From: a virus
DNA length: 64,000 bases
Strand: one strand, 5' to 3'
Virus record (IMG/VR): IMGVR_UViG_3300017991_000003
Location: 129,019 to 193,018 of that record
Part shown: piece by piece, positions 1-64,000 of the stretch
How positions within the stretch are numbered: position 1 is the stretch's first letter
Layout: each line of letters opens with the position of its first letter
The notes under the pieces: model-generated
Told to the model about the DNA's origin: nothing
Database searches by the model: none
The model's input: only the letters and a program-made list of their open reading frames with translations
Translations under genes and position numbers: made by a program

Positions 1-512
1 TCGGGGTTGGCCGGCCGTGCCGGCGGGACCTTCCAGCCCAAGTTGGTGAAGGGTAGCAGCCTGTCGGCCACCTCCCAGTTCCAGATGCGGGCGTACCGGT
101 CAGACGTCCACGAACGCAGCGTCAGGACGTCCTCCCCGTCCTGGTGGAAGAGGAGCTGCTTGACGGGTTCGTCGTCGACGTCCTGGGCTTGGAGGTTGTA
201 GTTGAGGTTCTGCGCGGCCATGGAAGTCGGCAGCCGGCGCATGTAGTCGGCAGGAACCCGCATGGATCGGCACAACTGCCCAAAGGCGTAGTGCGTCATC
301 ATCGCGGGCTGCCCGTTGGCGCCGACTAGGCGTAGGTCACGCTGGCCTTCGTCGCCCACCTCCCGCACACGCAGGACGCTGGGACGAGCAGCTGATTCGA
401 TAGCACGCTCGGCGTGCTCGTAGGCGGCGACGCGCGCTTCTTGAATGGTCCAGAAGCGCTCATCGTCAGGGCGGGTGAGCCATTGGCTCGCCGCGGTCAT
501 GATCTCGGTCAT
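1..512 (-). CDS. hypothetical protein, runs off the left edge of the window (C-terminus not in window)
   Basis: Reverse-complement translation from ATG at 510-512 gives an open frame to position 1 (MTEIMTAASQWLTRPDDERFW...HYAFGQLCRSMRVPADYMRRLP...). GC3-rich codons. Faint resemblance to DUF932-type mobile-element proteins, unverified. Confidence 0.5.
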   Translation of the reverse strand, partial: MTEIMTAASQWLTRPDDERFWTIQEARVAAYEHAERAIESAARPSVLRVREVGDEGQRDLRLVGANGQPAMMTHYAFGQLCRSMRVPADYMRRLPTSMAAQNLNYNLQAQDVDDEPVKQLLFHQDGEDVLTLRSWTSDRYARIWNWEVADRLLPFTNLGWKVPPARPANP

Positions 513-524
513 ATTGTCCGTGGG

Positions 525-1055
525 TTAGATATCACAAGGACCCCAGTACAGCCGCTTGCGACGACGTGTTGAGAGGCCTGGGGGCGGTCGCAGTGTGGGG
601 TCTTGCTGTAGCGCGTCGTACATTAGGTCTTGTACCTGCTCGCCTAGCTTGATTTCTGTGACCCCGTTCCTGGAGCAGAAGAAACCAGAAGCGCCCTGCT
701 CGTAGGTTTTCAGGACTGCGGTGTAGCGCACCGCGATGAAGGTCACGACATCCGGAAGATCAAAAGTCTTCAGGAAGTCGTGGATGAGTTGAGCGGCAAA
801 CTGAGCTACGCCGTGTTGATCACCGTCGATACGTAGCCAGACATGTTGTGGGAGTGGCCTCTTGTCTTGATCGAGCATGGTAGGCTCAATAGTGATGATC
901 AGGTCTTGCTGCGGCGTGCCCGCTCTTGGAGTCGCGCTGACGGAGTGCCTTTGATCTGTGCCGGGCCGCCATTGAGCGATCTGTTGCTGCCACCACTGAA
1001 CGTGCGCTGGCGCTGGGGCGGGTACGGAGGTGCAGAGCTGTGTGTACCTATTCAT
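525..1055 (-). CDS. hypothetical protein (176 aa)
   Basis: Complete ORF in the track; stop/start overlap with the upstream gene at 1048-1055; same strand as neighbours. Confidence 0.5.
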   Translation of the reverse strand: MNRYTQLCTSVPAPAPAHVQWWQQQIAQWRPGTDQRHSVSATPRAGTPQQDLIITIEPTMLDQDKRPLPQHVWLRIDGDQHGVAQFAAQLIHDFLKTFDLPDVVTFIAVRYTAVLKTYEQGASGFFCSRNGVTEIKLGEQVQDLMYDALQQDPTLRPPPGLSTRRRKRLYWGPCDI

Positions 1056-1500
1056 TGACCTGCTGCTGCTGTTGCCGGGCCTGCTCGCGTTGATTCAGGA
1101 TGTACCGAACCCCGGCATCGCCTAGCTCGTGGATGCTCTTGAACTCGACCCCTTCTCTGCTGATGAGGGCGACGGACGCTACCTGCTCATTGAGTGCCGG
1201 CTTAGAGCACCATCCCACGACGATCACGTACCTGACGTCGTTGCGGTTGAAGTACTCTAGAAACTCGCTGACCTTGTTGGCGGCGGGCTCTAGCTCCGAG
1301 CCCTGGTCGTCACAGTAGAACCACACCTGTTGCGTCTCGATCTCGAAGTCGAACCGCCACTCGTCATCGATGTCGTAGTCCACCGCGTCGGCGTGCTCGG
1401 CGTGCTCAGCCTGCTGTGCCTTTACGTCGTACCACCAGTCGAGCTCCTCTTGATCGGTTACGGGGATCTCGAAGGAGAACTGGGAATAGTACTCAGCCAT
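1048..1500 (-). CDS. hypothetical acidic protein (150 aa)
   Basis: Complete ORF; Asp/Glu-rich; overlaps neighbours by 8 nt on both sides, consistent with translational coupling. Confidence 0.5.
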   Translation of the reverse strand: MAEYYSQFSFEIPVTDQEELDWWYDVKAQQAEHAEHADAVDYDIDDEWRFDFEIETQQVWFYCDDQGSELEPAANKVSEFLEYFNRNDVRYVIVVGWCSKPALNEQVASVALISREGVEFKSIHELGDAGVRYILNQREQARQQQQQVNE

Positions 1501-1777
1501 CAGCCGGCGCCTCCTCGGGCTTGTTCTTCTCGAGGAAGTCCTCGACGTACTCGTTGATGATGGTCATGGCCGACGCGGTGTCACCGGTGTCCTTGATGAG
1601 ATCGCTTGCCTTGAAGAGCACGTTGATCGGGCCCATGGCGTCGATCTTGTCGCGCGCCTCCATGAGCTCGCAGATCCAATCCACGATCTGGTCGTGGCGT
1701 TGGCGGACGATGGTGGTGCACCCGAGGATCTCGGAGAGGCGCTTCTCGACTTCGGCTTTGTGCTTGCTGTTGGTCAT
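1493..1777 (-). CDS. hypothetical protein (94 aa)
   Basis: Complete ORF; overlaps downstream gene start by 8 nt. Confidence 0.5.
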   Translation of the reverse strand: MTNSKHKAEVEKRLSEILGCTTIVRQRHDQIVDWICELMEARDKIDAMGPINVLFKASDLIKDTGDTASAMTIINEYVEDFLEKNKPEEAPADG

Positions 1778-1779
1778 GA

Positions 1780-1941
1780 CTAATCGGCCTCGGTGACGTC
1801 GACGGCCATGTGTACGGTGAGGGTGGAGGGGTCGTCTCCGCCGAGAATCTCTCGGATGGCCGCTTGCTGGTTCTCGGTCGGGACGAGCGTGACAGCGTCG
1901 TCGGTGTTGTTGAGGATGACGATGGAGTAGATGATTTCCAT
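1780..1941 (-). CDS. small hypothetical protein (53 aa)
   Basis: Internal ATG (MEIIYSIVILNNTDD...) of track ORF 1780..2412, whose N-terminal 157 aa are Arg/Pro-rich read-through of the upstream gene in another frame. Fills the gap between 1777 and 1944. Confidence 0.3.
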   Translation of the reverse strand: MEIIYSIVILNNTDDAVTLVPTENQQAAIREILGGDDPSTLTVHMAVDVTEAD

Positions 1942-1943
1942 GA

Positions 1944-2474
1944 CTACATCTGGATCTTGACGGCGGCGATGAGCCCGGTGAGGACCGGGTCGCCCAGCTG
2001 GGCGGCGTACGTCTCGAGAGCCTCGAGGAGGGACGGCAGCGCGTCCGCGCTCTGGCCGTTGGTAGCGGGAGCGGCCTTGGCCGGCTTGTCGAAGTCGAGC
2101 TGCCCCTGCTTGGCGCCGGCGTAGCGCAGCGGGTCCGCGATGCGGCCGGCGTCCTCGGGCGAGTTGCCCTCGGCCAGGGCCCGCAAGTACGGCCACGCGA
2201 GCCTGTTGCGGTTGCGGTTGCGGTCGATCAGCGTCTGGCCAAGCTCGGTCAGCTTGACGTTGTGGAAGCGCGAGTACTCGATTGCCCCCGTCTTGCGGAT
2301 CTGATCCCGACGCGAGCCGGCGCTGCTCAGTCGGCGGAGCGGGTCGTCGGGGATGGAGAACTGCATGGCGTGGTTGTCCGGCCAGCTTCCGGTCATCTCC
2401 TTGTGGTGCCACATGAAGAGCAGGGCGGTCAGCAGGTTCTGGGTCACGGGCTTGGGCTTGTCTTGAGTGGTCAT
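1944..2474 (-). CDS. hypothetical protein (176 aa)
   Basis: Complete ORF; non-repetitive composition; 4-nt overlap with upstream gene. Confidence 0.5.
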   Translation of the reverse strand: MTTQDKPKPVTQNLLTALLFMWHHKEMTGSWPDNHAMQFSIPDDPLRRLSSAGSRRDQIRKTGAIEYSRFHNVKLTELGQTLIDRNRNRNRLAWPYLRALAEGNSPEDAGRIADPLRYAGAKQGQLDFDKPAKAAPATNGQSADALPSLLEALETYAAQLGDPVLTGLIAAVKIQM

Positions 2475-2809
2475 AGGTGGTCGGGGTTCGGGACGGTGTT
2501 GGTGAGGAGGATGTGCATCCAGGTACGTAGGGACTGCCAGCAGGGGTCGATGTGCTTCCCTTGCTGTCTATCCCACGTCGCCAGGGCGTGGAGCGTGTTC
2601 ATCAGATTCATGGGAGGGCCCGGCAGGTACTCATCATCTTCGAGATGCTTGGGGCGCGCCCCCTCGACTAGGGCGTCGTAGCCCTTCTCGGTCACGAAGG
2701 TGATTTCTTGGAGGGCTACTCCCTCCCAGGTCTCGCCTCCGAAGTCGACCTGGACCGGGATGATCGGCGTACCCGGCTCGAGGTTTTGAAAGGTGAGGCT
2801 CATACCCAC
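2471..2809 (-). CDS. hypothetical protein (112 aa)
   Basis: Complete ORF; coupled by overlaps to both neighbours. Confidence 0.5.
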   Translation of the reverse strand: MGMSLTFQNLEPGTPIIPVQVDFGGETWEGVALQEITFVTEKGYDALVEGARPKHLEDDEYLPGPPMNLMNTLHALATWDRQQGKHIDPCWQSLRTWMHILLTNTVPNPDHL

Positions 2810-3339
2810 TTCTCCTCGATGAGCTTACGGAGGGCCTTCAGGCACATCCGCTGCCGACCGGCGGTCATACGCATCTTCGTGAATCGGTGACTATCGATCA
2901 ACCGATCAACAAGGATCAGGGCGAGGCCCTTGTTCTCGTCGCCCGCTTGAACAGGGATCGACATCTTCTTGGGCTTCTGCGCCTTCTTACGCCCTTTCTT
3001 GAGGGCCTTCACCGCAGCGGGCTCCGAGGCGTAGCGCATGGCGTGCTTGATGACCGGCCACTCGTCCGGGTGAGCTCCGACTTGCTGAGCCAGGCGTTTA
3101 CCAAGCTCGGTCAGCTCGCCACGGTCCCGGCCCACCGTACGCATCAGGCCCATGTTCTTGAGCTCGGCCTTGTAGGTTCCGACGGTCGACGCCTTGAGCA
3201 GCGTCTTACCAGTCCCGCGTGGGAACCGGCGTGTGATCTGAACGCAAGGCCATCGCTTGACCTGCTGCTGGTAGTGGTAGTAGAAGGCTAGCAGGTCCTG
3301 CTGCCGCTTGCTCAGCTCTCGGATTGTTTCGACAAGCAT
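2800..3339 (-). CDS. hypothetical basic protein, possible DNA-binding regulator
   Basis: Complete ORF. N-terminal LSKRQQDLLAFYY resembles the sigma-70 region-4 / LuxR-type HTH pattern; Lys/Arg-rich segment KKGRKKAQKPKK. First gene of the leftward operon. Confidence 0.45.
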   Translation of the reverse strand: MLVETIRELSKRQQDLLAFYYHYQQQVKRWPCVQITRRFPRGTGKTLLKASTVGTYKAELKNMGLMRTVGRDRGELTELGKRLAQQVGAHPDEWPVIKHAMRYASEPAAVKALKKGRKKAQKPKKMSIPVQAGDENKGLALILVDRLIDSHRFTKMRMTAGRQRMCLKALRKLIEEKWV

Positions 3340-3985
3340 GGGTAGGTGGTGGGGTAGAGGTGATCGACATGAGACTTATGCCACAGTCCCTGGTCTAAAA
3401 AGAGAGCCCAACCCGAGGGGGTTGAGCTCTCTGGAAGTGCCCGGGCCCGCCCCTTTCATCGCAGTCCAACGAGTGGGACAAGGGGGATGCCGTAAGGGCC
3501 CGGGCTTGTAGGTGCGGAGCCGTGCCAGGATCACGGCCCCGCGGTGCTGTGGAAGTAGCTTGGCCCCCCAAGGAGGTGGGATGAGCCGCCGTAGCTACGA
3601 TGAGGCTCGCAGTCGGGCATGGTGCTACCCGGCCAACAGCGTGGCGATACGCCGAGACCCGGATCGCCGCCGGATAAGGTGGCCCCCGTCGTGACGTGCT
3701 CAGCTCACGCTCGAGGGGTTGGAAGACCTGCCATCTAGGATCAGTGGGATCCCCATCCCTTTGCACTCCTCGGAGAGTGTGCCGCTCCTGCGGCTGATGT
3801 GATGGCAGGTGGAAGACACCCACAGGTAGCAAGAACCGGCCTGGATGACCTCTTCGTTGCCCTAGGACCGGGGTCAGAGCCTTCCGGGCGCGCCTGTGGG
3901 TGATTGGGAAAGCCGAGCACGTCATCAACGCCGCTTGTGCGTCTGCTTGGTTGGTGGAGACGTGTGACGCTGCTCGGCTTTTGTA

Positions 3986-4072
3986 TGGTGCAGGAAGGGG
4001 GACTCGAACCCCCACGCCCGGGTGGGCACGTGGACCTAAACCACGGGCGTCTACCGATTCCGCCACTCCTGC
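3986..4072 (-). tRNA. tRNA-Leu (anticodon TAG), CCA encoded
   Basis: Reverse complement reads GCAGGAGTGGCGGAATCGGTAGACGCCCGTGGTTTAGGTCCACGTGCCCACCCGGGCGTGGGGGTTCGAGTCCCCCTTCCTGCACCA. 7-bp acceptor stem with one G-U pair, anticodon loop TTTAGGT, long variable arm, T-loop GGGGGTTCGAGTCCCCC. Confidence 0.85.
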
Positions 4073-4146
4073 ATGTAAAGGCATCGATGACCCGTGGGAG
4101 AGTTTCCCCACTCTGTGTTGAGCCCACAGATCATCGATGTGATTGA

Positions 4147-4232
4147 TGGTGCGGGAGGAGGGACTCGAACCCTCACGCCCGAAGGCAGTGGATTTTGAAT
4201 CCACCGTGTCTACCGATTCCAACCACCCCCGC
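4147..4232 (-). tRNA. tRNA-Leu (anticodon CAA), CCA encoded
   Basis: Reverse complement reads GCGGGGGTGGTTGGAATCGGTAGACACGGTGGATTCAAAATCCACTGCCTTCGGGCGTGAGGGTTCGAGTCCCTCCTCCCGCACCA. Anticodon loop TTCAAAA, long variable arm, canonical T-loop. Confidence 0.85.
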
Positions 4233-4446
4233 AGAGGGAGTGCCCCGCCGGCCGGAGCCGACGGGGCGAGTGCCTGTCTTTCCAGACTGTCCGCCCCGTT
4301 CGTATCATGCGCTAGGGGCTCTCGACAGTTCACTACGCCGCCATGCGGACGTCGGTGTTGGCATTTGAAAGCCAGAAGGTACAGACGCCACCGGGCAACT
4401 ATTCTCTGCTCGTAACTATACCCGCGAGCACGTCGGGTTGAAAGGT

Positions 4447-4475
4447 GGGCTGCCGAGGACGCGCCTCGACAGCCC
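4447..4475 (-). terminator. candidate terminator hairpin downstream of the leftward lipoprotein operon
   Basis: Nested inverted repeat GGGCTG-C-CGAGG-acgcg-CCTCG-A-CAGCCC about 12 nt past the stop of gene 4487..5107; no clean U-tract. Confidence 0.3.
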
Positions 4476-4486
4476 GTGGGGGATCA

Positions 4487-5107
4487 TCAGAAGTCGGGAC
4501 GCAGCGTGTCTGCCGCGATCAACGTCAACTCCGGAGCGGACGGAGCTCCGGTCACGACAGCCTGGGGATCCATCTGCGCCACGGAGTGCAGCTCGTGCGT
4601 CTCCATGAGTCTAAGTAGCGCAAAGAATCCGTAGGCGCGCAGCTCGTCCTCTTCTGAGTCGGAGCGCGGCGCGTGCCTGATGAGGGCCCCCGGGACGAGG
4701 TCTGCGTCGGACAGCACCACCCAGTGATCTGTCCAGACAATCGGCTCCAGTTGAGGAACCAGCTGCGAAGCCACCAGGTCGGCTAGCCCTTCACTCAGCG
4801 GGAAGGGACGCTGAGGAGCGCACAGGTGCGTAAGCTCATGTGCGATCACGAAGCGCTGCCGGTACGGCGGCTGATCAAGCCAGTTCGGATGGAGCACGAG
4901 GTAGACCTCGTCCGCGGCATGGGCCACCAGAGCAAGCCTGTCGATCTCACTCGACACGCACACCTGGGGGACCACACCTCGGTCATGCCCGATCATCTGC
5001 ACCACCTGTGGACGCAGTTCATCGAGCAGACCCTCAGCACGCTCGACGGCTGGGTGAGCGCTGGCGCAGGCAGCCAGCGGCAGGCAGGAGATGATCAAGG
5101 ACTTCAC
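4487..5107 (-). CDS. putative lipoprotein with HExxH zinc-metallopeptidase motif
   Basis: GTG start at 5107 (GTGA overlap with upstream stop) gives VKSLIISCLPLAAC with a lipobox-like LAAC; HELTH motif in FVIAHELTHLC. The longer track ORF 4487..5257 has an Arg-rich N-terminus that looks spurious. Confidence 0.55.
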   Translation of the reverse strand: MKSLIISCLPLAACASAHPAVERAEGLLDELRPQVVQMIGHDRGVVPQVCVSSEIDRLALVAHAADEVYLVLHPNWLDQPPYRQRFVIAHELTHLCAPQRPFPLSEGLADLVASQLVPQLEPIVWTDHWVVLSDADLVPGALIRHAPRSDSEEDELRAYGFFALLRLMETHELHSVAQMDPQAVVTGAPSAPELTLIAADTLRPDF

Positions 5108-6006
5108 GGGATCGGAACCCCCTGCTTCTCGATGGTCAGCGGGGTCACGAACCGCTCGCCCTGCGCGTACTGCATCAGGTCGAAGCGGATGCTCTCGAGC
5201 AGTCCCTCGCTGCCGAGGGGTAGGAGGCCGGCGTCGATGACGACCTCGCTGCCCCACAGCGCGGAGCCGGCCCGGGTCTTGGACCAGGCCAGGGCGTGCT
5301 GGCTGCCGTCTTGGTAGCCGAGGCTACCGCTGGCGACCATGTCGGAGCTGTCGTTCAGCGCCCGGATCAGGAGCTTGCCCTGCCCGTGGTCGACGTAGGC
5401 GGTGACGGTGTAGGCCCAGAGAACGTCGTCGATCAGCTGGTTGATGGCCCAGTCCTCGCCGCCTGTGAGGTACCAGGCCTGCACGATGGCGTGGGCCTCG
5501 ACCTCGCTGGCGGCGGTCACCAGGAACTCACCGTAGGCGTCCATGTCGTCCTGGTGGTCGTAGGCGTCCACGGACGTCAAGGAGACCAGGAACTGCTGGA
5601 GCTCGTGGGGCTTGCTGAGATCGATGATCACCTGGTTGCCGCCGAGGGGACCGGACGTGGGTCGGCCGACGAGCTCGAGCTGCTGGGTCGCGTCGGCCAA
5701 GGTGCCTGAGAAGGTGGTGACCACGGAGCCCTCCGGAAGGAGGACCGCCGTACCGGGGGCGTACACCCCGGCGTAGCGGGCGCCGGACTTGGTGATGACC
5801 TCGACCCGGAGGTTGGTCGGGATGTCGGCCGGCACGTCACCTTGGAGGGTGCCGTCACCCTTCTTCTCCAGGCTGGCTTCCCAGCCCGAGAGCTGGACGG
5901 TGATGCCGTCACCCTCTTCGAGGTCGAGGACTTCCTCAGTCGCCGTACAGGCGACGAAGCTGAACATCAGCAGGATGAGGAGGATGAACGTGTGTTGGAT
6001 GCGCAT
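5104..6006 (-). CDS. putative secreted lipoprotein (301 aa)
   Basis: Internal ATG at 6006 gives MRIQHTFILLILLMFSFVACTATEE, a signal-peptide-like hydrophobic stretch ending in a lipobox-like VAC. The upstream 35 aa of the track ORF are not signal-like. Confidence 0.55.
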   Translation of the reverse strand: MRIQHTFILLILLMFSFVACTATEEVLDLEEGDGITVQLSGWEASLEKKGDGTLQGDVPADIPTNLRVEVITKSGARYAGVYAPGTAVLLPEGSVVTTFSGTLADATQQLELVGRPTSGPLGGNQVIIDLSKPHELQQFLVSLTSVDAYDHQDDMDAYGEFLVTAASEVEAHAIVQAWYLTGGEDWAINQLIDDVLWAYTVTAYVDHGQGKLLIRALNDSSDMVASGSLGYQDGSQHALAWSKTRAGSALWGSEVVIDAGLLPLGSEGLLESIRFDLMQYAQGERFVTPLTIEKQGVPIP

Positions 6007-6091
6007 GGCGTCTCCTGTTGGGTTGGGTGGGAACAGTGGAGGCTCGAAGCCTCGGGGTATCAGTAGACTCGTGACACAAACCCGATAAGGT

Positions 6092-6532
6092 TTACAGCGA
6101 ATCCAGGGCATCTAGGGCGTCTGTGAGGCCCTCAGCAGCCTCTTGAGCAGCGTCCGCCTTGGCGCTCTTCTTCCGCTTCTTCCCCTTCTTCTTGTGATGC
6201 AGGGCGGCCAGGCGAGCCCCCTGCTCCCGCTGAGCGTCCGTCACGGACTCCTCGCATAGGGTCTTGTACTCCGCCTCGGTGGGGATGACGCCCTCGGGTC
6301 GCGTCTTGGTGTCCGCGTAGGGGCGGTGGGCCCAGAAGAAGCAGACGTGGTCCGGGCAGTTCTTGATGGCGTCCCGGTAGCCCTCGTTGCCGACACAGGC
6401 TCGGCAGTTGAGGTCGACAGCGGATCGGAGGCTGCTACCGTGATCAGCTTTGACGGCGACGGTGGGGCGGGCGAGGCGGACGTCGTTCTCGACGCAATCG
6501 ATGATGTCAGGCTTGGTGGTCATGTGTGGCAC
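6092..6532 (-). CDS. hypothetical Cys-rich basic protein (146 aa)
   Basis: Complete ORF; six Cys including CRAC and CPDHVC; Lys-rich HHKKKGKKRKKSAK near the C-terminus suggests nucleic-acid binding. Divergent from the rightward operon starting at 6608. Confidence 0.5.
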   Translation of the reverse strand: MPHMTTKPDIIDCVENDVRLARPTVAVKADHGSSLRSAVDLNCRACVGNEGYRDAIKNCPDHVCFFWAHRPYADTKTRPEGVIPTEAEYKTLCEESVTDAQREQGARLAALHHKKKGKKRKKSAKADAAQEAAEGLTDALDALDSL

Positions 6533-6607
6533 TGGCTAGGAGTGTCAGGGTGGGAAAACTGTCTCCATATCTTGACAGAGGGGCGCCGGCTAGGCACGAT
6601 CCCTGGC
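6533..6607. promoter_or_regulatory. divergent intergenic region with inverted repeat CTGTC-N10-GACAG and TTGACA hexamer
   Basis: 75-bp gap between divergent gene starts 6532 (-) and 6608 (+); contains ctgtctccatatcttgacag. Promoter elements not confidently assignable. Confidence 0.3.
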
Positions 6608-7123
6608 ATGGAAACGACAACGACAGAGGCCCGCCCTGAGCTACAGCTTCGGCCGTTGGCCGGGCGGGTGATGATTCGAGTGGACGAGGCCCCCACGATG
6701 AGCGCAGGTACGCGAGGCCGTCAGGTCTATCTACCCGAGAGCGTCCAGAAGGAGGAGAAGGCGAACTACCGGTTCGGTACGGTCGTGGCCCTAGGGGACC
6801 CCGCGCTGCATCCGAAGACCGGCAGGCCGATCCCGTGGGCTGTGCATGTAGGCACCAAGGTCTGCTTCCAGTTCGGGGCTGACCTTACAGGTGAGCGAGA
6901 GCTCCAGTACACAGGAGGCGTGGCCCATGCGGTGTGCTTTGCTGAGGATCTGATTTACGCCATCGAGGATGATTATGAGATTCAGCCGACTCCCGTATGC
7001 CCCAACAGCGTAGGGGTTGCGCTACGCCGCGCTCTGATGAACGACGACTGGCTGACCGAGGAGCAGGTTGACACCCTGAGCCGGCGGCTCGCGTGCACGA
7101 TTGCCGGGGTTGTGCCCGCGTGA
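6608..7123 (+). CDS. GroES-like co-chaperonin (Cpn10 family) with C-terminal extension
   Basis: ATG at 6608; LRPLAGRVMIRVDEAPTMSAG...FGTVVALGDPA...PWAVHVGTKVCF...AEDLIYAIED aligns by eye with GroES (IRPLHDRVIVKR..TKSAGGIVL..GEVLAVGNG..VKVGDIVIF..ESDILAIVE). Confidence 0.6.
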   Translation: METTTTEARPELQLRPLAGRVMIRVDEAPTMSAGTRGRQVYLPESVQKEEKANYRFGTVVALGDPALHPKTGRPIPWAVHVGTKVCFQFGADLTGERELQYTGGVAHAVCFAEDLIYAIEDDYEIQPTPVCPNSVGVALRRALMNDDWLTEEQVDTLSRRLACTIAGVVPA

Positions 7124-7758
7124 GAATCGGCCGCACTTCCGATCTAGCGCCCTGGCCGCTCTTCATCGGCTTCTACACCCCGGAGTACGAGGAAGAGGCC
7201 GGGGAGCTTCGTAAGACCCTGGACGCGTTCGGGCTGCCACACGAGATCGAACCCGTCGAGTCCACGGGTAGCTGGTGGCTCAACACGCAGATCAAGGCTC
7301 AGATCATTTTGCTCAAGCTACGGGATCACCTGGGTCGACCGCTGGTCTACCTGGACTGCGATGCCCGAGTCAGGCAGGCTCCTACCTTGTTCCGCTCCCT
7401 GCATCACCAGTGCGACTTCGCGGCTCACTTCCGACCGGATCGACGATTCGAATGCGGTCGAGAGCTTTTGAGCGGGACGCTGTACTTCAGCGGCTCGCCG
7501 GCTTGCCAGGGCCTGGTACAGGCTTGGATCGATGAGAATGAGCGCCAGGCTGCGATCAAGAGTAGCAACAAGCTCCGCCTCATGGATCAGAGAACCTTGC
7601 AGACGGTCCTGGCTAAGGAGATCGAGGAGTACGGTCTTATGTTCACCGAGCTCCCTGCTACCTACGTTCAGATCTTCGACATCATGCGCGACGCCGGCGA
7701 CCCGGTGATCGAGCATCTCCAGGCCAGCCGCCGATTGAGGAACAAGGTTGGTCACTAG
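7120..7758 (+). CDS. putative glycosyltransferase (nucleotide-diphospho-sugar transferase-like, GT-A fold)
   Basis: GTG at 7120 overlaps the upstream TGA (alternative GTG at 7093). LVYLDCDARV and overall pattern resemble DxD-type sugar transferases; weak. Confidence 0.4.
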   Translation: MRIGRTSDLAPWPLFIGFYTPEYEEEAGELRKTLDAFGLPHEIEPVESTGSWWLNTQIKAQIILLKLRDHLGRPLVYLDCDARVRQAPTLFRSLHHQCDFAAHFRPDRRFECGRELLSGTLYFSGSPACQGLVQAWIDENERQAAIKSSNKLRLMDQRTLQTVLAKEIEEYGLMFTELPATYVQIFDIMRDAGDPVIEHLQASRRLRNKVGH

Positions 7759-7770
7759 ACTCATGACTCA

Positions 7771-8529
7771 ATGAAGCGACTGATCTACCAGGTCTGCGTT
7801 GGCCCGCCTGACCCGCTCTACGACAAGTGCACGCGCACTGTTGCGGCCTACTGCAAGCGCCTCGGCATCGCGTACATCAAGCAGACCGAGCCGGTCCTGA
7901 AGATCCGCCCGAACCCCGCTACGAGCGGGAGAAGCCAGAACGCTGTTGAACGACTAGGGTACCTGCCGATCTTCGAGAAGGAGAACGCACTCGCCCACCT
8001 TGGTGAGTTCGATCAGGTGGCCATTATCGACTCCGATATCTGGATCAGGGAGGAGGCACCCAACATCTTCGAGGAGCTCGAGGAGGGTGTTGACTTCATG
8101 GGGGTGGTCGAGCGAACCGCACCCATCACGCCGCAGTATGATCGGAAGCTCAAGAGCTACGCGCGCGGCCAGTACGGTCGTCCGGACTTCCCCTTCATGA
8201 ACATGGGGCTCATGCTCATGAACAAGAGCCTGCGCCGCTTCTGCCCCGAGCCTCCTCGGGAGTTTCTGGCGCGTCCGGAGTTCCAGGCCTTCGTGGATGG
8301 GCGGGGGGCCTACAAGTGGAGCACGGACCAGACCCTGCTCAACACCTGGTTGACCAGCGATCCCGACATGGTCGTGAAGCCTCTCGACTGGCGGTGGAAC
8401 GCCCTGTACGGGGCGCTGGTGCCCGGGTCGATAGAACAGGCCCACTTCGTTCACTTCTTCCTCAAGAACCACCTGGATAGCCAGGATCCCGACAAGCTCC
8501 TTCAGACACAAGGCCGCAAACGCGTTTAG
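7771..8529 (+). CDS. glycosyltransferase family 8-like protein
   Basis: AIIDSDIWI (DxD), FMNMGLMLMN, STDQTLLNTWL and HFVHFFLK match the order of conserved GT8 motifs. Confidence 0.55.
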   Translation: MKRLIYQVCVGPPDPLYDKCTRTVAAYCKRLGIAYIKQTEPVLKIRPNPATSGRSQNAVERLGYLPIFEKENALAHLGEFDQVAIIDSDIWIREEAPNIFEELEEGVDFMGVVERTAPITPQYDRKLKSYARGQYGRPDFPFMNMGLMLMNKSLRRFCPEPPREFLARPEFQAFVDGRGAYKWSTDQTLLNTWLTSDPDMVVKPLDWRWNALYGALVPGSIEQAHFVHFFLKNHLDSQDPDKLLQTQGRKRV

Positions 8530-8533
8530 CCCC

Positions 8534-9211
8534 ATGAGCAAAGTACCACCCCTATTCATTCACGTACCGAAGACCGGTGGCATGTCCGTGCACCATGGAC
8601 TAGGCCGCCTGATCCGAGAGACGCTGTCTCGAGACAAGCTGAAGTCTCTGGACTACGCGGCGACGATCGAGCAGCACATGCGCTCCAAGGGTGAGCCTAC
8701 TCCGGGGTACCGTCATGCCCGGTGGCGTGACGTCAAGCCGGGGTGGCGGGATAAGGGCCGCTGTTTCACGGTGCTGCGCAATCCGTGGTCCCGTGTGGTC
8801 AGTCGCTACCGGTTCGGACTCAATACCTGGGCGACGCGTCCCTACAACTACACGAACTTCGAGGAGTTTCTTGCGGAGCATGAGGAGTGGGGCCAAGAGC
8901 CGTACTACTGGCACCGCGCCGTGCGGGGCTGGTACCCTGCGGTGGATCACGTGACGGACGGCCAGGGCAACCTCAAGTGCGATGTTCTGCGTACGGAGCA
9001 CCTGGACGATGACATCTGGGCCTACTTCGGGAAGCGGCTACCTCCGCGCCGACGCAACGTCACGCGCGGCGATGCCGTGGACTACAAGACCTTCTACGAC
9101 GATCGAACCATCCAGCTGGTGGCAGACTGGTATGCCGAGGACATTGAGATGTTCGGCTTTGACTTCGACACGCCGGCGACGAAGAACCTGTGGGAGGGCC
9201 TAGGAGCATGA
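8534..9211 (+). CDS. sulfotransferase (PAPS-dependent, carbohydrate sulfotransferase-like)
   Basis: N-terminal LFIHVPKTGGMSV matches the 5'-phosphosulfate-binding motif (PKTGTT-like); TVLRNPWSRVVSRY matches the 3'-phosphate-binding motif (RDPxxRxxS). Confidence 0.65.
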   Translation: MSKVPPLFIHVPKTGGMSVHHGLGRLIRETLSRDKLKSLDYAATIEQHMRSKGEPTPGYRHARWRDVKPGWRDKGRCFTVLRNPWSRVVSRYRFGLNTWATRPYNYTNFEEFLAEHEEWGQEPYYWHRAVRGWYPAVDHVTDGQGNLKCDVLRTEHLDDDIWAYFGKRLPPRRRNVTRGDAVDYKTFYDDRTIQLVADWYAEDIEMFGFDFDTPATKNLWEGLGA

Positions 9212-9765
9212 TGGTTGGCAAGAACCAGGGCAGTCTCCTGGTTGTGCAGCAGATCCCAGAGAACAGCGTGGGTGCCGAGCTCGGCGTCTGGCGCGGGGAC
9301 ACATCAGCCCGCTTCCTAGCTAGCGGTAAGATCAAGCACTTGCACCTGGTGGATGCTTGGAGTCCCGACCCTTACTACGGCATCGAAGGCTACCGAGAGA
9401 AGTACGCCAAGCTGGTCGGATCGGGTGATCTCGACGCCTTTCGCGCCTACTACGACGCGGTCCTAGCCGGTGTCCGCAGGCGGTTTCAAGGCCAGCCCGT
9501 TACGATCCACCAAACCACTGTGCACGAGTTTCTGACTGAGCCCCCGGAGGATCTCGACTGGGTCTACGTGGACGCGAGTCACGAGTACCTCGACGTCCTT
9601 GATGATCTCGAGCGCTGTGCCCGTCACGTGGATCTGATCTTTGGGGATGACTACGGCAACAAGCCAGGGGTGGTTCGCGCTGTCGACGAGTTTGATCGGA
9701 CGCACCCCGAGTGGCACCTCCAGGTCCTGGGCAAGAACCAGTACCGCCTCGATAGGAAGGTCTGA
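9208..9765 (+). CDS. class I SAM-dependent methyltransferase (O-methyltransferase, Methyltransf_24-like)
   Basis: ATG at 9208 overlaps upstream TGA (ATGA). GAELGVWRGDTS glycine-rich motif, VDAW, DLDWVYVDASHEY and GDDY resemble the TylF/MycF-type fold. Confidence 0.55.
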   Translation: MMVGKNQGSLLVVQQIPENSVGAELGVWRGDTSARFLASGKIKHLHLVDAWSPDPYYGIEGYREKYAKLVGSGDLDAFRAYYDAVLAGVRRRFQGQPVTIHQTTVHEFLTEPPEDLDWVYVDASHEYLDVLDDLERCARHVDLIFGDDYGNKPGVVRAVDEFDRTHPEWHLQVLGKNQYRLDRKV

Positions 9766-10271
9766 TGCACCCATCAAGCAAGGCCAATATGAGGGAGGCC
9801 TGGGCACTCGTTCCCGACCCCCACCGCGTCGGGGACGTCCTTGATGTAGGCGGCGGTCGTGGCGGGGAATACCAGGAAATCTGGAAAGGGTGTGCTAGCT
9901 ACCGAACGGCTGACATTGCAGGTGACTGCGACCTCTTGATGCCTGGTGAGTACGAGATTCCACTTCCGGATGATTCGATCGATGTGGTGATTAGCGGCCA
10001 GACACTGGAGCATGTCCGCAACCCTTTCCGCCTCGTCACCGAGATGCGCCGGGTACTGAAGCCCGGTGGCTACGTGGTGATCATCGCCCCGTCCGCGGGC
10101 CCGGCCCATTTCAAGATCGACTGCTGGCGCTTCGTCCGGGATGCGTTCCGGGCCATCGCCCACGAGTGCGATCTAGAGGTTGTTGCCGATTGGATCTATA
10201 CCGGGGACTCTGGCCGAGGTCCTAACAAGCAGTGGAACGATCACACCTTCGTGGGGAGGAAGCCCGAGTGA
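9765..10271 (+). CDS. class I SAM-dependent methyltransferase (Methyltransf_11-like)
   Basis: VLDVGGGRG (motif I), DVVISGQTLEHV and LKPGGYVVI (motif III-like); 1-nt overlap with upstream stop. Confidence 0.6.
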   Translation: MHPSSKANMREAWALVPDPHRVGDVLDVGGGRGGEYQEIWKGCASYRTADIAGDCDLLMPGEYEIPLPDDSIDVVISGQTLEHVRNPFRLVTEMRRVLKPGGYVVIIAPSAGPAHFKIDCWRFVRDAFRAIAHECDLEVVADWIYTGDSGRGPNKQWNDHTFVGRKPE

Positions 10272-10969
10272 ATGCGTATGCCATCACGCTCTTCGGTAAC
10301 GAGACCAGCACCCAGAGCGTTGACAAGCTCTTTGAGTCCCATGTGGCGCTTGAGCAGCATTTCGATCTGATCCGCTTCCCGGCCATCACTCCTGACCAGA
10401 ACCAGGAGATCATGGCGGAGGAGCGCCTGGTGTGGACCTATCCCTGGGAAAACAACCGGCTGGATGGGATCACTGGCTTGAAGCTGCATCCCTACGCCAC
10501 ACGTGATCGGGGTGCGCGGATCGCCTGCTTCCTATCGCACTACCACCTCTGGAAGCTGGCCTGCGAGACTGGGGAGTGGGTGATGATCCTGGAGGACGAC
10601 ACGGTATTCACCAAGCACCTAGACCTAGACAGCCTGCCTTACCGTGAGTGGAGCGCCGTCGGCATCAACAACCCACTAGGGGCGACGCGTCGAGCGCCTG
10701 TGTTCCACGACAAGGTCGTGGCGCAGCGTCCGACTCCGATCATCGAGACCCCGTGGGTTGATGATGAAGTCAGGACCCCGCAGGGGCTGGCCGGCCACAG
10801 TGCCTACATGATCAGCCCTGAGCTGGCTAAGGACCTGATCCATCGAGCCCGTCATGCGGGTTGCTGGCCTAACGACGCATTGATGTGCAAGCAGCTGTAC
10901 CCTGGGAAGCTCGGGGTCACAACCGAGTTCTACACCCGAGTCCAGCAGACCCCGAGTACTCTGGCATGA
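10268..10969 (+). CDS. glycosyltransferase family 25-like protein
   Basis: GTG at 10268 (GTGA overlap). AYAITLFGNETS, IACFLSHYHLWKLA and VMILEDDTVF match GT25 (LPS/LOS glycosyltransferase) signature order. Confidence 0.55.
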   Translation: MNAYAITLFGNETSTQSVDKLFESHVALEQHFDLIRFPAITPDQNQEIMAEERLVWTYPWENNRLDGITGLKLHPYATRDRGARIACFLSHYHLWKLACETGEWVMILEDDTVFTKHLDLDSLPYREWSAVGINNPLGATRRAPVFHDKVVAQRPTPIIETPWVDDEVRTPQGLAGHSAYMISPELAKDLIHRARHAGCWPNDALMCKQLYPGKLGVTTEFYTRVQQTPSTLA

Positions 10970-11628
10970 AGGCGCGCGTCATCACCCTGATCCACAACAA
11001 GCGATCTGTTCAGGTAGCGAATCGGTGCATTGAGAGCGCTGCAAGGTTCGGCGTTGAGGTTGATATCTTCCCGGCCATCAGGGCGGCGGATAACCCCAAG
11101 GCCCTGATGTTCGAGCGGAAGTTCTCGATGAAGGGGTTTGAGGACAATGAGTACTCGCGTCTTGAGCCGTGCCTGGCTACGTTCCTCTCCCACTCTCGCC
11201 TATGGGAGCTTGCGGTGCTGCTAAAGGAGGCAGTCCTGATCCTCGAGCACGACGCTGTGTTCCAGGCTCCGCTCCCGGAGATGATCGAGGAGCGGGTGAA
11301 GATGCTCTGCAATCTGGGCAAACCGAGCTTCGGCTCCTTCAAGACCCCGAAAGAGGGGCTAGGCCCGTTCGTGTCCAAGCCCGGCGGCTATCTAGGCGGC
11401 GCCCACGCGTACCTGGTCCAGCCTGAGGCCGCTGAGGTGATGTTGGAGAAGGCCAAGACAGAGGCGGAGCCGGCCGATGTGTTCATCCAGAAGAAGCGCT
11501 TCCCCTGGATGACTGAGTACTACCCGTGGCCGGTGATCTGCGATGACTCCTTCTCCACCATCCAGAAGCCCGCAGGTTGCACGGCCAAGCACAACAAGGT
11601 CGAGATCATCGATCAGGATGAATCGTGA
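10966..11628 (+). CDS. glycosyltransferase family 25-like protein (second copy, divergent)
   Basis: ATG at 10966 (ATGA overlap). MKARVITLIHNKRS, ATFLSHSRLWELA and VLILEHDAVF mirror the GT25 pattern of the adjacent gene. Confidence 0.55.
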   Translation: MKARVITLIHNKRSVQVANRCIESAARFGVEVDIFPAIRAADNPKALMFERKFSMKGFEDNEYSRLEPCLATFLSHSRLWELAVLLKEAVLILEHDAVFQAPLPEMIEERVKMLCNLGKPSFGSFKTPKEGLGPFVSKPGGYLGGAHAYLVQPEAAEVMLEKAKTEAEPADVFIQKKRFPWMTEYYPWPVICDDSFSTIQKPAGCTAKHNKVEIIDQDES

Positions 11629-11861
11629 GGCTGCTAAGTCGCGCCTACTGGGCGGAGGTCGTCGAGTGCGACTACTGCCCTAATCCTGAAGAACCGCCCG
11701 CGCTTGTTTGTGGTGTCTGCGGCGATACGGGGAAAGCCCCGCGATGGCGTCGGGCTTGGCGCGATGTCTTCCGGTGTAGTGCTCTGGTGGGCCATCCTGA
11801 TAGGAGCCCTGCTTGTGGGGGCGTTGGCTCAGTAAAAACAACGCGTTGTTTTGTCGGGTAG
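11625..11861 (+). CDS. small Cys-rich protein, possible zinc ribbon
   Basis: GTG start overlapping upstream stop; CDYC...CGVC pair of CxxC motifs; last gene of the rightward operon. Confidence 0.35.
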   Translation: MRLLSRAYWAEVVECDYCPNPEEPPALVCGVCGDTGKAPRWRRAWRDVFRCSALVGHPDRSPACGGVGSVKTTRCFVG

Positions 11862-11884
11862 GTAGCTAAAACAACGTGTTGTTA
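11835..11884. terminator. pair of AT-rich palindromes between convergent operons (candidate bidirectional terminator or operator)
   Basis: Perfect palindrome AAAACAACGCGTTGTTTT (11835-11852) and near-copy AAAACAACGTGTTGTT (11868-11883), conspicuously AT-rich in a GC-rich genome; sit between the 3' ends of the plus operon and the minus gene 11922..12179. Confidence 0.4.
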
Positions 11885-11921
11885 GGCACCCCAGCGCCCG
11901 AGGGCGCCGGGGGCCTGGTTC

Positions 11922-12179
11922 TCAGGGGCGGAGCCGCAGCCCCCGAGAGGTGACCAGCACCTTACGGTGCGGGACCTTGGGGAGCTTCGGCAGGGGCGGG
12001 AGGTCGACGTCGGTGTCGACGACCGCCTCCACCAGGGACTCGCCGTCCGCCCCGCTGATGTGGAGGCGGCGGTGCTCGCTGTTCTCGGTCACGTGGACCG
12101 AGCCCAGCGGGGTTTTGACCTTGGCGATGGTTCGCTCGGGGGCGATCCACGCCAAGATCTCGTCGAAGAACCCCATCAC
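11922..12179 (-). CDS. hypothetical protein (85 aa)
   Basis: Complete ORF, last gene of the leftward operon, coupled to the upstream gene by a 4-nt overlap. Confidence 0.45.
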   Translation of the reverse strand: MMGFFDEILAWIAPERTIAKVKTPLGSVHVTENSEHRRLHISGADGESLVEAVVDTDVDLPPLPKLPKVPHRKVLVTSRGLRLRP

Positions 12180-12358
12180 TTGCAGAGCAGCGGGTTCTTC
12201 CCCCGCTGCTTGATGCGGCGCACCCTCGCGCGGAGGGTGTGCTCGATGGAGAGGGGCTGCCCGCGGAGGCGGGAGGTGACGGCGATGTCTAGGCCGCGCA
12301 TGGGGGAGATCTTCCCCCGGCGGACCTTGAGCATCACCTGGCGACTGAGATTGCTCAT
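12176..12358 (-). CDS. small basic hypothetical protein (60 aa)
   Basis: Complete ORF; Arg/Lys-rich; 4-nt overlaps on both sides. Confidence 0.4.
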   Translation of the reverse strand: MSNLSRQVMLKVRRGKISPMRGLDIAVTSRLRGQPLSIEHTLRARVRRIKQRGKNPLLCK

Positions 12359-12555
12359 GTGGTCAGGTGGTCGGCGAAGGCCCAGGTGACGGCCTCCGCG
12401 AAGTTGGGGGTGAGGGTGGCGTAGCCCGTCTCTACGTGGGAGACGTGGGACTGACTGAACCCGATACGCGCAGCGAACTGCGCTTGGGACAGGCCCAGCC
12501 CCTTCCTGATCCAGCGGACCAGGCGGGGGCTGAGCTCGACGGTGGTGGCGATCAC
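12355..12555 (-). CDS. helix-turn-helix transcriptional regulator (XRE/Cro-CI family)
   Basis: LGLSQAQFAARIGFSQSHVSHVETG is a classic HTH_3 motif; 66 aa. Confidence 0.6.
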   Translation of the reverse strand: MIATTVELSPRLVRWIRKGLGLSQAQFAARIGFSQSHVSHVETGYATLTPNFAEAVTWAFADHLTT

Positions 12556-12839
12556 GACGCCTCCTCCGCGTCCGCCCAGGCTCGGGCGATCTGACGCATG
12601 GGAGCCCTCTGGGAGAGGGGCCGGACGGTCACGAGAGTGATGAGACGCTTGTGGCCGATCGTGATGAGCGGCTGCTCGTAGCCGCCCCGCGAGGCGGCCT
12701 CACGCACCTTCTTTTTGAAGGTGGTGAGCTGCGGGCTGTGAGCAGGCAGGCCGATCAGGGATTGACCTACTTCCTCGAACACCTCGCAGATGACCTCGGG
12801 CATGAGGGGCCGCAGCGGTTCTCGCATGGGGTTCTTCAT
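12552..12839 (-). CDS. hypothetical protein (95 aa)
   Basis: Internal ATG (MKNPMREPLRPLMPEVICEVFEE...) of track ORF 12552..13226; ATGA overlap with the stop of the upstream gene. The upstream 129 aa of the track ORF are Arg/His/Pro-rich read-through. Confidence 0.45.
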   Translation of the reverse strand: MKNPMREPLRPLMPEVICEVFEEVGQSLIGLPAHSPQLTTFKKKVREAASRGGYEQPLITIGHKRLITLVTVRPLSQRAPMRQIARAWADAEEAS

Positions 12840-13180
12840 CGGATCTCGAACCCCAGCTTTTCGGCGAGTTCGACCGTGGCGGTGCGGCTCGTGTGGTGGC
12901 GGGAGAACGCCACCTCGCCGGTGGCGAGGTCCACGTACCAGCGGTTGCCGCCGCCAATGCCGTAGATCGTCACGTGACCGGACTGGCCACGCATACGCAG
13001 GGCGTGGCCCCACGTGTATTGAGAGGACTCGGGGTCCTCGATGGAGTCCATCTGGCTCAGGAGCCAGGCGACCCCGTTTGCGTCGCGGCGCTCCTCGTCG
13101 TAGGTCGACGAGAAGCCCTCGACTTCTGCCATGTCGATGAGCGTCTCGGCGCTCATGATACGACCGGTCAGGGTGGTCAT
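12836..13180 (-). CDS. hypothetical protein (114 aa)
   Basis: Complete ORF, non-repetitive composition; first gene of the leftward operon, directly preceded by the 42-bp repeat. Confidence 0.5.
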   Translation of the reverse strand: MTTLTGRIMSAETLIDMAEVEGFSSTYDEERRDANGVAWLLSQMDSIEDPESSQYTWGHALRMRGQSGHVTIYGIGGGNRWYVDLATGEVAFSRHHTSRTATVELAEKLGFEIR

Positions 13181-13183
13181 GGT

Positions 13184-13225
13184 GTTGGGTGGTGAGGGTG
13201 TCTCCGGGTAGACATCCCCGGATCA
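13184..13225 (-). promoter_or_regulatory. 42-bp conserved upstream element, copy 1 (identical to 14851-14892)
   Basis: GTTGGGTGGTGAGGGTGTCTCCGGGTAGACATCCCCGGATCA, 3 nt upstream of the start codon at 13180. In gene sense it contains hairpin TCCGGG-gatgtcta-CCCGGA and a C-rich tract CACCCTCACCACCCAAC before ATG. Confidence 0.6.
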
Positions 13226-13339
13226 TTAGACTTATGCCCTAACCTCTCCCCCTCCTGGCGCTTTTGGTCCATACTGGGGGCACAACTTGACGCCCTTCGG
13301 GGCCGTCTCCCACGGATAACACAACTCCAGGAGAAGAGC

Positions 13340-14044
13340 ATGCTGCTCAACAACTTCAGCGTCCGCGTGCCTGAGGGACGCGAGCACCACCAGTACGTGG
13401 AGCTCCAGCACGACACCAAGTACAGCCTCGTCCTCGCCAACAAGAACACCGAGGACTGCGACGCCCGGGTAGAGATCGATGGGCAGGCTGTTGGGACCTG
13501 GCGGATCAAGGCCAAGTCCACGGTCCGGCTCGAGAGGCCGGTTGACTCGGAGGGTAGGTTTACCTTCTACAAACAAGGCACCGAGGAGGCGAGCAAGGCT
13601 CAGCTCGAGGCAGTCGGCGAGGACAAGCTCGGCCTGGTCTGCGTGTGGTTCACCCCGGCTAAGCGACAGCAGGTACCGCAGTGGATCAGTACCCCGCAGT
13701 GGGGCAGTCACTACCCGTCGCCTACGCCCCCGCCGATCCCCTTGGATTACCAAGTCGACTGCAACACGATCCAGACGGCTTTCTTCTGCGCGAGCTCTGC
13801 GGATATGCCTTCGATGAGCCAGAAGAGCGTGGGCTCGATCACGCGAGAGGCGCGCCTTATGTCTTCAGGAGGCACGGGCCTCTCGGGTAAGAGCACACAG
13901 CAGTTCGTTGAGGCTCAAGAGCTCGACCTAGACATGGATCGACAGACCTTCATCGCCCTGCGCCTCGTGTGCGTGGAGAAGGAGGAGTCGGACATCCGTC
14001 CTCTGGTGCAGCGAGCCACCCCTGTACCGCCGCCCCTGAAGTGA
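13340..14044 (+). CDS. hypothetical protein (234 aa), stand-alone rightward gene
   Basis: Complete ORF with GGAG 10 nt before ATG; flanked by leftward operons on both sides; Pro-rich segment PSPTPPPIPLDY. Confidence 0.5.
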   Translation: MLLNNFSVRVPEGREHHQYVELQHDTKYSLVLANKNTEDCDARVEIDGQAVGTWRIKAKSTVRLERPVDSEGRFTFYKQGTEEASKAQLEAVGEDKLGLVCVWFTPAKRQQVPQWISTPQWGSHYPSPTPPPIPLDYQVDCNTIQTAFFCASSADMPSMSQKSVGSITREARLMSSGGTGLSGKSTQQFVEAQELDLDMDRQTFIALRLVCVEKEESDIRPLVQRATPVPPPLK

Positions 14045-14058
14045 GGCAAAAAAGAAGG

Positions 14059-14081
14059 CTGGCACTGGCTCCCAGTGTCAG
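14059..14081 (-). repeat. inverted-repeat element copy E (CTGACACTGG-gag-CCAGTGCCA in minus orientation), terminator-like
   Basis: Plus strand reads ctggcactggctcccagtgtcag; on the minus strand it is followed by CCTTCTTTTTT (U-tract). Lies about 16 nt beyond the stop of gene 14097..14465 and shortly after the stop of plus gene 13340..14044. Confidence 0.5.
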
Positions 14082-14096
14082 TCTTCTTCTCGCGGC

Positions 14097-14465
14097 TCAC
14101 TCGGAGACGGCTCCAGCGGCTCGCATGGCCAGCGAGTGCAGGTAGTCGTACCGGTCCTTGAAGACATCGAAGGCCACAGTGCGGAGCTCGGCCTGGACCC
14201 AGGTGGCGTACTCGACCGGCGGTTCTTTCTGGATCAGCTCTTCAACGATCTCCCGAGGGAGGTAGGCGATGATCCAGTTCATGTCGTCCACGCGTCCCCC
14301 AGATCCCGGAGGTCCGAAGCCCAGCTGGTGCACAGCGTACTGAGCGCTTTCGATGAAGTCCTCGGGAACGTCGAAGTCGTCTCGCCGGCCAGCAGCGAGC
14401 ACCATGGCGGCCCAAGCCGCGTGGATACCTTGCCGGTACCCGCGCAGGTATTCGTCTTTAGTCAT
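14097..14465 (-). CDS. hypothetical protein (122 aa)
   Basis: Complete ORF; 8-nt overlap with upstream gene. Confidence 0.5.
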   Translation of the reverse strand: MTKDEYLRGYRQGIHAAWAAMVLAAGRRDDFDVPEDFIESAQYAVHQLGFGPPGSGGRVDDMNWIIAYLPREIVEELIQKEPPVEYATWVQAELRTVAFDVFKDRYDYLHSLAMRAAGAVSE

Positions 14466-14850
14466 GGTTAGGAGGGGTTTGGCAGGTCTGGTAGATGCGG
14501 GCCATCTGGTCGAGCGCCGTCAACCGGATGGTGATGATCTTGCGGGCCACGTTTGCGACGGTCGCGCCACTGCCCTGCCGCATCGACAGCTTGTGCGGCC
14601 GGGTCTGAAGGAGCTCAACGAGGTCCGTGTGAGCGAGGCGCTCGCGGAGGTCGGTGACGTACTCCGTGAGGAAGCCCTGAAGCTCCCCCGGCGGGTTGGC
14701 GGTCAGGACTGCCTTGGCCCTCGTGGGCGCGGTCCCGTCGAGCTGGCTCTGGAGGCGATCCCCGAAGGGAATCTGGGAGACCAGCTCGGCCCAGAGCCAG
14801 TCCCGGGCCAGGACCGCTGCCTGGCTGTAGATCTTGTCGGCGTGCTTCAT
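14458..14850 (-). CDS. hypothetical protein (130 aa)
   Basis: Complete ORF; start codon immediately adjacent to the second copy of the 42-bp element. Confidence 0.5.
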   Translation of the reverse strand: MKHADKIYSQAAVLARDWLWAELVSQIPFGDRLQSQLDGTAPTRAKAVLTANPPGELQGFLTEYVTDLRERLAHTDLVELLQTRPHKLSMRQGSGATVANVARKIITIRLTALDQMARIYQTCQTPPNHD

Positions 14851-14892
14851 GTTGGGTGGTGAGGGTGTCTCCGGGTAGACATCCCCGGATCA
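14851..14892 (-). promoter_or_regulatory. 42-bp conserved upstream element, copy 2
   Basis: Exact 42/42 match to 13184-13225, abutting the ATG at 14850. Similarity continues weakly for about 13 more nt (aaggactcatgac vs ttagacttatgcc). Confidence 0.6.
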
Positions 14893-15032
14893 AAGGACTC
14901 ATGACAGACCCAAGAGATGGGTTTGGCCCGCTAGTCCCTGGCACACATCCCGGCCTAGGCCCTAGACTTAGGACGAACCCTAAGGGCTCTTTCTGGGCCC
15001 CAAGTCCCCTTCTAACCGGATCCTGAGACACC

Positions 15033-15302
15033 ATGGACGCCGCCACTCTGTTCGAATCCCAGCTCCGCGAGAGCCTGGAGCGCCACAACACCCCCTCCAT
15101 CATGGACAAGATCGCCGCTTTCCACGCGGAGCAGGGCGATCTCGTCGAAGACGTTGTTGAGGAGCTCCCCCTGGAAGACCGACTCGCCAAGGTCGCTGAG
15201 GCCATCTCTGCTCGCCTGAACAGCGAGCCCGAGGAGCCCGAGGAGCCCGGGGAGGTCGAGGAGACCCCCGAGCAGAGCCTGCTCGAGCGCCTCCGCGGCT
15301 AG
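15033..15302 (+). CDS. small acidic hypothetical protein (89 aa)
   Basis: Complete ORF; Glu/Asp-rich with EPEEPEEPGEVEE; first gene of the rightward structural operon. Confidence 0.45.
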   Translation: MDAATLFESQLRESLERHNTPSIMDKIAAFHAEQGDLVEDVVEELPLEDRLAKVAEAISARLNSEPEEPEEPGEVEETPEQSLLERLRG

Positions 15303-15306
15303 ACCG

Positions 15307-15711
15307 GTGGATCTGGGGGTCGTTCAGGTCTCTGATCAAGTCCTGACCCCGGGCCTGGGGGACGCTCCGGTCCGGGTGTCAGGTCTTCGTGCCCTCGTAC
15401 AGCAGGCGGTCATCGAGCTCATCTCGAACCCCCTGCCGGAGCGAGGGCGCGGGGCTGGGCTAGCTCAGCTCGTTGCAGCCCTGCCTCCCCAGAACCAGGC
15501 ACAAGCTCGTGGCACCTTTGCGCAGGCCGTGAGCTCCGCCAAGACGCACATCTTGGCCAACCAGCGCTACGCTTCCAACCTCACCGCGAACGAGCGGCTG
15601 CAAGACATGACCCTGCTTCGGGCCGAGCTCAATGGGCTCGTCTGGGAGATCGACATCAGGATCACCAACGTAGCCGGCGAGTCCGCCACCTTTGCCCTGC
15701 CGGTCAGCTGA
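15307..15711 (+). CDS. hypothetical protein (134 aa)
   Basis: GTG start 4 nt after upstream stop; 1-nt overlap with the next gene. Confidence 0.45.
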   Translation: MDLGVVQVSDQVLTPGLGDAPVRVSGLRALVQQAVIELISNPLPERGRGAGLAQLVAALPPQNQAQARGTFAQAVSSAKTHILANQRYASNLTANERLQDMTLLRAELNGLVWEIDIRITNVAGESATFALPVS

Positions 15712-16778
15712 TGACGTCCCACAAGAGTACCCACAAGGACAAACTACCCGGCGGACTTGCGGACAAGATGCGAGATGCCGTCTTCGCGGCCTCCGCCCTC
15801 AAGGCGGGAACCAAGGTGGAGATGGAGCATACTGATGATCCGCAGCTAGCCAAGGAGGTAGCTAAGGACCATCTCGCCGAGGATCCGCAGTACTACAAGA
15901 AGCTGCGGAAGATGGAGAAGAAGGCCGGTGGCTACGCCACCGGCTCGGTTGAGGTCGCCTCGCAGGTAGGTCGTAGGGTCTTGCCCGCCTGGAGCCGGTC
16001 GAAGAAGATTCCCGCGGGAGCGAAGCGTGCCGCAGGTATGGTTAGGCAGCAGCCGTTCGCCCCTGGTGGGAAAAACAGCCTGATCCCCGCTTCGTCGACG
16101 ACTCGCAAGCCGCTCCCGACCTTCACCTCGACATCCAAGCCGATGAGCATGGCCAAGGCCGCGATGCTGCAAGGCATGGTGAACACGCTGGCTAAAGAGG
16201 CGGGGTGGGTGGATAAGCTCAAAGGCGGAGCCAAGAAGGCTCCCGGTGTGATCGCCCGAGAGGGCGCAGGCATCGCAACGTGGGGAGTCGGGGAAGGGGT
16301 GGCCAACAAGCTCATTCCCCGGTGGAAGCCCCCGACCCCGCGCGTGAAAGTGGCTGGGGTTGATAAGGAGGCCATCCTTCAGGCCTTGCTATGGGCGCCG
16401 GCCCTGTATGAAGGGGCCAAGGCCGCCGGCCGCGTAGCGGCTAAACCGTTCAAATCCCTCAAGCGTGGGCTAGCCCCGAAGAGCCCCAAGATCCAAGGAC
16501 CGCACCCTGAAGTGCGCGCTGCGAACACCCCTGAGGTGGCTAAGGTCGCGGTATGGGGGACGCTCGCCCGTGTGGCTACTAAGCTGGCCCCTCGATTGGC
16601 TAAGGTGGCTCCGAAGACGAGTGCCCGTCTAGCGACGGCTACGCCGCAATCTACCAAGGCGCTCGCAGGACGCGCCGGTAAGGCGGCTGCTAGGGATGCG
16701 GCGCTGGGAGCCGGTACGATGGGCGCAGCTAACGCGGCAAGCCACGTGGCCCGACCGAAACGCCCTAACCCTCTGTAG
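15711..16778 (+). CDS. Lys/Ala-rich basic protein (355 aa), possible internal virion or DNA-associated protein
   Basis: Complete ORF; repeated AKxxxK segments; conserved-looking N-terminal block KVEMEHTDDPQLAKEVAKDHLAEDPQYYKKL. Confidence 0.5.
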   Translation: MTSHKSTHKDKLPGGLADKMRDAVFAASALKAGTKVEMEHTDDPQLAKEVAKDHLAEDPQYYKKLRKMEKKAGGYATGSVEVASQVGRRVLPAWSRSKKIPAGAKRAAGMVRQQPFAPGGKNSLIPASSTTRKPLPTFTSTSKPMSMAKAAMLQGMVNTLAKEAGWVDKLKGGAKKAPGVIAREGAGIATWGVGEGVANKLIPRWKPPTPRVKVAGVDKEAILQALLWAPALYEGAKAAGRVAAKPFKSLKRGLAPKSPKIQGPHPEVRAANTPEVAKVAVWGTLARVATKLAPRLAKVAPKTSARLATATPQSTKALAGRAGKAAARDAALGAGTMGAANAASHVARPKRPNPL

Positions 16779-16787
16779 GGATTAGAG

Positions 16788-19700
16788 ATGGCTGAGTTCA
16801 AGGACTGCCAGAGCCCGAGCCCCCTGACCGGGCGGATCGGCCCCGATCTGATCGAAGAGGTTGGCGGGGTCTCTCTGGCAGGTGTGTTGGCAGGCACGGA
16901 GACGCTGCCGGTTGGTGCAATCCCTGTCACAGCCCCGCTTTATGACAGTCCGAGCCCTACAGGTACGGCTATTGGACTGCGGTTGGATTCGAGCCTGACG
17001 GTTGATGCCCAGGGCCGGCTCAGTATTGCTGGAGCCCCATCGCCCGCGGCCCACGCCTCGAGCCACGAGCCTGGCGGGTCTGATCCGATCACCCCTGCTG
17101 CCTTTGACGGGCTTATCACCCCGCCGGTCGCCACGACGGTTGTCCTTGGCGGTGTCAAGGACGGTGACGGCGTCTCGATCGCCGGTGACGGCACCCTGAC
17201 CCTCGATCTGGCCGCCGCCAGTGGCCTCGAGATCAGCGGCGGGACCCTGAGACTGGCACTGGGTACCGGTGTCAGCTTCAGCGGCAACGATCTGGTCCTG
17301 GACGAGGCCACGGACTCCACGCTGGGCGGCATCATCGCCGGCACGGGTCTATCAGTCAGCTCGGGTACGGCGAGCCTCAACGCCCCCCAAGTCACGGGAG
17401 CCTCCCTAGCGGGCAGCACTCTGGTCTGGGATACCAGCCCGAGTGCCCAGAGTCCCAGCCCTGCTCTGAGGCTTCCGGCGAGCTTCACGTACACCAAGGC
17501 GATCCCGCAGTCGCAGCTGCCGACCGCGGCCTACGGCAGCCCGGGCAGCTCGAGCCCCAGCCCGCAGCTCGGCCTTGTCCGCATCTATGGCCCGAGCGAG
17601 GGCCTGACGCTTAGCGATGGGCTCCTGTCGCTGGCGACTCCGATCAGCACGGATCACCTACCCACCGCTACTGGTCTAGGTGGGCGAGGCATCGTCCGCG
17701 CGGGCCTACTTGACGGTACGGGCGTCTACGTCTCCAACAGTACGACCGGCCAGCTGGCGATCCTGATTGACGCCACGTCGGACACGTTGGCGTTGTCGTC
17801 GAGCGGGATCAAGGTCAAGTCCAATCGCTTCCTGGCGCTGACTGGCACCGGTAACCTCCCCAGCCCCGCGGCGAGCCCGAGCCCGGGGACTGACGGCTGG
17901 ATGACCGGGTCGGTTCGATTCACCAACGACCTGGGTGAGCCTGCGATCCGCACCGGTAACCAGCGGATCCGCTACGAGTTCGGGGCCAGCCCGTCTCCCG
18001 GGGCGATCCTGGCATCGGCTGATCTAAGCGATCTACTAACGTACCAGGAGATCAGCACACTCATCTCCCAGGCTGAGCTTGGTGTCGAGGTTTGGACTCC
18101 TGGGCGACCTGTGCAGGCAGAGCCGGGTACGAGCCTAGGTGCGTTGGCGGAGCTCTCGGCCGGGGATCGGTTCCTTACGAGCACGTCGTCCAACACCAAC
18201 CCCGGCGGTGACTGGAATGCGCACAACTGCGTGTTCGCGGTCTGGACGGAAACGGCTCCCGATACCTTTACCTGGGTCTATGAGACCCCCACGGTCAACA
18301 CCTGGTTCACAGACGACGTAACTGGGGACACGTGGGCTGTTGTTGTCGGCTCCCCCTCCCCGAAGTCGCCCTCACCGAACCCGTCGCGAGAGGCTTTCCG
18401 GTATCGCGCTCGTCAAGATGACACAGCATCGACGGCCCGAGCTGGTCGCGTGCGTGTCCCGACGACCAGTGGCCTCGTCATGGACGGCGAGGATATTCGG
18501 CTATCCCTCGCCTCGGACATCGGGGTCAGTACGGGCCTGCGTCTGATCACCCGAGCTCGCAACAACGCGCTAGCTCTCGATCTCAGCCGGTCCCAAGGGA
18601 TCTTGGAGCTCAACTCCGACGGGCGCCTTCAGGTTGCCGCGTCCTCGATCCAGGCCACGGAGATCGCGGACAACACCATCGTCCTCGACAACCTGGCCGC
18701 GGATCAGGTGACAGGCGGTACCAAAGACTTCATCGCCACGCAGTACGACGGGCTATCCGTCCGGCTGGTGGGGGACTCGGAAGACTTCCGCGTCACTGGG
18801 GCGCCTGTCAGCACGGCTACGACCATTCTGATCCACACCGAGGACGGTATCGGTGTGGCGGAGGAGTCGATCAACACTGACGCTCTCTCGGACGAGGCGG
18901 TTAGCTACAGCAAACTCCTGATGCCCACGGCCTCCGGTCTGGAGGACAACGGGCAGGACAAGGTCCGGGTCAAGCTCCAGACCCGCAGCGGCCTCGAGCG
19001 AACGGTGGATGGCCTGGCGGTCAACATCCATGACGTGGTGGACGATGCCACGATTGAGCTCGACACATCCACGGGCGGCTTGCGCGTCAAGACAGGTAGC
19101 CTGACGTCGTCGTACTTCGCGTCGGGCCTGGCGATCTCGGCCTCGGTCCTCACGCTGGGAGCCCCTATGCTCTCGTCGAGCGGGCTCCTGACCTTCTGCT
19201 ACCAGAGCCCTCTGGTCCTGACCGGCAGCCCCGGCTGCTTGACGATCGGCGAAGGCTTGATCAGCTCGCCGTATCTCGGCACCGGGTCGGTCAGCTACGC
19301 CAAGCTCAAGCTGGCGAGCCCCTCCGGCATCACGCAGACGGCCGGCGGTATCAAGGTCGACATCTCGACGGGTCTCGCCTTCAGCGGCAACCAGATCGTG
19401 GTCGACCAGGTGCCGGCAGACGCGATGGCACTGGATGCGGATTCGGCGTTGTACGCCGCTAGCCCGACCAGTCCGCTGACGCAGCTGGAGCTGAGCATCC
19501 GGGTCAGCAGCCCGTTCACGCAGACGGGTGGTACGCTGGATCTAGCGGACGAGGGTGTTCAGGTGAGTCACCTGGATCGCTCCAAGCTGCGCGGTAGCTT
19601 CCTGGCCAGCGGCCTCGAGGCCGGCCTAGGTACCCAGACCAGTCCCTTCGACTCTTGGGTCACGAGCCCGGCGTTCTACACCGGCTCGGACGCCCCGGGT

Positions 19701-20576
19701 ATGCGGGTGGCTACGCGGACGCGATCCGATCACGACTACCTGGATGCGGCGGGTCAGGGACAAGGCACGTTCGAGCCCTATAGCTTGACGCTGCTTCAAC
19801 TTGGTGGCACGCCCTCGGGCAGCGACTACCAGAACCGACTGGCCCCGACGCTCAACAGCATCGGTCTTCCGCACCTAGCCCTCGGCAACGAGACCCTGGC
19901 CCCCACGGACTCCGATCGGCTGCCGACTGGTTTCGGTAGCTACAAGGCGCTGGTCCAGAGCGGGAAGCTGCCCACGAGCCCGGTGACGAGCCGCGGCTGG
20001 GCAGTGGCTAACCTGTCGGAGAACATCCCAGCTGTCCGAGTCGGTCCGGGCCTCAGCATCACGGCTGCGGGCTTCGTGGTTCCGAGCGATGTCCAGGCGG
20101 ATCAGATCCTCCTGGGCACCACGTCTCGCGAGACCAGTCCGCGCGGGGTCTCGAGTCTTGCGCTTGTGCGTGACGGGGGATTGAGCAGCCCGGTCACGGA
20201 TGGGGCGCTGGCGCTCGGCTACGACGTATCGGACTTCGAGGTCACCTCGGCGCTTGGCCTTGGCCGACGTCAGGCGTACCAAGAGGAGTACACGGGCGCC
20301 TCGGTTCCCGCAGCGGCGAGCGGGTACTACACCTTCGCTCTGACGCTGGGGAGCTCGCAAGGCCTTGTGCCCGGCACGGTGTCGGTCCACGTCAACGGCC
20401 TACGTCTCGAAAGCCCCTTCTTCAGCTACACCAGCCCCTCGATCACCTCGAAGGAGGTGTACCTCAACGAGTCGGCAAGCCCTGGCCCCAACCTGGCCTA
20501 CACGTTGAGCCAGTCTACTAGCCCGGACGTTCTTGACCGGGTTGTCATTCGCTATCGAACCCGTCCGACCTCATGA
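16788..20576 (+). CDS. large fibrous structural protein (1262 aa) with recurring SPSP motifs
   Basis: Uninterrupted 3.8-kb ORF with Ser/Thr/Gly/Ala/Leu-rich fibre-like repeats (GTLTLDLAAASGLEISGGTLRLALGTG...) and at least eight S-P-S-P motifs with varying codons. Confidence 0.6.
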   Translation: MAEFKDCQSPSPLTGRIGPDLIEEVGGVSLAGVLAGTETLPVGAIPVTAPLYDSPSPTGTAIGLRLDSSLTVDAQGRLSIAGAPSPAAHASSHEPGGSDPITPAAFDGLITPPVATTVVLGGVKDGDGVSIAGDGTLTLDLAAASGLEISGGTLRLALGTGVSFSGNDLVLDEATDSTLGGIIAGTGLSVSSGTASLNAPQVTGASLAGSTLVWDTSPSAQSPSPALRLPASFTYTKAIPQSQLPTAAYGSPGSSSPSPQLGLVRIYGPSEGLTLSDGLLSLATPISTDHLPTATGLGGRGIVRAGLLDGTGVYVSNSTTGQLAILIDATSDTLALSSSGIKVKSNRFLALTGTGNLPSPAASPSPGTDGWMTGSVRFTNDLGEPAIRTGNQRIRYEFGASPSPGAILASADLSDLLTYQEISTLISQAELGVEVWTPGRPVQAEPGTSLGALAELSAGDRFLTSTSSNTNPGGDWNAHNCVFAVWTETAPDTFTWVYETPTVNTWFTDDVTGDTWAVVVGSPSPKSPSPNPSREAFRYRARQDDTASTARAGRVRVPTTSGLVMDGEDIRLSLASDIGVSTGLRLITRARNNALALDLSRSQGILELNSDGRLQVAASSIQATEIADNTIVLDNLAADQVTGGTKDFIATQYDGLSVRLVGDSEDFRVTGAPVSTATTILIHTEDGIGVAEESINTDALSDEAVSYSKLLMPTASGLEDNGQDKVRVKLQTRSGLERTVDGLAVNIHDVVDDATIELDTSTGGLRVKTGSLTSSYFASGLAISASVLTLGAPMLSSSGLLTFCYQSPLVLTGSPGCLTIGEGLISSPYLGTGSVSYAKLKLASPSGITQTAGGIKVDISTGLAFSGNQIVVDQVPADAMALDADSALYAASPTSPLTQLELSIRVSSPFTQTGGTLDLADEGVQVSHLDRSKLRGSFLASGLEAGLGTQTSPFDSWVTSPAFYTGSDAPGMRVATRTRSDHDYLDAAGQGQGTFEPYSLTLLQLGGTPSGSDYQNRLAPTLNSIGLPHLALGNETLAPTDSDRLPTGFGSYKALVQSGKLPTSPVTSRGWAVANLSENIPAVRVGPGLSITAAGFVVPSDVQADQILLGTTSRETSPRGVSSLALVRDGGLSSPVTDGALALGYDVSDFEVTSALGLGRRQAYQEEYTGASVPAAASGYYTFALTLGSSQGLVPGTVSVHVNGLRLESPFFSYTSPSITSKEVYLNESASPGPNLAYTLSQSTSPDVLDRVVIRYRTRPTS

Positions 20577-21112
20577 CTCTCAAGCGCGTCACTTGGGTAG
20601 GTGATCGTCACCGCCCCCGTCCTCGCTACCGCGGTTTCCGTCGCGGCGTCCCTCAGCTAGTGACCAAAGAGGTTGCTGATCTCATGATTCGGGATCACGG
20701 TCCTGATGTGATCGTGGCTGATCGACTAACTAAGGTGGCTGAGCATGTGGGCGTTGATGTCGAGCGTCGCGAGTTTGAGCAGACTACCCGCGGCGAGGGC
20801 GATGAGCGTCCGCGGTGGCGCGGTCCTGAGGCTAACGCTCCCGCGTACCGAGGCACCCCATCGCACCGGATCAACTTCTCGTGGTCGGCTCGAGGAGCTA
20901 CCTTTCGGCCTGTGCAATACCGAGTGTACCGCGGGACAAGCCTGGATAACCTCCAGCTCCTGACCACGCAGGACGCTGACTCAGCTCGAGTGAGCGTTGA
21001 TACCACAGTCGCGGGCCGCACGACGTACTACTACGGTGTGTCCTATGTCGACAACCGCGGCTTCGAGAGCGAGATCACGATCGCTGGATCAGCCACCACA
21101 CCCACTTTCTGA
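20573..21112 (+). CDS. hypothetical protein (179 aa), paralog A with FN3/Ig-like C-terminus
   Basis: ATGA overlap with upstream stop. Shares KRVTWVGDR, DLMIRD..VIVADRLTKVAEHVG, RWRGP, YRVYRGT and TYYYGVSYVDNRGFESE with the next gene. Confidence 0.5.
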   Translation: MTLKRVTWVGDRHRPRPRYRGFRRGVPQLVTKEVADLMIRDHGPDVIVADRLTKVAEHVGVDVERREFEQTTRGEGDERPRWRGPEANAPAYRGTPSHRINFSWSARGATFRPVQYRVYRGTSLDNLQLLTTQDADSARVSVDTTVAGRTTYYYGVSYVDNRGFESEITIAGSATTPTF

Positions 21113-21131
21113 CCTCTAACCCCACAGACTC

Positions 21132-21674
21132 ATGACGACCTCTATTCGAAAGCGGGTGAGCTGGTTCGGTGACCGGACCACGCGCATCCCCAAGCATCGC
21201 GGGCTTCACCCGAGCGGTACTCCGACGGAGATGCCTGAAGATGATGCCAACGACCTGATCCGAGACTATCCCAGTCACCTCGTGGTGGCTGACCCGATCA
21301 CGTTGGTTGCGGAGCACATCGGTGAAGAGGTGGACCGGAAGGAGTTCTACGACGCTGGATACCGCTCCTACGGTACGCAGCCTGTGAAGTGGAAAGGCCC
21401 TGCGGTGACCTCGGTCACGCCGACGGCCAGCCCGGCTACGTCGCCTACGATCGTGTGGGACGCGATGCCCGCTCGGTTTGCTCCTCAGAGCTATCAGCTG
21501 TACCGAGGTACCGCGGCAGCGCCGAAAACGACGCTGGTGGGCTCGACTACCCTCCTGACGCTCAGCGAGGCCCCGCCGGCTCAAGGCACCTACATCTACA
21601 GCGTGACCTACACGGATCCCCACGGGTATGAGAGCGACGTCGGTACGTCGGTGTCTCACTACTCGTCTCCGTGA
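21132..21674 (+). CDS. hypothetical protein (180 aa), paralog B
   Basis: KRVSWFGDR, DLIRD..LVVADPITLVAEHIG, KWKGP, YQLYRGT and TYIYSVTYTDPHGYESD; clear tandem duplicate of 20573..21112. Confidence 0.5.
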   Translation: MTTSIRKRVSWFGDRTTRIPKHRGLHPSGTPTEMPEDDANDLIRDYPSHLVVADPITLVAEHIGEEVDRKEFYDAGYRSYGTQPVKWKGPAVTSVTPTASPATSPTIVWDAMPARFAPQSYQLYRGTAAAPKTTLVGSTTLLTLSEAPPAQGTYIYSVTYTDPHGYESDVGTSVSHYSSP

Positions 21675-21697
21675 TACGATCCCACTAACGACACGTC

Positions 21698-22720
21698 ATG
21701 GTCCACATCAAACAGGTTCGTGGGGTCCCCAGCTATCTGAGCTTGGCGACCCCGCTCACCCCGCAGGGTGACACGGTGACCCAGGTCATCACTGGGCAGA
21801 AGACGTGGACCACGAGCGCGAGCACTAACGACCGTAGCGCGCTGGCCGCTAGTGTCCCCGGACGCTTCGACTCGAACGGTACGGACGAGGCTGCTGCGGC
21901 GTTGTTCGGGGCCTCAAGCGGTATCTTCCGCTCGACGCTCGGGTTCTGGGGTAACAGCGAGGCCAATGGCATGCTGTCCTGGGCGCCGATCGCCACCCCG
22001 GTCAATCAGGACTTCGGCCGGTTCATGATCACCAACAGCCGCACGGCTACTGGTGATGCTTGGGACCCCGCGACTAATGGTGGTGCGGATACCGGCGTCA
22101 GCGGCTTGGTGCAGTACTACGCGGAGTTCCCGGCGCTGCGGCAGTCCGTGCCTGTGGCTTCGCCATCTGACTACGCAGATGAGACGGGGCTACCGGCGCC
22201 TCCTCTTACTTTCGGCCACCTCAAGCTGTTCGCTCGTCAGGGCAACCCAGCCTACGGGTATGAGGCAAGCCCTGGGCGGGAGTTCGGGCTTAGCTACCTG
22301 TCCTACAGCGTTCCTTCGGGATCGATCGAAGAAGACATCGCGACATATCAGCGCGCTGATGTGCGGTACGGGGCGGCTCAGGTATCGCACATCCATGTGG
22401 ACACGTGGAGCCCGTCGACCACGATCTACCCCTTCGTGGCTCCGGGAGACGTTCGCATCACGCAGCTTGCTCTCATCGGGTCAGCAACCGTAGCCACATC
22501 TACCCTATCTGGCTACAACCACGCGCAGGTGAGTCCGGGCTACCTCTTCTCCGCAAGCCCTGTGTCGGCTATTGGCGCCGGCTCCCCGGTGAGCTACTCG
22601 CCTGATCAGTACCGAACGATGGCCCAGGGGGATTGGCTCAGCCTTAGCTGGGCCGGCTCCTCGAGCCCCCTCACCAACCTGACGATCAGCGTCTCCTATA
22701 ACCCCATCTATCCGAGCTGA
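21698..22720 (+). CDS. hypothetical structural protein (340 aa)
   Basis: Complete ORF; Ser/Thr/Gly-rich; within the structural operon. Confidence 0.5.
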   Translation: MVHIKQVRGVPSYLSLATPLTPQGDTVTQVITGQKTWTTSASTNDRSALAASVPGRFDSNGTDEAAAALFGASSGIFRSTLGFWGNSEANGMLSWAPIATPVNQDFGRFMITNSRTATGDAWDPATNGGADTGVSGLVQYYAEFPALRQSVPVASPSDYADETGLPAPPLTFGHLKLFARQGNPAYGYEASPGREFGLSYLSYSVPSGSIEEDIATYQRADVRYGAAQVSHIHVDTWSPSTTIYPFVAPGDVRITQLALIGSATVATSTLSGYNHAQVSPGYLFSASPVSAIGAGSPVSYSPDQYRTMAQGDWLSLSWAGSSSPLTNLTISVSYNPIYPS

Positions 22721-22722
22721 CT

Positions 22723-25011
22723 ATGTCGAAGAACCCCCTGAACCTGGGTAAGCACGCGGCACACTACGGTCAGATCGAAATGATCGACGGGGCCTACCTG
22801 CTGAAAGGCACCGCCACCACGTACATGGTCCTGTACGGTGCCGGCACTGCGCTGGATCGGGGTCAGGTGACTGTGCTGGACGCTATTTCCGGTTACGCAG
22901 TGATCGACCGAGCTCTGGTAGGGGTACGCGGGGCTGGTAAGCTCAAGCCCGCAGCGCCGGTCGCGGCGATAAGCCATGAGGTCAAGGTGAGCGCTAAAGG
23001 CCCCATCCTGTCGACCTTGTATGAGGATGTCATTGACGGCATCACCCGCCGCCGGGAGCACGCCTACTGGGTTGAGGGTAACTGCGTGCATGTGCTGATC
23101 TCTCAGCAGGGCGCGGGATCAACCGAGTATGAGTCCAACTACTCAGGGGTCTACGGCGGTCGCTTTGATGATGAGCTCGCCGCGGATCTGGTGGAGATGA
23201 CGGGCACGCTGACGGTCCCCACTGTGTCGGCGATGATCAAGGAGTCGGGAGAGCCCGAGAAGCCGCGGTTCTTCTCGCACATGATGGACCTTGGCTGGTC
23301 ACACGCTTCGGCGTTTGATCTGCCTAACCCAGCTGTGGTCGAGGATCCACACGCCTGGACGTACTCTACTGCGGGTAAGTACAAGAAGAACACCGCTGGA
23401 GCCCTGCAAGGGCCTCTTCAAGAGATGCTGCTGGGGTCCGCGTCGTATGACATCGTCGACTGCTTGGTCCACCCAGCACAGTCCGCTCCCCGTATTCCCA
23501 AGCGATCACTACAGCCTTGGACGCTCTTGACCAGTCGCGGCGAGTCGTGGGATCACTTCGAGAAGTACCTCGAGTGGCGTGCGGAGATGGGTATGACCAG
23601 TGGGGTGATCTACCCCATGTTCTGGTGGCAGGAGATCAACTACCCTCCGAGCGTGGTTCAGGCCAACGGCCAGCACTGGTATCCCGCCGGCGATCACGAG
23701 GGTTTCGCCAGCTTCTGCGCTATGGCCCGTGCGCTTGGCTTCGACGTCGGCGGCTACACCTTGTGGGGCATTCAGAAGGAGACTGTCCCTAACTACAACC
23801 CAGGTGATCGGGTACTCGAGAGCAGCGGTGCCCCGCGCCCGTCGGTGTGGGAGTCCAATGTGTGGCTTAGTCGGGAAGAGCAGACGCAGAAGTACATGGA
23901 CCTGTACCTGCCTAAGCTTCGAGATGAGTACCACTGGAGCATGATCTTCTACGACGTGGAGACCTACGCAGATCCCACGCACGGCAACGGGGATCACGTG
24001 GACATGACGGCCGGCAGCCTGTGCGGAACGCTGGCTGGCTGCATCGCTGCGCGTCGAGAATGGATGCAGTACGGACAGGACGTCCTAGGCCCGGACGCGT
24101 TTGCTCATGGCGAAGGTAGTCGAGGCGGCTACCTAAATGATCAGGAGTACCTGTGGGCCGGTGTGATGACTGGCTTGAACAAGTCGATCAACACCAACAG
24201 CGGTAAGGAGGAGATCCAGACCACCGACCCTGATCGCACGATGCTCAGCTGGCCTATGGCTCTTGAGTACGTGTGGGCCGTGGAGAACCAGGTGTTCGCT
24301 CATACGCCTAACTTCCCAGGACGCACCTTCTCCCCCAACGACGCGAGTCTCCAAGACCCCGGAGTCGGCGGCCTCTTCCCATTCAGTGTGAAGATGGTGG
24401 ATGCGCTACGAGCTGTGAACTTGATGCACGGCCGTATGGGTGCTCTTCCGATCAATGGACAAGGGCACGAGGCTTTCCTGTCAAAGCGCGAGCAGGTCAA
24501 GGAGTACTACATCGCCTCGGCGATCTCAGCCTTCACGCGTGACCTCAGCGTCCCCACGATCCACTACCACAGCGACGAGCACGGCTATGAGACCTTCTCG
24601 CAGCGCTACGCTCGTACAGGTCTAGACGGCTTCCGCCGTACACGTGTACGCCTGGTCTTCGAGTCAGGTCTCGAGGTCTATGTGAGCCTGGACAAGCAGC
24701 CGTGGGTTCTGCCTGACCGGTTTGGTGTGACGATCGAGGAGTTCGGCTACTTCTGCTTTGGGTCGGTCAACAACACGCTGGTGGTGGGCGGTAGTTGCTC
24801 CGCTCCCGTCACAGGCAACAAGCGGGTTGACTTCGTCATGATCCCCGGCGTGCTCACGGCGGTGGATGGTCGCGGTGAGGTGACGAACTTCCTCGGCATG
24901 CCCGTGCCCGGAGGCCGGCTAGTGGTGCGCGACTACAAGAGGCAGTTCGTGATCAATGAGGGCACTGACGGGGTGCTGCACAAGTCGCTGACTACCTCGC
25001 ACGGGTTCTAG
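22723..25011 (+). CDS. large hypothetical protein (762 aa), possibly enzymatic (glycosidase-like) structural protein
   Basis: Complete ORF. Aromatic-rich central region (GVIYPMFWWQEINYPP, GGYTLWGIQKE, HWSMIFYDVETY) unlike the fibrous neighbours; function unverified. Confidence 0.5.
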   Translation: MSKNPLNLGKHAAHYGQIEMIDGAYLLKGTATTYMVLYGAGTALDRGQVTVLDAISGYAVIDRALVGVRGAGKLKPAAPVAAISHEVKVSAKGPILSTLYEDVIDGITRRREHAYWVEGNCVHVLISQQGAGSTEYESNYSGVYGGRFDDELAADLVEMTGTLTVPTVSAMIKESGEPEKPRFFSHMMDLGWSHASAFDLPNPAVVEDPHAWTYSTAGKYKKNTAGALQGPLQEMLLGSASYDIVDCLVHPAQSAPRIPKRSLQPWTLLTSRGESWDHFEKYLEWRAEMGMTSGVIYPMFWWQEINYPPSVVQANGQHWYPAGDHEGFASFCAMARALGFDVGGYTLWGIQKETVPNYNPGDRVLESSGAPRPSVWESNVWLSREEQTQKYMDLYLPKLRDEYHWSMIFYDVETYADPTHGNGDHVDMTAGSLCGTLAGCIAARREWMQYGQDVLGPDAFAHGEGSRGGYLNDQEYLWAGVMTGLNKSINTNSGKEEIQTTDPDRTMLSWPMALEYVWAVENQVFAHTPNFPGRTFSPNDASLQDPGVGGLFPFSVKMVDALRAVNLMHGRMGALPINGQGHEAFLSKREQVKEYYIASAISAFTRDLSVPTIHYHSDEHGYETFSQRYARTGLDGFRRTRVRLVFESGLEVYVSLDKQPWVLPDRFGVTIEEFGYFCFGSVNNTLVVGGSCSAPVTGNKRVDFVMIPGVLTAVDGRGEVTNFLGMPVPGGRLVVRDYKRQFVINEGTDGVLHKSLTTSHGF

Positions 25012-25013
25012 CT

Positions 25014-25035
25014 AAAAAAGAGCCCCGAAGGGCTC
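25014..25035 (-). terminator. intrinsic terminator (hairpin plus U-tract on the minus strand), possibly bidirectional
   Basis: Plus strand AAAAAAGAGCCCCGAAGGGCTC; on the minus strand GAGCCCTTCGGGGCTC is followed by TTTTTT. About 20 nt beyond the stop of leftward gene 25057..25560 and a few nt after the stop of plus gene 22723..25011. Confidence 0.55.
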
Positions 25036-25056
25036 CTAGACCTTGTTCGGGCCTAA

Positions 25057-25560
25057 CTAGGGCGAGCTCTCGTTGATGCGTAGCTGGGCTACGATCGGCC
25101 AGTACAGGCAGTTCGAGACGCTGTTGTAGACGACATACGAGATGTGATCTCGAGGCTCAGCTCGTCGATTGACGCTCTGCGCAATGAAGCGAGCTTGTCG
25201 GCAGTCTGCACGCTGTAGCGCGGGAAGCAGCCAACCAGCAGGCTCTGTGCGGGATCCCTCTTTCCGTGGGACGCGTCCGGCTTCGATCGTGGCGACGACC
25301 GTACCTGTTCGACGACCTGTCTTGGACGAGGGTCGCCAAACCACCTGATCCCCTACCGCGAAGTCCGCGTAGCCACGCAAGGCTGGGAGGATCGGAACAG
25401 GTTGAAGGTACCAATACACGGTGGCGTCTGTGGCGTAGCGCGGGTTCGTTTCGTAGTAGCGCTTCTTGGCCATGTCCAGGCGGCGGATGGCCGCGGCCTC
25501 TGAGTACAGAACGACACCGATGGGGGTGTCGTTCTGCATCAGAACGTATGCGAGCTTCAT
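25057..25560 (-). CDS. hypothetical protein (167 aa), paralog of 25956..26513
   Basis: Complete ORF. Shares VGDQVVWRPSSKTGRRTGTVVATIEAGRVP and RDHISYVVYNSVSNCLYWPIVAQLR with VGSRVTWKSSSSGYTTQKTGQVVAIVPAGVRP and RNHVSYLVLVGNHLYWPRVSALR. Confidence 0.5.
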   Translation of the reverse strand: MKLAYVLMQNDTPIGVVLYSEAAAIRRLDMAKKRYYETNPRYATDATVYWYLQPVPILPALRGYADFAVGDQVVWRPSSKTGRRTGTVVATIEAGRVPRKEGSRTEPAGWLLPALQRADCRQARFIAQSVNRRAEPRDHISYVVYNSVSNCLYWPIVAQLRINESSP

Positions 25561-25712
25561 CCTTGATCAGCGTCGCAGTTGGTGCACAGCTTGACCGGAG
25601 CGGTCTTGCAGCCGTCGTCGACCGCAGCGTCCTCCTCTACGTGCCCGCAGTACAGGCACTTGAAGACGAGGACCTCGTAGTGGTCTTCCGTTCGGATGGT
25701 GTCGAGGTACAT
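25557..25712 (-). CDS. small zinc-ribbon-like protein (51 aa)
   Basis: Hand-translated, below the track's size cutoff: MYLDTIRTEDHYEVLVFKCLYCGHVEEDAAVDDGCKTAPVKLCTNCDADQG with CxxC...C...CxxC. Stop overlaps the ATG of the downstream gene (ATGA). GC3-rich. Confidence 0.4.
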   Translation of the reverse strand: MYLDTIRTEDHYEVLVFKCLYCGHVEEDAAVDDGCKTAPVKLCTNCDADQG

Positions 25713-25735
25713 GGGTGGTGTCAAGGGATGGGCGG

Positions 25736-25966
25736 TCAGAGGGAGTACCGACTCGGCCGGCCGCAGTGCTTGCAGTACATCTGGCTGTACAGCCGGAACT
25801 TGAGCATGACGAGCTCGCCTGAGTCACCGGGCCGCGGCATCTCCGCCCCGGAGGGTTGGATGCCTTCGTCGGCCTTACAAGTCCAACTGTGGTTGCCGAA
25901 CAGACAGCCAAGGGCGACTCCTAGGCGTTTGATGCGCGCCCAGAGCCTGGTGAGCCTAGCAGACAC
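25736..25966 (-). CDS. small Cys-containing hypothetical protein (76 aa)
   Basis: Track ORF with C...C...CxxC (YCKHCG); overlaps the upstream gene end by 11 nt; true start uncertain. Confidence 0.3.
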   Translation of the reverse strand: MSARLTRLWARIKRLGVALGCLFGNHSWTCKADEGIQPSGAEMPRPGDSGELVMLKFRLYSQMYCKHCGRPSRYSL

Positions 25967-26513
25967 GATCGACCTCCTTCATGTAGGGCTCCTTGTGAGT
26001 GTGCCGGCCGGTCATGGTCTGGCAGTCGATGAGGCGAGCAGGCCTGAGAGCCGATACACGCGGCCAGTACAGGTGGTTACCGACGAGGACGAGGTAGGAC
26101 ACGTGATTGCGTCCGTACCCGCCTCCGAGCTTGGCAGTGCTGTAGCGATCGAGGCCCAATCTCTTGAGCTTGTCGTTCAGCAGCCCGCCGTGAGAGCACT
26201 GACCACGTGTCGGACGCACGCCTGCCGGGACGATCGCAACGACCTGTCCGGTCTTCTGAGTGGTGTAACCACTTGAGGAACTCTTCCAGGTCACCCTGGA
26301 CCCGACGATGAAGTCAGACTGCAACTCCTCTGTGTGCTGCTTAGCCAGAAGGAGGAGCTTCTCGACACCGCGCGGAGCGTGCTTCTTGAGGAACTCATCG
26401 AGCTCTCGTAGGTGTATCGTCTCGGTCGCGCAACCAGTAGCTGCGATCGTGAGGCGGGGAGGCAAGATCACATCGTCTTGGATGTGAACTTGGTCAGTGA
26501 AGTGGTGCTCCAT
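25956..26513 (-). CDS. hypothetical protein (about 185 aa), paralog of 25057..25560
   Basis: Internal ATG (MEHHFTDQVHIQ...) of track ORF 25956..26888, with GGAGG about 11 nt upstream. The N-terminal 125 aa of the track ORF are Arg-rich read-through. Confidence 0.5.
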   Translation of the reverse strand: MEHHFTDQVHIQDDVILPPRLTIAATGCATETIHLRELDEFLKKHAPRGVEKLLLLAKQHTEELQSDFIVGSRVTWKSSSSGYTTQKTGQVVAIVPAGVRPTRGQCSHGGLLNDKLKRLGLDRYSTAKLGGGYGRNHVSYLVLVGNHLYWPRVSALRPARLIDCQTMTGRHTHKEPYMKEVDRVC

Positions 26514-27127
26514 CAGAAGCCTCCGAACAGGGAGTTGGCATTGTCGATCCGCAGCGCCGCGGCCACGGTTTCGAAGCCTCCGGAGAACTCGCTTAGGGCG
26601 CGAGCGATCAAGGCATCGGCATCGGCGGCAGTCATGGGGCTGTTGAGATCCCGACAGATAAACACGCCAAAGAAACCACCGCCATCCTCGAAACTGGAGA
26701 ACGTCAGCCGCGTGACGCCGCTGATGTTGTTGTAGGTGACCAAGGCGCGCTCCCGCTGGGACTCGGTCAGCAGCGGGTTGAGGGGGCGGGCGGCCATCAG
26801 GAGCAGTCGGGGCACCTCGTTCTCTACCTGAGGCTCGTCGATCGCGCCGCTGAGGAAGAAGAGGGTGCCTTCGACTCGTTCGGTCCACCCGAAGGCGGTG
26901 CTCTGGTCTTCTCCCTCGGTGATGGGGATGACGGCCTCGCGGTGCTTGAAGGCTTTCGAGATCTCGCGAGCGTTGGCCTTGGTCGTGAAGTCCTCGTTGT
27001 AGTAGTAGGTGTCCTTCTCAGCCGGCACGACTGCCAGCTGACCTTGGAGAGGCGACTTCTGGTCGGAGGACAGGCAGGTGATGAAGAGCGAGGCGACGAG
27101 CGTCAGTGCGAGGTTGGTGTATTTCAT
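26513..27127 (-). CDS. putative secreted lipoprotein (204 aa)
   Basis: N-terminus MKYTNLALTLVASLFITCLSSDQ is signal-peptide-like with a possible lipobox Cys. Confidence 0.5.
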   Translation of the reverse strand: MKYTNLALTLVASLFITCLSSDQKSPLQGQLAVVPAEKDTYYYNEDFTTKANAREISKAFKHREAVIPITEGEDQSTAFGWTERVEGTLFFLSGAIDEPQVENEVPRLLLMAARPLNPLLTESQRERALVTYNNISGVTRLTFSSFEDGGGFFGVFICRDLNSPMTAADADALIARALSEFSGGFETVAAALRIDNANSLFGGF

Positions 27128-27168
27128 GGTTGGGTAGTGTTGTTAGGCGTTGGGGTTTACTGTGTGGG

Positions 27169-27354
27169 TCACGGCCTCACCCCACGGATCTTGTAGTAGG
27201 CCAAGGCGCAGGCCCCGAGGGGCCATAGCGCGACGGCACTGAAGGTCGGGGTGCCCTTCATCCGGGCACGGTCACAGGTCTTGGCGAGGGCCAGGAGTTC
27301 GTGGGAGACGACGGCTCCAAGGGCGTAGAGGGTGGTGAGGGCGAGGTAGATCAC
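27169..27354 (-). CDS. small membrane protein (61 aa, two predicted TM helices), holin-like topology
   Basis: GTG start overlapping upstream stop (GTGA): VIYLALTTLYALGAVVSHELLALAKTCDRARMKGTPTFSAVALWPLGACALAYYKIRGVRP. The longer track ORF 27169..27600 has an implausible Arg/Pro-rich N-terminus. Confidence 0.35.
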   Translation of the reverse strand: MIYLALTTLYALGAVVSHELLALAKTCDRARMKGTPTFSAVALWPLGACALAYYKIRGVRP

Positions 27355-27743
27355 GGCTTGTCCTCCGGTGCGGGTGTAGGTGGGGCGGGGATGGGGAGGT
27401 AGCCGACGTACCAGGAGTCGTCCGCGTTGAAGTACTCTCCGTAGCGACAGGTAGATGTCCATTCGGTTCCGTCCCACCGGGCGACAACACAGGCCAGGGA
27501 GTCGCGCTCGCATAGCAAGACCTCGCGCCCGTCCCGAGGCGCACTCTCCATGTCCCGCCACTCGGTAGCCTCGGCAAGCTGGCGGCGGGCCTCGCGCCAC
27601 ATCTTCATCGCGGCCCTCCGGCGCTCTTGGTCGTGCTGGGCGTCGGCCTCCAGGTCGGCCACTAGGGCCAGGAGGGCACCGCGGCGCCCCGTGAACATGG
27701 TGGCCTTGGCCAGCAGCGCCCGCGCCTCGTCGAGCCTACTCAT
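27351..27743 (-). CDS. hypothetical protein (about 130 aa)
   Basis: Track ORF 27351..27788; start taken at MSRLDEARALL (alternative ATG at 27788); Trp-rich C-terminal half. Confidence 0.4.
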   Translation of the reverse strand: MSRLDEARALLAKATMFTGRRGALLALVADLEADAQHDQERRRAAMKMWREARRQLAEATEWRDMESAPRDGREVLLCERDSLACVVARWDGTEWTSTCRYGEYFNADDSWYVGYLPIPAPPTPAPEDKP

Positions 27744-28395
27744 CGCTTCCTCCCAGGCCAGCGGCCCGTGCGGCGGCGCGGGCTTCAAAGAGACTGTTGT
27801 AGTGGATGTGGGGTTCGTCGAGCCACCGCTCGACCTTGCCGAACAGCTCCTCCCCCGCCGCGACCTTGGCCCTCAGGGCGGCCCAGGCTTCACGCGGGTT
27901 GGCGTTGGGGCACAGGTCTTCGTGCATCACGGAGTCGCAGCCGTCCAAGCAGTCAGGCCCCTCGTTGATGATGGCGGTCAGCCGTTCGACCTCGGCGCGG
28001 GTTTCGGCAAGCTGCGCGGAGGCTTTGACCGCTTCGTCCCAGCCGCGCTCGGGCTCGGTGTGGGCGAGGGCGGCGTCGATGTCGTCGATCCTCCCGGTGT
28101 CGTCGTCGCAGAAGTCGCACTCGTAGAACTTGGCGAGGAGCCAGCGAACGTCCTCCTCTAGCACCCGGACGCGCTCGGCCAGGGCGTCGCGATCGCGCCA
28201 GAGCCCGGCCAGAGCCTCATTGGAGATCGGGGACTCGACGACCCGCTCGCGCTCGGTGGATTCGCGGGCGATAGCGTCTCGGAGGGCCCGGCGATCCGAC
28301 GCCATCTCGGGCGAGTCCTCGTCGTAGTTGATCGCGGTGCAGATCAGGTTGTCGATGCACTCCTCGACGCTCGGGGTGGAGTGATTAGTGGTCAT
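27736..28395 (-). CDS. hypothetical acidic Cys-containing coiled-coil protein (219 aa)
   Basis: Internal ATG (MTTNHSTPSVEECIDNLICTAIN...) with GGAG about 12 nt upstream; contains CDFC and CLDGC motifs; upstream part of the track ORF is Pro/Ser/Arg-rich read-through. Confidence 0.45.
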   Translation of the reverse strand: MTTNHSTPSVEECIDNLICTAINYDEDSPEMASDRRALRDAIARESTERERVVESPISNEALAGLWRDRDALAERVRVLEEDVRWLLAKFYECDFCDDDTGRIDDIDAALAHTEPERGWDEAVKASAQLAETRAEVERLTAIINEGPDCLDGCDSVMHEDLCPNANPREAWAALRAKVAAGEELFGKVERWLDEPHIHYNSLFEARAAARAAGLGGSDE

Positions 28396-29359
28396 TTTGA
28401 ATCTCCGGGGCGGTGTGGTCAGTACAGAAACGGCTACCCTCAATGGTGTCGGCGTTGCACCGGGGCTCCCCGATAGGGTGGACGGGACACTTGCCCGGGG
28501 CGGCGGGCTCGGTGCGGGCGGCCTCCTCGTCGAGGCGCTCCTCGTCGTCCACGAACTTGCACGACGGGCAGAACGGGCCGGGGTGGTTATGCCCGGCGGT
28601 GAACGGACCAACCGTGTCGTCGCAGGACACGCAAGTCAGGGGCCCATCCGGGGCGGCGGGGCGGTTATCCCACCATGCAGCACCTTTCGGGTTGCCGTGG
28701 CCGCACCCATCCTCCGAGGAGCCGCACTCCTCACAGAAGGTGTCGCCCGGCAGCGGCTGATCATGCAGGTCGCACGGCCCCGCCTCGAACGGTAGGCGTT
28801 TGAAGCGGGTGGCGTTCACCGCCTCGATGGCTCGCTCGGACCACGGGTTGACCTCGGGCTCGGTGCGGGCCAGGGCGGTGTCGAGGCGTTCCCAGAAGTC
28901 CCCAGGCGCGGGGCGGGAAAAGTAGCTCATCTTGGGCGACCGGGAGTGCTGTTTCATCTCGGCACCAAGCGCCTCCAGCGCCCGGATCCGCTCGGCCAGG
29001 GCGTTGCGCTCGGCTTCGAGTTCCCGCTCGCGCTCGGCGGACTCGACGCGGAGTTTGACGTACCCAGCGCCCACCTCTTCGAGCTTGCGTTGGAGGTCGG
29101 CCTCGCGTTCGGCGGACTCCTCGACCTGTACGGCCATGACCTTCACGCAGTCGTTCACGTTGTCGTGCGGGCAGTCGCCGGTCGCGCAGCCGTGCCATTG
29201 GGGCTCGCGCTCGGCGGGCTCGCGGCCAGCACGGATCAGGCGGGCGGCATTGTGGTAGTTAGCCTGGTCCTCCGTGTTGCCTTGTAGGCGCGACTCCTCC
29301 TCTCGGAGCGCCAGGAACTCCAGCGTCCACTCGAGGCTCGGGGTGGGGTGGTTACTCAT
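28385..29359 (-). CDS. hypothetical coiled-coil protein with Cys-rich C-terminal domain (324 aa)
   Basis: Internal ATG (MSNHPTPSLEWTLEFL...) with GGAG upstream; central Glu/Arg/Ala-rich heptad-like region; C-terminal CxxC clusters (FCEECGSSEDGCGHG, CVSCDD, FCPSCK). Confidence 0.45.
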   Translation of the reverse strand: MSNHPTPSLEWTLEFLALREEESRLQGNTEDQANYHNAARLIRAGREPAEREPQWHGCATGDCPHDNVNDCVKVMAVQVEESAEREADLQRKLEEVGAGYVKLRVESAERERELEAERNALAERIRALEALGAEMKQHSRSPKMSYFSRPAPGDFWERLDTALARTEPEVNPWSERAIEAVNATRFKRLPFEAGPCDLHDQPLPGDTFCEECGSSEDGCGHGNPKGAAWWDNRPAAPDGPLTCVSCDDTVGPFTAGHNHPGPFCPSCKFVDDEERLDEEAARTEPAAPGKCPVHPIGEPRCNADTIEGSRFCTDHTAPEIQNDH

Positions 29360-29516
29360 CGGTCTGCTCCGGTGTGTAGGGGTTGTCGGTCGGGTCCTGG
29401 CCGAAGGCGTGGTTCCACCCCAAAGCGTACGCCTCGGCCTTCGCGGCCTGGATCGCGGCGTAGAGGGCGGACTCGGCGGCGTCGCGGTCCCGCATCCTCC
29501 AAGGGCGTGGGTCCAT
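29352..29516 (-). CDS. possible small protein (54 aa)
   Basis: Internal ATG (MDPRPWRMRDRDAAESALYAAIQAAKAEAYALGWNHAF...) of track ORF 29352..29894; fills the gap between flanking genes; weak. Confidence 0.25.
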   Translation of the reverse strand: MDPRPWRMRDRDAAESALYAAIQAAKAEAYALGWNHAFGQDPTDNPYTPEQTDE

Positions 29517-29574
29517 GCAATACTGCGACTGCGCCGAGATGGCCTGGCGGACCTCCTTCTCGCACGGTCGGGGG

Positions 29575-29898
29575 CTATCCACGGGCGGCCTCCTGCGCGG
29601 CCCGACGGACCGCATCCAGCTCCTTCTTCCTGGTTGCCGCCCAGTCCTTCGCTTTGAAGTAGGCGGACTCGGCCACGCGCAGCGCCCGGTCCCACGCCTC
29701 GGCCTCCGTCGGACACCAATCCTCGATCGAGACCGTGGTGAGGTGCTCGGTGGCGCGGCACCGCTCCACGCGGATCTGCTTCGCGGTCCGCTTGAGGACG
29801 GGGACGACGAAGCACTTGGGTGTCGGGTCGTTGTAGCTCGCGGACCGCACAACGTAGTGGAACTCTTCGTCTTGGTTCGGGGTCGGTTGGTCACTCAT
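29575..29898 (-). CDS. hypothetical protein (107 aa)
   Basis: Internal ATG (MSDQPTPNQDEEFHYVV...) with AGGAGG 8-13 nt upstream; the 5' end (ATGAGTGACCAACCGACCCCGA) is nearly identical to that of gene 28385..29359. Confidence 0.45.
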   Translation of the reverse strand: MSDQPTPNQDEEFHYVVRSASYNDPTPKCFVVPVLKRTAKQIRVERCRATEHLTTVSIEDWCPTEAEAWDRALRVAESAYFKAKDWAATRKKELDAVRRAAQEAARG

Positions 29899-29935
29899 CG
29901 GTCTTGTCCTCCTTGGGGTCGAGCCAGGGGGCGGC

Positions 29936-30133
29936 TCATTGGAAATCCTCATGCCCCGAGTCGCGGAGCCTCTTGATTTCGCCCTGTGCCCAGTCCAGGC
30001 ACTCACGAGAGTGGGCAATCAGCGCTTCAGCCTTGTGAATCGACTCCCTGTGCTTCTTGACCCATGCTGTGAGGCTGTCACGTATGGATTCGTCGCGCGG
30101 GCGAAGCCCATGGAATCTGTAGAAGGCGATCAT
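29936..30133 (-). CDS. hypothetical protein (65 aa)
   Basis: Complete ORF; 4-nt overlap with upstream gene. Confidence 0.4.
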   Translation of the reverse strand: MIAFYRFHGLRPRDESIRDSLTAWVKKHRESIHKAEALIAHSRECLDWAQGEIKRLRDSGHEDFQ

Positions 30134-30375
30134 CGCGGGCCCTCCTGCTCCAGGTGGGCGTCGATCAGGTCCAGCATTTCCAGGGCATCCTGGAGGGCTT
30201 CCTCCTTAGAGTAGCGCCACTCCCTCTCCCCGCTGTAGGAGAGGAAACCCTGCCAGAACCCGCCGGCCATGCGGTCGAGGCGGTCTCGGCGGACTTCTTT
30301 CGGAGATTGAGGGGCCGGCAGGACCCCCTCGGCGACGAGGTTCCTCACGACAAACTCAATGTCATTGCTATTCAT
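30130..30375 (-). CDS. hypothetical protein (81 aa)
   Basis: Complete ORF; coupled by overlaps on both sides. Confidence 0.4.
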   Translation of the reverse strand: MNSNDIEFVVRNLVAEGVLPAPQSPKEVRRDRLDRMAGGFWQGFLSYSGEREWRYSKEEALQDALEMLDLIDAHLEQEGPR

Positions 30376-30739
30376 CGCTTCCCCCCTGCTCCCCGAGGAG
30401 CGCGGCGAGGCGAGTTGAAACGGTAGCGGTGTGGTTCGTCTTCATTGGATACCCCACGTGGTGCAGGAAGGGTTGCAGCTGGAACAACACCTCCCGGGCC
30501 TCAAGGGCGTAGGCCAGGAGGGCGGGGGCGGCGGCAAGAAGTGCGACGAAAGCGTCCAACTCTTTACGAGGCACATCATGAGGCGCACTACACGACGCCA
30601 TGAACTTGTTCTCCTTCGTGGGCTTGTCTAGCCGCACGGAGTCGCGAAGCGTGTAGATCAGGCGGTCTTCGACAAGGAGTTCGGGTATGTGTCCGGCCAG
30701 TGCGTCCAGGTCGAGCTCGTTGTAGTGGGTGGGGTTCAT
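30368..30739 (-). CDS. hypothetical protein (about 123 aa)
   Basis: Internal ATG (MNPTHYNELDLDALAGH...) of track ORF 30368..30808; the longer form would overlap the upstream regulatory region. Confidence 0.45.
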   Translation of the reverse strand: MNPTHYNELDLDALAGHIPELLVEDRLIYTLRDSVRLDKPTKENKFMASCSAPHDVPRKELDAFVALLAAAPALLAYALEAREVLFQLQPFLHHVGYPMKTNHTATVSTRLAALLGEQGGSDE

Positions 30740-30801
30740 TGTTCGGTCCGTGGTAAGAGAAACAGGCGTCAGTGGACTTATGCCACGGACGCCTGCTCTA
30801 T

Positions 30802-30824
30802 CTGGCACTGGTACCTAGTGTCAG
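30802..30824 (-). repeat. inverted-repeat element copy F (CTGACACTAG-gta-CCAGTGCCA in minus orientation)
   Basis: Plus strand ctggcactggtacctagtgtcag; the TGA stop codon of the HTH gene 30821..31021 is the TGA inside the element. Confidence 0.45.
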
Positions 30825-31021
30825 CCTTCGTACAGCTTCTGGACCGATGTCCCCAGCGCCTTGGCGATCTTGCTCATGGTCGGCCACTTAGGGATGAAGC
30901 GGCTGTGCTCGGCAGCGTTGATGTACTGACGCTCTTTACCTACACGTCGACCCAGCTCAGCTTGGCTCATATTTTTAGCCTCGCGTAGCTGGGCGATTCG
31001 ATCTCCGGGGGAGTCACTCAT
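30821..31021 (-). CDS. helix-turn-helix transcriptional regulator (XRE/Cro-CI family)
   Basis: MSQAELGRRVGKERQYINAAEHSRFIPKWPTMSKIAKALG is a typical HTH_3 motif; 66 aa. Confidence 0.6.
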   Translation of the reverse strand: MSDSPGDRIAQLREAKNMSQAELGRRVGKERQYINAAEHSRFIPKWPTMSKIAKALGTSVQKLYEG

Positions 31022-31025
31022 GGGG

Positions 31026-31883
31026 CTACAGCAGGCTCGAGAACTTCAGTTGATCACCCGCGATGCTGACCGTGGGCTCAACGCCTGTGATCTCTGCGTA
31101 GGCAGAGACCATTCCAGCTAGCTCCATCACAGGTAGTACGTCCTTGTCGTTGTGGACCCAGGCCTGAAGACATAGGCGCCGGGTCCGGTTTTCTCCATGA
31201 ACACCCGCGACCGTGGTCTGAAGGACGATCGACGGGCTTAGGAGGCCTAGATCGGCCAGCTGTCCCAGAATATTGCGAAGGACTCCTGCGAGGTCCTTCT
31301 CCTCCGTGTTGGCAGGTTCCGCAGTATCGGGATCTTCCGCCTCGGTGTCCCACGAGCTGAGAGCGTCAAGCGTGTCCTCAGCGGCCAGAGGCTCGTCATC
31401 CTCGTCATCAGCCGGACCCAGGTCTGGGACAGGCCGGCGATCGCCAAGCTCGTTGAGCCACAACCACGTTGTGGCGTAGGCAATAAGGACCCCCGTGTGG
31501 AACGGATGCTCCTCGAGCCTGCCGATCGTGTCTGCGATGCCGGGGAAGGCCTCGATCATTGCCTGAGCCAGCGGAGTCGAGGTCTCGGAGTGGCTTAGCT
31601 GATCATCGGCCTCGGCTTGATCACTGAGGGTAGGGCCTTCGACGCCGAGGCTACCGAAGGGGTTATCTCCAAACTCGGCCTCGAGGGCGCCGTGAATGTG
31701 TTGGAAGCCGGCAAGCCGTCCGCGGGTCTCATCATCACCGTCAGGACCGAAGCCCTTGGCAATCTGCCCGAGCAGAGGGAAGTCCTGACTGGTGAGCGAG
31801 ATATCGAGAGAATCGAGCTCGTGCTCGGGATTACGCGGCGGGTCCGCCAGGGCGATGGCGTTGATGAGTGGTTGGATGTCCAT
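31026..31883 (-). CDS. hypothetical acidic protein (285 aa)
   Basis: Complete ORF; strongly Asp/Glu-rich (DDEDDEPLAAEDTLDALSSWDTEAEDPDTAEP); first gene of the leftward module, divergent from the structural module. Confidence 0.5.
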   Translation of the reverse strand: MDIQPLINAIALADPPRNPEHELDSLDISLTSQDFPLLGQIAKGFGPDGDDETRGRLAGFQHIHGALEAEFGDNPFGSLGVEGPTLSDQAEADDQLSHSETSTPLAQAMIEAFPGIADTIGRLEEHPFHTGVLIAYATTWLWLNELGDRRPVPDLGPADDEDDEPLAAEDTLDALSSWDTEAEDPDTAEPANTEEKDLAGVLRNILGQLADLGLLSPSIVLQTTVAGVHGENRTRRLCLQAWVHNDKDVLPVMELAGMVSAYAEITGVEPTVSIAGDQLKFSSLL

Positions 31884-31941
31884 GGGCTGGTCTTAGGAGG
31901 AAGGCCTGGCTCGCAGTGCAAGATAGACACCGCTACGAGGC

Positions 31942-34029
31942 TTGTCAACATTCCTATACGACCTTCTAGGCATGGTTCCTGGCCGACTCGGTGTCTATAA
32001 TCCGTTGAGCCTGCGCACCTTAGACCCGGAGCACGCAAACAAGATGGCGGCCGAAACTCCGAATAGGTTCAGTGTCCCAGTTGAGACGCTGATCCTTCAA
32101 CTGCTCGAGGAGCAGCACCCTCAACTACATGTCGCCCCCGGGTCGGCTACCTATGACACCCTCGTCACCCCGATGGCGTTGGTGCTTCAGCCGTTCCGCG
32201 ACTACCTGCGCGTGATTCAGAGGAACCAGAGCCTCAAGAACGCGCAGACCATGCTGCCCGAGGAGCTGGACCGCCTGGCCAGTAACTTCCTGGTCGACCG
32301 TCGCCAAGGTACCAAGGCACTCGGGGTTCAGCGGGTGCTTTTCCCCACGCTCCAGCAGGTGTCCGTGCCGGCTTCCGCGCGCTTCACGGACGACAACGGC
32401 AACAGGTACCAGCCGGTGACCTCGGTTCAGGTGAGCACCACCACCTTGGCTAATAACGTGGTGGCTGCTACCGGGGAGTACTACGTGGATGTCCCGGTCA
32501 TCGCTGAGCAGCCTGGGGAGGGCAGCGCCGCCCTCGCCGGGGCTGTGACCCAGTTCAGCGGTATTCCCGGAGCGGCACGTACGTTCAACGCGTCTGACTA
32601 CTTCCAGGGCTCGGCTGGCGAGAGCAACAGCCAGCTCGTGGCCCGCATCAAGAGCAGTGTGGCTAACCGAGAGCTGGTCAAGGCCGCCTCGATCGAAGCC
32701 CTCCTGCTTGAGACTTTCCCCAGCATCAGGGACCTGGCTGTCCGGGGCTATGGGGATAGTCTGATGACCCGCGATACGGTGGATGTGGTCCTGGCCAGCC
32801 ACAAGCTGTTCGAGCAGAGCTTTGCCCAGAAGGTGAACCTACCTCTGGACTCTGAGGGCGAGGTTCAGTGGATCACGGACGCTGGAGAGGAGATCACGGC
32901 CCCCATCGGCGGGTTCGTGGGCGCTGTCTACGACCTGACGGGTAAGGACTTCAACGCCCTCAACGTCACCTTGGACGGCCAGATCTACGAGGTCGTGAGT
33001 GCCCAGCCGGGCAACAAGCTCCGCTTCCTGAACTCGGACGACCCCGACGCGGTCAACAACGATTACCGCATCACCCGCGTCGAGGAGGTGCCTGTGGCCC
33101 CCGGCGGGGACGCTGTGAAGGTCTTGCGGCTCGATCGAGCGCTCTCTGATACCGCTGAGGTCGACGTCTCCACCAATCTCGACAGCGTGCCGTATACCGT
33201 GATCGGCCGGTTCAATACCAGCCGCTTCCATGTGGGCGGTAAGGTGGATGTCTACGTGGACTCCACAGCTGATATCGAGCAGACGGTCACGGTCAGCAAC
33301 CTACCCGCGGTCAACGACCAGACCCTGGATGTGGGCGAGATCCCGCTGACTCAGAGCTTCATCAACGACAACGGCGCCAACCTTTTCGAAGGTAACACAG
33401 GCTTTACAGCTCCGGTAATCGCTGTGACCAAGGTCGAGCAGCTGGATCCCACCAACAGCAGCGTAGTGATTCGGGAGCTCACCCCTGACGTCCACTACGT
33501 CCAGGTCACCGCAGCGAGCCGCGGCCGCTTCACGCAGGCCACCAACGACGTACTGGTCATCCGAGGTACCGAGGTTGACCCAGTCACCGGCGAGGAGGTC
33601 CCTCTCTTCGTGGGGCAGCGGCTCAAGGTCACCTACATCACCAACCCGGACATTCCTTTGATTCAGGACTTCGTAGATGCCTCGGATCAGAGGGACTTGA
33701 CCAAGGACATTCAGATCCTCACGCCGACCGTGGTGCTCTTGAATCTGGATCTTGAGTACGCAGGTACCTTGCCTGTGGGTGATGTTCAGACGATCATCAG
33801 GGAGTACATCGAATCCAAGGGCCTCGGCGCCTCGGTCTCGGTGAACGAGATCGTCACGGTCCTCTCTTACTTCGGGGTTACGGACGTCACCATGCCGGTA
33901 CGCCTACGCAGCCGACAGGCCACAGGAAGCGGCTCCTTCACTTTCAACGAGAGCGAGGATCGCCTCTCCGTCGACAGCAACTCGGTGTTCGTGCCTGACT
34001 CGGGCCTGAACATCACCAAGGTCGGGTAA
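31942..34029 (+). CDS. structural protein (695 aa), possibly baseplate or tail component
   Basis: Complete ORF at the head of the long rightward structural operon; beta-rich composition; no specific motif verified. Confidence 0.5.
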   Translation: MSTFLYDLLGMVPGRLGVYNPLSLRTLDPEHANKMAAETPNRFSVPVETLILQLLEEQHPQLHVAPGSATYDTLVTPMALVLQPFRDYLRVIQRNQSLKNAQTMLPEELDRLASNFLVDRRQGTKALGVQRVLFPTLQQVSVPASARFTDDNGNRYQPVTSVQVSTTTLANNVVAATGEYYVDVPVIAEQPGEGSAALAGAVTQFSGIPGAARTFNASDYFQGSAGESNSQLVARIKSSVANRELVKAASIEALLLETFPSIRDLAVRGYGDSLMTRDTVDVVLASHKLFEQSFAQKVNLPLDSEGEVQWITDAGEEITAPIGGFVGAVYDLTGKDFNALNVTLDGQIYEVVSAQPGNKLRFLNSDDPDAVNNDYRITRVEEVPVAPGGDAVKVLRLDRALSDTAEVDVSTNLDSVPYTVIGRFNTSRFHVGGKVDVYVDSTADIEQTVTVSNLPAVNDQTLDVGEIPLTQSFINDNGANLFEGNTGFTAPVIAVTKVEQLDPTNSSVVIRELTPDVHYVQVTAASRGRFTQATNDVLVIRGTEVDPVTGEEVPLFVGQRLKVTYITNPDIPLIQDFVDASDQRDLTKDIQILTPTVVLLNLDLEYAGTLPVGDVQTIIREYIESKGLGASVSVNEIVTVLSYFGVTDVTMPVRLRSRQATGSGSFTFNESEDRLSVDSNSVFVPDSGLNITKVG

Positions 34030-34035
34030 CCCTAC

Positions 34036-37000
34036 ATGACTTCGGACAAGGTCTTTCAGTCGGACTCGCTCTTCGACTACCTCCCCAGCTACTGGAAGAG
34101 CTCGTTCGGCGACCGCCCGGTCCTCGAGACGGTCTACGAGGCCCTCGTGCGGTCCATGGACGTGGACTGGGTGCGCCTATTCGCTGCTAACGACACGCGC
34201 GAGCTCGCCACCACTCCTGTCACCACCACCCACACGCTAGTCCACCAGCCTCTGGGCAGCTGGACGAGCCTAGAGGTGGCTCACGGTCACTACCATACGT
34301 GGCTGGACTGGCCGGCGGCCACTGGGAGCCCCGAGACCTATGTGATTCGACTGGAGGACCACGTCCTCACGCGTCCGCGGCTGTTCTTCGACGGCCGGGC
34401 CATCCCCAGCTTCCTCTATCGCCTGGATACGAGCCACTGGTCTAGTGGCGGCTCGGTGGTCTACGGCACCACCATCACGTTCGACAAGGCTCAGCTCGAT
34501 TCCTTCCTCGACGGTAGCTATCTGAGCCTGCAAGGCCAGTCAGGCGAGAATACGAGCCAGGAGTGGACCCCTGCTGATGTCATCGAGCGGCTCGGGATCC
34601 TCGCCTACAGGGATCAGCGCCCCTTCACGGGGTCTGGAGACGCCTCCACCACCGCGTTTGAGTTCACGATCGGAGGGTCCGCGGCTGTCGTAGAGGCTTT
34701 TGACGCAATGGCTTACGTCGAGAGCATCGACGTCACAAGCCGTGTCACGGTCGCCGCCGTTACAGGCGGTTTCAGCATCACTCCCAAGCCCGCAGGCGGC
34801 TTTGGGGCCGGGATGCTGCTTCAAGCCACGTTTGACGACGACTCCCAGCAGCTCGTTGAGCTCGACAGCGGTACCGGTTCTGTGACACTACGAACCAGTG
34901 CCAGCTCCGTGACTGGGGTTCGGCTCTTCGTGAACATCCCCCTGGGGGAGCAGCACTACACCGTCACCTCGAGCGCTGTTGAGCTGCTCGGTGGCGCTGT
35001 GTTCCCTGGCGGTACGATCCTCAGAGTCAAGGACGCCAAGGGCATCCAGTCCAAGACGCTCACCGAGCCGCGCTCCCGGGTCACCTTTGACCGGGACATC
35101 GACACCAACAGCGCTCAGGTCCTCTACCAGGGCACCGATGTGCTCGCCACCGAGGTCTCGACCAGCGGCATCACCTTCGAGCGCCCCCTCAATAGCGGCG
35201 CCCGATGGCGTGTGGATGCTCCTGTGGTGGTGGATCACGACCACGCCCTCTACCGCACAGCTACGGACGGTACGGCCAACATCGCTATCCCCACGGCCCG
35301 CCCGCTGACACTGGCAGGCAGTGCCACAGATGAGGATTACCCCATCCTCCTGTTCGTGGACGGCGTGCTTCAGGACCCGAGCACCTACAGTCCCAGCTCC
35401 ACGGTCAACCTGGTCCTCCAGTCGCCGCTCCCCTCGGGAATCCCAGTGGATGTGTGGTACGTGGACCAGGAGGAGCCGGCTGAGCACCTGCACAGCGAGC
35501 TCAGTGATGTGGTCCCCCTCTCGGTCCCCGAGCAGTACAGCGTCAGCTACAGTCAGGCTGAGACCTTCGACGACACCACCTGGCCCCTCACGGTCTTCAG
35601 GGACGGCTTCCTGGAGAACGACCCTGACCAGATCCGCACGGTCGACGGCCAGTTCCTTCAGTTCACTGACGCGCTGACCCCGGGCATCAGGGTGGCGGCC
35701 GACGGTCTGCGCACAGAGTTCCGGTACGCCCACACCATCCCCCATAGGGAGGACCTGGACTACGGCTACCGTGGGGACATCCAGGAGATCGGCACGCTCC
35801 AGGACGGGGTGATGAGCCCCAGCTCGGTCAAGAGCCCGGACACCGGCTTCAGCCTCACCCCAGCGGCCAGCCCGGCTGAGACAGCTACCCTCAAGGCGTC
35901 CATCACCTGGGACGAGGCGTGGCTAACCGGTGTGAAGGTGGATGAGCACCTGCTCGAGACCACCTGGGGTGATCCTGTGGGTATCAAGCGACCGGTCAGC
36001 TCGACCCGCTACCGCAACCTGCTCATGGCTGTGTACGCAGCCTACCGCGGCCCCAGCTTCGTCGACAGCCTCGTCAACGTCAGCTCTATCCTCCTAGGCT
36101 CGGCCTTCCTACCCACCGCTGGCGTGAGTGGGGGCATCACGCGCTCCTCCACCGGCGTCCAAGTCCTCATCGAGCCCACGGACCCCAAGGAGAGCCCGTA
36201 CACCGTTGACCTGCTCCCTGGTGAGGAGCATCGCATCCTGCCGGCTCCCCGTGAGATGTCTCGGCTCCGCGCGGTCAACAGCCTCGCCACTGTTAGTGAC
36301 CGTAGTCTGGACGACATCCCCTGGCTCGCCTTCATGGCCCAGGACGTGGCTGAGGACTACTCGTACGCCAAGCGGCTGGATGTCAGGAGCTCGAGCAGCT
36401 TCAGCAGCATCCCGGCCGGCTACGACAAGACCACCGGCCACCTCACCGACTACAGCGTCAACTACAACGACCAAGAGGTGTGGGTCGGTGATCTCATCAA
36501 GCTGACACTGGTTGCCAGTGCCAGTCCCACGTCTATCATTCAAACCTACACGAGTGATGGCACGTCTCCTCAACAGGTGCAGCGGCTCGTCTACGACTCG
36601 AGCCAACCGACAGCCCGCCTCAGGGCGCATGTCGCCTCACCGGCGGTAAGTACTTACAAACCCGGCCATTACGTCAATCTAGAGGGTGCTGGGAGCCCCT
36701 GGGACACCCTCACCGGCGAGTACTACCAGCTCACCAACGTCAGCCCCGGCTACGCAGCTAGCACTACCAGGCTCACGGCTGAGTGGATCAGCAGTCACGC
36801 TGCTCCCACCATCACGGCTGTCGACTACACGGCGTCTCCTTATCCCGAGCTCCAAGGCTACAACCTCAGCCAGAGCACGAGCACGCCTGACTTCCAGTCC
36901 TACACGCAGTTCACCACGGTGCAGGAGGTCCTCGGGGATCACACCATCCGGGTGAGCTTCGACGCTACCAGTGAGGTCACCGGCTACGGCGATGAGACTT

Positions 37001-40000
37001 ACGGTGAGCTAGGCTTCGGCGGTGGGGTGCTGGACCCTGTGCCCTCGGCCTACACCATCTGGAGCCGGCGCACCCGCCAGCTAGACACCTACCTATCCCT
37101 GGACCAGGCGCTCGATGAGAGCGTGGCCCTGGTCCCTGGTGAGACGGTCCAGATCCTCAACGAGGAGCTCAGCGCTCTCCTGTCCACCCACGTCTTCGCC
37201 ATGGAGCTAGCGTGGGATCGGATGACGGACCGGGAGACCCTGGAGGACCTCAAGGTCGTCATCGACCGCATCCGGCCTGCTGAGACGCGCGCCCTGGTCT
37301 ACACCGAGGGCTTCCCGACCCTCAGCCTGGAGATGACTGGCTCGCTCATCGGAGGCAGCCCCGACATCACCGAGACCCTGGCCGACTCGCTCTTCCTGGA
37401 GGAGAGCTGGATGGGCACGGGGTCGACCGCACTGCTCACCCCGGAGCTCAACTACCTCTACCGCCCCTGGCAGCACCGCTTCGGTCCTCGCCTCGAGTCC
37501 CAGCTCAAAGAGCCGCCGGCAAGTCCTGTGGTGGGTGGCTTCTACGCCGTGGCTCCCGTAGGCCAGGCCAGCCATCTTGGCGTGTGGGCCAGTGTGTACG
37601 GATCCAAAGGCCTGGAGGGCCAGGTCCTCCGCCGCGGGTCCCCGGATGAGTGGTTGGTTGACAGCGGCTTCAGTCCCGCTCCGGGGTGGGCGCTCGATTT
37701 CAGCTCGGGTGTGCGCCGGCTCAACTCCGGCCCCTTCACCCACAACGAGGGCAGCCCGCTCACCATGCGGGCCCTGGTCTACGTCCCCAGTGGTAGCTAC
37801 AGCGAGGCAGGCACGGTCTATGTGGGCCAAGCGAGCCCCATGCTGCCCTTCGGCTTCGAGGTCCAGAGCCCTGGCCTGACCCTGGCGCCCTTCTTCCAAG
37901 TCCACAGCAGTGAGACCAAGGCACTGGGTAGCCCCACCAACTACTACGACCGCTGGCTGGATCTGGTGGGCGTGTACCGAGAGGGTGCGGCCAGCTACTG
38001 GTACACCGACCTGTACCTGGATGGGACGCTGATCGCCACGAGCAGCCCCACGGGCGCCGCGTCTCTGACACTGGCTCCCAGTGCCACATTCAGCCTCACG
38101 CTGGGTGGCACGACCCAGTCGACCCCCACCCAGAGCCCCAGCTTCAAGGGCTACCTGGACGAGTACCGCCTGTACCTGGGTACCGAGCTCTCGAGCCCCG
38201 AGATCACGACCCTGTACAACGCCGGCTCCCCTGTGATGCCCTCGATCGGGGTCACGGACGCTGGTAGCCCCATCGCACCGGCCGGGATCACCGCCTGGTA
38301 CGTGGGCCAGGAGCATGATCCGGCTACGGTCATCGATCTGAGCGGTAATGGGTACAACGCTAGCCGCCAGACGGCCACGCTGGGCGACGAGAACCAGGAC
38401 TGGCGGGTGGCCGGGTACCTTCAGACCCGCTACCGCCTCTTCGGCGACACCTACGAGATCAAGCTGGGCGGCTACTACGTCGACCAGGGCAAGCTCACGA
38501 CCACGCTGCTCGGTACGCCCCCGAGTCTGCTTAGCGACTCGCCTGACTCGCAGACCGCCGCTATCGATGCTGGCGGCCAGCCTCTCCTGATCCCCGGGGT
38601 CTTCGGCTTCAAGGACGTGGTCTACACGAACCAGACCCGCTGGCTGCACTACAAGGACCTCGAAGGCTGGATCATCACCCTGGCTAACCCCCAGGCGCCA
38701 GGCTCGGCTATCTCGGTGGACCAGGAGGGCAACCTAGGCTCCCAGAGCCCCACCACGGCCCTTGCCTCGCCCCTGAGCATCACCGGTAGCCGCCTGACCC
38801 TCACCTGCGCCGCGGGTAGTGGTGGTGCTGTGACCCAGCTGGAGCTCGATGGTAGCCCGCTGCTGGTCAACACCCTCAAGGGCCAGCTGACCCAGTGGTC
38901 CTGCCGCTACCTGGGCAGGGGCTTCGAGCGTACTGTGAGCGAGGCCGGCAAGATCAGCCGCCCCGTGGCTCAGCCGTCCAACTCCGACTTCATCTCCAAG
39001 GAGTCCGGGGACACGGCGATCCGCACGGCGAGCTACCTCGGCAACATCCAGGGCACGATGACCTACGACGGGACGCTCTACGACTCGAGCGCCACCCGCC
39101 TGGACAAGCTCATGGAGGTCGGCTTCAACGCCAACCCCAACGTGATCCGCGTCGACGCCATCTTCGATCGGGATCAGAGCACCAAGGACGGCTCCTGGTA
39201 CAGCCAGTTCACCATGAGCCTGGTCCCGGAGCTCAACGTGGCCTGGCTCTACCAGCCTGGGGTCGACTCCGTGCCGCTCCCCGCCGTGTTCAACGGCGAC
39301 GTGAACTACCAGACCAACTGGGTGGGTGGTGCGATCTACACCAACGCGGCCCAGGACAAGGCTGTGGGCGTGTTCCACCGCCGGCCGAACACGGATACGG
39401 GCTGGTTCCAGTCCCAGGTGCTCCCGGCCCCTGCGTCGGCTGTTTCCAAGAGCAGCCCGGGCAGCACGTCGTATTCGGTGCTCAACGATCAGGAGTTCCT
39501 GGGTGATTACCCCGGCGCGGCTGACAGCATCTGGCGCACGGAGCGCTACATCGTGTCCGGTACGCTCACAGAGGTCGTCGGGGGGTTCAACCAGCTCGCC
39601 TATGAGCTGGAAGGCATTGAGCCCATCGTTACGGGGCCCGAATCGGCCACCTACATCGAGTTCACAAGCCTCCCGGACCCTCTGACGCTCGGCGACACCT
39701 TCTCGGTGACCGCTCAGGCCTTTGGTCCGGGCGGGTTGATCGACCCGAACTTCGATCGGCAGGCCTATCTGACCCTCCTGACGCCTGGTGGCACGCTCAC
39801 GGGCACCACTACGGGTACGTTCGCCTCCGGTGAGGTCACGTTCAGTGGTCTCGAGGTCTCCCCGGGCGGTACCTGGTTCCTCCAGGTCGACTCGGGCGGC
39901 CTAGCGCCAGGCCAGGCAGCCATCCAGGTCAACAACCCCGCTCCGTACGCCTCGAACCCCACGGCTTGGGCCATCAGCCCGGCCCAGGTGCCTCTCACGC

Positions 40001-43000
40001 TGTACGGTACGGACTTCCTGGACACCTCGTTCGTGGTCTACTCGAACTGGGGCGGTACTCCGAGCCCCTATCCGTCGACGCTGACCTACGTGAGCCCGGG
40101 TGAGGTGCAGTTCACGCCTCCCCAGGAGATCCTGGACAGCTACCCGAACACGCTGACGCTCTCGGTCCACAACCCCGGGCCTGGTGGCGGCTCTACGGGT
40201 GAGCTCCCGCTTACGATCGGCAGCCCCGGCGTACCGAGCCCGGTTGTCCCGAGCCCCGTGGCCGACTTGCTGCTGTTCACGGCCCCGCCTAGCCTGCCCA
40301 TCACCCCGCGCGTGGGTGAGAACACGCTGATTGGCGGTTATGCGGCGGACTCCACGCTGTCTCTGGCGCTGGATGTGGACGCTACGGGCGCCGTGACGGT
40401 CAGCCCGAGCGCCCAGCCGGCGGGTTCGAGCATCGGCGGCACCCTGACCCAGTCCCTGGGCGCCTCGATCCCCGGTTACGTGTTCTTCCCGAACCTAACC
40501 TTTGATACCGCAGGCACTTACACGCTCAACCTGGTCCACGAGAGCCCCGCGGTCATCGCCCAGACGCCGTTGGCGCTCAACCTGAGCGTCCTGAACCCGG
40601 TCCCGACGCTCACTAGCATCGACCCGGACAACATCGACCAGGGTGCGCAGACCCTGACGCTACGGGCGCTGGGCTCGAACTTCGTGAGCGGTGACTCCAG
40701 CATCTACTGGAACGGTCTCCAGCGGACCACGACCTATGTGAGCCCAGGTGAGCTACGTACTACGCTGACCGCGGCGGACTTCCTGGTGCCCCAGGTGGTG
40801 GGTGTGAAGGTCAACACGGCCCAAGGCGGTGGTGACTCGAGCACGATCCCCTTCACCATCAACGGCGCGCCTGGCTCTGGCCTCACTGAGGAGGACCTGA
40901 GCCCCACGATCATCGTCCTGAGCCCCTCGGCGTACCAGCGGGTGCTGCCCACGCAGGGTCCTGTGATCACTACCGAGGAAGGTGTGTCCCTGCACCGGGC
41001 CTTGGAGCAGACTGGCCTCGCTACGGCAGGCACTCCTATCCACGCCTACGACGGATCGGTGGGCGCTATCGAGGTCGTCGAGGTCCGAGCCGGTGCCTAC
41101 AAGGCGATGGCCACCGGTGACGACGTCTTCAAGAGCGACAAGAACCGCAACGTGGCGGTCCCGCACGCGCCTGATTCCGACCACCCGCTCATCATCCGAG
41201 CGGCCAAGTGGTCCGCGGCTCGTGCCCCTGAGCCGGACATGGTGGGTGATCCTGAGCCGTACGTGCTCGTGGCCCGTTTCCCTGACTTCGGTAGCGAGGA
41301 CGTGATCTTCCACGACCGGTCGCTCGAGAGCAGTCATTGGCACTGGTACGACCCGATCCTGTTCCTGGGTAGCCGGGGCGGGATGCTGATCGCCGACAAC
41401 AAGATCTACGGCGCCAACGACCCCACCATCCCGTGGCTGGGCTGGCACATGTACCGGCCGAAGGTCCTGGGCCGCTACGACCACCGGGTGTACCGCCTGG
41501 ATTCGGATCGCTGGATCGTGGGCCCGGGCCCTGACACAGCCTCGATCACCCAGTACGACACCACGGGCGTCGAGATCAGCCCCAAGTCCTGGGACCTCGA
41601 TGACCTGCACCGGGCTCGCTTCGGCAAGCGCCTGACCAGCTCCAACGGCATCACGTCGGGCTTCGCTTCGCTGACCTCGGTGCCTGCGGGCCAGATCACG
41701 GCCACCCACGTGGGCGTGTTCGGCAACGATGCGGACACGCTCTACCGCGTGGGCGTGGCTAGCACGGCCGGCGGCCTGATCCAGACCGATCTGGGTCTCC
41801 TGAGCGTCTTCTCGTCTGATGCGGCCCTGACGACTAGCGACTTCATCGCCTCGGCGCCCTTCGATCCCATCACGAGCCCCAACCAGTACGCCAGCCCTCC
41901 GTCCCTGAGCTACAGCATGGACGTGACCTGGCAGTCCAGCAGTACGTTTGATGCTGTGCCCGGGGCCGGGGGTACGATCCAGTTCTACGACCGCAAGGAT
42001 GACGAGACCCTGTCGCCCAGCACGCTGCTCACCGCGGGCGGTACGGTCAACGTGCCCCTCGAGCAGGGCATCGGCGCCGCTTTCATGGCCTTCACGGGCC
42101 GTGGCTGCTACGTCCTCAAGACCACGGTCAAGGACGAGTGGGGCAACCCGGTCCCCGACCCGGAGGACCCGGATAAAGATCTGACTCGGAACAGCATTAT
42201 CCAGGTCACGAACCACGGGATGAGCGACAGCCCGACGAGCCTGGAGGTGGTCTATGACCTGCCTGATCAGGAGATGCTGTGGTTCTCCAACATCACCTGG
42301 GCCGCAGGGCAGAACATCGGCTTCATGGGCCCGTTCAGCCTGCTGCTGGAGGCGCGCACGAGCTCGGGCGCCCTCTCGATGGAGGTGGACGGTACGGTCC
42401 AGGTTCTGATCGACAGCTTCGAGACCGTGGAGGGCACCGCCATCGGCACGCCCTTCCTCTCCTCGAACGAGATCACGCACATCATGCGCGGCGGGGTCTG
42501 CCACATCCGGGACCTGCACCCCTACATCACGAGCATCAACCCCGAGTCCTTCCAGGCGTTCCTGGATCAGAACTCGGCCTCCAACTACGCGATCCTCACC
42601 CTCACCCTCACGCCGTTCGGCACGGGCACGGGGCTAGACAGCCAATCTACTACTTACCAGATCGGCGTGTGGCCTCCGGGGGCCCAGCGCGGTGAGAGCC
42701 CGGGCTCGATCCCTGTGCCCTTCTCGGTCTATCCGTGGGGCGCGCGTCTGACGGACAAGGAGTGGCTAGGCCCGAACCTCAACGAGTTCGCGCTCACTCT
42801 GGCGCCCTCGGACACGATCCAGGGCATGGAGAGTGGTGCACCGGTCAACGCCAAGGTCAAGACGGCTATCGGCCTGCCCTTCTGGGCCGGCTGGCCGGGC
42901 TCGCCTGGGCACCCCAACTACCGCCCGGGTTACGAGAACATCTGGCCCAAGCCCGAGCACACGCCTGGGCTCGAGTACATCGGCTACCCGACCTTCGACG

Positions 43001-44256
43001 TCCAGCCCAAGTGGGGTCTCGCGCCCTTCTACACGAGCGACTGGATTTTCGACGGCGGTGTGATCATGAACGTGGGCGTCGAGCATGGCGTCTACCTCCA
43101 CAACACGGTCGGCGACACGCGCTTCAGCAACACGATCATCACTCGCGTGGGTCGGACGGCCATCCAGAAGGCCGATCGACGCATCGAGAACCCCTACGAC
43201 CCGGTCCTTGTCGGCACGGGCGGGGACACGGGCGGCCCAGGTCAGGGTCAGGTCATCTACCGCAACGTGCAGGCATCCGAGACGGCGCTGAACGACGGTG
43301 GCGGGTCCTACACCATCGTGGGCCACGGCCCCGACGGGCAGATCACGATGGAGAACTGCTCCATCCGGCAGGGCTTCGACGACCAGCTTGCCGCTCACCG
43401 CTACATCAGCGGCAACGGCATGTTCGGCACCATGTTGACGGTCTGGGGCGGCTGGTTCCCGGGCTACTCGGACCATAGCTTCTGCCTGACGGGCATGGGC
43501 TATCAGTTCGACGGCCTGCGCCGGTGGCATCCGTTCTTGCGTAAGGCCGACGGTAGTTCGGTGTTCACCAACGACGAGTACCTCACCCACCTGACCAACA
43601 AGTACGACGTGCTGGGTCTTTCGGGCGTGCTTGGGGACTACGGTGGTGTCCCGGTTCCGACACCTCCCCACTACACCAACCTGCTCTACGGCGCCCCGAT
43701 GTTCTCCTACGGGGGCGTGCAGGACCTGGGCCTGACTCTGGGCCAGGAAGCGGCCGGTATTCGCGAGCCCGTCTTCACGGGTACGGACGCGACCTACGGG
43801 ATGGGTAGCCCCACCTACGCGAGCTTCCATCAGACGGGCACGCTCACGATCACGGGGTGCCTCTTCGAAGCTAACCACCCGAACGCCACGAGCGACGCCG
43901 AGGTTACCTGGTCGCAGCCCCTGCCCAGCCTCAACCCCTACGGCTCGATCTACAAAGGCGGTACCTACAGCTCGGCGCCGGCGCTGCTCGTCAGTGACGT
44001 GCGCATCCTGACCCTCCAGGACAACATCATTCACCAGACGGGCAACCAGGCGATCCAGTTCGACGAAGTGGCCTACGTCTGGGACAGCCCCCAAGCCAAG
44101 GCCACGGGCAAGGCGACGAAGCTCATCACCAAGAACGCCGCTATCTGGCAGATCCTGGGCGGCAACAACGAGCTGATCTCCGCCGCGGTGGTCAAACGCT
44201 ATGGCCAAGACGCTCCGGCGGAACTTGTGAGTCAGCTAACGAGCCCGAGCACCTAA
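34036..44256 (+). CDS. giant fibre/adhesin-like protein (3406 aa) with Ig-like (IPT/TIG-like) and LamG-like segments
   Basis: Single 10.2-kb open frame with GC3-rich codons. Two IPT/TIG-like segments (PTLTSIDPDNIDQGAQTLTLRALGSNF...TYVSPGEL...; APYASNP...TLTYVSPGEV...) and a LamG_3-like signature (SFKGYLDEYRLYLGTELSSPEITTLYNAG). Antisense ORFs inside are artefacts. Confidence 0.65.
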   Translation: MTSDKVFQSDSLFDYLPSYWKSSFGDRPVLETVYEALVRSMDVDWVRLFAANDTRELATTPVTTTHTLVHQPLGSWTSLEVAHGHYHTWLDWPAATGSPETYVIRLEDHVLTRPRLFFDGRAIPSFLYRLDTSHWSSGGSVVYGTTITFDKAQLDSFLDGSYLSLQGQSGENTSQEWTPADVIERLGILAYRDQRPFTGSGDASTTAFEFTIGGSAAVVEAFDAMAYVESIDVTSRVTVAAVTGGFSITPKPAGGFGAGMLLQATFDDDSQQLVELDSGTGSVTLRTSASSVTGVRLFVNIPLGEQHYTVTSSAVELLGGAVFPGGTILRVKDAKGIQSKTLTEPRSRVTFDRDIDTNSAQVLYQGTDVLATEVSTSGITFERPLNSGARWRVDAPVVVDHDHALYRTATDGTANIAIPTARPLTLAGSATDEDYPILLFVDGVLQDPSTYSPSSTVNLVLQSPLPSGIPVDVWYVDQEEPAEHLHSELSDVVPLSVPEQYSVSYSQAETFDDTTWPLTVFRDGFLENDPDQIRTVDGQFLQFTDALTPGIRVAADGLRTEFRYAHTIPHREDLDYGYRGDIQEIGTLQDGVMSPSSVKSPDTGFSLTPAASPAETATLKASITWDEAWLTGVKVDEHLLETTWGDPVGIKRPVSSTRYRNLLMAVYAAYRGPSFVDSLVNVSSILLGSAFLPTAGVSGGITRSSTGVQVLIEPTDPKESPYTVDLLPGEEHRILPAPREMSRLRAVNSLATVSDRSLDDIPWLAFMAQDVAEDYSYAKRLDVRSSSSFSSIPAGYDKTTGHLTDYSVNYNDQEVWVGDLIKLTLVASASPTSIIQTYTSDGTSPQQVQRLVYDSSQPTARLRAHVASPAVSTYKPGHYVNLEGAGSPWDTLTGEYYQLTNVSPGYAASTTRLTAEWISSHAAPTITAVDYTASPYPELQGYNLSQSTSTPDFQSYTQFTTVQEVLGDHTIRVSFDATSEVTGYGDETYGELGFGGGVLDPVPSAYTIWSRRTRQLDTYLSLDQALDESVALVPGETVQILNEELSALLSTHVFAMELAWDRMTDRETLEDLKVVIDRIRPAETRALVYTEGFPTLSLEMTGSLIGGSPDITETLADSLFLEESWMGTGSTALLTPELNYLYRPWQHRFGPRLESQLKEPPASPVVGGFYAVAPVGQASHLGVWASVYGSKGLEGQVLRRGSPDEWLVDSGFSPAPGWALDFSSGVRRLNSGPFTHNEGSPLTMRALVYVPSGSYSEAGTVYVGQASPMLPFGFEVQSPGLTLAPFFQVHSSETKALGSPTNYYDRWLDLVGVYREGAASYWYTDLYLDGTLIATSSPTGAASLTLAPSATFSLTLGGTTQSTPTQSPSFKGYLDEYRLYLGTELSSPEITTLYNAGSPVMPSIGVTDAGSPIAPAGITAWYVGQEHDPATVIDLSGNGYNASRQTATLGDENQDWRVAGYLQTRYRLFGDTYEIKLGGYYVDQGKLTTTLLGTPPSLLSDSPDSQTAAIDAGGQPLLIPGVFGFKDVVYTNQTRWLHYKDLEGWIITLANPQAPGSAISVDQEGNLGSQSPTTALASPLSITGSRLTLTCAAGSGGAVTQLELDGSPLLVNTLKGQLTQWSCRYLGRGFERTVSEAGKISRPVAQPSNSDFISKESGDTAIRTASYLGNIQGTMTYDGTLYDSSATRLDKLMEVGFNANPNVIRVDAIFDRDQSTKDGSWYSQFTMSLVPELNVAWLYQPGVDSVPLPAVFNGDVNYQTNWVGGAIYTNAAQDKAVGVFHRRPNTDTGWFQSQVLPAPASAVSKSSPGSTSYSVLNDQEFLGDYPGAADSIWRTERYIVSGTLTEVVGGFNQLAYELEGIEPIVTGPESATYIEFTSLPDPLTLGDTFSVTAQAFGPGGLIDPNFDRQAYLTLLTPGGTLTGTTTGTFASGEVTFSGLEVSPGGTWFLQVDSGGLAPGQAAIQVNNPAPYASNPTAWAISPAQVPLTLYGTDFLDTSFVVYSNWGGTPSPYPSTLTYVSPGEVQFTPPQEILDSYPNTLTLSVHNPGPGGGSTGELPLTIGSPGVPSPVVPSPVADLLLFTAPPSLPITPRVGENTLIGGYAADSTLSLALDVDATGAVTVSPSAQPAGSSIGGTLTQSLGASIPGYVFFPNLTFDTAGTYTLNLVHESPAVIAQTPLALNLSVLNPVPTLTSIDPDNIDQGAQTLTLRALGSNFVSGDSSIYWNGLQRTTTYVSPGELRTTLTAADFLVPQVVGVKVNTAQGGGDSSTIPFTINGAPGSGLTEEDLSPTIIVLSPSAYQRVLPTQGPVITTEEGVSLHRALEQTGLATAGTPIHAYDGSVGAIEVVEVRAGAYKAMATGDDVFKSDKNRNVAVPHAPDSDHPLIIRAAKWSAARAPEPDMVGDPEPYVLVARFPDFGSEDVIFHDRSLESSHWHWYDPILFLGSRGGMLIADNKIYGANDPTIPWLGWHMYRPKVLGRYDHRVYRLDSDRWIVGPGPDTASITQYDTTGVEISPKSWDLDDLHRARFGKRLTSSNGITSGFASLTSVPAGQITATHVGVFGNDADTLYRVGVASTAGGLIQTDLGLLSVFSSDAALTTSDFIASAPFDPITSPNQYASPPSLSYSMDVTWQSSSTFDAVPGAGGTIQFYDRKDDETLSPSTLLTAGGTVNVPLEQGIGAAFMAFTGRGCYVLKTTVKDEWGNPVPDPEDPDKDLTRNSIIQVTNHGMSDSPTSLEVVYDLPDQEMLWFSNITWAAGQNIGFMGPFSLLLEARTSSGALSMEVDGTVQVLIDSFETVEGTAIGTPFLSSNEITHIMRGGVCHIRDLHPYITSINPESFQAFLDQNSASNYAILTLTLTPFGTGTGLDSQSTTYQIGVWPPGAQRGESPGSIPVPFSVYPWGARLTDKEWLGPNLNEFALTLAPSDTIQGMESGAPVNAKVKTAIGLPFWAGWPGSPGHPNYRPGYENIWPKPEHTPGLEYIGYPTFDVQPKWGLAPFYTSDWIFDGGVIMNVGVEHGVYLHNTVGDTRFSNTIITRVGRTAIQKADRRIENPYDPVLVGTGGDTGGPGQGQVIYRNVQASETALNDGGGSYTIVGHGPDGQITMENCSIRQGFDDQLAAHRYISGNGMFGTMLTVWGGWFPGYSDHSFCLTGMGYQFDGLRRWHPFLRKADGSSVFTNDEYLTHLTNKYDVLGLSGVLGDYGGVPVPTPPHYTNLLYGAPMFSYGGVQDLGLTLGQEAAGIREPVFTGTDATYGMGSPTYASFHQTGTLTITGCLFEANHPNATSDAEVTWSQPLPSLNPYGSIYKGGTYSSAPALLVSDVRILTLQDNIIHQTGNQAIQFDEVAYVWDSPQAKATGKATKLITKNAAIWQILGGNNELISAAVVKRYGQDAPAELVSQLTSPST
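38065..38086 (+). repeat. inverted-repeat element copy A (CTGACACTGG-ctc-CCAGTGCCA) inside the giant CDS
   Basis: In frame within the LamG-like region, encoding SLTLAPSAT; 25 of 28 nt identical to copy B including flanks. Confidence 0.5.
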
Positions 44257-44304
44257 CCTCTGAGTACGGCTTCCCTTACACTAACCCCCGGTAGGCACCA
44301 GTCT

Positions 44305-44326
44305 CTGACACTGGTAGCCAGTGCCA
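44305..44326 (+). repeat. inverted-repeat element copy B (CTGACACTGG-tag-CCAGTGCCA) downstream of the giant ORF
   Basis: Begins 48 nt after the stop at 44254-44256 and about 20 nt before the next start at 44346; 10-bp stem with 3-nt loop. Confidence 0.5.
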
Positions 44327-44345
44327 CACTCCTGAGAACGACCCA

Positions 44346-45785
44346 GTGAAGAAGCTCCGATTCGCCGATGGCCTGAAGCCGCTCACGTCGGACATGGACT
44401 CCATCCATGACCTGACGGAGGATGCGCTGGGTACCGTGATCCAGGCCCTTACCAGCGGCTCCAGCGGTAAGGTGCTGTTCGACAACGTACCGCCGTCCGG
44501 TACGTATGACTCGGGAACCGGTACGATCACGGTCACCGTCCAGGCGCAGTACTATGCGGTGGGTGGTGTGGTGCTTCAGCAGCCCGAGACCGAGATCAGC
44601 GTGGCGGCCGGCACGACAGACATGCAGATCGGCGTCTTCCTCGTGGCGGGGACGGAAGGCACTCAGGCTCTGCGGAACTTCCTCTCGATCGACCCCGATA
44701 CCGCTCAGGTCATCCAGCAAGACCTCAACCATGAGATCTTCGTCTCGGACGCCTCCCGAGTGGTCCTGACAACGGTCTCCGATCTTGTGTCCAGCGTGCC
44801 GGAGCCTACTCTGGCGGCTGACGACAGCGGCTGGGTCCGTGTGGGCACCCTCCGCTTTACCGTGGCTACGGGTGCCATTACGGTGTCGAAGAACACGACC
44901 GACGTGTACACCCTGCCGGGTGGTACGACGGTCCCGGTCGCAGACCATGGTGAGACCCACCTTCCGGATGGCGCTGATCCCCTCCCTGTGAGCGCCTTGA
45001 GTGGCGGAGCTTCGGGTGGTAGCACCGCTGGTCTACTCCCGGAGGGTGGTCTCACCGCTTTGCTAGACGCTGTGCAGTCCGTGCTCCCTGCGGACTCGGC
45101 GCCCTACATCCAGGTCCTGACGACCGGCGACAACTCGGTCGACGGCTCGGACATCGACTCCAAGACGGTCACCCTCGACCTCAAGCTGCACGAGTCGATC
45201 ACCACCAAGGACTCTGGTGGCACAACCAAGCTCGCCGTCAACCACGCCCCGGCCTCTGCGCTGAAAGGCACGAGTGACAGGAGCGCGCGTGAGGACCACA
45301 TCCACCCCCTCGTGGAGTCGGGGTTCATCTTCCAGCAGATCACCCTGGACCTCACCACGGACAAGCTCGGCACGGTTATTCCCTACACGGTGACTGCCGC
45401 GGCTTCCGGTCAGCCCACCGCGACCGTGGCCAAGATCCTCTCGGTCACGGCCATGTGGCAACCACCCAACATCAAGGCGGGTTACGAGAACCGCAGCGTG
45501 GATAGTGGCTGGAACGTCGTGAGCTACGCTGGCTCCCTGGGGACGCTGGGATGCCGCGCCCTTGTGACTGGCAAGAACACCTTCGAGCTCGAGGTCGGCA
45601 CTCTCGGTGCTGCGCACGCCTCAGATGCGGCCATTCAGGCCATCAACGACTCGGACGGCGACGGCTCTGACGCCTGGACCAACCCCATCTACCCCACAAG
45701 CGGCGAGTTCGCCAAGACCGGCAAGATCTTCCTCTTCGTGCTTGCCTTGCGGGCCGGCTCGGTGGTCCTTGAAGACGGTCAGTGA
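44346..45785 (+). CDS. tail-fibre-like structural protein (479 aa)
   Basis: GTG start; Thr/Ser/Gly/Val-rich; follows the giant ORF. Confidence 0.5.
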   Translation: MKKLRFADGLKPLTSDMDSIHDLTEDALGTVIQALTSGSSGKVLFDNVPPSGTYDSGTGTITVTVQAQYYAVGGVVLQQPETEISVAAGTTDMQIGVFLVAGTEGTQALRNFLSIDPDTAQVIQQDLNHEIFVSDASRVVLTTVSDLVSSVPEPTLAADDSGWVRVGTLRFTVATGAITVSKNTTDVYTLPGGTTVPVADHGETHLPDGADPLPVSALSGGASGGSTAGLLPEGGLTALLDAVQSVLPADSAPYIQVLTTGDNSVDGSDIDSKTVTLDLKLHESITTKDSGGTTKLAVNHAPASALKGTSDRSAREDHIHPLVESGFIFQQITLDLTTDKLGTVIPYTVTAAASGQPTATVAKILSVTAMWQPPNIKAGYENRSVDSGWNVVSYAGSLGTLGCRALVTGKNTFELEVGTLGAAHASDAAIQAINDSDGDGSDAWTNPIYPTSGEFAKTGKIFLFVLALRAGSVVLEDGQ

Positions 45786-45786
45786 C

Positions 45787-46086
45787 ATGGACATCTACTG
45801 GTACAAAATCCCGGCCATTGAGAACTGGTTCGGGATGATCCCTAAGAGCGCTGTCCCGCCCTCCATGCTCGATGACGTTATAGACGCCGCTGAGGCTGCT
45901 TTTTCGGCAAATGGGTGGGATATGAGCATCAAGAGTGGGCCGTACTTCTTTGCCATCCCTGCGCCGACGTATGTGGGGATCGGCTACCTAGTCCAGCAGG
46001 CGGATGGGCTAGTGTACGTGGGCTCGGAGTACCCGTTCACACATCTAGAGAGCGCGGCCATCGCTCACGGAGTAGAGACAGTCTGA
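45787..46086 (+). CDS. hypothetical protein (99 aa)
   Basis: Internal ATG (MDIYWYKIPAIENWFG...) 1 nt after the upstream stop; the track's longer form has a Pro/Ser/Thr/Arg-rich N-terminus overlapping the previous gene. Confidence 0.45.
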   Translation: MDIYWYKIPAIENWFGMIPKSAVPPSMLDDVIDAAEAAFSANGWDMSIKSGPYFFAIPAPTYVGIGYLVQQADGLVYVGSEYPFTHLESAAIAHGVETV

Positions 46087-46634
46087 TGGACGCCTCCTCC
46101 AGCATTCAATCGGCCATGACTGGTCGGTTGCGGCTCTACAAGAGCACCGAGCGGCCAACGCTGGACGGTTGGGAGGACCTGGACCTCGTCCTTGACCGAC
46201 CCAACCTCGTGGTGGATACCGCTCAGACGGCCCTTCTGGGCCTTCTTCAGCGTCAGTTCACTGACTACGCCCCGGCGTACATCGTTCTGGGAGCGGGTGG
46301 CGACCTTGAACAGGTCTCGAAACAGGACTTCGGATCTCGCGTTGCCCCTGCGGTCACCGATACGGAGGTCCGAGAAGTCGTCGCCCGTCTTCCTATCCTT
46401 CAAATCACCCCAGACGACTCTGACGACACGAGCTGGGACTACGTGACCATCGCGCGGCCCCACGAGGCCAACACCACAAGCCTCAATGAGCTGGGGCTGG
46501 AGACGGCGAACAACACGCTGATCGCCCACGTGGTCACTGATCCTGACGCCGGCGAGTCCCGCGCCAAGAAGTACGTCAAGAGCAGCCTCGAGTACCTCGT
46601 GGTCCGGTGGACCATGACCTTCACCCTGAGCTAA
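46086..46634 (+). CDS. hypothetical protein (182 aa)
   Basis: Internal ATG (MDASSSIQSAMTGRL...) overlapping the upstream TGA by 1 nt (TGATG). Confidence 0.45.
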   Translation: MDASSSIQSAMTGRLRLYKSTERPTLDGWEDLDLVLDRPNLVVDTAQTALLGLLQRQFTDYAPAYIVLGAGGDLEQVSKQDFGSRVAPAVTDTEVREVVARLPILQITPDDSDDTSWDYVTIARPHEANTTSLNELGLETANNTLIAHVVTDPDAGESRAKKYVKSSLEYLVVRWTMTFTLS

Positions 46635-48976
46635 TGTCCCAGTCGATCTCCACTGCCTATCACGCGCTCGACACGTCGAGGCTCCAGAACACGCGCTTCG
46701 ATGGCGTGGTGCAGCCCGGGGTCTATGAGGGCTACAGAGCGCGCGCCAACTCGGGCCAACAGAACCTGATCGACCTCACGACCGGAGACGATGACGCGAG
46801 CGTCCTTGTTACCTCCGAAGGTGTGCGCGTTGAGGAGAGCGCTACGGTCTTTGCCGCGGTCCAGGTCGATTCGGCCGATCCGAGCCTGACCCGCATCGAT
46901 CTGCTCGTGGCTGAGTACCAGTACACGACGGACACGACGCAGACGCAGACCTACAAGCTCATCAAGGGCAAGAACCAGACGAACCTGAGCGCTGACCCCG
47001 TGCGCCCCACGGTGGAGAGTGACTATCAGGTGGCCCTGGCTTGGATCACGGTCCGTCCCCAGAAGAGCACTGGCGGGGCCATCCAGGCGAAGATCGAGAA
47101 CACCGACATCATCCACGTCCCCAAGGCGGCGTGGGCAGAGGCTCCTTCGGAGCTGTCGGGCCTCAAGCCGGAGATCGATCCCAACGACGCGCGCCGGCTC
47201 TTCGTCCATCAGGGTGTGATGCCCAACGTGGACGGCACCCGGGTCATCCAGTTCCTGGGCGGCTACAGCGACGTCATCGACCCGGACACCCTCGATAACC
47301 TCCAGGAGTACTGGTACACGTTCGGCGTCGATGATCAAGGCGATGTGGAGGTCATCGGCTCGGCGGCCACCCAAGCGGCTCTGCCTGACCTCACCAACAG
47401 CAGCCTGCCTGTGGCTCAGGTGCGGGCGCAGAAGATCGGTGGCCAGATCCAGCTCCAAGAGCTGGTGGACATTCGCTTCTCGTTCAGCCGTCAACTGGCC
47501 CAGGACCAGGAGGGCTACAACTACCGGGACCTTCTGGCCAACTCCGTCTTCCGGTACCTGCGGGTCGACACGTTCACGGACGACTCGCTGCTTGATCTCG
47601 ACTCCGTGGAGCTAGCCACAACTGAAGATGCTAGTGACCTCACGGCTGAGATTGATAGCAGCGACACCAGCCTGACCGTCACGTGGTCAGGAACGACGTC
47701 GGTGCCGTCCGAAGAGGTGGCTATCGTCACCACGAACCTGCTCTCCGGCACTGCGATCTCCAAGATCGAGCACTTCATGCTTGCCGTGGAGGCCGGCTTC
47801 GAGAACCTCGAGTTCCGCTACAGCACGAGCTCGGCTACGAGCGGGTTCAGCACTACGCGGCACAGCCCCGGCGAGATCGTCCGCATCCCGTTCAACGGCG
47901 CGACCAAGCTCTACATCAAGTTCCTGATCCCCGTCTCGGGGTTCAGCTCGGGCGAGGCCAAGATCTTCAGCTACGGCGCCCTGATCAACTTGAGTGGTGG
48001 CGCTGTCAACGCGACGACCCTGGGTGACCTAGGTCTCCTGGCTTTCCCCTACTCGGTCAACAACCTGGTGGCCAACGGCAGCTTCTACTACTGGAGCCGG
48101 CCGCTGTCCGACGGGACCGAGCCTGACCTGACCAGCCAGGATGAGCAGAGCTTCGCGCTCAGCTCCGAAGACGACTATCCGCTGGTGGCCGACGGCTGGC
48201 AGATGACCAAGTTCCCGACCCCTGTGGCCGGTGAGGTGGTCAAGCGCATCATTCGGGACCAGGGCGATAACACCGCTGCTACGGCGATCGAGATCACGAC
48301 CTCGGCCGCTGACGAGGCTGGCGCGGTCAACGTCATGGAGTACCGGATCCCGGTGGGCGCGGAGATGCAGGGGCAGTACCTGACCCTAGCCGCGGCCTTC
48401 GAGACCACGACGCCCCAGTCCCTTGCTGTGGGGCTCGCCATGTACCGGCGCACCTCCAGCGGCCTGACGCTCAAGGAGAAGGACGAGACCTACGCCAAGA
48501 CAACCAGCGGCGAGATCTACGTGCGCTCCAGCTCTGCCATCGGCCCCGACGTGGACCAGATCAGCGTCTACGTGCTCATGATCGCCAGCACGGCCGAGGT
48601 CACGCATAGGCTCTGGGATGTGCGCACGGCGGCTGGTGAGTTCTCGAGCCTCCCGATGCTCAAGGTGGTCGATGCCCCTGACGTCCTGCGCCAGTACTAC
48701 GAGCGTGGGCGCATCTACACGGCGCAGAACGTCACCGAGAACGTCCAGGTAGGCGCCGCGACCCAGTTCGGGGCCACCAAAGCCGAGAGCCTCGGCACCC
48801 TGGTGGGGCGCACGGTGCCTGTGAGTAGCGCCAACCGCTCGACCAACGTCGGCGACCTCATCTACTCGGCGGATCGTCACGGTCTGCTCATCACCGCAAC
48901 CTCGAGCTCTTCGGGCGTGTCCACTGTGGACGCTGATTGGGAGAGCTTCGTCAAGTTCGAGTCCAGCGTCCTATGA
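46634..48976 (+). CDS. tail-fibre-like structural protein (780 aa)
   Basis: ATG at 46634 overlapping upstream TAA (TAATG); large beta-rich protein. Confidence 0.55.
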   Translation: MSQSISTAYHALDTSRLQNTRFDGVVQPGVYEGYRARANSGQQNLIDLTTGDDDASVLVTSEGVRVEESATVFAAVQVDSADPSLTRIDLLVAEYQYTTDTTQTQTYKLIKGKNQTNLSADPVRPTVESDYQVALAWITVRPQKSTGGAIQAKIENTDIIHVPKAAWAEAPSELSGLKPEIDPNDARRLFVHQGVMPNVDGTRVIQFLGGYSDVIDPDTLDNLQEYWYTFGVDDQGDVEVIGSAATQAALPDLTNSSLPVAQVRAQKIGGQIQLQELVDIRFSFSRQLAQDQEGYNYRDLLANSVFRYLRVDTFTDDSLLDLDSVELATTEDASDLTAEIDSSDTSLTVTWSGTTSVPSEEVAIVTTNLLSGTAISKIEHFMLAVEAGFENLEFRYSTSSATSGFSTTRHSPGEIVRIPFNGATKLYIKFLIPVSGFSSGEAKIFSYGALINLSGGAVNATTLGDLGLLAFPYSVNNLVANGSFYYWSRPLSDGTEPDLTSQDEQSFALSSEDDYPLVADGWQMTKFPTPVAGEVVKRIIRDQGDNTAATAIEITTSAADEAGAVNVMEYRIPVGAEMQGQYLTLAAAFETTTPQSLAVGLAMYRRTSSGLTLKEKDETYAKTTSGEIYVRSSSAIGPDVDQISVYVLMIASTAEVTHRLWDVRTAAGEFSSLPMLKVVDAPDVLRQYYERGRIYTAQNVTENVQVGAATQFGATKAESLGTLVGRTVPVSSANRSTNVGDLIYSADRHGLLITATSSSSGVSTVDADWESFVKFESSVL

Positions 48977-49608
48977 GCCAGGTTCAGCCAGTTCGCAGCG
49001 GTACTGTCGTACTAAGCGGCGTCTTCGAGAAGATCACCACGGAGGGTGACAGCTCGAACTTCCTAGGCTCCAACGCGGGCCTCAGCCAACTTTTCCGTGC
49101 CACTGAGGACACTGGGAGCTCGGTCGACCACAGCTACGGCGTGCTGGTCACCGATGTTGACTCGGTTACGGACGGGTATGGCAACACCCTCTACACCTAC
49201 GACTTCACGCTGGACTTCAACTACTTGGTTGGTGCCAAGCAGCTGATCGTGCAGCTCAAGACCACGCCTACGGCCACCCAACCGGTCGCAGGCTTTGTGA
49301 CGCTCCCCTCCAAGGAGCTGATCGACACGGACCCCGCAGCCAATGCTTGGGATCCCTACTACGAGGAGATCGACTCGACCACCGTGCGGGTTCACAACAT
49401 CCTCGACTCGCGCATCATCCTTGCGCTGATTCCGCACACGGCCATCCCGGCTACCAACAAAGAGAAGATCACGGTCCAGAATCAAGGCAACAACGAGGCT
49501 ATCGAGCTCGAGGGTGCTGGTGACGGCGTGATCTTCCGAACGCCTAACGGGAGCCGCTGGTTGTTCCGAATCGATGATTCTGGAACCACTGCCATCGTGC
49601 CCCGGTAA
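48973..49608 (+). CDS. hypothetical structural protein (211 aa)
   Basis: ATG at 48973 (ATGA overlap), MSQVQPVRSGTVVL... Confidence 0.5.
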   Translation: MSQVQPVRSGTVVLSGVFEKITTEGDSSNFLGSNAGLSQLFRATEDTGSSVDHSYGVLVTDVDSVTDGYGNTLYTYDFTLDFNYLVGAKQLIVQLKTTPTATQPVAGFVTLPSKELIDTDPAANAWDPYYEEIDSTTVRVHNILDSRIILALIPHTAIPATNKEKITVQNQGNNEAIELEGAGDGVIFRTPNGSRWLFRIDDSGTTAIVPR

Positions 49609-49611
49609 GTC

Positions 49612-50328
49612 ATGTGCGACGTCATCGCCCCTCTTGGAGTCAGCCTGTTCTTGATGACGGCTGCTTTCATCTATGCTGTTTTTCAGAACAAGAAACTACG
49701 GCAGGCTCCAAGGTGCATATTCCCCTCGTCGGCCTGCCCGCATGACGGTCACAAGAACAAGGTGATGCGTGAGAAGGCCGTGGCCTTCGAGGCCGCTTTC
49801 AACAACGCGGCACACGGCATGGCGGTCGTCGACATCGACGGGAGCTGGGTACGCGTGAACGATGCCCTTATCGACATGCTTGGGTACACGCGAGAGGAGC
49901 TCGTGTCCGGGATGACGTTCCAAGACGTCACGCATCCGGACGATCTCGACAAAGACCTGAAGCTGATGCAAAAGCTCCAGGACGGTCATATTCGGAAGTA
50001 TCACCTGGCCAAGAGGTACATCCGCAAGGACGCTCACGTGATCTACATCATGCTGTCCGTCAGCCTGATCCGTAACCTGAGTGATCATCCGCTGTTCTAT
50101 GTCTCGCAGATTATCGAGCGCACCGCAGACCAGGTGGAGCTCGATCGACTGCGGGAAGAGGCCCGCCGGTGGCGTTCTGAGGCGCTTTTGTGGGAGCAGC
50201 GCCTAGAGTCTACCCGGCAGCGCCATAACGAGGCGTTGGATCGGCTGATCCAGCCCTCGAGTGCTCCCTCCGTCGAAGAGCCGAGCACGTCTCAGCCGTC
50301 CACTAAGCCGCACCAGGATCATGACTAA
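49612..50328 (+). CDS. membrane-anchored PAS-domain protein with C-terminal coiled coil (238 aa)
   Basis: N-terminal hydrophobic helix (APLGVSLFLMTAAFIYAVF); PAS-like core FEAAFNNAAHGMAVVDIDGSWVRVNDALIDMLGYTREELVSGMTFQDVTHPDD...KDAHVIYIMLSVSLI...FYVSQIIERT; 5' region looks lower in GC than neighbours by eye. Confidence 0.6.
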   Translation: MCDVIAPLGVSLFLMTAAFIYAVFQNKKLRQAPRCIFPSSACPHDGHKNKVMREKAVAFEAAFNNAAHGMAVVDIDGSWVRVNDALIDMLGYTREELVSGMTFQDVTHPDDLDKDLKLMQKLQDGHIRKYHLAKRYIRKDAHVIYIMLSVSLIRNLSDHPLFYVSQIIERTADQVELDRLREEARRWRSEALLWEQRLESTRQRHNEALDRLIQPSSAPSVEEPSTSQPSTKPHQDHD

Positions 50329-50743
50329 CGAACCGGCCTCAAGACAACAAGTGGATACGCTGATCAAAGCTGTAGAGGGGCTCGCAGCCAAGGTAGACGC
50401 AAATACCGTGGCCATCGCCGAGCGTGGTTCGGACTTCCGAGCTATGAAGGCGGAGCTTGAGCGTGTGCGCCAGCAGGTGCATGACACCCATCAGTACATC
50501 CACACAGGCAATGGTCGTGAGGCCTTGTCGACGCGGATGCTTGTGGCGGAGCGTGAGTTGGCCGAGCTTGTGGCCAAGGCGCTAGCCAGGGAGCAGCTGG
50601 AGGCTGAGGAGCGCCTCACCAAGGACGCGGAGGCCCGGGCCTACGCCCGCAGCATCCGAATCGCCATCTTGACGAGTGCTGCGGCCCTACTAGGGGTGGG
50701 GATCAACATCGTGTACTTGATGGCGTCCGGGGGCGCGTCGTGA
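50321..50743 (+). CDS. coiled-coil protein with C-terminal transmembrane anchor (140 aa)
   Basis: ATG at 50321 (8-nt overlap with the PAS gene); heptad-like Ala/Glu/Arg-rich region; C-terminal IRIAILTSAAALLGVGINIVYLMASGG. Topology resembles XhlA-type phage membrane proteins, unverified. Confidence 0.45.
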   Translation: MTNEPASRQQVDTLIKAVEGLAAKVDANTVAIAERGSDFRAMKAELERVRQQVHDTHQYIHTGNGREALSTRMLVAERELAELVAKALAREQLEAEERLTKDAEARAYARSIRIAILTSAAALLGVGINIVYLMASGGAS

Positions 50744-51063
50744 TTGAGCACCTGCTAGCTGGCCTACTCGATGGACTCGAGAAGGAGGCCGGCCGTGCGC
50801 CGCGTGCTCCTGAGTACAAGGTCCTCGATAAACATCGAGTTGCCTTGACGCCTGGCGAGCGCGCCTACGTCATGGACAACAAGGCCGTCTGGCACCGCGC
50901 GTGGAAGAACGGCAAGCAGGTGCCCAGTCCTGCTGTCTGGAAGGCTGTCATGCCCGACGGTAAGGTTTGGTACGTGACCAACACGCATCGGGTTATGAAC
51001 GCGCGCCCCACGGTGCGTGGGGCTGTTAGCCGCTACCACAAGTTCATCAAGACCACGGCATGA
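50740..51063 (+). CDS. hypothetical protein (107 aa)
   Basis: GTG start overlapping upstream TGA; Trp/Lys-containing small protein. Confidence 0.4.
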   Translation: MIEHLLAGLLDGLEKEAGRAPRAPEYKVLDKHRVALTPGERAYVMDNKAVWHRAWKNGKQVPSPAVWKAVMPDGKVWYVTNTHRVMNARPTVRGAVSRYHKFIKTTA

Positions 51064-52142
51064 GCCAGCGCTTCGCCACCACCCACCAGGCGGTCAACCT
51101 CCTGCGTAACGGGAGCCTCGAGATGGTCGAGGCCCTGGACAGCGGTGCGCAGAAGCCCCATTTCTGGTCATTCGACGCCCTGATCCACGAGGCGCTTCAA
51201 GATGCGGTCGTGGTAAACACCTTCGAGGTCCTTCAGGAGGATCCTGGACCGGCCCCGGCTAGCCGGTTTCGTGTGGAGCTTGTCACGGGCGAGCCCTCCA
51301 AGCTCTATCAGGACACGACCCGGGACGCCTCGGTCCACGTCCAGGATTTCCCGGTCCCGCTAGCGCCGTCGTTGAAGCCGGCGCTGCCGCAGGGCCACTT
51401 TTCTACCGAGGTCCACGCCCTCCCCAAGGGGGATTACACGCTCTCCTTCGATGTTCGGGCCTACCAAGGCACCGTGTCGATCGATCCAGCTGCTTGGGAC
51501 CTCGTCGGAGCGGTGCAGACGCCGACCTACCCCACTGGCCAGACTTCCGTGACACTGGGAGCTAGTGCCATCTGGCGCCGGATCACCATCCAGTTCTCGG
51601 TCGACTACGCCCTGGGCGGTGTCGGGCTCCAACTAGAGCGCACAACGTCCTCCGGTCTGGCTGTGGTAGAGATCGGCAACGTCATGTTGGCTCAGGGGCA
51701 CTACCGCTACCTTCCGTACACCGGCGACCCGCTCCTCTCGGCCATCCCCAAGGGGGCGATCATCCTCACCATGGGGTCTGTGTGCCCTCCTGGCTTCGAG
51801 GAGATCGGCGAGGATGGTCTTGAGCCTCTGCCTGAGTGGGTGGCTGATGAGCCCAACATCCTGGCACGCAAGGGTAACTACCCGCGCGAGGGCACGGAGC
51901 TAGTGGGAACGACCTCGCATACTGTGGATGCTGTCGAGATCACTCCGGGCACCACGGATGCGCTCGAGTTCTCCGGTCCCGACAGCAAGGTGGTTGATGG
52001 GACTCTCGTCGACACCTCCAAATCCAATCCGGCGACGGACGAGCCCGGCGGGTCTCAGGGCGTCCCGGAGCATGATCACACGATTGAGACGGCAGGTACG
52101 CGGCCGGTGAGCCGCGGCTACCTCCTTTGCCGGCGCATCTGA
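51060..52142 (+). CDS. tail-fibre/receptor-binding-like protein (360 aa), member of a three-gene paralog set
   Basis: N-terminal NLLRNGSLEMVEA; C-terminal AIILTMGSVCPPGFEEIG followed by PEHDHTIE and an ending GYLLCRRI, shared in pattern with 52142..56359 and 56363..57481. Confidence 0.55.
   Translation: MSQRFATTHQAVNLLRNGSLEMVEALDSGAQKPHFWSFDALIHEALQDAVVVNTFEVLQEDPGPAPASRFRVELVTGEPSKLYQDTTRDASVHVQDFPVPLAPSLKPALPQGHFSTEVHALPKGDYTLSFDVRAYQGTVSIDPAAWDLVGAVQTPTYPTGQTSVTLGASAIWRRITIQFSVDYALGGVGLQLERTTSSGLAVVEIGNVMLAQGHYRYLPYTGDPLLSAIPKGAIILTMGSVCPPGFEEIGEDGLEPLPEWVADEPNILARKGNYPREGTELVGTTSHTVDAVEITPGTTDALEFSGPDSKVVDGTLVDTSKSNPATDEPGGSQGVPEHDHTIETAGTRPVSRGYLLCRRI
51549..51570 (+). repeat. inverted-repeat element copy D (degenerate, GTGACACTGG-gag-CTAGTGCCA) inside a CDS
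   Basis: In frame within gene 51060..52142, encoding SVTLGASAI; same phase as copy A. Confidence 0.4.
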
Positions 52143-55100
52143 TGGAAGTGAACACCCTCAACCAGCGCAACGCGCTGAACCTCCTGCGTAACGGCTCCTT
52201 CTCGCAAGGAGTCGCGCACTGGTGGGGGAGCTATCTACGCCACAAGCGCAGCTCCGGAGGCCAGACGCTGGGCTCCAATGCTCCTGAGTATGCTCTGGAG
52301 GTCTTCCAGGCCCAGGACACGAGCTATCCAGACTCGGTGACGCCCGGGGCGCATCAGTGGGTGGATCGCCCGGATCTATTCACCTATCCCAGCCAGCGGC
52401 TGGTGAGCGGCCTGCGCCTCATTCCTTTTACGGATGATCGAGCGCTGCTCCAGGTCGTGCCGGAGCTGACGGCGATGGATGGGGTCGTCCTCGCTGAGCC
52501 GGACGCTGCGGAGATCCCGACCTACTCCGATATCTTCCAGCACCCGTTCGTGCACCTGGAGCCGGATGGGACGCGTGTGAACATCGAGGCGGGTTCGGTC
52601 CTGCCTCTCACGGATACCCGGCGCCCGGAGTCGAGCGGCCTGTACCGTGTGGGCTCCTTCCTGGAGAACCGGAATGGAACCGGTGTGGCGTCGGACTATG
52701 ACCCGTCCAACTACCACGAGTACACCTACCACGGCCTGGAGATCAATCCGCTGAGCGGAGGCTCGTACAAGGCTCTGATGACCCACGAGACGAGCGGCGT
52801 GGTCACGGCCGCCATCACCGCGGAGGCGTCGGGCCTGTACACCGTGGTGACGATCTCGGTCGACAAGGACGTGGTGCGCGGCTTGGATCGCGAGCAGCCT
52901 GGGTACACCCCGGAGCTTGGCTTGGCGGTCGGTGATGTGTTCACCATGACCGAGCCGGTGCTGCGCTCGGGCGTGATCACTCAGGTGGCGATCTCGGACG
53001 ACCAGACGGTCGTGACGCTCATCCCACTCGCTAACTATGGCGACTACGTGGTCACCCCGTTCGTGGAGGACGTGACCCCGGAGGCCTGGTCGATCTACGC
53101 CACGTCGGTCGCTACGGTGCGGCGCACCATGCCGCTGTACGCCTACGACTTCACCCTGGGCTACACCTGCCGGATCAACGACGGCTACTCAGCCCCGGCC
53201 GAGACCTCGATGGTGGCCCGGACTCTTTCGGGCACGGGGACTCTTGTGGGCACAGGCACGGTCGGCGCTGAGATCCCGCGCATCGGCGGCAAGCGCAAGA
53301 TCGTCAACCTCCTAATCGACGAGGACACGGTCGACGGGGCGTGGCAACGCCGGCTCGAACGTCACTTCCGGGAGGCCTCGGCTCCGCTGGAGGGGCGTAT
53401 CGACCTCTCGGTCCTGCCCCCGGCCGGCTCCGAAGACAGCTACCCCACTCCAACCAGCAAGCTGCCTGACTCGGTCTACTGGTACTTCTTCACGGACCTG
53501 GATGGGGAACTTCCGAACCTCAACGATCCGCCGGAGTCGATCGAGGACACGCCGCACTTCCAGATCAACATCCCGGTCGACGAGAACAACCTGCCTCCGG
53601 CTGAGTGGCTGGCCGGCAACAAGGAGTTCACGGTCACGCCCTTCGGCGACACGTCCGAGCTCGAGGAGCAGTTCTCCTGGATCATTCCGCTGCTGCTCGT
53701 TCCTAGCTTCACGGCGCAGGCAGCGCTGCTAGAGGTCCCCGACGAGACCTATCCGGCTCTGCTGAAGCTCTACGTCGCCTGGGATACCGACGAGTTCGGC
53801 GCCTTCCCTAGCGTGGATGGCTTCAACATCGGCTGGAACAGCACAGTGACGGCTACCTGGGGCTTCAACGTCAAGGGTCTGAACGGCTCTGGTGCGCGCG
53901 CTCTGGTCTCGGACGTCTTCATGACCCACGGGGATCAGGCGCAGCGGCTCGAGAAGCTCGATGACACGGCCCTGCCTGTCACAGGCCCGCTCACCGATGA
54001 TGTCTCGATCGATCCCCTGCGCCACGGGGTCGATCTCTTGGAGAACGTGATCCCGCCCGGGGCGGTGGTCCTCTACGCCGGCGGCGGTACCTGCCCTCCG
54101 GGCTTCAAGCGAGTGGAGAGCTTCCCCGACGCCGCTGTAGCGGGAATCGGCTCGGACGCTGATCTGACCCTCACTGACGCAACCGTCGTCTACGACACGG
54201 CCCGTGATCGGACCAAGATCACCTGGACGGGTCGGGAGTTCCCGCTCTATGACGATGACGGGGGTGTGATCCCGATCCCTGAGCTCGCTCTCTCGGTCAG
54301 CAAGCCGATTCCAGGCATCCCGGACTCTCTCCAGGAGGTCAAGTTCACGCCGAGCCAGCAGGTGGTACAGCCGGGCATGGCGGTTCGTGTCCCTGAGTTC
54401 CTCATGGACTCGACGATCACCGAGACCGACCCGCTGTTCTCTTCGGAGACCCTCGGCAAGGCCATGCGCGCTGTAGGTGGCTGGGCGCAGCTGCATCGCC
54501 CCGAGGAGCCACTATTCAGCCGACTCGGTGTCGAGCTGTGGTTCCAGACCCAGAGCAGCATCACGACTTCTGGCGATGAGCGCCTGTCGTGGATCTTCCG
54601 CCAGGCCAAGAAGGTCGGCGATGATGTGATCAGCTGGGGCCTTCTGTACGTCACGTCTGGCACGGACGGGGGCAAGCTCGAGTGGCGTGTCGAGACGGTC
54701 GGCTCCCTGGGTGCCCGCACAGACGTCTATCGCATGACCACGGCGGCCCTTCCGGTTAGCGGATTCGCCGGTGACTGGATGCACATCATCGTGGAGTTCA
54801 GCGCGCCCAACTCCGGTACGGTCGGCGAGCCGGGCCAGGGCGTGACCCCTGATGTGCGCATCACCTTCAGCGATACGGAGGACTCCTACGGCACGCTGAT
54901 CGAGAGCCACAACTTCGGCGTGGTACAGGCAGGGGCTGATCTGGCCAAGGGCGCCGTGCTGCGGCTAGGCCACACCCCCGAGGTAGATGGCGCGCTGGGG
55001 ACGAGCTCCTATACCGACCCGGTGACCGGGAACCTGATCACCCTGGCCGCCAAGCACATCGACAACTTCCGCGTCTTCGATCTCTCTAGTCAGGAGATGA

Positions 55101-56359
55101 CCGAGTCGGAGCGTGTGGCTCTGTGGAATAGCGGGAAGGGTCTGGCCCTGGCACCGGCCGAGCTCCAGAGTCGTCTTGTCACCGAGGTGCGCTTCGATGA
55201 GGGCTACGGCTCCACGGCTGTGGACTCGGCCCCGGTCAACTGGACAGAGCCCGTCCAGCTGCAAGGCGCCGCCTCGTGGACTACGGGTCACGTGCTGGCC
55301 TTGGGCGGCTCAGACTTCGGGACGGACGACTACCGCGCGCCCTTCGAGGACAAGGCGCGTAGCTACCTCGTCACCAAGGTCGAGTCGATTCTGGTCGAGG
55401 CCGAGGGCGCCTTCGCCAGCGGCATCCCCTACAACCCCTCGGCCAACCCGGTTGGTAACGGGCTCGGGGACGTGCTGTACCCCTTCTCGGTGTCTGAAGA
55501 CGATCTGATGGAGGGGGATAAGACCATCATGCCGCTCGGCCCGGGCCTCACAGGCCAGTCGGCCACCTTCGATGGTGGGGCGGTGCTTTCTGGGCAGTTC
55601 TGGAACGGCACGTCGAGCGGAGGGCTGTTCTCGACGATCACGATGCGGAACTTCGGATCGCAGCCGTCAGATTGGAACCCGCAGGTGGGCGACGTCTACT
55701 TCCTCCAGTGGGAGAGCTCAGACAACCCCGGCCTGGCCCTCGGATGGTTCCCGGCACGTCTGACCGACATCACGATCGAGACGGGTATCCCGGTGTACCG
55801 CTACTACACCTTCCAGCGGTATGACGGGCGCAAGATCCAGCTGACCCCGGCCGAGTACCAGCAGCTCAGTTACGAGGACGCGTTGTCCGGGGACAAGGGC
55901 ACGATCACGGTCCGCCCGGTCAAGCTCTTTGGCGACGGGGAGCAGGTTGTGGCATCGGAGACCGGTGCCATCACTCCGCAGGCTGTGACCATCTCGGAGA
56001 CCTTCTACAACTCGACGCGCTACTGGGTGGTACGCCGGCTGAGCAACAACCTCGAGCTCGAGGTCAAGGGCGACCTATCCATCCCCACCGGTCAGACTGA
56101 GATCCATGTCGAGGCCACGGGCTATCTGCGCTACGATGATCCTGAGGACAAGATGGACTACGGCGCAGGCGGACACAGTCACCGGGTGGGTGGCGCTCTC
56201 ACGGCTACCGACGATTTGATCCCCAGGATCTCCGAGACCGGTTCCCTGGCGTCCGAGCCCTATCAGGCTGTGGCGCAGGATCACGACCATGGGTTCCAGA
56301 GCGTCTTCCGGTTCCCGCTGCCCAAGTTCCGCCTATTCACGGCCTGCCAGAAGCTCTAG
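52142..56359 (+). CDS. giant tail-fibre/adhesin-like protein (1405 aa) with LamG-like signature
   Basis: ATG at 52142 (TGATG overlap). N-terminal NLLRNGSFSQGVAHWW; LamG_3-like signature (HIDNFRVFDLSSQEMTESERVALWNSG); C-terminal VVLYAGGGTCPPGFKRV, GGHSHRV, QDHDHGF, ending FTACQKL. Confidence 0.6.
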   Translation: MEVNTLNQRNALNLLRNGSFSQGVAHWWGSYLRHKRSSGGQTLGSNAPEYALEVFQAQDTSYPDSVTPGAHQWVDRPDLFTYPSQRLVSGLRLIPFTDDRALLQVVPELTAMDGVVLAEPDAAEIPTYSDIFQHPFVHLEPDGTRVNIEAGSVLPLTDTRRPESSGLYRVGSFLENRNGTGVASDYDPSNYHEYTYHGLEINPLSGGSYKALMTHETSGVVTAAITAEASGLYTVVTISVDKDVVRGLDREQPGYTPELGLAVGDVFTMTEPVLRSGVITQVAISDDQTVVTLIPLANYGDYVVTPFVEDVTPEAWSIYATSVATVRRTMPLYAYDFTLGYTCRINDGYSAPAETSMVARTLSGTGTLVGTGTVGAEIPRIGGKRKIVNLLIDEDTVDGAWQRRLERHFREASAPLEGRIDLSVLPPAGSEDSYPTPTSKLPDSVYWYFFTDLDGELPNLNDPPESIEDTPHFQINIPVDENNLPPAEWLAGNKEFTVTPFGDTSELEEQFSWIIPLLLVPSFTAQAALLEVPDETYPALLKLYVAWDTDEFGAFPSVDGFNIGWNSTVTATWGFNVKGLNGSGARALVSDVFMTHGDQAQRLEKLDDTALPVTGPLTDDVSIDPLRHGVDLLENVIPPGAVVLYAGGGTCPPGFKRVESFPDAAVAGIGSDADLTLTDATVVYDTARDRTKITWTGREFPLYDDDGGVIPIPELALSVSKPIPGIPDSLQEVKFTPSQQVVQPGMAVRVPEFLMDSTITETDPLFSSETLGKAMRAVGGWAQLHRPEEPLFSRLGVELWFQTQSSITTSGDERLSWIFRQAKKVGDDVISWGLLYVTSGTDGGKLEWRVETVGSLGARTDVYRMTTAALPVSGFAGDWMHIIVEFSAPNSGTVGEPGQGVTPDVRITFSDTEDSYGTLIESHNFGVVQAGADLAKGAVLRLGHTPEVDGALGTSSYTDPVTGNLITLAAKHIDNFRVFDLSSQEMTESERVALWNSGKGLALAPAELQSRLVTEVRFDEGYGSTAVDSAPVNWTEPVQLQGAASWTTGHVLALGGSDFGTDDYRAPFEDKARSYLVTKVESILVEAEGAFASGIPYNPSANPVGNGLGDVLYPFSVSEDDLMEGDKTIMPLGPGLTGQSATFDGGAVLSGQFWNGTSSGGLFSTITMRNFGSQPSDWNPQVGDVYFLQWESSDNPGLALGWFPARLTDITIETGIPVYRYYTFQRYDGRKIQLTPAEYQQLSYEDALSGDKGTITVRPVKLFGDGEQVVASETGAITPQAVTISETFYNSTRYWVVRRLSNNLELEVKGDLSIPTGQTEIHVEATGYLRYDDPEDKMDYGAGGHSHRVGGALTATDDLIPRISETGSLASEPYQAVAQDHDHGFQSVFRFPLPKFRLFTACQKL

Positions 56360-56362
56360 GTC

Positions 56363-57481
56363 ATGGCGACTCCAGACGTACCCACGTACCACAACCTCGC
56401 TGCCAGCAGCCGTAGCCGGCTGAATCTGGTGAGCAACGGGGGCTTCACGGCCTACTCCGGGGGGTTGGGCGTCGTGGAGGACACGTTGGCGCTTCGTAAG
56501 GGCGGGGATGCCGAGGTCGTGCGGCAGGATCTGATCGACAAGCGGCTCTACCAGGACGTGAGTGCCTCGTTCTCGGTCCCTGCGGAGGCTGGTGGAGAGA
56601 ACATCCTGGGCCATTGGGACATCTACGGCACCGATGGCGCTCTCGAGGTCGCCCCTGTCGACGACCAGACCGACCAGGTGATCCCTTCGCAGGACGGAGG
56701 CAACCTGATGCGGGTTTCCTTCACGTCCGCGGGCACGATCACCATGGATCAGCGGCTCGAGGACACCGCTCCGCTGCGTGGACAGATCCTGAGCGTCACG
56801 TACACGGGTCGCAGCTTCACTCAATCCGTGCTGGTCGACGCCCAGGTGGTCGTTGACGGCGAGGTGGTCTCCAATCTACAGCAGCAGTCCAAGACCTTCG
56901 GTGCCCGGCGCCGGCCGCTCTTCACAGCGACCATTCCGAGCACTGCCAAGGAGGTCCTGATCCGCTTCGAGCTCTCTGGAGGGCCTGGAAGCGCGGTTGG
57001 ATTCGCTGGAATCGCCGTTTTCCTGGGGGATACGGGCCCGACGGCGGCCTACACCCCTAGCGTGGCTGATCTCACAGTGTCCTCGGGCACGGTGATCCTG
57101 TGGAGTGGTGAGACCTGCCCGGCGGGGTACCGTACCCTGCCTGGGAGCACGGAACGCATGGCCTTGCTCACGGGGGGACCGGCAAACTTTATGTCGGCCG
57201 GGGGCGAGGCCACCTTCACCGGTGGTCAGGACACCCATGATCACCACCCTGATGGGGCCGCAGATACTCTGGAAGCCCCTTTGACAAGCGCACACGACAC
57301 CGACACGCCGATCCCCTTCGAGAAGCAGACCGCGGTCCACGGTGTGGAGTTCGGATCTCAGGATCAGTACCCCGGTGAGAAGCCCGTGTACGCTCTAGGC
57401 GTCGAGCACACCCACAAGACGCGCTCGGACATGACGTCGATCCCACCCTGCTTCCCGGTGCGCTACTGCGTCAAGATCTGA
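56363..57481 (+). CDS. tail-fibre/receptor-binding-like protein (372 aa), paralog set member
   Basis: N-terminal SRLNLVSNGGFTAYSG; C-terminal VILWSGETCPAGYRTLPG, DTHDHHPDG, EHTHKT, ending VRYCVKI. Confidence 0.55.
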   Translation: MATPDVPTYHNLAASSRSRLNLVSNGGFTAYSGGLGVVEDTLALRKGGDAEVVRQDLIDKRLYQDVSASFSVPAEAGGENILGHWDIYGTDGALEVAPVDDQTDQVIPSQDGGNLMRVSFTSAGTITMDQRLEDTAPLRGQILSVTYTGRSFTQSVLVDAQVVVDGEVVSNLQQQSKTFGARRRPLFTATIPSTAKEVLIRFELSGGPGSAVGFAGIAVFLGDTGPTAAYTPSVADLTVSSGTVILWSGETCPAGYRTLPGSTERMALLTGGPANFMSAGGEATFTGGQDTHDHHPDGAADTLEAPLTSAHDTDTPIPFEKQTAVHGVEFGSQDQYPGEKPVYALGVEHTHKTRSDMTSIPPCFPVRYCVKI

Positions 57482-57750
57482 TGGCCCGTCCTGCTGTAAC
57501 CCTCTACTACCAGAGCAACTGCGGTTTCTGCCCAGATGCGATTGAGGGGTGTGCGGGCCTCGTAGAAGCCCTGGGTGCTCCTATCCTTATTCGTAAGCCG
57601 ACTTTGCAGGAAATGAAGTCCGGGCAGATCCCTGGCTATCCCGCCCTGTTCGTGCCGGCTGGGGTCCGAGGCCTCACCCGCCCCTATCTCCTGGTAGGTG
57701 CGGCCCTCCCCGACCTCCTTGACCAGTTGCTGAGCTCCACGGATGGCTGA
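57481..57750 (+). CDS. glutaredoxin/thioredoxin-fold protein (89 aa)
   Basis: VTLYYQSNCGFCPDAIEG has a CxxC active-site motif at the position expected after beta-strand 1; 1-nt overlap upstream and 8-nt overlap downstream. Confidence 0.5.
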   Translation: MARPAVTLYYQSNCGFCPDAIEGCAGLVEALGAPILIRKPTLQEMKSGQIPGYPALFVPAGVRGLTRPYLLVGAALPDLLDQLLSSTDG

Positions 57751-60700
57751 CCTCCGGATTCTCACCGAACTCCTTCCCCTGGCCTTCGCCGGCGAGGCGT
57801 ACTCTGTGCGCCTTCAGGCGCGGGGCGGGACCGCTCCGTACACCTGGTCGGTTCAGTCGGGCACCCTGTTCACCGGGATGTCGCTGGATTCGAGCACTGG
57901 AGAGCTCACCGCGGCTGCCAGCGCGCTACTAGGTACCGAGGTAGGGGATCGTACGATCACGTTCCGCGTCACGGACAGCCTAGCGGCTACGCATGACCTC
58001 GAGGTGACGCTGACGCTGCGCCCGGCGAACTACCGCCGAGCCACGGCGCTCATGCTGGACCCGCGCCTGGAGCGCATGCTGTCCATCTGGGATGTCGGCG
58101 TGGCCACCCGCGCTCAGATCACGGCACACTTCGCCCAAGGGCCGAAGTTCACCAGCATCACGCCGGCGGGGACATTCAAAGAGGACGTCTGCGTTCACTA
58201 CGCGGACCAGATCTGCTACGGCCAGACTCCCGCCAGCCCCGCGAGCCCCGGTGCGAGCCCCGGCCAGACGGTCTGGGACAAGATCCAAGAGCTCGATGGC
58301 GGCGGTAAGGTCCTCGCCGAGCCCAAGATCATCACGGTCAGCGCCTACAGCTCGACCGAGATCAATACGAGCCCGCAAGAGGTGGTGGGTTTTGGGCCTG
58401 ACGACGATCTCTTGGGCGAGGGCCTGGGTGTGCGCGTCGTCGGTATGGACGAGGGTCCGGTCTACGGTAGCCCTGAGAACACGCTGGGCTATTTCGCCCT
58501 GGGCCAGCGCTTCACGCTTCCGGCTGAGGCGAGCCCCTCGAGCGTCACCCTGTACCTCAACCGGTTCAGCAGCCCCGCCAGTCCGGGTAACCTGACCGTC
58601 GGCCTGTCGCTGGCGAGCCCGGGTAACATCCAGATCCCCGCTGGTTCGTCCTACGCTGCGTTCGGCGACGGCTCCGCGGTGGTGGCCTCCGGTACGCTGA
58701 GCCTTGCGACGGTCTCGAGCGACGCCTCCCGAACCAGCTGGACCTCGGCGCACGCCTACGACATCCCCCTCACGCTTCAGAGCCCTTTCACGGGTCTGGA
58801 TGCGAACCGCAACTACTACCTGACGATCGCTGCTGACTTCGCCGGCAGCCCGTTCCTGGAGATTGCGGCCAGTGTGGACGACGTGACGAGCCTTGTGGCG
58901 GGCAGCGAGGCCATCGCCCTCACCACGGCCTTCGCCACCTCGAGCCCGTACTACAGCCCCACCTCGGCGGCGAGTCCTGCCCTCAAGGCGCCCTTCGAGC
59001 TTGCTACTAGCCCGCAAAACGTGACCGGGTTGGCCTTCGGTCTCAACGCTGGCTGGACCGGTGCGACTGTCGGCATCGTCACGCTTGCCGAGGTGGATCC
59101 CTACTCCGGGAGCCCGGCGACCAACGACCGGTACTGGGTGGGTGAATCCACGGCCACGGCCGCCGATGTGCGGGCCATGGCCTTCCAGTTGATCGACGGC
59201 TACGACCGCACCGGCTCGAGCCCGGTCCTGGACAAGACCAACTTCAACGAGTACGTCGATGCGTACGGCAACCAAGCCAGCATCGTCGAGGCTCAAACCA
59301 CCGCAGGGGCTGAGATCAACCCCAGCGGCGGTGGACAGACAGACGCCGACGGCTTTCTCTCGTCCGGTGGCGCGAAGCTCAGGGTCCAACTTCTTCCCAA
59401 CTCTCGCGGTACTGTTCCTGAGCTTCCCTTCCGAGTGCTTGCGGGAAGCCGTCGGCTGCTTTCCAACCTAGGCGCGGACAGCCTGATCCGCACCGCCAAC
59501 AAGACCGGCTCGACCGATGCTGAGGTCCTGGCGGCGCTGAACCTCACGAGCGCTTCCAACCCGCTTCTCAGTCTCAGCCAGACGCTCAAGCCTGACTCCT
59601 CGGGCAACCTGGAGCTCACGGTCAACAGCGGTGCGTTGGCGTGGAACCTGAACCCCGGCTCCTACACGGCTGAGCTTCAGTTCAACGCCCAGCTCCGGGC
59701 GGCGGCTCTTGGAAGCCCCTCCGGCTCGGTCGACTTCGACAGCAACGGTGTTCTGACTCTGGACGCGGCGGACAGCACGATCACGCTGACACCGGTTCCC
59801 GGTTCCAACAAGATCCAGATCGCTGCCCAGGTCGGCATCACGACCCTCAACACCGTCGACCCCGACGGCTCGGGCAACCTGACCCTGGTGGCGGACGAGG
59901 ACTCGAGCCACGCAGGCCAGACCTTCATCACGGTCTCGGCTGGCTCGGCCCCCAACACCGTCGAGATCGGCACCGCCATTCCGGACGCCACGACCAGCCT
60001 CGCTGGTCTGCTCTCCACCACGGACAAGCAACGCCTGGACGCGCTGTACGCTGGTAGCGACGACGTGACGACGGCAGGCACTGGTGCGCTGGCTGGTGGT
60101 CATGCCCACGAGGCCACTGCGCTCAACCTGGGCCGCACGCTGACCGGCTATTCGACGCTCCTGAGCTCGATGAACATCGCCGATGCGCTCGAGGCCCTGA
60201 ACATGGTGCTCTACGCCCAGTTCAGCCCGGCGTCCGAGGCTCCGAACCTCGCCACGGCGACCACGAGCTTCTCGGCCTTTGCTACCGGCTACCTAGCGGA
60301 CGACTCGAGCACCATCGACTACTCGAGCCCCGGCTACGCGGCTGGTGATCTAGTCACCACGCTGGTCGAGAGCACCGCTGCGACGGTCTTCACGGTCACC
60401 AGCGCCCCCTTCGGTAACCCGGGCAACTCCGGTACGGTCAAGGCCCAGCTCTATGACAGCCCCGGCGCTACGAGCCCTTGGGTCACGCTAGACACCATCG
60501 ATCTGGACCAGACCTACTCGAACTCCCTGTCGGCGATCGGAGGCAGCCCGCCGAACTACACGTCGGTGGCGAGCCACATGCAGGCCAACCCGCTCAACGA
60601 GGCGGGCAGCCCGACCACCAAGATCAGCTTCCAGGCGGTCTCCTATAGTGGCCTGAGCACGGCCGGCGCCCCTGTCTTCCAGCTCCAGGTCAAGACGACC

Positions 60701-62281
60701 CCGGTGCTGTCGGACATGCAGAACGCGCTTGGCTACAACCAGGTGCGCCTGTTCCAGGACACCGGTGCGACGACCCATGCCTCGACCGCGGTCACGCTGG
60801 TCAAGGACAACTACCAGGGTGTGAGCGATCCGATCATCAACCAGTCGGACCTCGTACCGCTCTCGAGCGTCACTCCCGTGTGGGTCAGTGGTGTGCCGCA
60901 CTACGCCGCGGCGACCGATCCGGCTTTCCGCGTGGATGCGGACAGCTTGTTCGACATCGCGTACATCCAGCAGCCTGTGCGGGTCTGGGATACGGCGGAC
61001 AGCCCGACCGAGATCACGTTCAACTACTACGATGCGGCTGCTGCCAGCCCGTCGGACGCTACCTGGATCCCGAGCCCCTCGACGCCCTTCCGTCTGGGTG
61101 TCGTGGGTGAGCCGTATGCGGTGACCGCTGAGGACATGACCTTCCTGGTCGGTACCGATGAGGTCTCGAGCCGGCTCCTGACCCTGGAAGTCTCCGATCC
61201 GCACGGCGTCCAAGCCTCCCAGGCCTTCGCCTACTTCGATGCGGCGTCCAGCCCGGGCCGCCTGATGCACTTGGGTCGTGGCGGCCTCTCGAGCGGCAAC
61301 CTGACGACCGAGTACTTCACCAACGAGAAGTACCGCCTGGACATCAATGACTACGCCGGGGTCGACTTCGCAAGCCCCGTGGCTAGCCCGAGCTTCACGT
61401 CGATCACCGTCCAGCCCTCTGGCAACGGCACGACCGATGCGGACACCTACGGCTGGCCCAACGAGTACGCGCTGACCACCTTCTCGGCCACGAACACCTG
61501 GAACGCGACGACCGGTAGCCCCAGCGCCGAGTTCCGAAGCGGTGTGAGTGTGACCTACGCGGCTGGTACTCTCAGCAGCCTGCCTGCTGCGGTGACCGAC
61601 TTGGGTCTTGTGCACCCTGGCTACTGCTCGCTCTACAACTTCGACGAGAACCTGTACGCCCCGGCGGCTGCGAGTCCCTACAACACGTACGCGGCCCACA
61701 GCAGCCCGCTGGGCTACTACGACGCTTACAGCGCGCAGGGCTCGGTGGTCTACCACCGCCTCTTCCAGAGCTCGACGGCCACCAACCAAGGGCGTCTCAG
61801 GATCTACGGCTACAAGCGCGGTACGGCCAGCCCGACGCCGACGGTCCTCTCCTATGAGAACGTCGGCAGTCCGATCACGCTGAGCGACTTCACGGGATCC
61901 TTCCTCAATGTCGGCCCGGCTTCGAGCCCGACCCCGACGATGAGCGGTATCAGCCTTGAGGTCAAGTTCCCGAGCGCCACCAAGACGCCCAAGGACAACC
62001 CTGGCGCGACTGGCTGGCTCGACATGCTGACGACCCCCGGCTCGAGCCTCTACGCGCTCGGCGAGGACGGCTACGGGTGCGCTGACACCTCGGTCCACAG
62101 CCCCGGCATGGTCCAGGGCGCTGGCTACGTGGATGTCTACTGGCGCTCCGGCTCCTTCACCACCGGCCTGAGCAGCAACCAGGCGGTGGTTCGTGTGGGC
62201 ATCCACGACAAGGAGTGGGTGATCACCAACATGCAGATGCTCAACCAGAGCACGGACACCCCCTGGACCAACGGCGCCTGA
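57743..62281 (+). CDS. giant fibre/adhesin-like protein (1512 aa)
   Basis: Single 4.5-kb open frame; Ser/Thr/Ala/Gly/Pro-rich with many ASP/SPxSP motifs; antisense ORFs inside are artefacts. Confidence 0.6.
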   Translation: MADLRILTELLPLAFAGEAYSVRLQARGGTAPYTWSVQSGTLFTGMSLDSSTGELTAAASALLGTEVGDRTITFRVTDSLAATHDLEVTLTLRPANYRRATALMLDPRLERMLSIWDVGVATRAQITAHFAQGPKFTSITPAGTFKEDVCVHYADQICYGQTPASPASPGASPGQTVWDKIQELDGGGKVLAEPKIITVSAYSSTEINTSPQEVVGFGPDDDLLGEGLGVRVVGMDEGPVYGSPENTLGYFALGQRFTLPAEASPSSVTLYLNRFSSPASPGNLTVGLSLASPGNIQIPAGSSYAAFGDGSAVVASGTLSLATVSSDASRTSWTSAHAYDIPLTLQSPFTGLDANRNYYLTIAADFAGSPFLEIAASVDDVTSLVAGSEAIALTTAFATSSPYYSPTSAASPALKAPFELATSPQNVTGLAFGLNAGWTGATVGIVTLAEVDPYSGSPATNDRYWVGESTATAADVRAMAFQLIDGYDRTGSSPVLDKTNFNEYVDAYGNQASIVEAQTTAGAEINPSGGGQTDADGFLSSGGAKLRVQLLPNSRGTVPELPFRVLAGSRRLLSNLGADSLIRTANKTGSTDAEVLAALNLTSASNPLLSLSQTLKPDSSGNLELTVNSGALAWNLNPGSYTAELQFNAQLRAAALGSPSGSVDFDSNGVLTLDAADSTITLTPVPGSNKIQIAAQVGITTLNTVDPDGSGNLTLVADEDSSHAGQTFITVSAGSAPNTVEIGTAIPDATTSLAGLLSTTDKQRLDALYAGSDDVTTAGTGALAGGHAHEATALNLGRTLTGYSTLLSSMNIADALEALNMVLYAQFSPASEAPNLATATTSFSAFATGYLADDSSTIDYSSPGYAAGDLVTTLVESTAATVFTVTSAPFGNPGNSGTVKAQLYDSPGATSPWVTLDTIDLDQTYSNSLSAIGGSPPNYTSVASHMQANPLNEAGSPTTKISFQAVSYSGLSTAGAPVFQLQVKTTPVLSDMQNALGYNQVRLFQDTGATTHASTAVTLVKDNYQGVSDPIINQSDLVPLSSVTPVWVSGVPHYAAATDPAFRVDADSLFDIAYIQQPVRVWDTADSPTEITFNYYDAAAASPSDATWIPSPSTPFRLGVVGEPYAVTAEDMTFLVGTDEVSSRLLTLEVSDPHGVQASQAFAYFDAASSPGRLMHLGRGGLSSGNLTTEYFTNEKYRLDINDYAGVDFASPVASPSFTSITVQPSGNGTTDADTYGWPNEYALTTFSATNTWNATTGSPSAEFRSGVSVTYAAGTLSSLPAAVTDLGLVHPGYCSLYNFDENLYAPAAASPYNTYAAHSSPLGYYDAYSAQGSVVYHRLFQSSTATNQGRLRIYGYKRGTASPTPTVLSYENVGSPITLSDFTGSFLNVGPASSPTPTMSGISLEVKFPSATKTPKDNPGATGWLDMLTTPGSSLYALGEDGYGCADTSVHSPGMVQGAGYVDVYWRSGSFTTGLSSNQAVVRVGIHDKEWVITNMQMLNQSTDTPWTNGA

Positions 62282-62284
62282 TCA

Positions 62285-62306
62285 CTGACACTGCTGGCCA
62301 GTGCCA
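62285..62306 (+). repeat. inverted-repeat element copy C (CTGACACTGc-tgg-CCAGTGCCA) immediately after the 1512-aa ORF
   Basis: Begins 3 nt after the TGA at 62279-62281. Read in the upstream gene's frame, the post-stop sequence encodes SLTLLASASYQPS then TGA. Confidence 0.5.
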
Positions 62307-62349
62307 GCTATCAACCCTCTTGATATCCTCCGGATATACCGAAAACGCT

Positions 62350-62580
62350 ATGAAACACGTTGATCAACTCCTCTTCGGCTTCGTCGACGGTCTGGAGAAG
62401 CTAGCTCTAGATGAAGACGGCGGCTCCGACACCATGATGCCTCCCTCGACCAAGACCATGGGCGAGGAGAAGGAGTCCAAGCTCAAGCGCAAGAAGCGCA
62501 AGCAAGAGGACGAGATGAAGGGCAAGCAGACCAAGGAGACCGAGGTCGAGGACGAGGAGGAGCGTGGCGACGATGACTGA
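62350..62580 (+). CDS. small highly charged Lys/Glu-rich protein (76 aa)
   Basis: Internal ATG (MKHVDQLLFGFVDGLEKL...) of track ORF 62215..62580; preceded by palindrome ATATCC-tcc-GGATAT. Confidence 0.45.
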   Translation: MKHVDQLLFGFVDGLEKLALDEDGGSDTMMPPSTKTMGEEKESKLKRKKRKQEDEMKGKQTKETEVEDEEERGDDD

Positions 62581-63010
62581 TCACGACAAGCAGAAGGCCA
62601 AGAAAGACGCCTATCGAGGTGCCGCAGGCGCCGTTGGTGGGGCAGGCCTAGCCGCCGCGAGCTGGAAGGGTCTTTCCAAGCTGTACGAGAGCGGGCGGGT
62701 CGGGAAAACCATGCAGCGCGGTATGCGGGGCTTCTCCCCAAAGAAGCGGAGAGCCGCGATGGCCGCTGTGATGACTGCTGGGGCTGTGGACGGTACTCGG
62801 TGGGCTGCTCGTCAAGCGGCCAAGGACAGCGAGAAGACCGCTGCCCTACTCGAAGGCTTCCTCTCCAAGCTGGCCGAGGCCGTGGGGGAGGAGGAGACGA
62901 CTGAGTCCGTGACCGAAGGCGCTCCTACTACGCCAGAGCCTGAGAAGGCCAAGCCGAGTGAGGATCCCGCCGCGCTCGAGAAGCTGAAGAAGCAGAAGAA
63001 GGCCAAGTAA
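62573..63010 (+). CDS. Lys/Ala-rich basic protein (145 aa)
   Basis: ATG at 62573 (alternative GTG at 62564); C-terminal KKQKKAK; composition similar to 15711..16778. Confidence 0.45.
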   Translation: MTDHDKQKAKKDAYRGAAGAVGGAGLAAASWKGLSKLYESGRVGKTMQRGMRGFSPKKRRAAMAAVMTAGAVDGTRWAARQAAKDSEKTAALLEGFLSKLAEAVGEEETTESVTEGAPTTPEPEKAKPSEDPAALEKLKKQKKAK

Positions 63011-63023
63011 CCTTTCATAACCC

Positions 63024-63953
63024 ATGGCCCTGTCCGACCTTACGCTTGAGTCCTATGTCACGAGCCTCATCAAGAGGGCTCAGGGGCAGGGGCATACCTC
63101 GGAGTCTTTCGGGCTCTACGAGGACCCTGCTCCGCGGGGTGGTGCTGGGTCGACGATCCCGAGTCACCCGGTCCTGCACGCCAACCAGATCATCGGCGAG
63201 ACCCTGGTTCTTCCCCCGCCGGATCTGGGGCACCTGGGCGACAACGGGACCATCAAGCAGTTCGGCAACCAGTTCGTGACGACGCCCTGCGTCTGCCTGT
63301 CCCTGACAGAGCTGACGACGGTGGGGGACAGCCGGGCATGGCTGGCTCTAGACGGTACGGACTTCACCACGGATGAGCTGTGGGCGCTCAAGGACCCGGG
63401 CGTGGGGTTCCTCGATGCGTGGGTCAACGGTGATGTCGACCCCTCCACGGTCGCCAACGCCAACGGGGAGACCTACAAGGCGCGGTTCTGGTGGGGGGAT
63501 CCTGAGCCCATCAATGAGATCGACTTCGCGGTCCACCCCAGCAAGCCCTTCTGGGATCCCAGCACGGGCATCTTGGTCTGGGCCAAGGGCAGCCCCTACG
63601 ATTCGATCATCGCCCCGGGCTCGACCCTGTGGTTCTCGGGGTACCTCTACACGGGCTCGACGGTCAAGGATCTCCTGAACGCCGCTGGGGGTACGGGAAA
63701 CCCCTGGACGCGCGTGATCGGCTGCATCAACGGCGGCACAGCCGGCGTAGGCATCCAAGGTACGGGTGTGACCTACGACCTCTCGACCGAGGTCATCAAC
63801 ACGTCCACGGCGCTGGTGTTCCAAAACGGCCTTTTGCTCAAGCCGACGGCCGACTACACCTTCCCGACCACCACCTCCATTCGTTTTACCCAGACTCGGC
63901 GTCTGCTGGCGGGCAACGACGAGATCCAGATCCAGTACGAGGTGGCGTCCTGA
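63024..63953 (+). CDS. hypothetical structural protein (309 aa)
   Basis: Complete ORF; Gly/Thr/Trp-rich beta-type composition; last complete gene in the window. Confidence 0.5.
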   Translation: MALSDLTLESYVTSLIKRAQGQGHTSESFGLYEDPAPRGGAGSTIPSHPVLHANQIIGETLVLPPPDLGHLGDNGTIKQFGNQFVTTPCVCLSLTELTTVGDSRAWLALDGTDFTTDELWALKDPGVGFLDAWVNGDVDPSTVANANGETYKARFWWGDPEPINEIDFAVHPSKPFWDPSTGILVWAKGSPYDSIIAPGSTLWFSGYLYTGSTVKDLLNAAGGTGNPWTRVIGCINGGTAGVGIQGTGVTYDLSTEVINTSTALVFQNGLLLKPTADYTFPTTTSIRFTQTRRLLAGNDEIQIQYEVAS

Positions 63954-64000
63954 CCCCGTAGGGGGCCAGTACACTCTCATTGAGGGCCCAAGGACATGAC

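Follow-up and report, generated by a model that had tools for sequence, protein, structure and literature searches.

What do three adjacent genes, each beginning with an NLLRNG-type motif and ending in related cysteine and histidine motifs, contribute to a large virus? The genes, here called A, B and C, lie in the window, the whole 64,000-nucleotide stretch of viral DNA that was analysed, and an earlier note had taken their products for alternative receptor-binding proteins sharing an attachment domain. In the reading that we prefer, with a probability of about 0.6, A, B and C encode paralogous proteins of the tail fibre or baseplate periphery, translated together, in a large uncultured phage of the contractile-tail type; all three carry a tip module, joined in A and C to a carbohydrate-binding-module-like (CBM-like) domain, and they would form a fixed set of homotrimers. 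The features on which the argument draws are as follows.

51060..52142, + strand: gene A, 360 aa; predicted CBM-like beta-sandwich at about residues 20-215, then a contiguous C-terminal Cys/His tip module at about residues 216-360
51096..51119, + strand: NLLRNGSL of A, predicted to form strand 1 of the CBM-like domain, with N17 invariant across the family
51747..51797, + strand: collar-type strand and hairpin of A, PKGAIILTMGSVCPPGF; G239, C242, P243, G245 and F246 are invariant; CPPGF at 51783-51797
51918..52079, + strand: His-bearing part of the module of A; H287 (G-x3-H) and H338-D-H340, with HDH at 52071-52079
52128..52142, + strand: terminus of A, C357-R-R-I and stop; the stop overlaps the start of B (TGATG)
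52142..56359, + strand: gene B, 1405 aa; NLLRNGSF motif, large N-terminal region, tip module in two pieces
52178..52201, + strand: NLLRNGSF of B, N-terminal motif
54050..54106, + strand: first half of the module of B, IPPGAVVLYAGGGTCPPGF (C651); CPPGF at 54092-54106
54119..56161, + strand: insertion in B, about 690 aa, between the collar-type hairpin and the first HxH
56174..56359, + strand: second half of the module of B; H1345-S-H1347 (HSH 56174-56182), H1381-D-H1383 (HDH 56282-56290), C1402-Q-K-L and stop
56363..57481, + strand: gene C, 372 aa; predicted CBM-like beta-sandwich at residues 20-222 (pLDDT >90), contiguous tip module at residues 230-372
56423..56446, + strand: NLVSNGGF of C, N-terminal motif
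57077..57130, + strand: collar-type strand and hairpin of C, VSSGTVILWSGETCPAGY (C252); CPAGY at 57116-57130
57236..57415, + strand: His motifs of C, from H292-D-H-H295 (HDHH 57236-57247) to H349-T-H351 (HTH 57407-57415)
57467..57481, + strand: terminus of C, C369-V-K-I and stop; the stop overlaps the start of the next ORF (TGATG)
57481..57750, + strand: possible accessory gene, 89 aa; putative thioredoxin-fold CxxC protein with CGFC at 57520-57531 and an IPGYPALF motif of the cis-Pro type

Relatedness of the three genes and the split module of B

The shared motifs described for these three adjacent genes were found where they had been reported, and the two C-terminal patterns, G-x(1-3)-CP-x-G-[FYW] and HxH...C-x-[KR]-[ILV] at the end of the protein, are exclusive to A, B and C among the 663 six-frame ORFs of the window (at least 50 aa; 78,910 residues). 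In the same set the N-terminal motif occurs in A, B and C and as one internal copy in ORF 46607-48976; this ORF was considered as a relative of the N-terminal domain and rejected, as its motif is internal and it gave no match to the N-domain HMM (E about 1). By BLASTP the three proteins are only weakly similar to one another (A-B, 3e-4; A-C, 0.011; B-C, 0.24), but significant similarity emerges with profiles. Against all window ORFs, an HMM of the A family matched C at 2.3e-5 and B at 8.3e-5, and one of the C family matched A at 2e-6 and B at 7e-4, neither giving a cross-match outside the trio. With hhalign, the A and C families aligned over A118-359 and C139-370 (96.3% probability, E 1.9e-9), and the CPPGF region of B aligned with the module profile of A and C (96.2%, E 2.6e-9); the tail of B alone was not significant against that profile (E 0.1), although its register was correct. 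The N-terminal domain is common to B and A/C over the first ~30 positions only (E 0.017). The alignment of the termini that had been proposed as a check is thus significant at the level of family HMMs and hhalign (E about 2e-9), and that A, B and C are related to one another, as judged from the module and the HMM cross-matches, can be taken as a confirmed observation.

The claim of a common C-terminal module holds as such for A and C, where the module is contiguous, but needs amendment for B, in which CPPGF lies at residue 651 of 1405, ~690 residues before the HxH/Cys tail. Similarly, the proposed ending [YF]-x2-C-x-[KR]-[IL] is correct for the Cys tail of all three proteins, but its aromatic residue is not conserved in C (VRYCVKI). 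It is well supported by the alignments that B carries the same module with ~690 extra residues after the CPPGF hairpin. In ten other proteins (1564-2052 aa) this site holds an insertion of 221-263 residues, both halves of the module being significant, and about 270-300 aa of the B insertion are missing in its homologues P0026 and L012. The insertion had no Pfam match. By eye, part of it (...HIDNFRVFDLSSQEMTESERVALWNSGKG) resembled a LamG/ConA-like lectin; we do not claim this identity, because the isolated segments gave no Pfam match at E<=10. The resulting architecture is unusual for a fibre, with a lectin-type domain directly before the tip, no shaft, and insertions of 220-690 residues tolerated at one site.

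The tip module and its relatives

The order of elements in the module is well supported by the alignments: a hydrophobic strand, a G-x-CPxG[FY] hairpin, a His-bearing middle (G-x3-H(xH), then HxH) and a predicted final strand that, with the same support, closes the protein with C-x-[KR]-[ILV] as its last residues. The distance from the end of the module to the C-terminus is 0-1 residue in 154 of 162 proteins. The trio has two HxH-type motifs, with a single His at the first one in A, and its module lies at the extreme C-terminus. At E<=1e-3 the family comprises 253 representatives, of which 102 reach E<=1e-10.

Direct searches with the trio against solved structures gave little: the best PDB match of the A+C module profile was at E 0.11 (9QGO), the B-family profile matched nothing there, and phmmer with A, B and C found nothing meaningful. 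The A+C profile does, however, align with a neighbouring "classic" subfamily (hhalign 99.3%, E 9.3e-21), which in turn matches solved trimeric tips, namely 9NXK (1.3e-13), 9QGO (3.5e-7), 6OV6 (4e-4) and the tip of T4 gp37, 2XGF (4.4e-3). The link between the module and solved fibres is therefore transitive, via this intermediate subfamily, and on these profile comparisons it is well supported that the module belongs to the same superfamily as the trimeric fibre tips of Pa223 gp60, Pvc13, T4 gp37 and gp12/Collar. Pa223 gp60 is a homotrimer, the C-terminal tip of which resembles that of T4 gp37 (10.1101/2025.06.11.659172). In Pa223 gp60 (9NXK), Photorhabdus PVC Pvc13 (9QGO) and T4 gp37 (2XGF), the elements follow the same order as in the module up to the extreme C-terminus: hydrophobic strand, P-x-G-aromatic hairpin, G-G-x-x-H-x-H, at least one further HxH, and a final hydrophobic strand. 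Two differences set the solved fibres apart. Their tip is preceded by an N-terminal anchor or shaft and not by a CBM-like domain, the reverse of A and C, and, unlike A, B and C, they have no Cys pair (9NXK: AQIPAGW...FFIIKN). In the first AlphaFold run, made for A with 11 sequences, the module stayed below pLDDT 50; an alignment of 99 sequences, used for C, improved it, the monomer model reaching 80-92 at both ends of the module and 58-70 in its middle.

The resemblance to tail-collar domains that had been suggested for the trio survives in a modified form. An HMM search with Collar (PF07484; gathering threshold, 24 bits) gave no match for A, B or C even at E<=1, nor did any of 99 close family members match at E<=0.01. 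Of 48 remote relatives of the module, five gave a Collar match on the segment that corresponds to the hairpin, and three of these reached the threshold (P0168, 36.3 bits; P0161, 24.6; P0142, 24.3); two weakly matched Gp10_C. The module profile places its strand and P-x-G-aromatic hairpin (Collar HMM positions 1 to ~25) on the Collar segments of P0142 and P0161, and an extended profile matched T4 gp12 at residues 334-356 (per-comparison E 2.9e-5), at the start of the Collar-type segment 342-397. Over these first ~25 positions, Collar (IPxGxIxxW...PxGW) aligns with IPKGAIILTMGSVCPPGF. Like the module, gp12 has HxH, and its C-terminal strand returns to the start of the domain (...LNYIIKVKE), as is predicted for the module; the HxH histidines of gp12 are reportedly zinc ligands. 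The second half of Collar (C-[DN]-G ... (Y)G ... L-P-[DN]-[LM]-R-G) is absent from A, B, C and the family consensus. With remote members passing the Collar threshold and the neighbouring subfamily matching solved trimeric tips, the proposal of fibre-type proteins with a C-terminal module related to collar/HxH receptor-binding tips is upheld.

These profile comparisons place the module in the trimeric fibre-tip superfamily, as a branch that Pfam does not detect. A Pfam search at E<=1 returned no family for A, B or C, with Gp10_C among those covered; the only PHROG match was a marginal one of A to a tail fibre; and megablast and tblastn against 50,697 cultured-phage records found no match for the whole region, for C or for the classic-type relative P0125. 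A sizeable family, of ~250 clusters at 50% identity, is missed by domain libraries, the module being without Pfam coverage in all 99 of the proteins tested, and the profile link to solved fibre tips offers a way to annotate receptor-binding proteins of large phages that have not been cultured. The trio is a new branch of a known phage host-recognition protein family, not a new type of system, and the general picture of how tail fibres work is unchanged.

The N-terminal domain, the fixed order of the trio and competing readings

The shared N-terminal motif had been regarded as part of an attachment domain. The structure models instead assign it to the first strand of a CBM-like sandwich that starts ~10-20 residues from the N-terminus. 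AlphaFold gave a confident sandwich at residues 20-215 of A, and the model of C, from the 99-sequence alignment, reached an overall pLDDT of 85.5 and a pTM of 0.77. In Foldseek searches of the PDB, both models matched CBM4-2, CBM61, CBM16, CBM22 and the tailspikes CBA120 TSP4 and K2-2 TSP (E 1e-6 to 1e-5), with target-normalised TM-scores of 0.6-0.66 against the CBMs. The matches of the two-domain model are dominated by the CBM domain. Matches of the models in BFVD are overwhelmingly annotated as tail fibres, many of them running through the CBM domain only. An N-L-[LV]-x-N-G-x-F first strand is typical of CBM_4_9. Pfam CBM_4_9 (PF02018) itself did not match A, B or C even at E<=1 and matched one of 99 relatives (E 0.0011). 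That NLLxNGxF forms the first strand of a CBM4/16/22-like beta-sandwich in A and C is nevertheless well supported by the models; the CBM4, CBM16, CBM22 and CBM61 (CBM_4_9) domains and those of CBA120 TSP4 and K2-2 TSP share this fold. In A and C the domain precedes the tip and is not at the distal end. No recognisable N-terminal shaft or anchor was found in A, B or C. Xanthomonas phage OP1 ORF25, one of the matches through the CBM domain, starts with NKLLNPGF and has no Cys/His module.

Exactly three module genes in the order A-B-C occur in the window and in L001-3, L005, L008 and L012, which represent five lineages with 34-66% identity; in L008, two small ORFs lie between A and B. A locus search with the C-family alignment returned one locus; the module alignment offered no conserved run of 7-10 residues for such a search. 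In the window, the start/stop junctions along the block are ATGA, TGATG, a 3-nt gap and TGATG, and a baseplate wedge gene (phrog_6, E 1.4e-17) lies upstream of the trio. Because the order is kept in five lineages and the genes are translationally coupled, the trio looks like a fixed, non-redundant set of paralogues rather than a set of alternative cassettes. A parallel can be drawn with T4 gp10, gp11 and gp12, superimposable and sequential on one mRNA, which are trimeric baseplate-periphery proteins with a common C-terminal fold (PMC3004832). Like them, the trio consists of three sequential, coupled genes with a common C-terminal module, and it follows a gp6-like wedge gene. Sizes and N-terminal domains differ, the extended profile scored only 5.1 bits against gp10 and 0.5 bits against gp11, and for A, B and C no similarity to gp10 or gp11 was detectable. 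The parallel is therefore an analogy, not a demonstrated orthology, and the conserved set of three paralogues is reminiscent of the T4 genes in that sense.

The proteins might still be alternatives that occupy the same baseplate site through the N-terminal motif and widen the host range through different C-terminal receptor-binding domains. Phages with several tailspikes are known (e.g. CBA120), all three proteins have both the N-terminal motif and a fibre-tip module, and B is much larger, with variable inserts as expected of specificity-determining parts. However, the motif appears to be the first strand of a ~200-aa sandwich and not a docking peptide, the C-terminal part is the common one and not the variable one, and three paralogues kept in one order over five lineages do not behave as exchangeable cassettes; the "alternative" of the earlier note is on this evidence unlikely. 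If the constant number of three module genes, always adjacent and identically ordered, and the stop-start overlaps, which favour synthesis in equal amounts, point to a common product, A, B and C could rather be the chains of one 1:1:1 heterotrimeric fibre, with a pseudo-threefold metal site to which every chain brings one module and one set of HxH. This seems quite improbable, as the solved relatives are all homotrimers (9NXK, 9QGO and 2XGF, three identical chains each), the spacing of the His motifs (51 residues in A, 36 in B and 57 in C) is a poor match for a symmetric needle, A and B are not adjacent in L008, and the T4 genes exemplify a paralogous trio that can make three separate homotrimers.

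A monomeric solution has also to be weighed, in which the cysteines and histidines build an intrachain Cys2His2/3 zinc site in a compact domain and trimeric HxH needles are only superficially similar. In the A and C families, 22 sequences all have the same two Cys and three His, a set that is almost invariant in 99, A has no cysteines besides C242 and C357, and both module ends of C are well modelled as a monomer. Yet relatives without both Cys keep HxH and have hydrophobic pairs instead (V/L, T/I, I/I), which suggests a buried contact rather than metal ligands; the homology to trimeric fibre tips is strong over the full length of the module, and the His-bearing middle is the least confident part of the monomer model, so that we hold such a site to be improbable. 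Least plausible, and very unlikely in our estimate, is that these are non-virion accessory proteins, such as secreted or cell-surface lectins or enzymes: the missing shaft or anchor and the frequency of CBM-like domains in glycoside hydrolases would agree with this, but the genes belong to a block with translational coupling that follows a baseplate wedge gene, the module shows homology with fibre tips, and neither a catalytic domain nor a signal peptide was detected in A, B or C. Under the preferred reading, that of a fixed set of fibre or baseplate-periphery proteins, the solved relatives suggest that each protein would form a homotrimer, with one or two octahedral metal sites built along its axis by the HxH pairs of the three chains. 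The CBM-like domains and the inserted domains of B would bind host surface glycans. In this reading the trimeric state, the binding of metal and sugar and the place in the virion are all predictions.

The cysteine pair and its CxxC neighbour

By the same comparison with solved relatives, the last strand may pack back on the first hairpin at the subfamily-specific Cys pair, through a disulfide or a tight contact. The 89-aa CxxC ORF is translationally coupled to C and to a downstream 1512-aa ORF. It had no Pfam or PHROG match; its profile matched protein disulfide isomerase weakly in the PDB (E 0.0095), and 16 of 19 matches had the thioredoxin fold. Relatives of the ORF keep CGFC, CGLC, CGHC or CNIC together with IPG[YV]PALF. 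One could imagine that the Cys pair is functional, as a disulfide or redox-sensitive contact stapling the hairpin to the last strand, and that the CxxC protein is a redox chaperone, whose task, while fibres are assembled in the reducing cytoplasm, would be to form, isomerise or protect these cysteines. We consider this rather doubtful, and the literature search yielded no earlier example of a tail-fibre operon with a thioredoxin-like gene. If true, a phage tail fibre would have a helper of its own for oxidative folding, and a functional link between the pair and its neighbour would be a rare instance in which a phage encodes redox help for the assembly of its virions. The subfamily-specific Cys pair and the nearby CxxC gene are, in any case, the unusual points of the locus.

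Relatedness of the three genes and their common module

The motifs that the earlier note had read in three adjacent genes were all confirmed at their places. The genes, and the small gene that follows them, are:

51060-52142, +, gene A, 360 aa
52142-56359, +, gene B, 1405 aa
56363-57481, +, gene C, 372 aa
57481-57750, +, 89-aa CxxC ORF with a probable thioredoxin fold, coupled to C and to a 1512-aa ORF

Of 663 ORFs in a six-frame translation of the window, A, B and C alone contained G-x(1-3)-CP-x-G-[FYW], and they alone had HxH with C-x-[KR]-[ILV] at the very end. The N-terminal pattern N-[LIVM]2-x-N-G-x-[FLM] had one further, internal copy (NLVANGSF, resembling the start of a CBM, near residue 486) in ORF 46607-48976 (+), which encodes 789 aa without cysteine. 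The A/C N-domain profile did not recognise this ORF (E about 1), and PHROGs gave a single weak match, phrog_9994 (E 0.001), whose function is unknown.

Pairwise BLASTP among the three was weak (E 3e-4, 0.011 and 0.24), and the metagenomic homologue families were small (11, 4 and 11 sequences); profile alignment, the other comparison proposed earlier, supported relatedness. The A and C families aligned over ~240 residues (hhalign probability 96.3%, E 1.9e-9), the joint A+C module profile aligned with B's CPPGF region (96.2%, E 2.6e-9), and the family HMMs, run against all window ORFs, returned only the trio. The G, C-P-x-G, G-x3-H, H-x-H, P and terminal C of the module were invariant in 22 A- and C-family sequences. 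Judged by these profiles, the likeness of A, B and C is real and more than chance.

The module family was defined by searching the A+C module profile against 1.84 billion representative proteins, which yielded 253 matches at E<=1e-3, of which 102 reached E<=1e-10. The majority have 320-400 aa and share the two-domain build of A and C, and in 154 of 162 proteins no more than one residue follows the module. Near-invariant positions in 99 members were N21, N25 and G26 of the N-terminal motif, the Cys pair and the histidines. None of these 99 matched Pfam Collar, and the family is therefore unannotated.

The module had been placed at the C-terminus of all three proteins, which does not hold for B's CPPGF hairpin, at residue 651 of 1405. 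In B the hairpin (residues 633-655) and the His/Cys tail (1345-1405) are ~690 residues apart, and the tail alone matched the module profile in the correct register at a non-significant E of 0.1. The insert matched no Pfam family, and about 270-300 of its residues are missing from a homologous protein (P0026) and from the copy of B in a Rhodobacterales-binned contig (L012). The same site, between profile positions about 54-73 and 51-71, is also interrupted in ten unrelated large proteins of 1564-2052 aa that the representative search returned, here by 221-263 additional residues and with each half significant by itself. From these alignments, the tip module tolerates domain insertions at one fixed loop, B being an extreme example.

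Domain identities and the collar question

The weaker profile matches formed a more classical subfamily (...VPSGAIILWxGxxCPxGYTRL...GGSxTHxHGG...LT..EMPSHSH...GHTHxI...RPAFKTVLLCKKD), with which the A+C module aligned end to end (hhalign 99.3%, E 9.3e-21). This subfamily in turn matched the solved trimeric fibres Pa223 gp60 (9NXK, E 1.3e-13, reaching gp60's last residue), Photorhabdus PVC Pvc13 (9QGO, E 3.5e-7) and 6OV6 (E 4e-4), the T4 gp37 tip (2XGF, E 4e-3) and, weakly, short tail fibres. [quoted passage not shown]

Pfam Collar matched five of 48 remote members, three of which reached its 24-bit threshold or exceeded it, and two members had weak Gp10_C matches. In the two Collar matches checked against the module alignment (P0142 and P0161), the match falls on the segment aligning with IPKGAIILTMGSVCPPGF. 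The extended profile also aligned T4 gp12 residues 334-356 (per-comparison E 2.9e-5), the start of the Collar-type segment, which spans 342-397 (T4 review). The earlier suggestion that the module is collar-like is therefore right at the superfamily level, given the profile links to solved tips and the remote Collar matches. It does not extend to membership of PF07484, as the Pfam thresholds were not reached and the second half of Collar is missing from A, B and C. The module is a new, Pfam-invisible branch of an already known kind of fibre protein.

AlphaFold2 gave confident beta-sandwiches from about residue 20 to 215-222 for both A (11-sequence alignment) and C (99-sequence alignment; pLDDT 85.5, pTM 0.77). 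Foldseek matched these in the PDB to CBM4-2, CBM61, CBM16 and CBM22, and to the CBM-type domains of the tailspikes CBA120 TSP4 and K2-2 TSP (E 1e-6 to 1e-5; target-normalised TM about 0.6-0.66). The best matches in BFVD, a set of predicted viral structures, were nearly all annotated tail fibres; in the one checked, Xanthomonas phage OP1 ORF25, the likeness was confined to the CBM-like part. The Pfam CBM_4_9 model did not detect A, B or C. On the predicted folds, NLLRNGSF forms strand one of a lectin-type jelly roll; it is not a docking peptide. Of B's N-terminal 620 residues, only the first ~30 positions matched the A/C N-domain profile.

A fixed set of three and its probable assembly

In every locus with full sequence coverage (the window, L001-3, L005, L008 and L012), the module profile detected exactly three module genes, always in the order A-like, B-like, C-like. 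Identity was 54-65% in L001-3 and about 35% in L005; in L008, A has 548 aa and two small ORFs lie between A and B. The L012 trio lies on a 190-kb contig of 50% G+C:

CAZCPY010000001.1, 168944-185984, trio region of L012; uncultured Rhodobacterales MAG

This contig is probably a related phage genome, and its bin is a weak hint of an alphaproteobacterial host range for the group. The constant number and order of the genes point to a fixed paralogous set and argue against interchangeable receptor-binding cassettes, and so against the "alternative" receptor-binding proteins proposed before. T4 gp10, gp11 and gp12 are the closest precedent: consecutive genes, transcribed as a single polycistronic mRNA, for three proteins that have a common fold and interact with one another at the baseplate periphery (PMC3004832). 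The parallel is drawn as an analogy because the extended profile found no sequence link of A, B or C to gp10 or gp11.

In 50,697 cultured-phage records nothing matched the window (G+C ~63%) at the nucleotide or protein level; a 193-kb metagenomic contig carries proteins identical to A and C. After the gene for a gp6/J-type baseplate wedge subunit (ORF 31942-34029; phrog_6, E 1.4e-17) come first a 3406-aa ORF and next the same-strand run containing the trio. From ORF 50740-51063 through A, B, C and the 89-aa ORF to the 1512-aa ORF, stops and starts overlap or nearly touch (ATGA, TGATG, a 3-nt gap, TGATG, ATGGCTGA), so that these genes are translationally coupled and belong to a single structural block.

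A, B and C are thus a tail-fibre-type gene set with a lectin-like N-terminus and a collar/HxH tip at the C-terminus. The earlier note had the gene type right; the domain roles differ, in the lectin-like N-terminus, B's split module and the fixed set. That the products act outside the virion is unlikely from both genomic context and homology.

The results above establish the domain identities, the paralogy, the conserved trio and the gene coupling. By comparison with solved relatives, each protein would form a homotrimer. G-x3-H(xH) and HxH would lie on the descending and ascending parts of a short needle, giving axial octahedral metal sites (one in A, two in B and C), and the final strand would turn back to pack on the first hairpin. 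The CBM-like domains and B's inserts would be the likely glycan or receptor contacts. A, B and C have no recognisable shaft or anchor, and only the 10-20 residues before the sandwich are a candidate N-terminal tether to the baseplate. A heterotrimer A:B:C would suit the constant trio and the translational coupling, but the homotrimeric relatives speak against it, as does the unequal spacing of the His motifs (51, 36 and 57 residues in A, B and C).

The conserved pair accounts for both cysteines of A. B and C contain three cysteines apiece, and nearby structural proteins of 223, 695 and 789 aa are cysteine-free. Where both positions aligned in relatives, the pair was C/C in 147, hydrophobic without cysteine in three (V/L, T/I, I/I) and mixed in four. 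This pattern is consistent with two core residues in contact, either disulfide-bonded or tightly packed. As an alternative, an intrachain Cys2His3 zinc site seems improbable.

The CxxC gene and other neighbours

The 89-aa ORF starts on C's stop codon and has the motifs TLYYQSNCGFC and IPGYPALF (cis-Pro-type). It matched nothing in Pfam or PHROGs; against the PDB, a profile of its three closest homologues matched protein disulfide isomerase (E 0.0095), and 16 of 19 matches were thioredoxin-fold, with E values of 0.01-1 for PDI and thioredoxins. Homologues are present in L001-3, L008/9 and L004; those of L001-3 (CGLC) and L008 (CGHC, as in protein disulfide isomerase) come next after gene C. The L004 homologue (7674-7943, CNIC) lies 3 kb downstream, and L012 has none within 8 kb. 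Co-location and the cysteine pair raise the idea of a redox helper for fibre assembly, which we consider doubtful. The protein may alternatively serve the 1512-aa ORF product. In L004 the conserved neighbour of the CxxC gene is the downstream large protein, not the trio. The cysteine pair and the possible CxxC link slightly raise the interest of the trio.

The 1512-aa ORF (57743-62281, +) is full of short (A/S)-S-P motifs. In both L001-3 and L008 a homologue (1510-1536 aa) comes next after the CxxC gene, and relatives have a weak He_PIG match. The 3406-aa ORF (34036-44256, +), directly 3' of the wedge gene, had no PHROG match and a weak TIG match; its 3435-aa counterpart in L001-3 weakly matched Laminin_G_3. 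Within the tail/baseplate block, the 238-aa product of 49612-50328 (+) combines a PAS domain (PF00989, E 8e-11) with a hydrophobic segment at its N-terminus and is missing from the syntenic L001-3; the 160-aa ORF that follows (50261-50743) has a C-terminal hydrophobic segment. Elsewhere are two adjacent tRNA-Leu genes (3986-4232, -; anticodons TAG and CAA) and a 355-aa ORF (15711-16778, +) matching DUF5661 (PF18905, E 4e-12), upstream of a 1262-aa ORF without a family match. In L008, a patatin-like phospholipase gene (16028-16921; PF01734) follows the 1536-aa ORF downstream of the trio.
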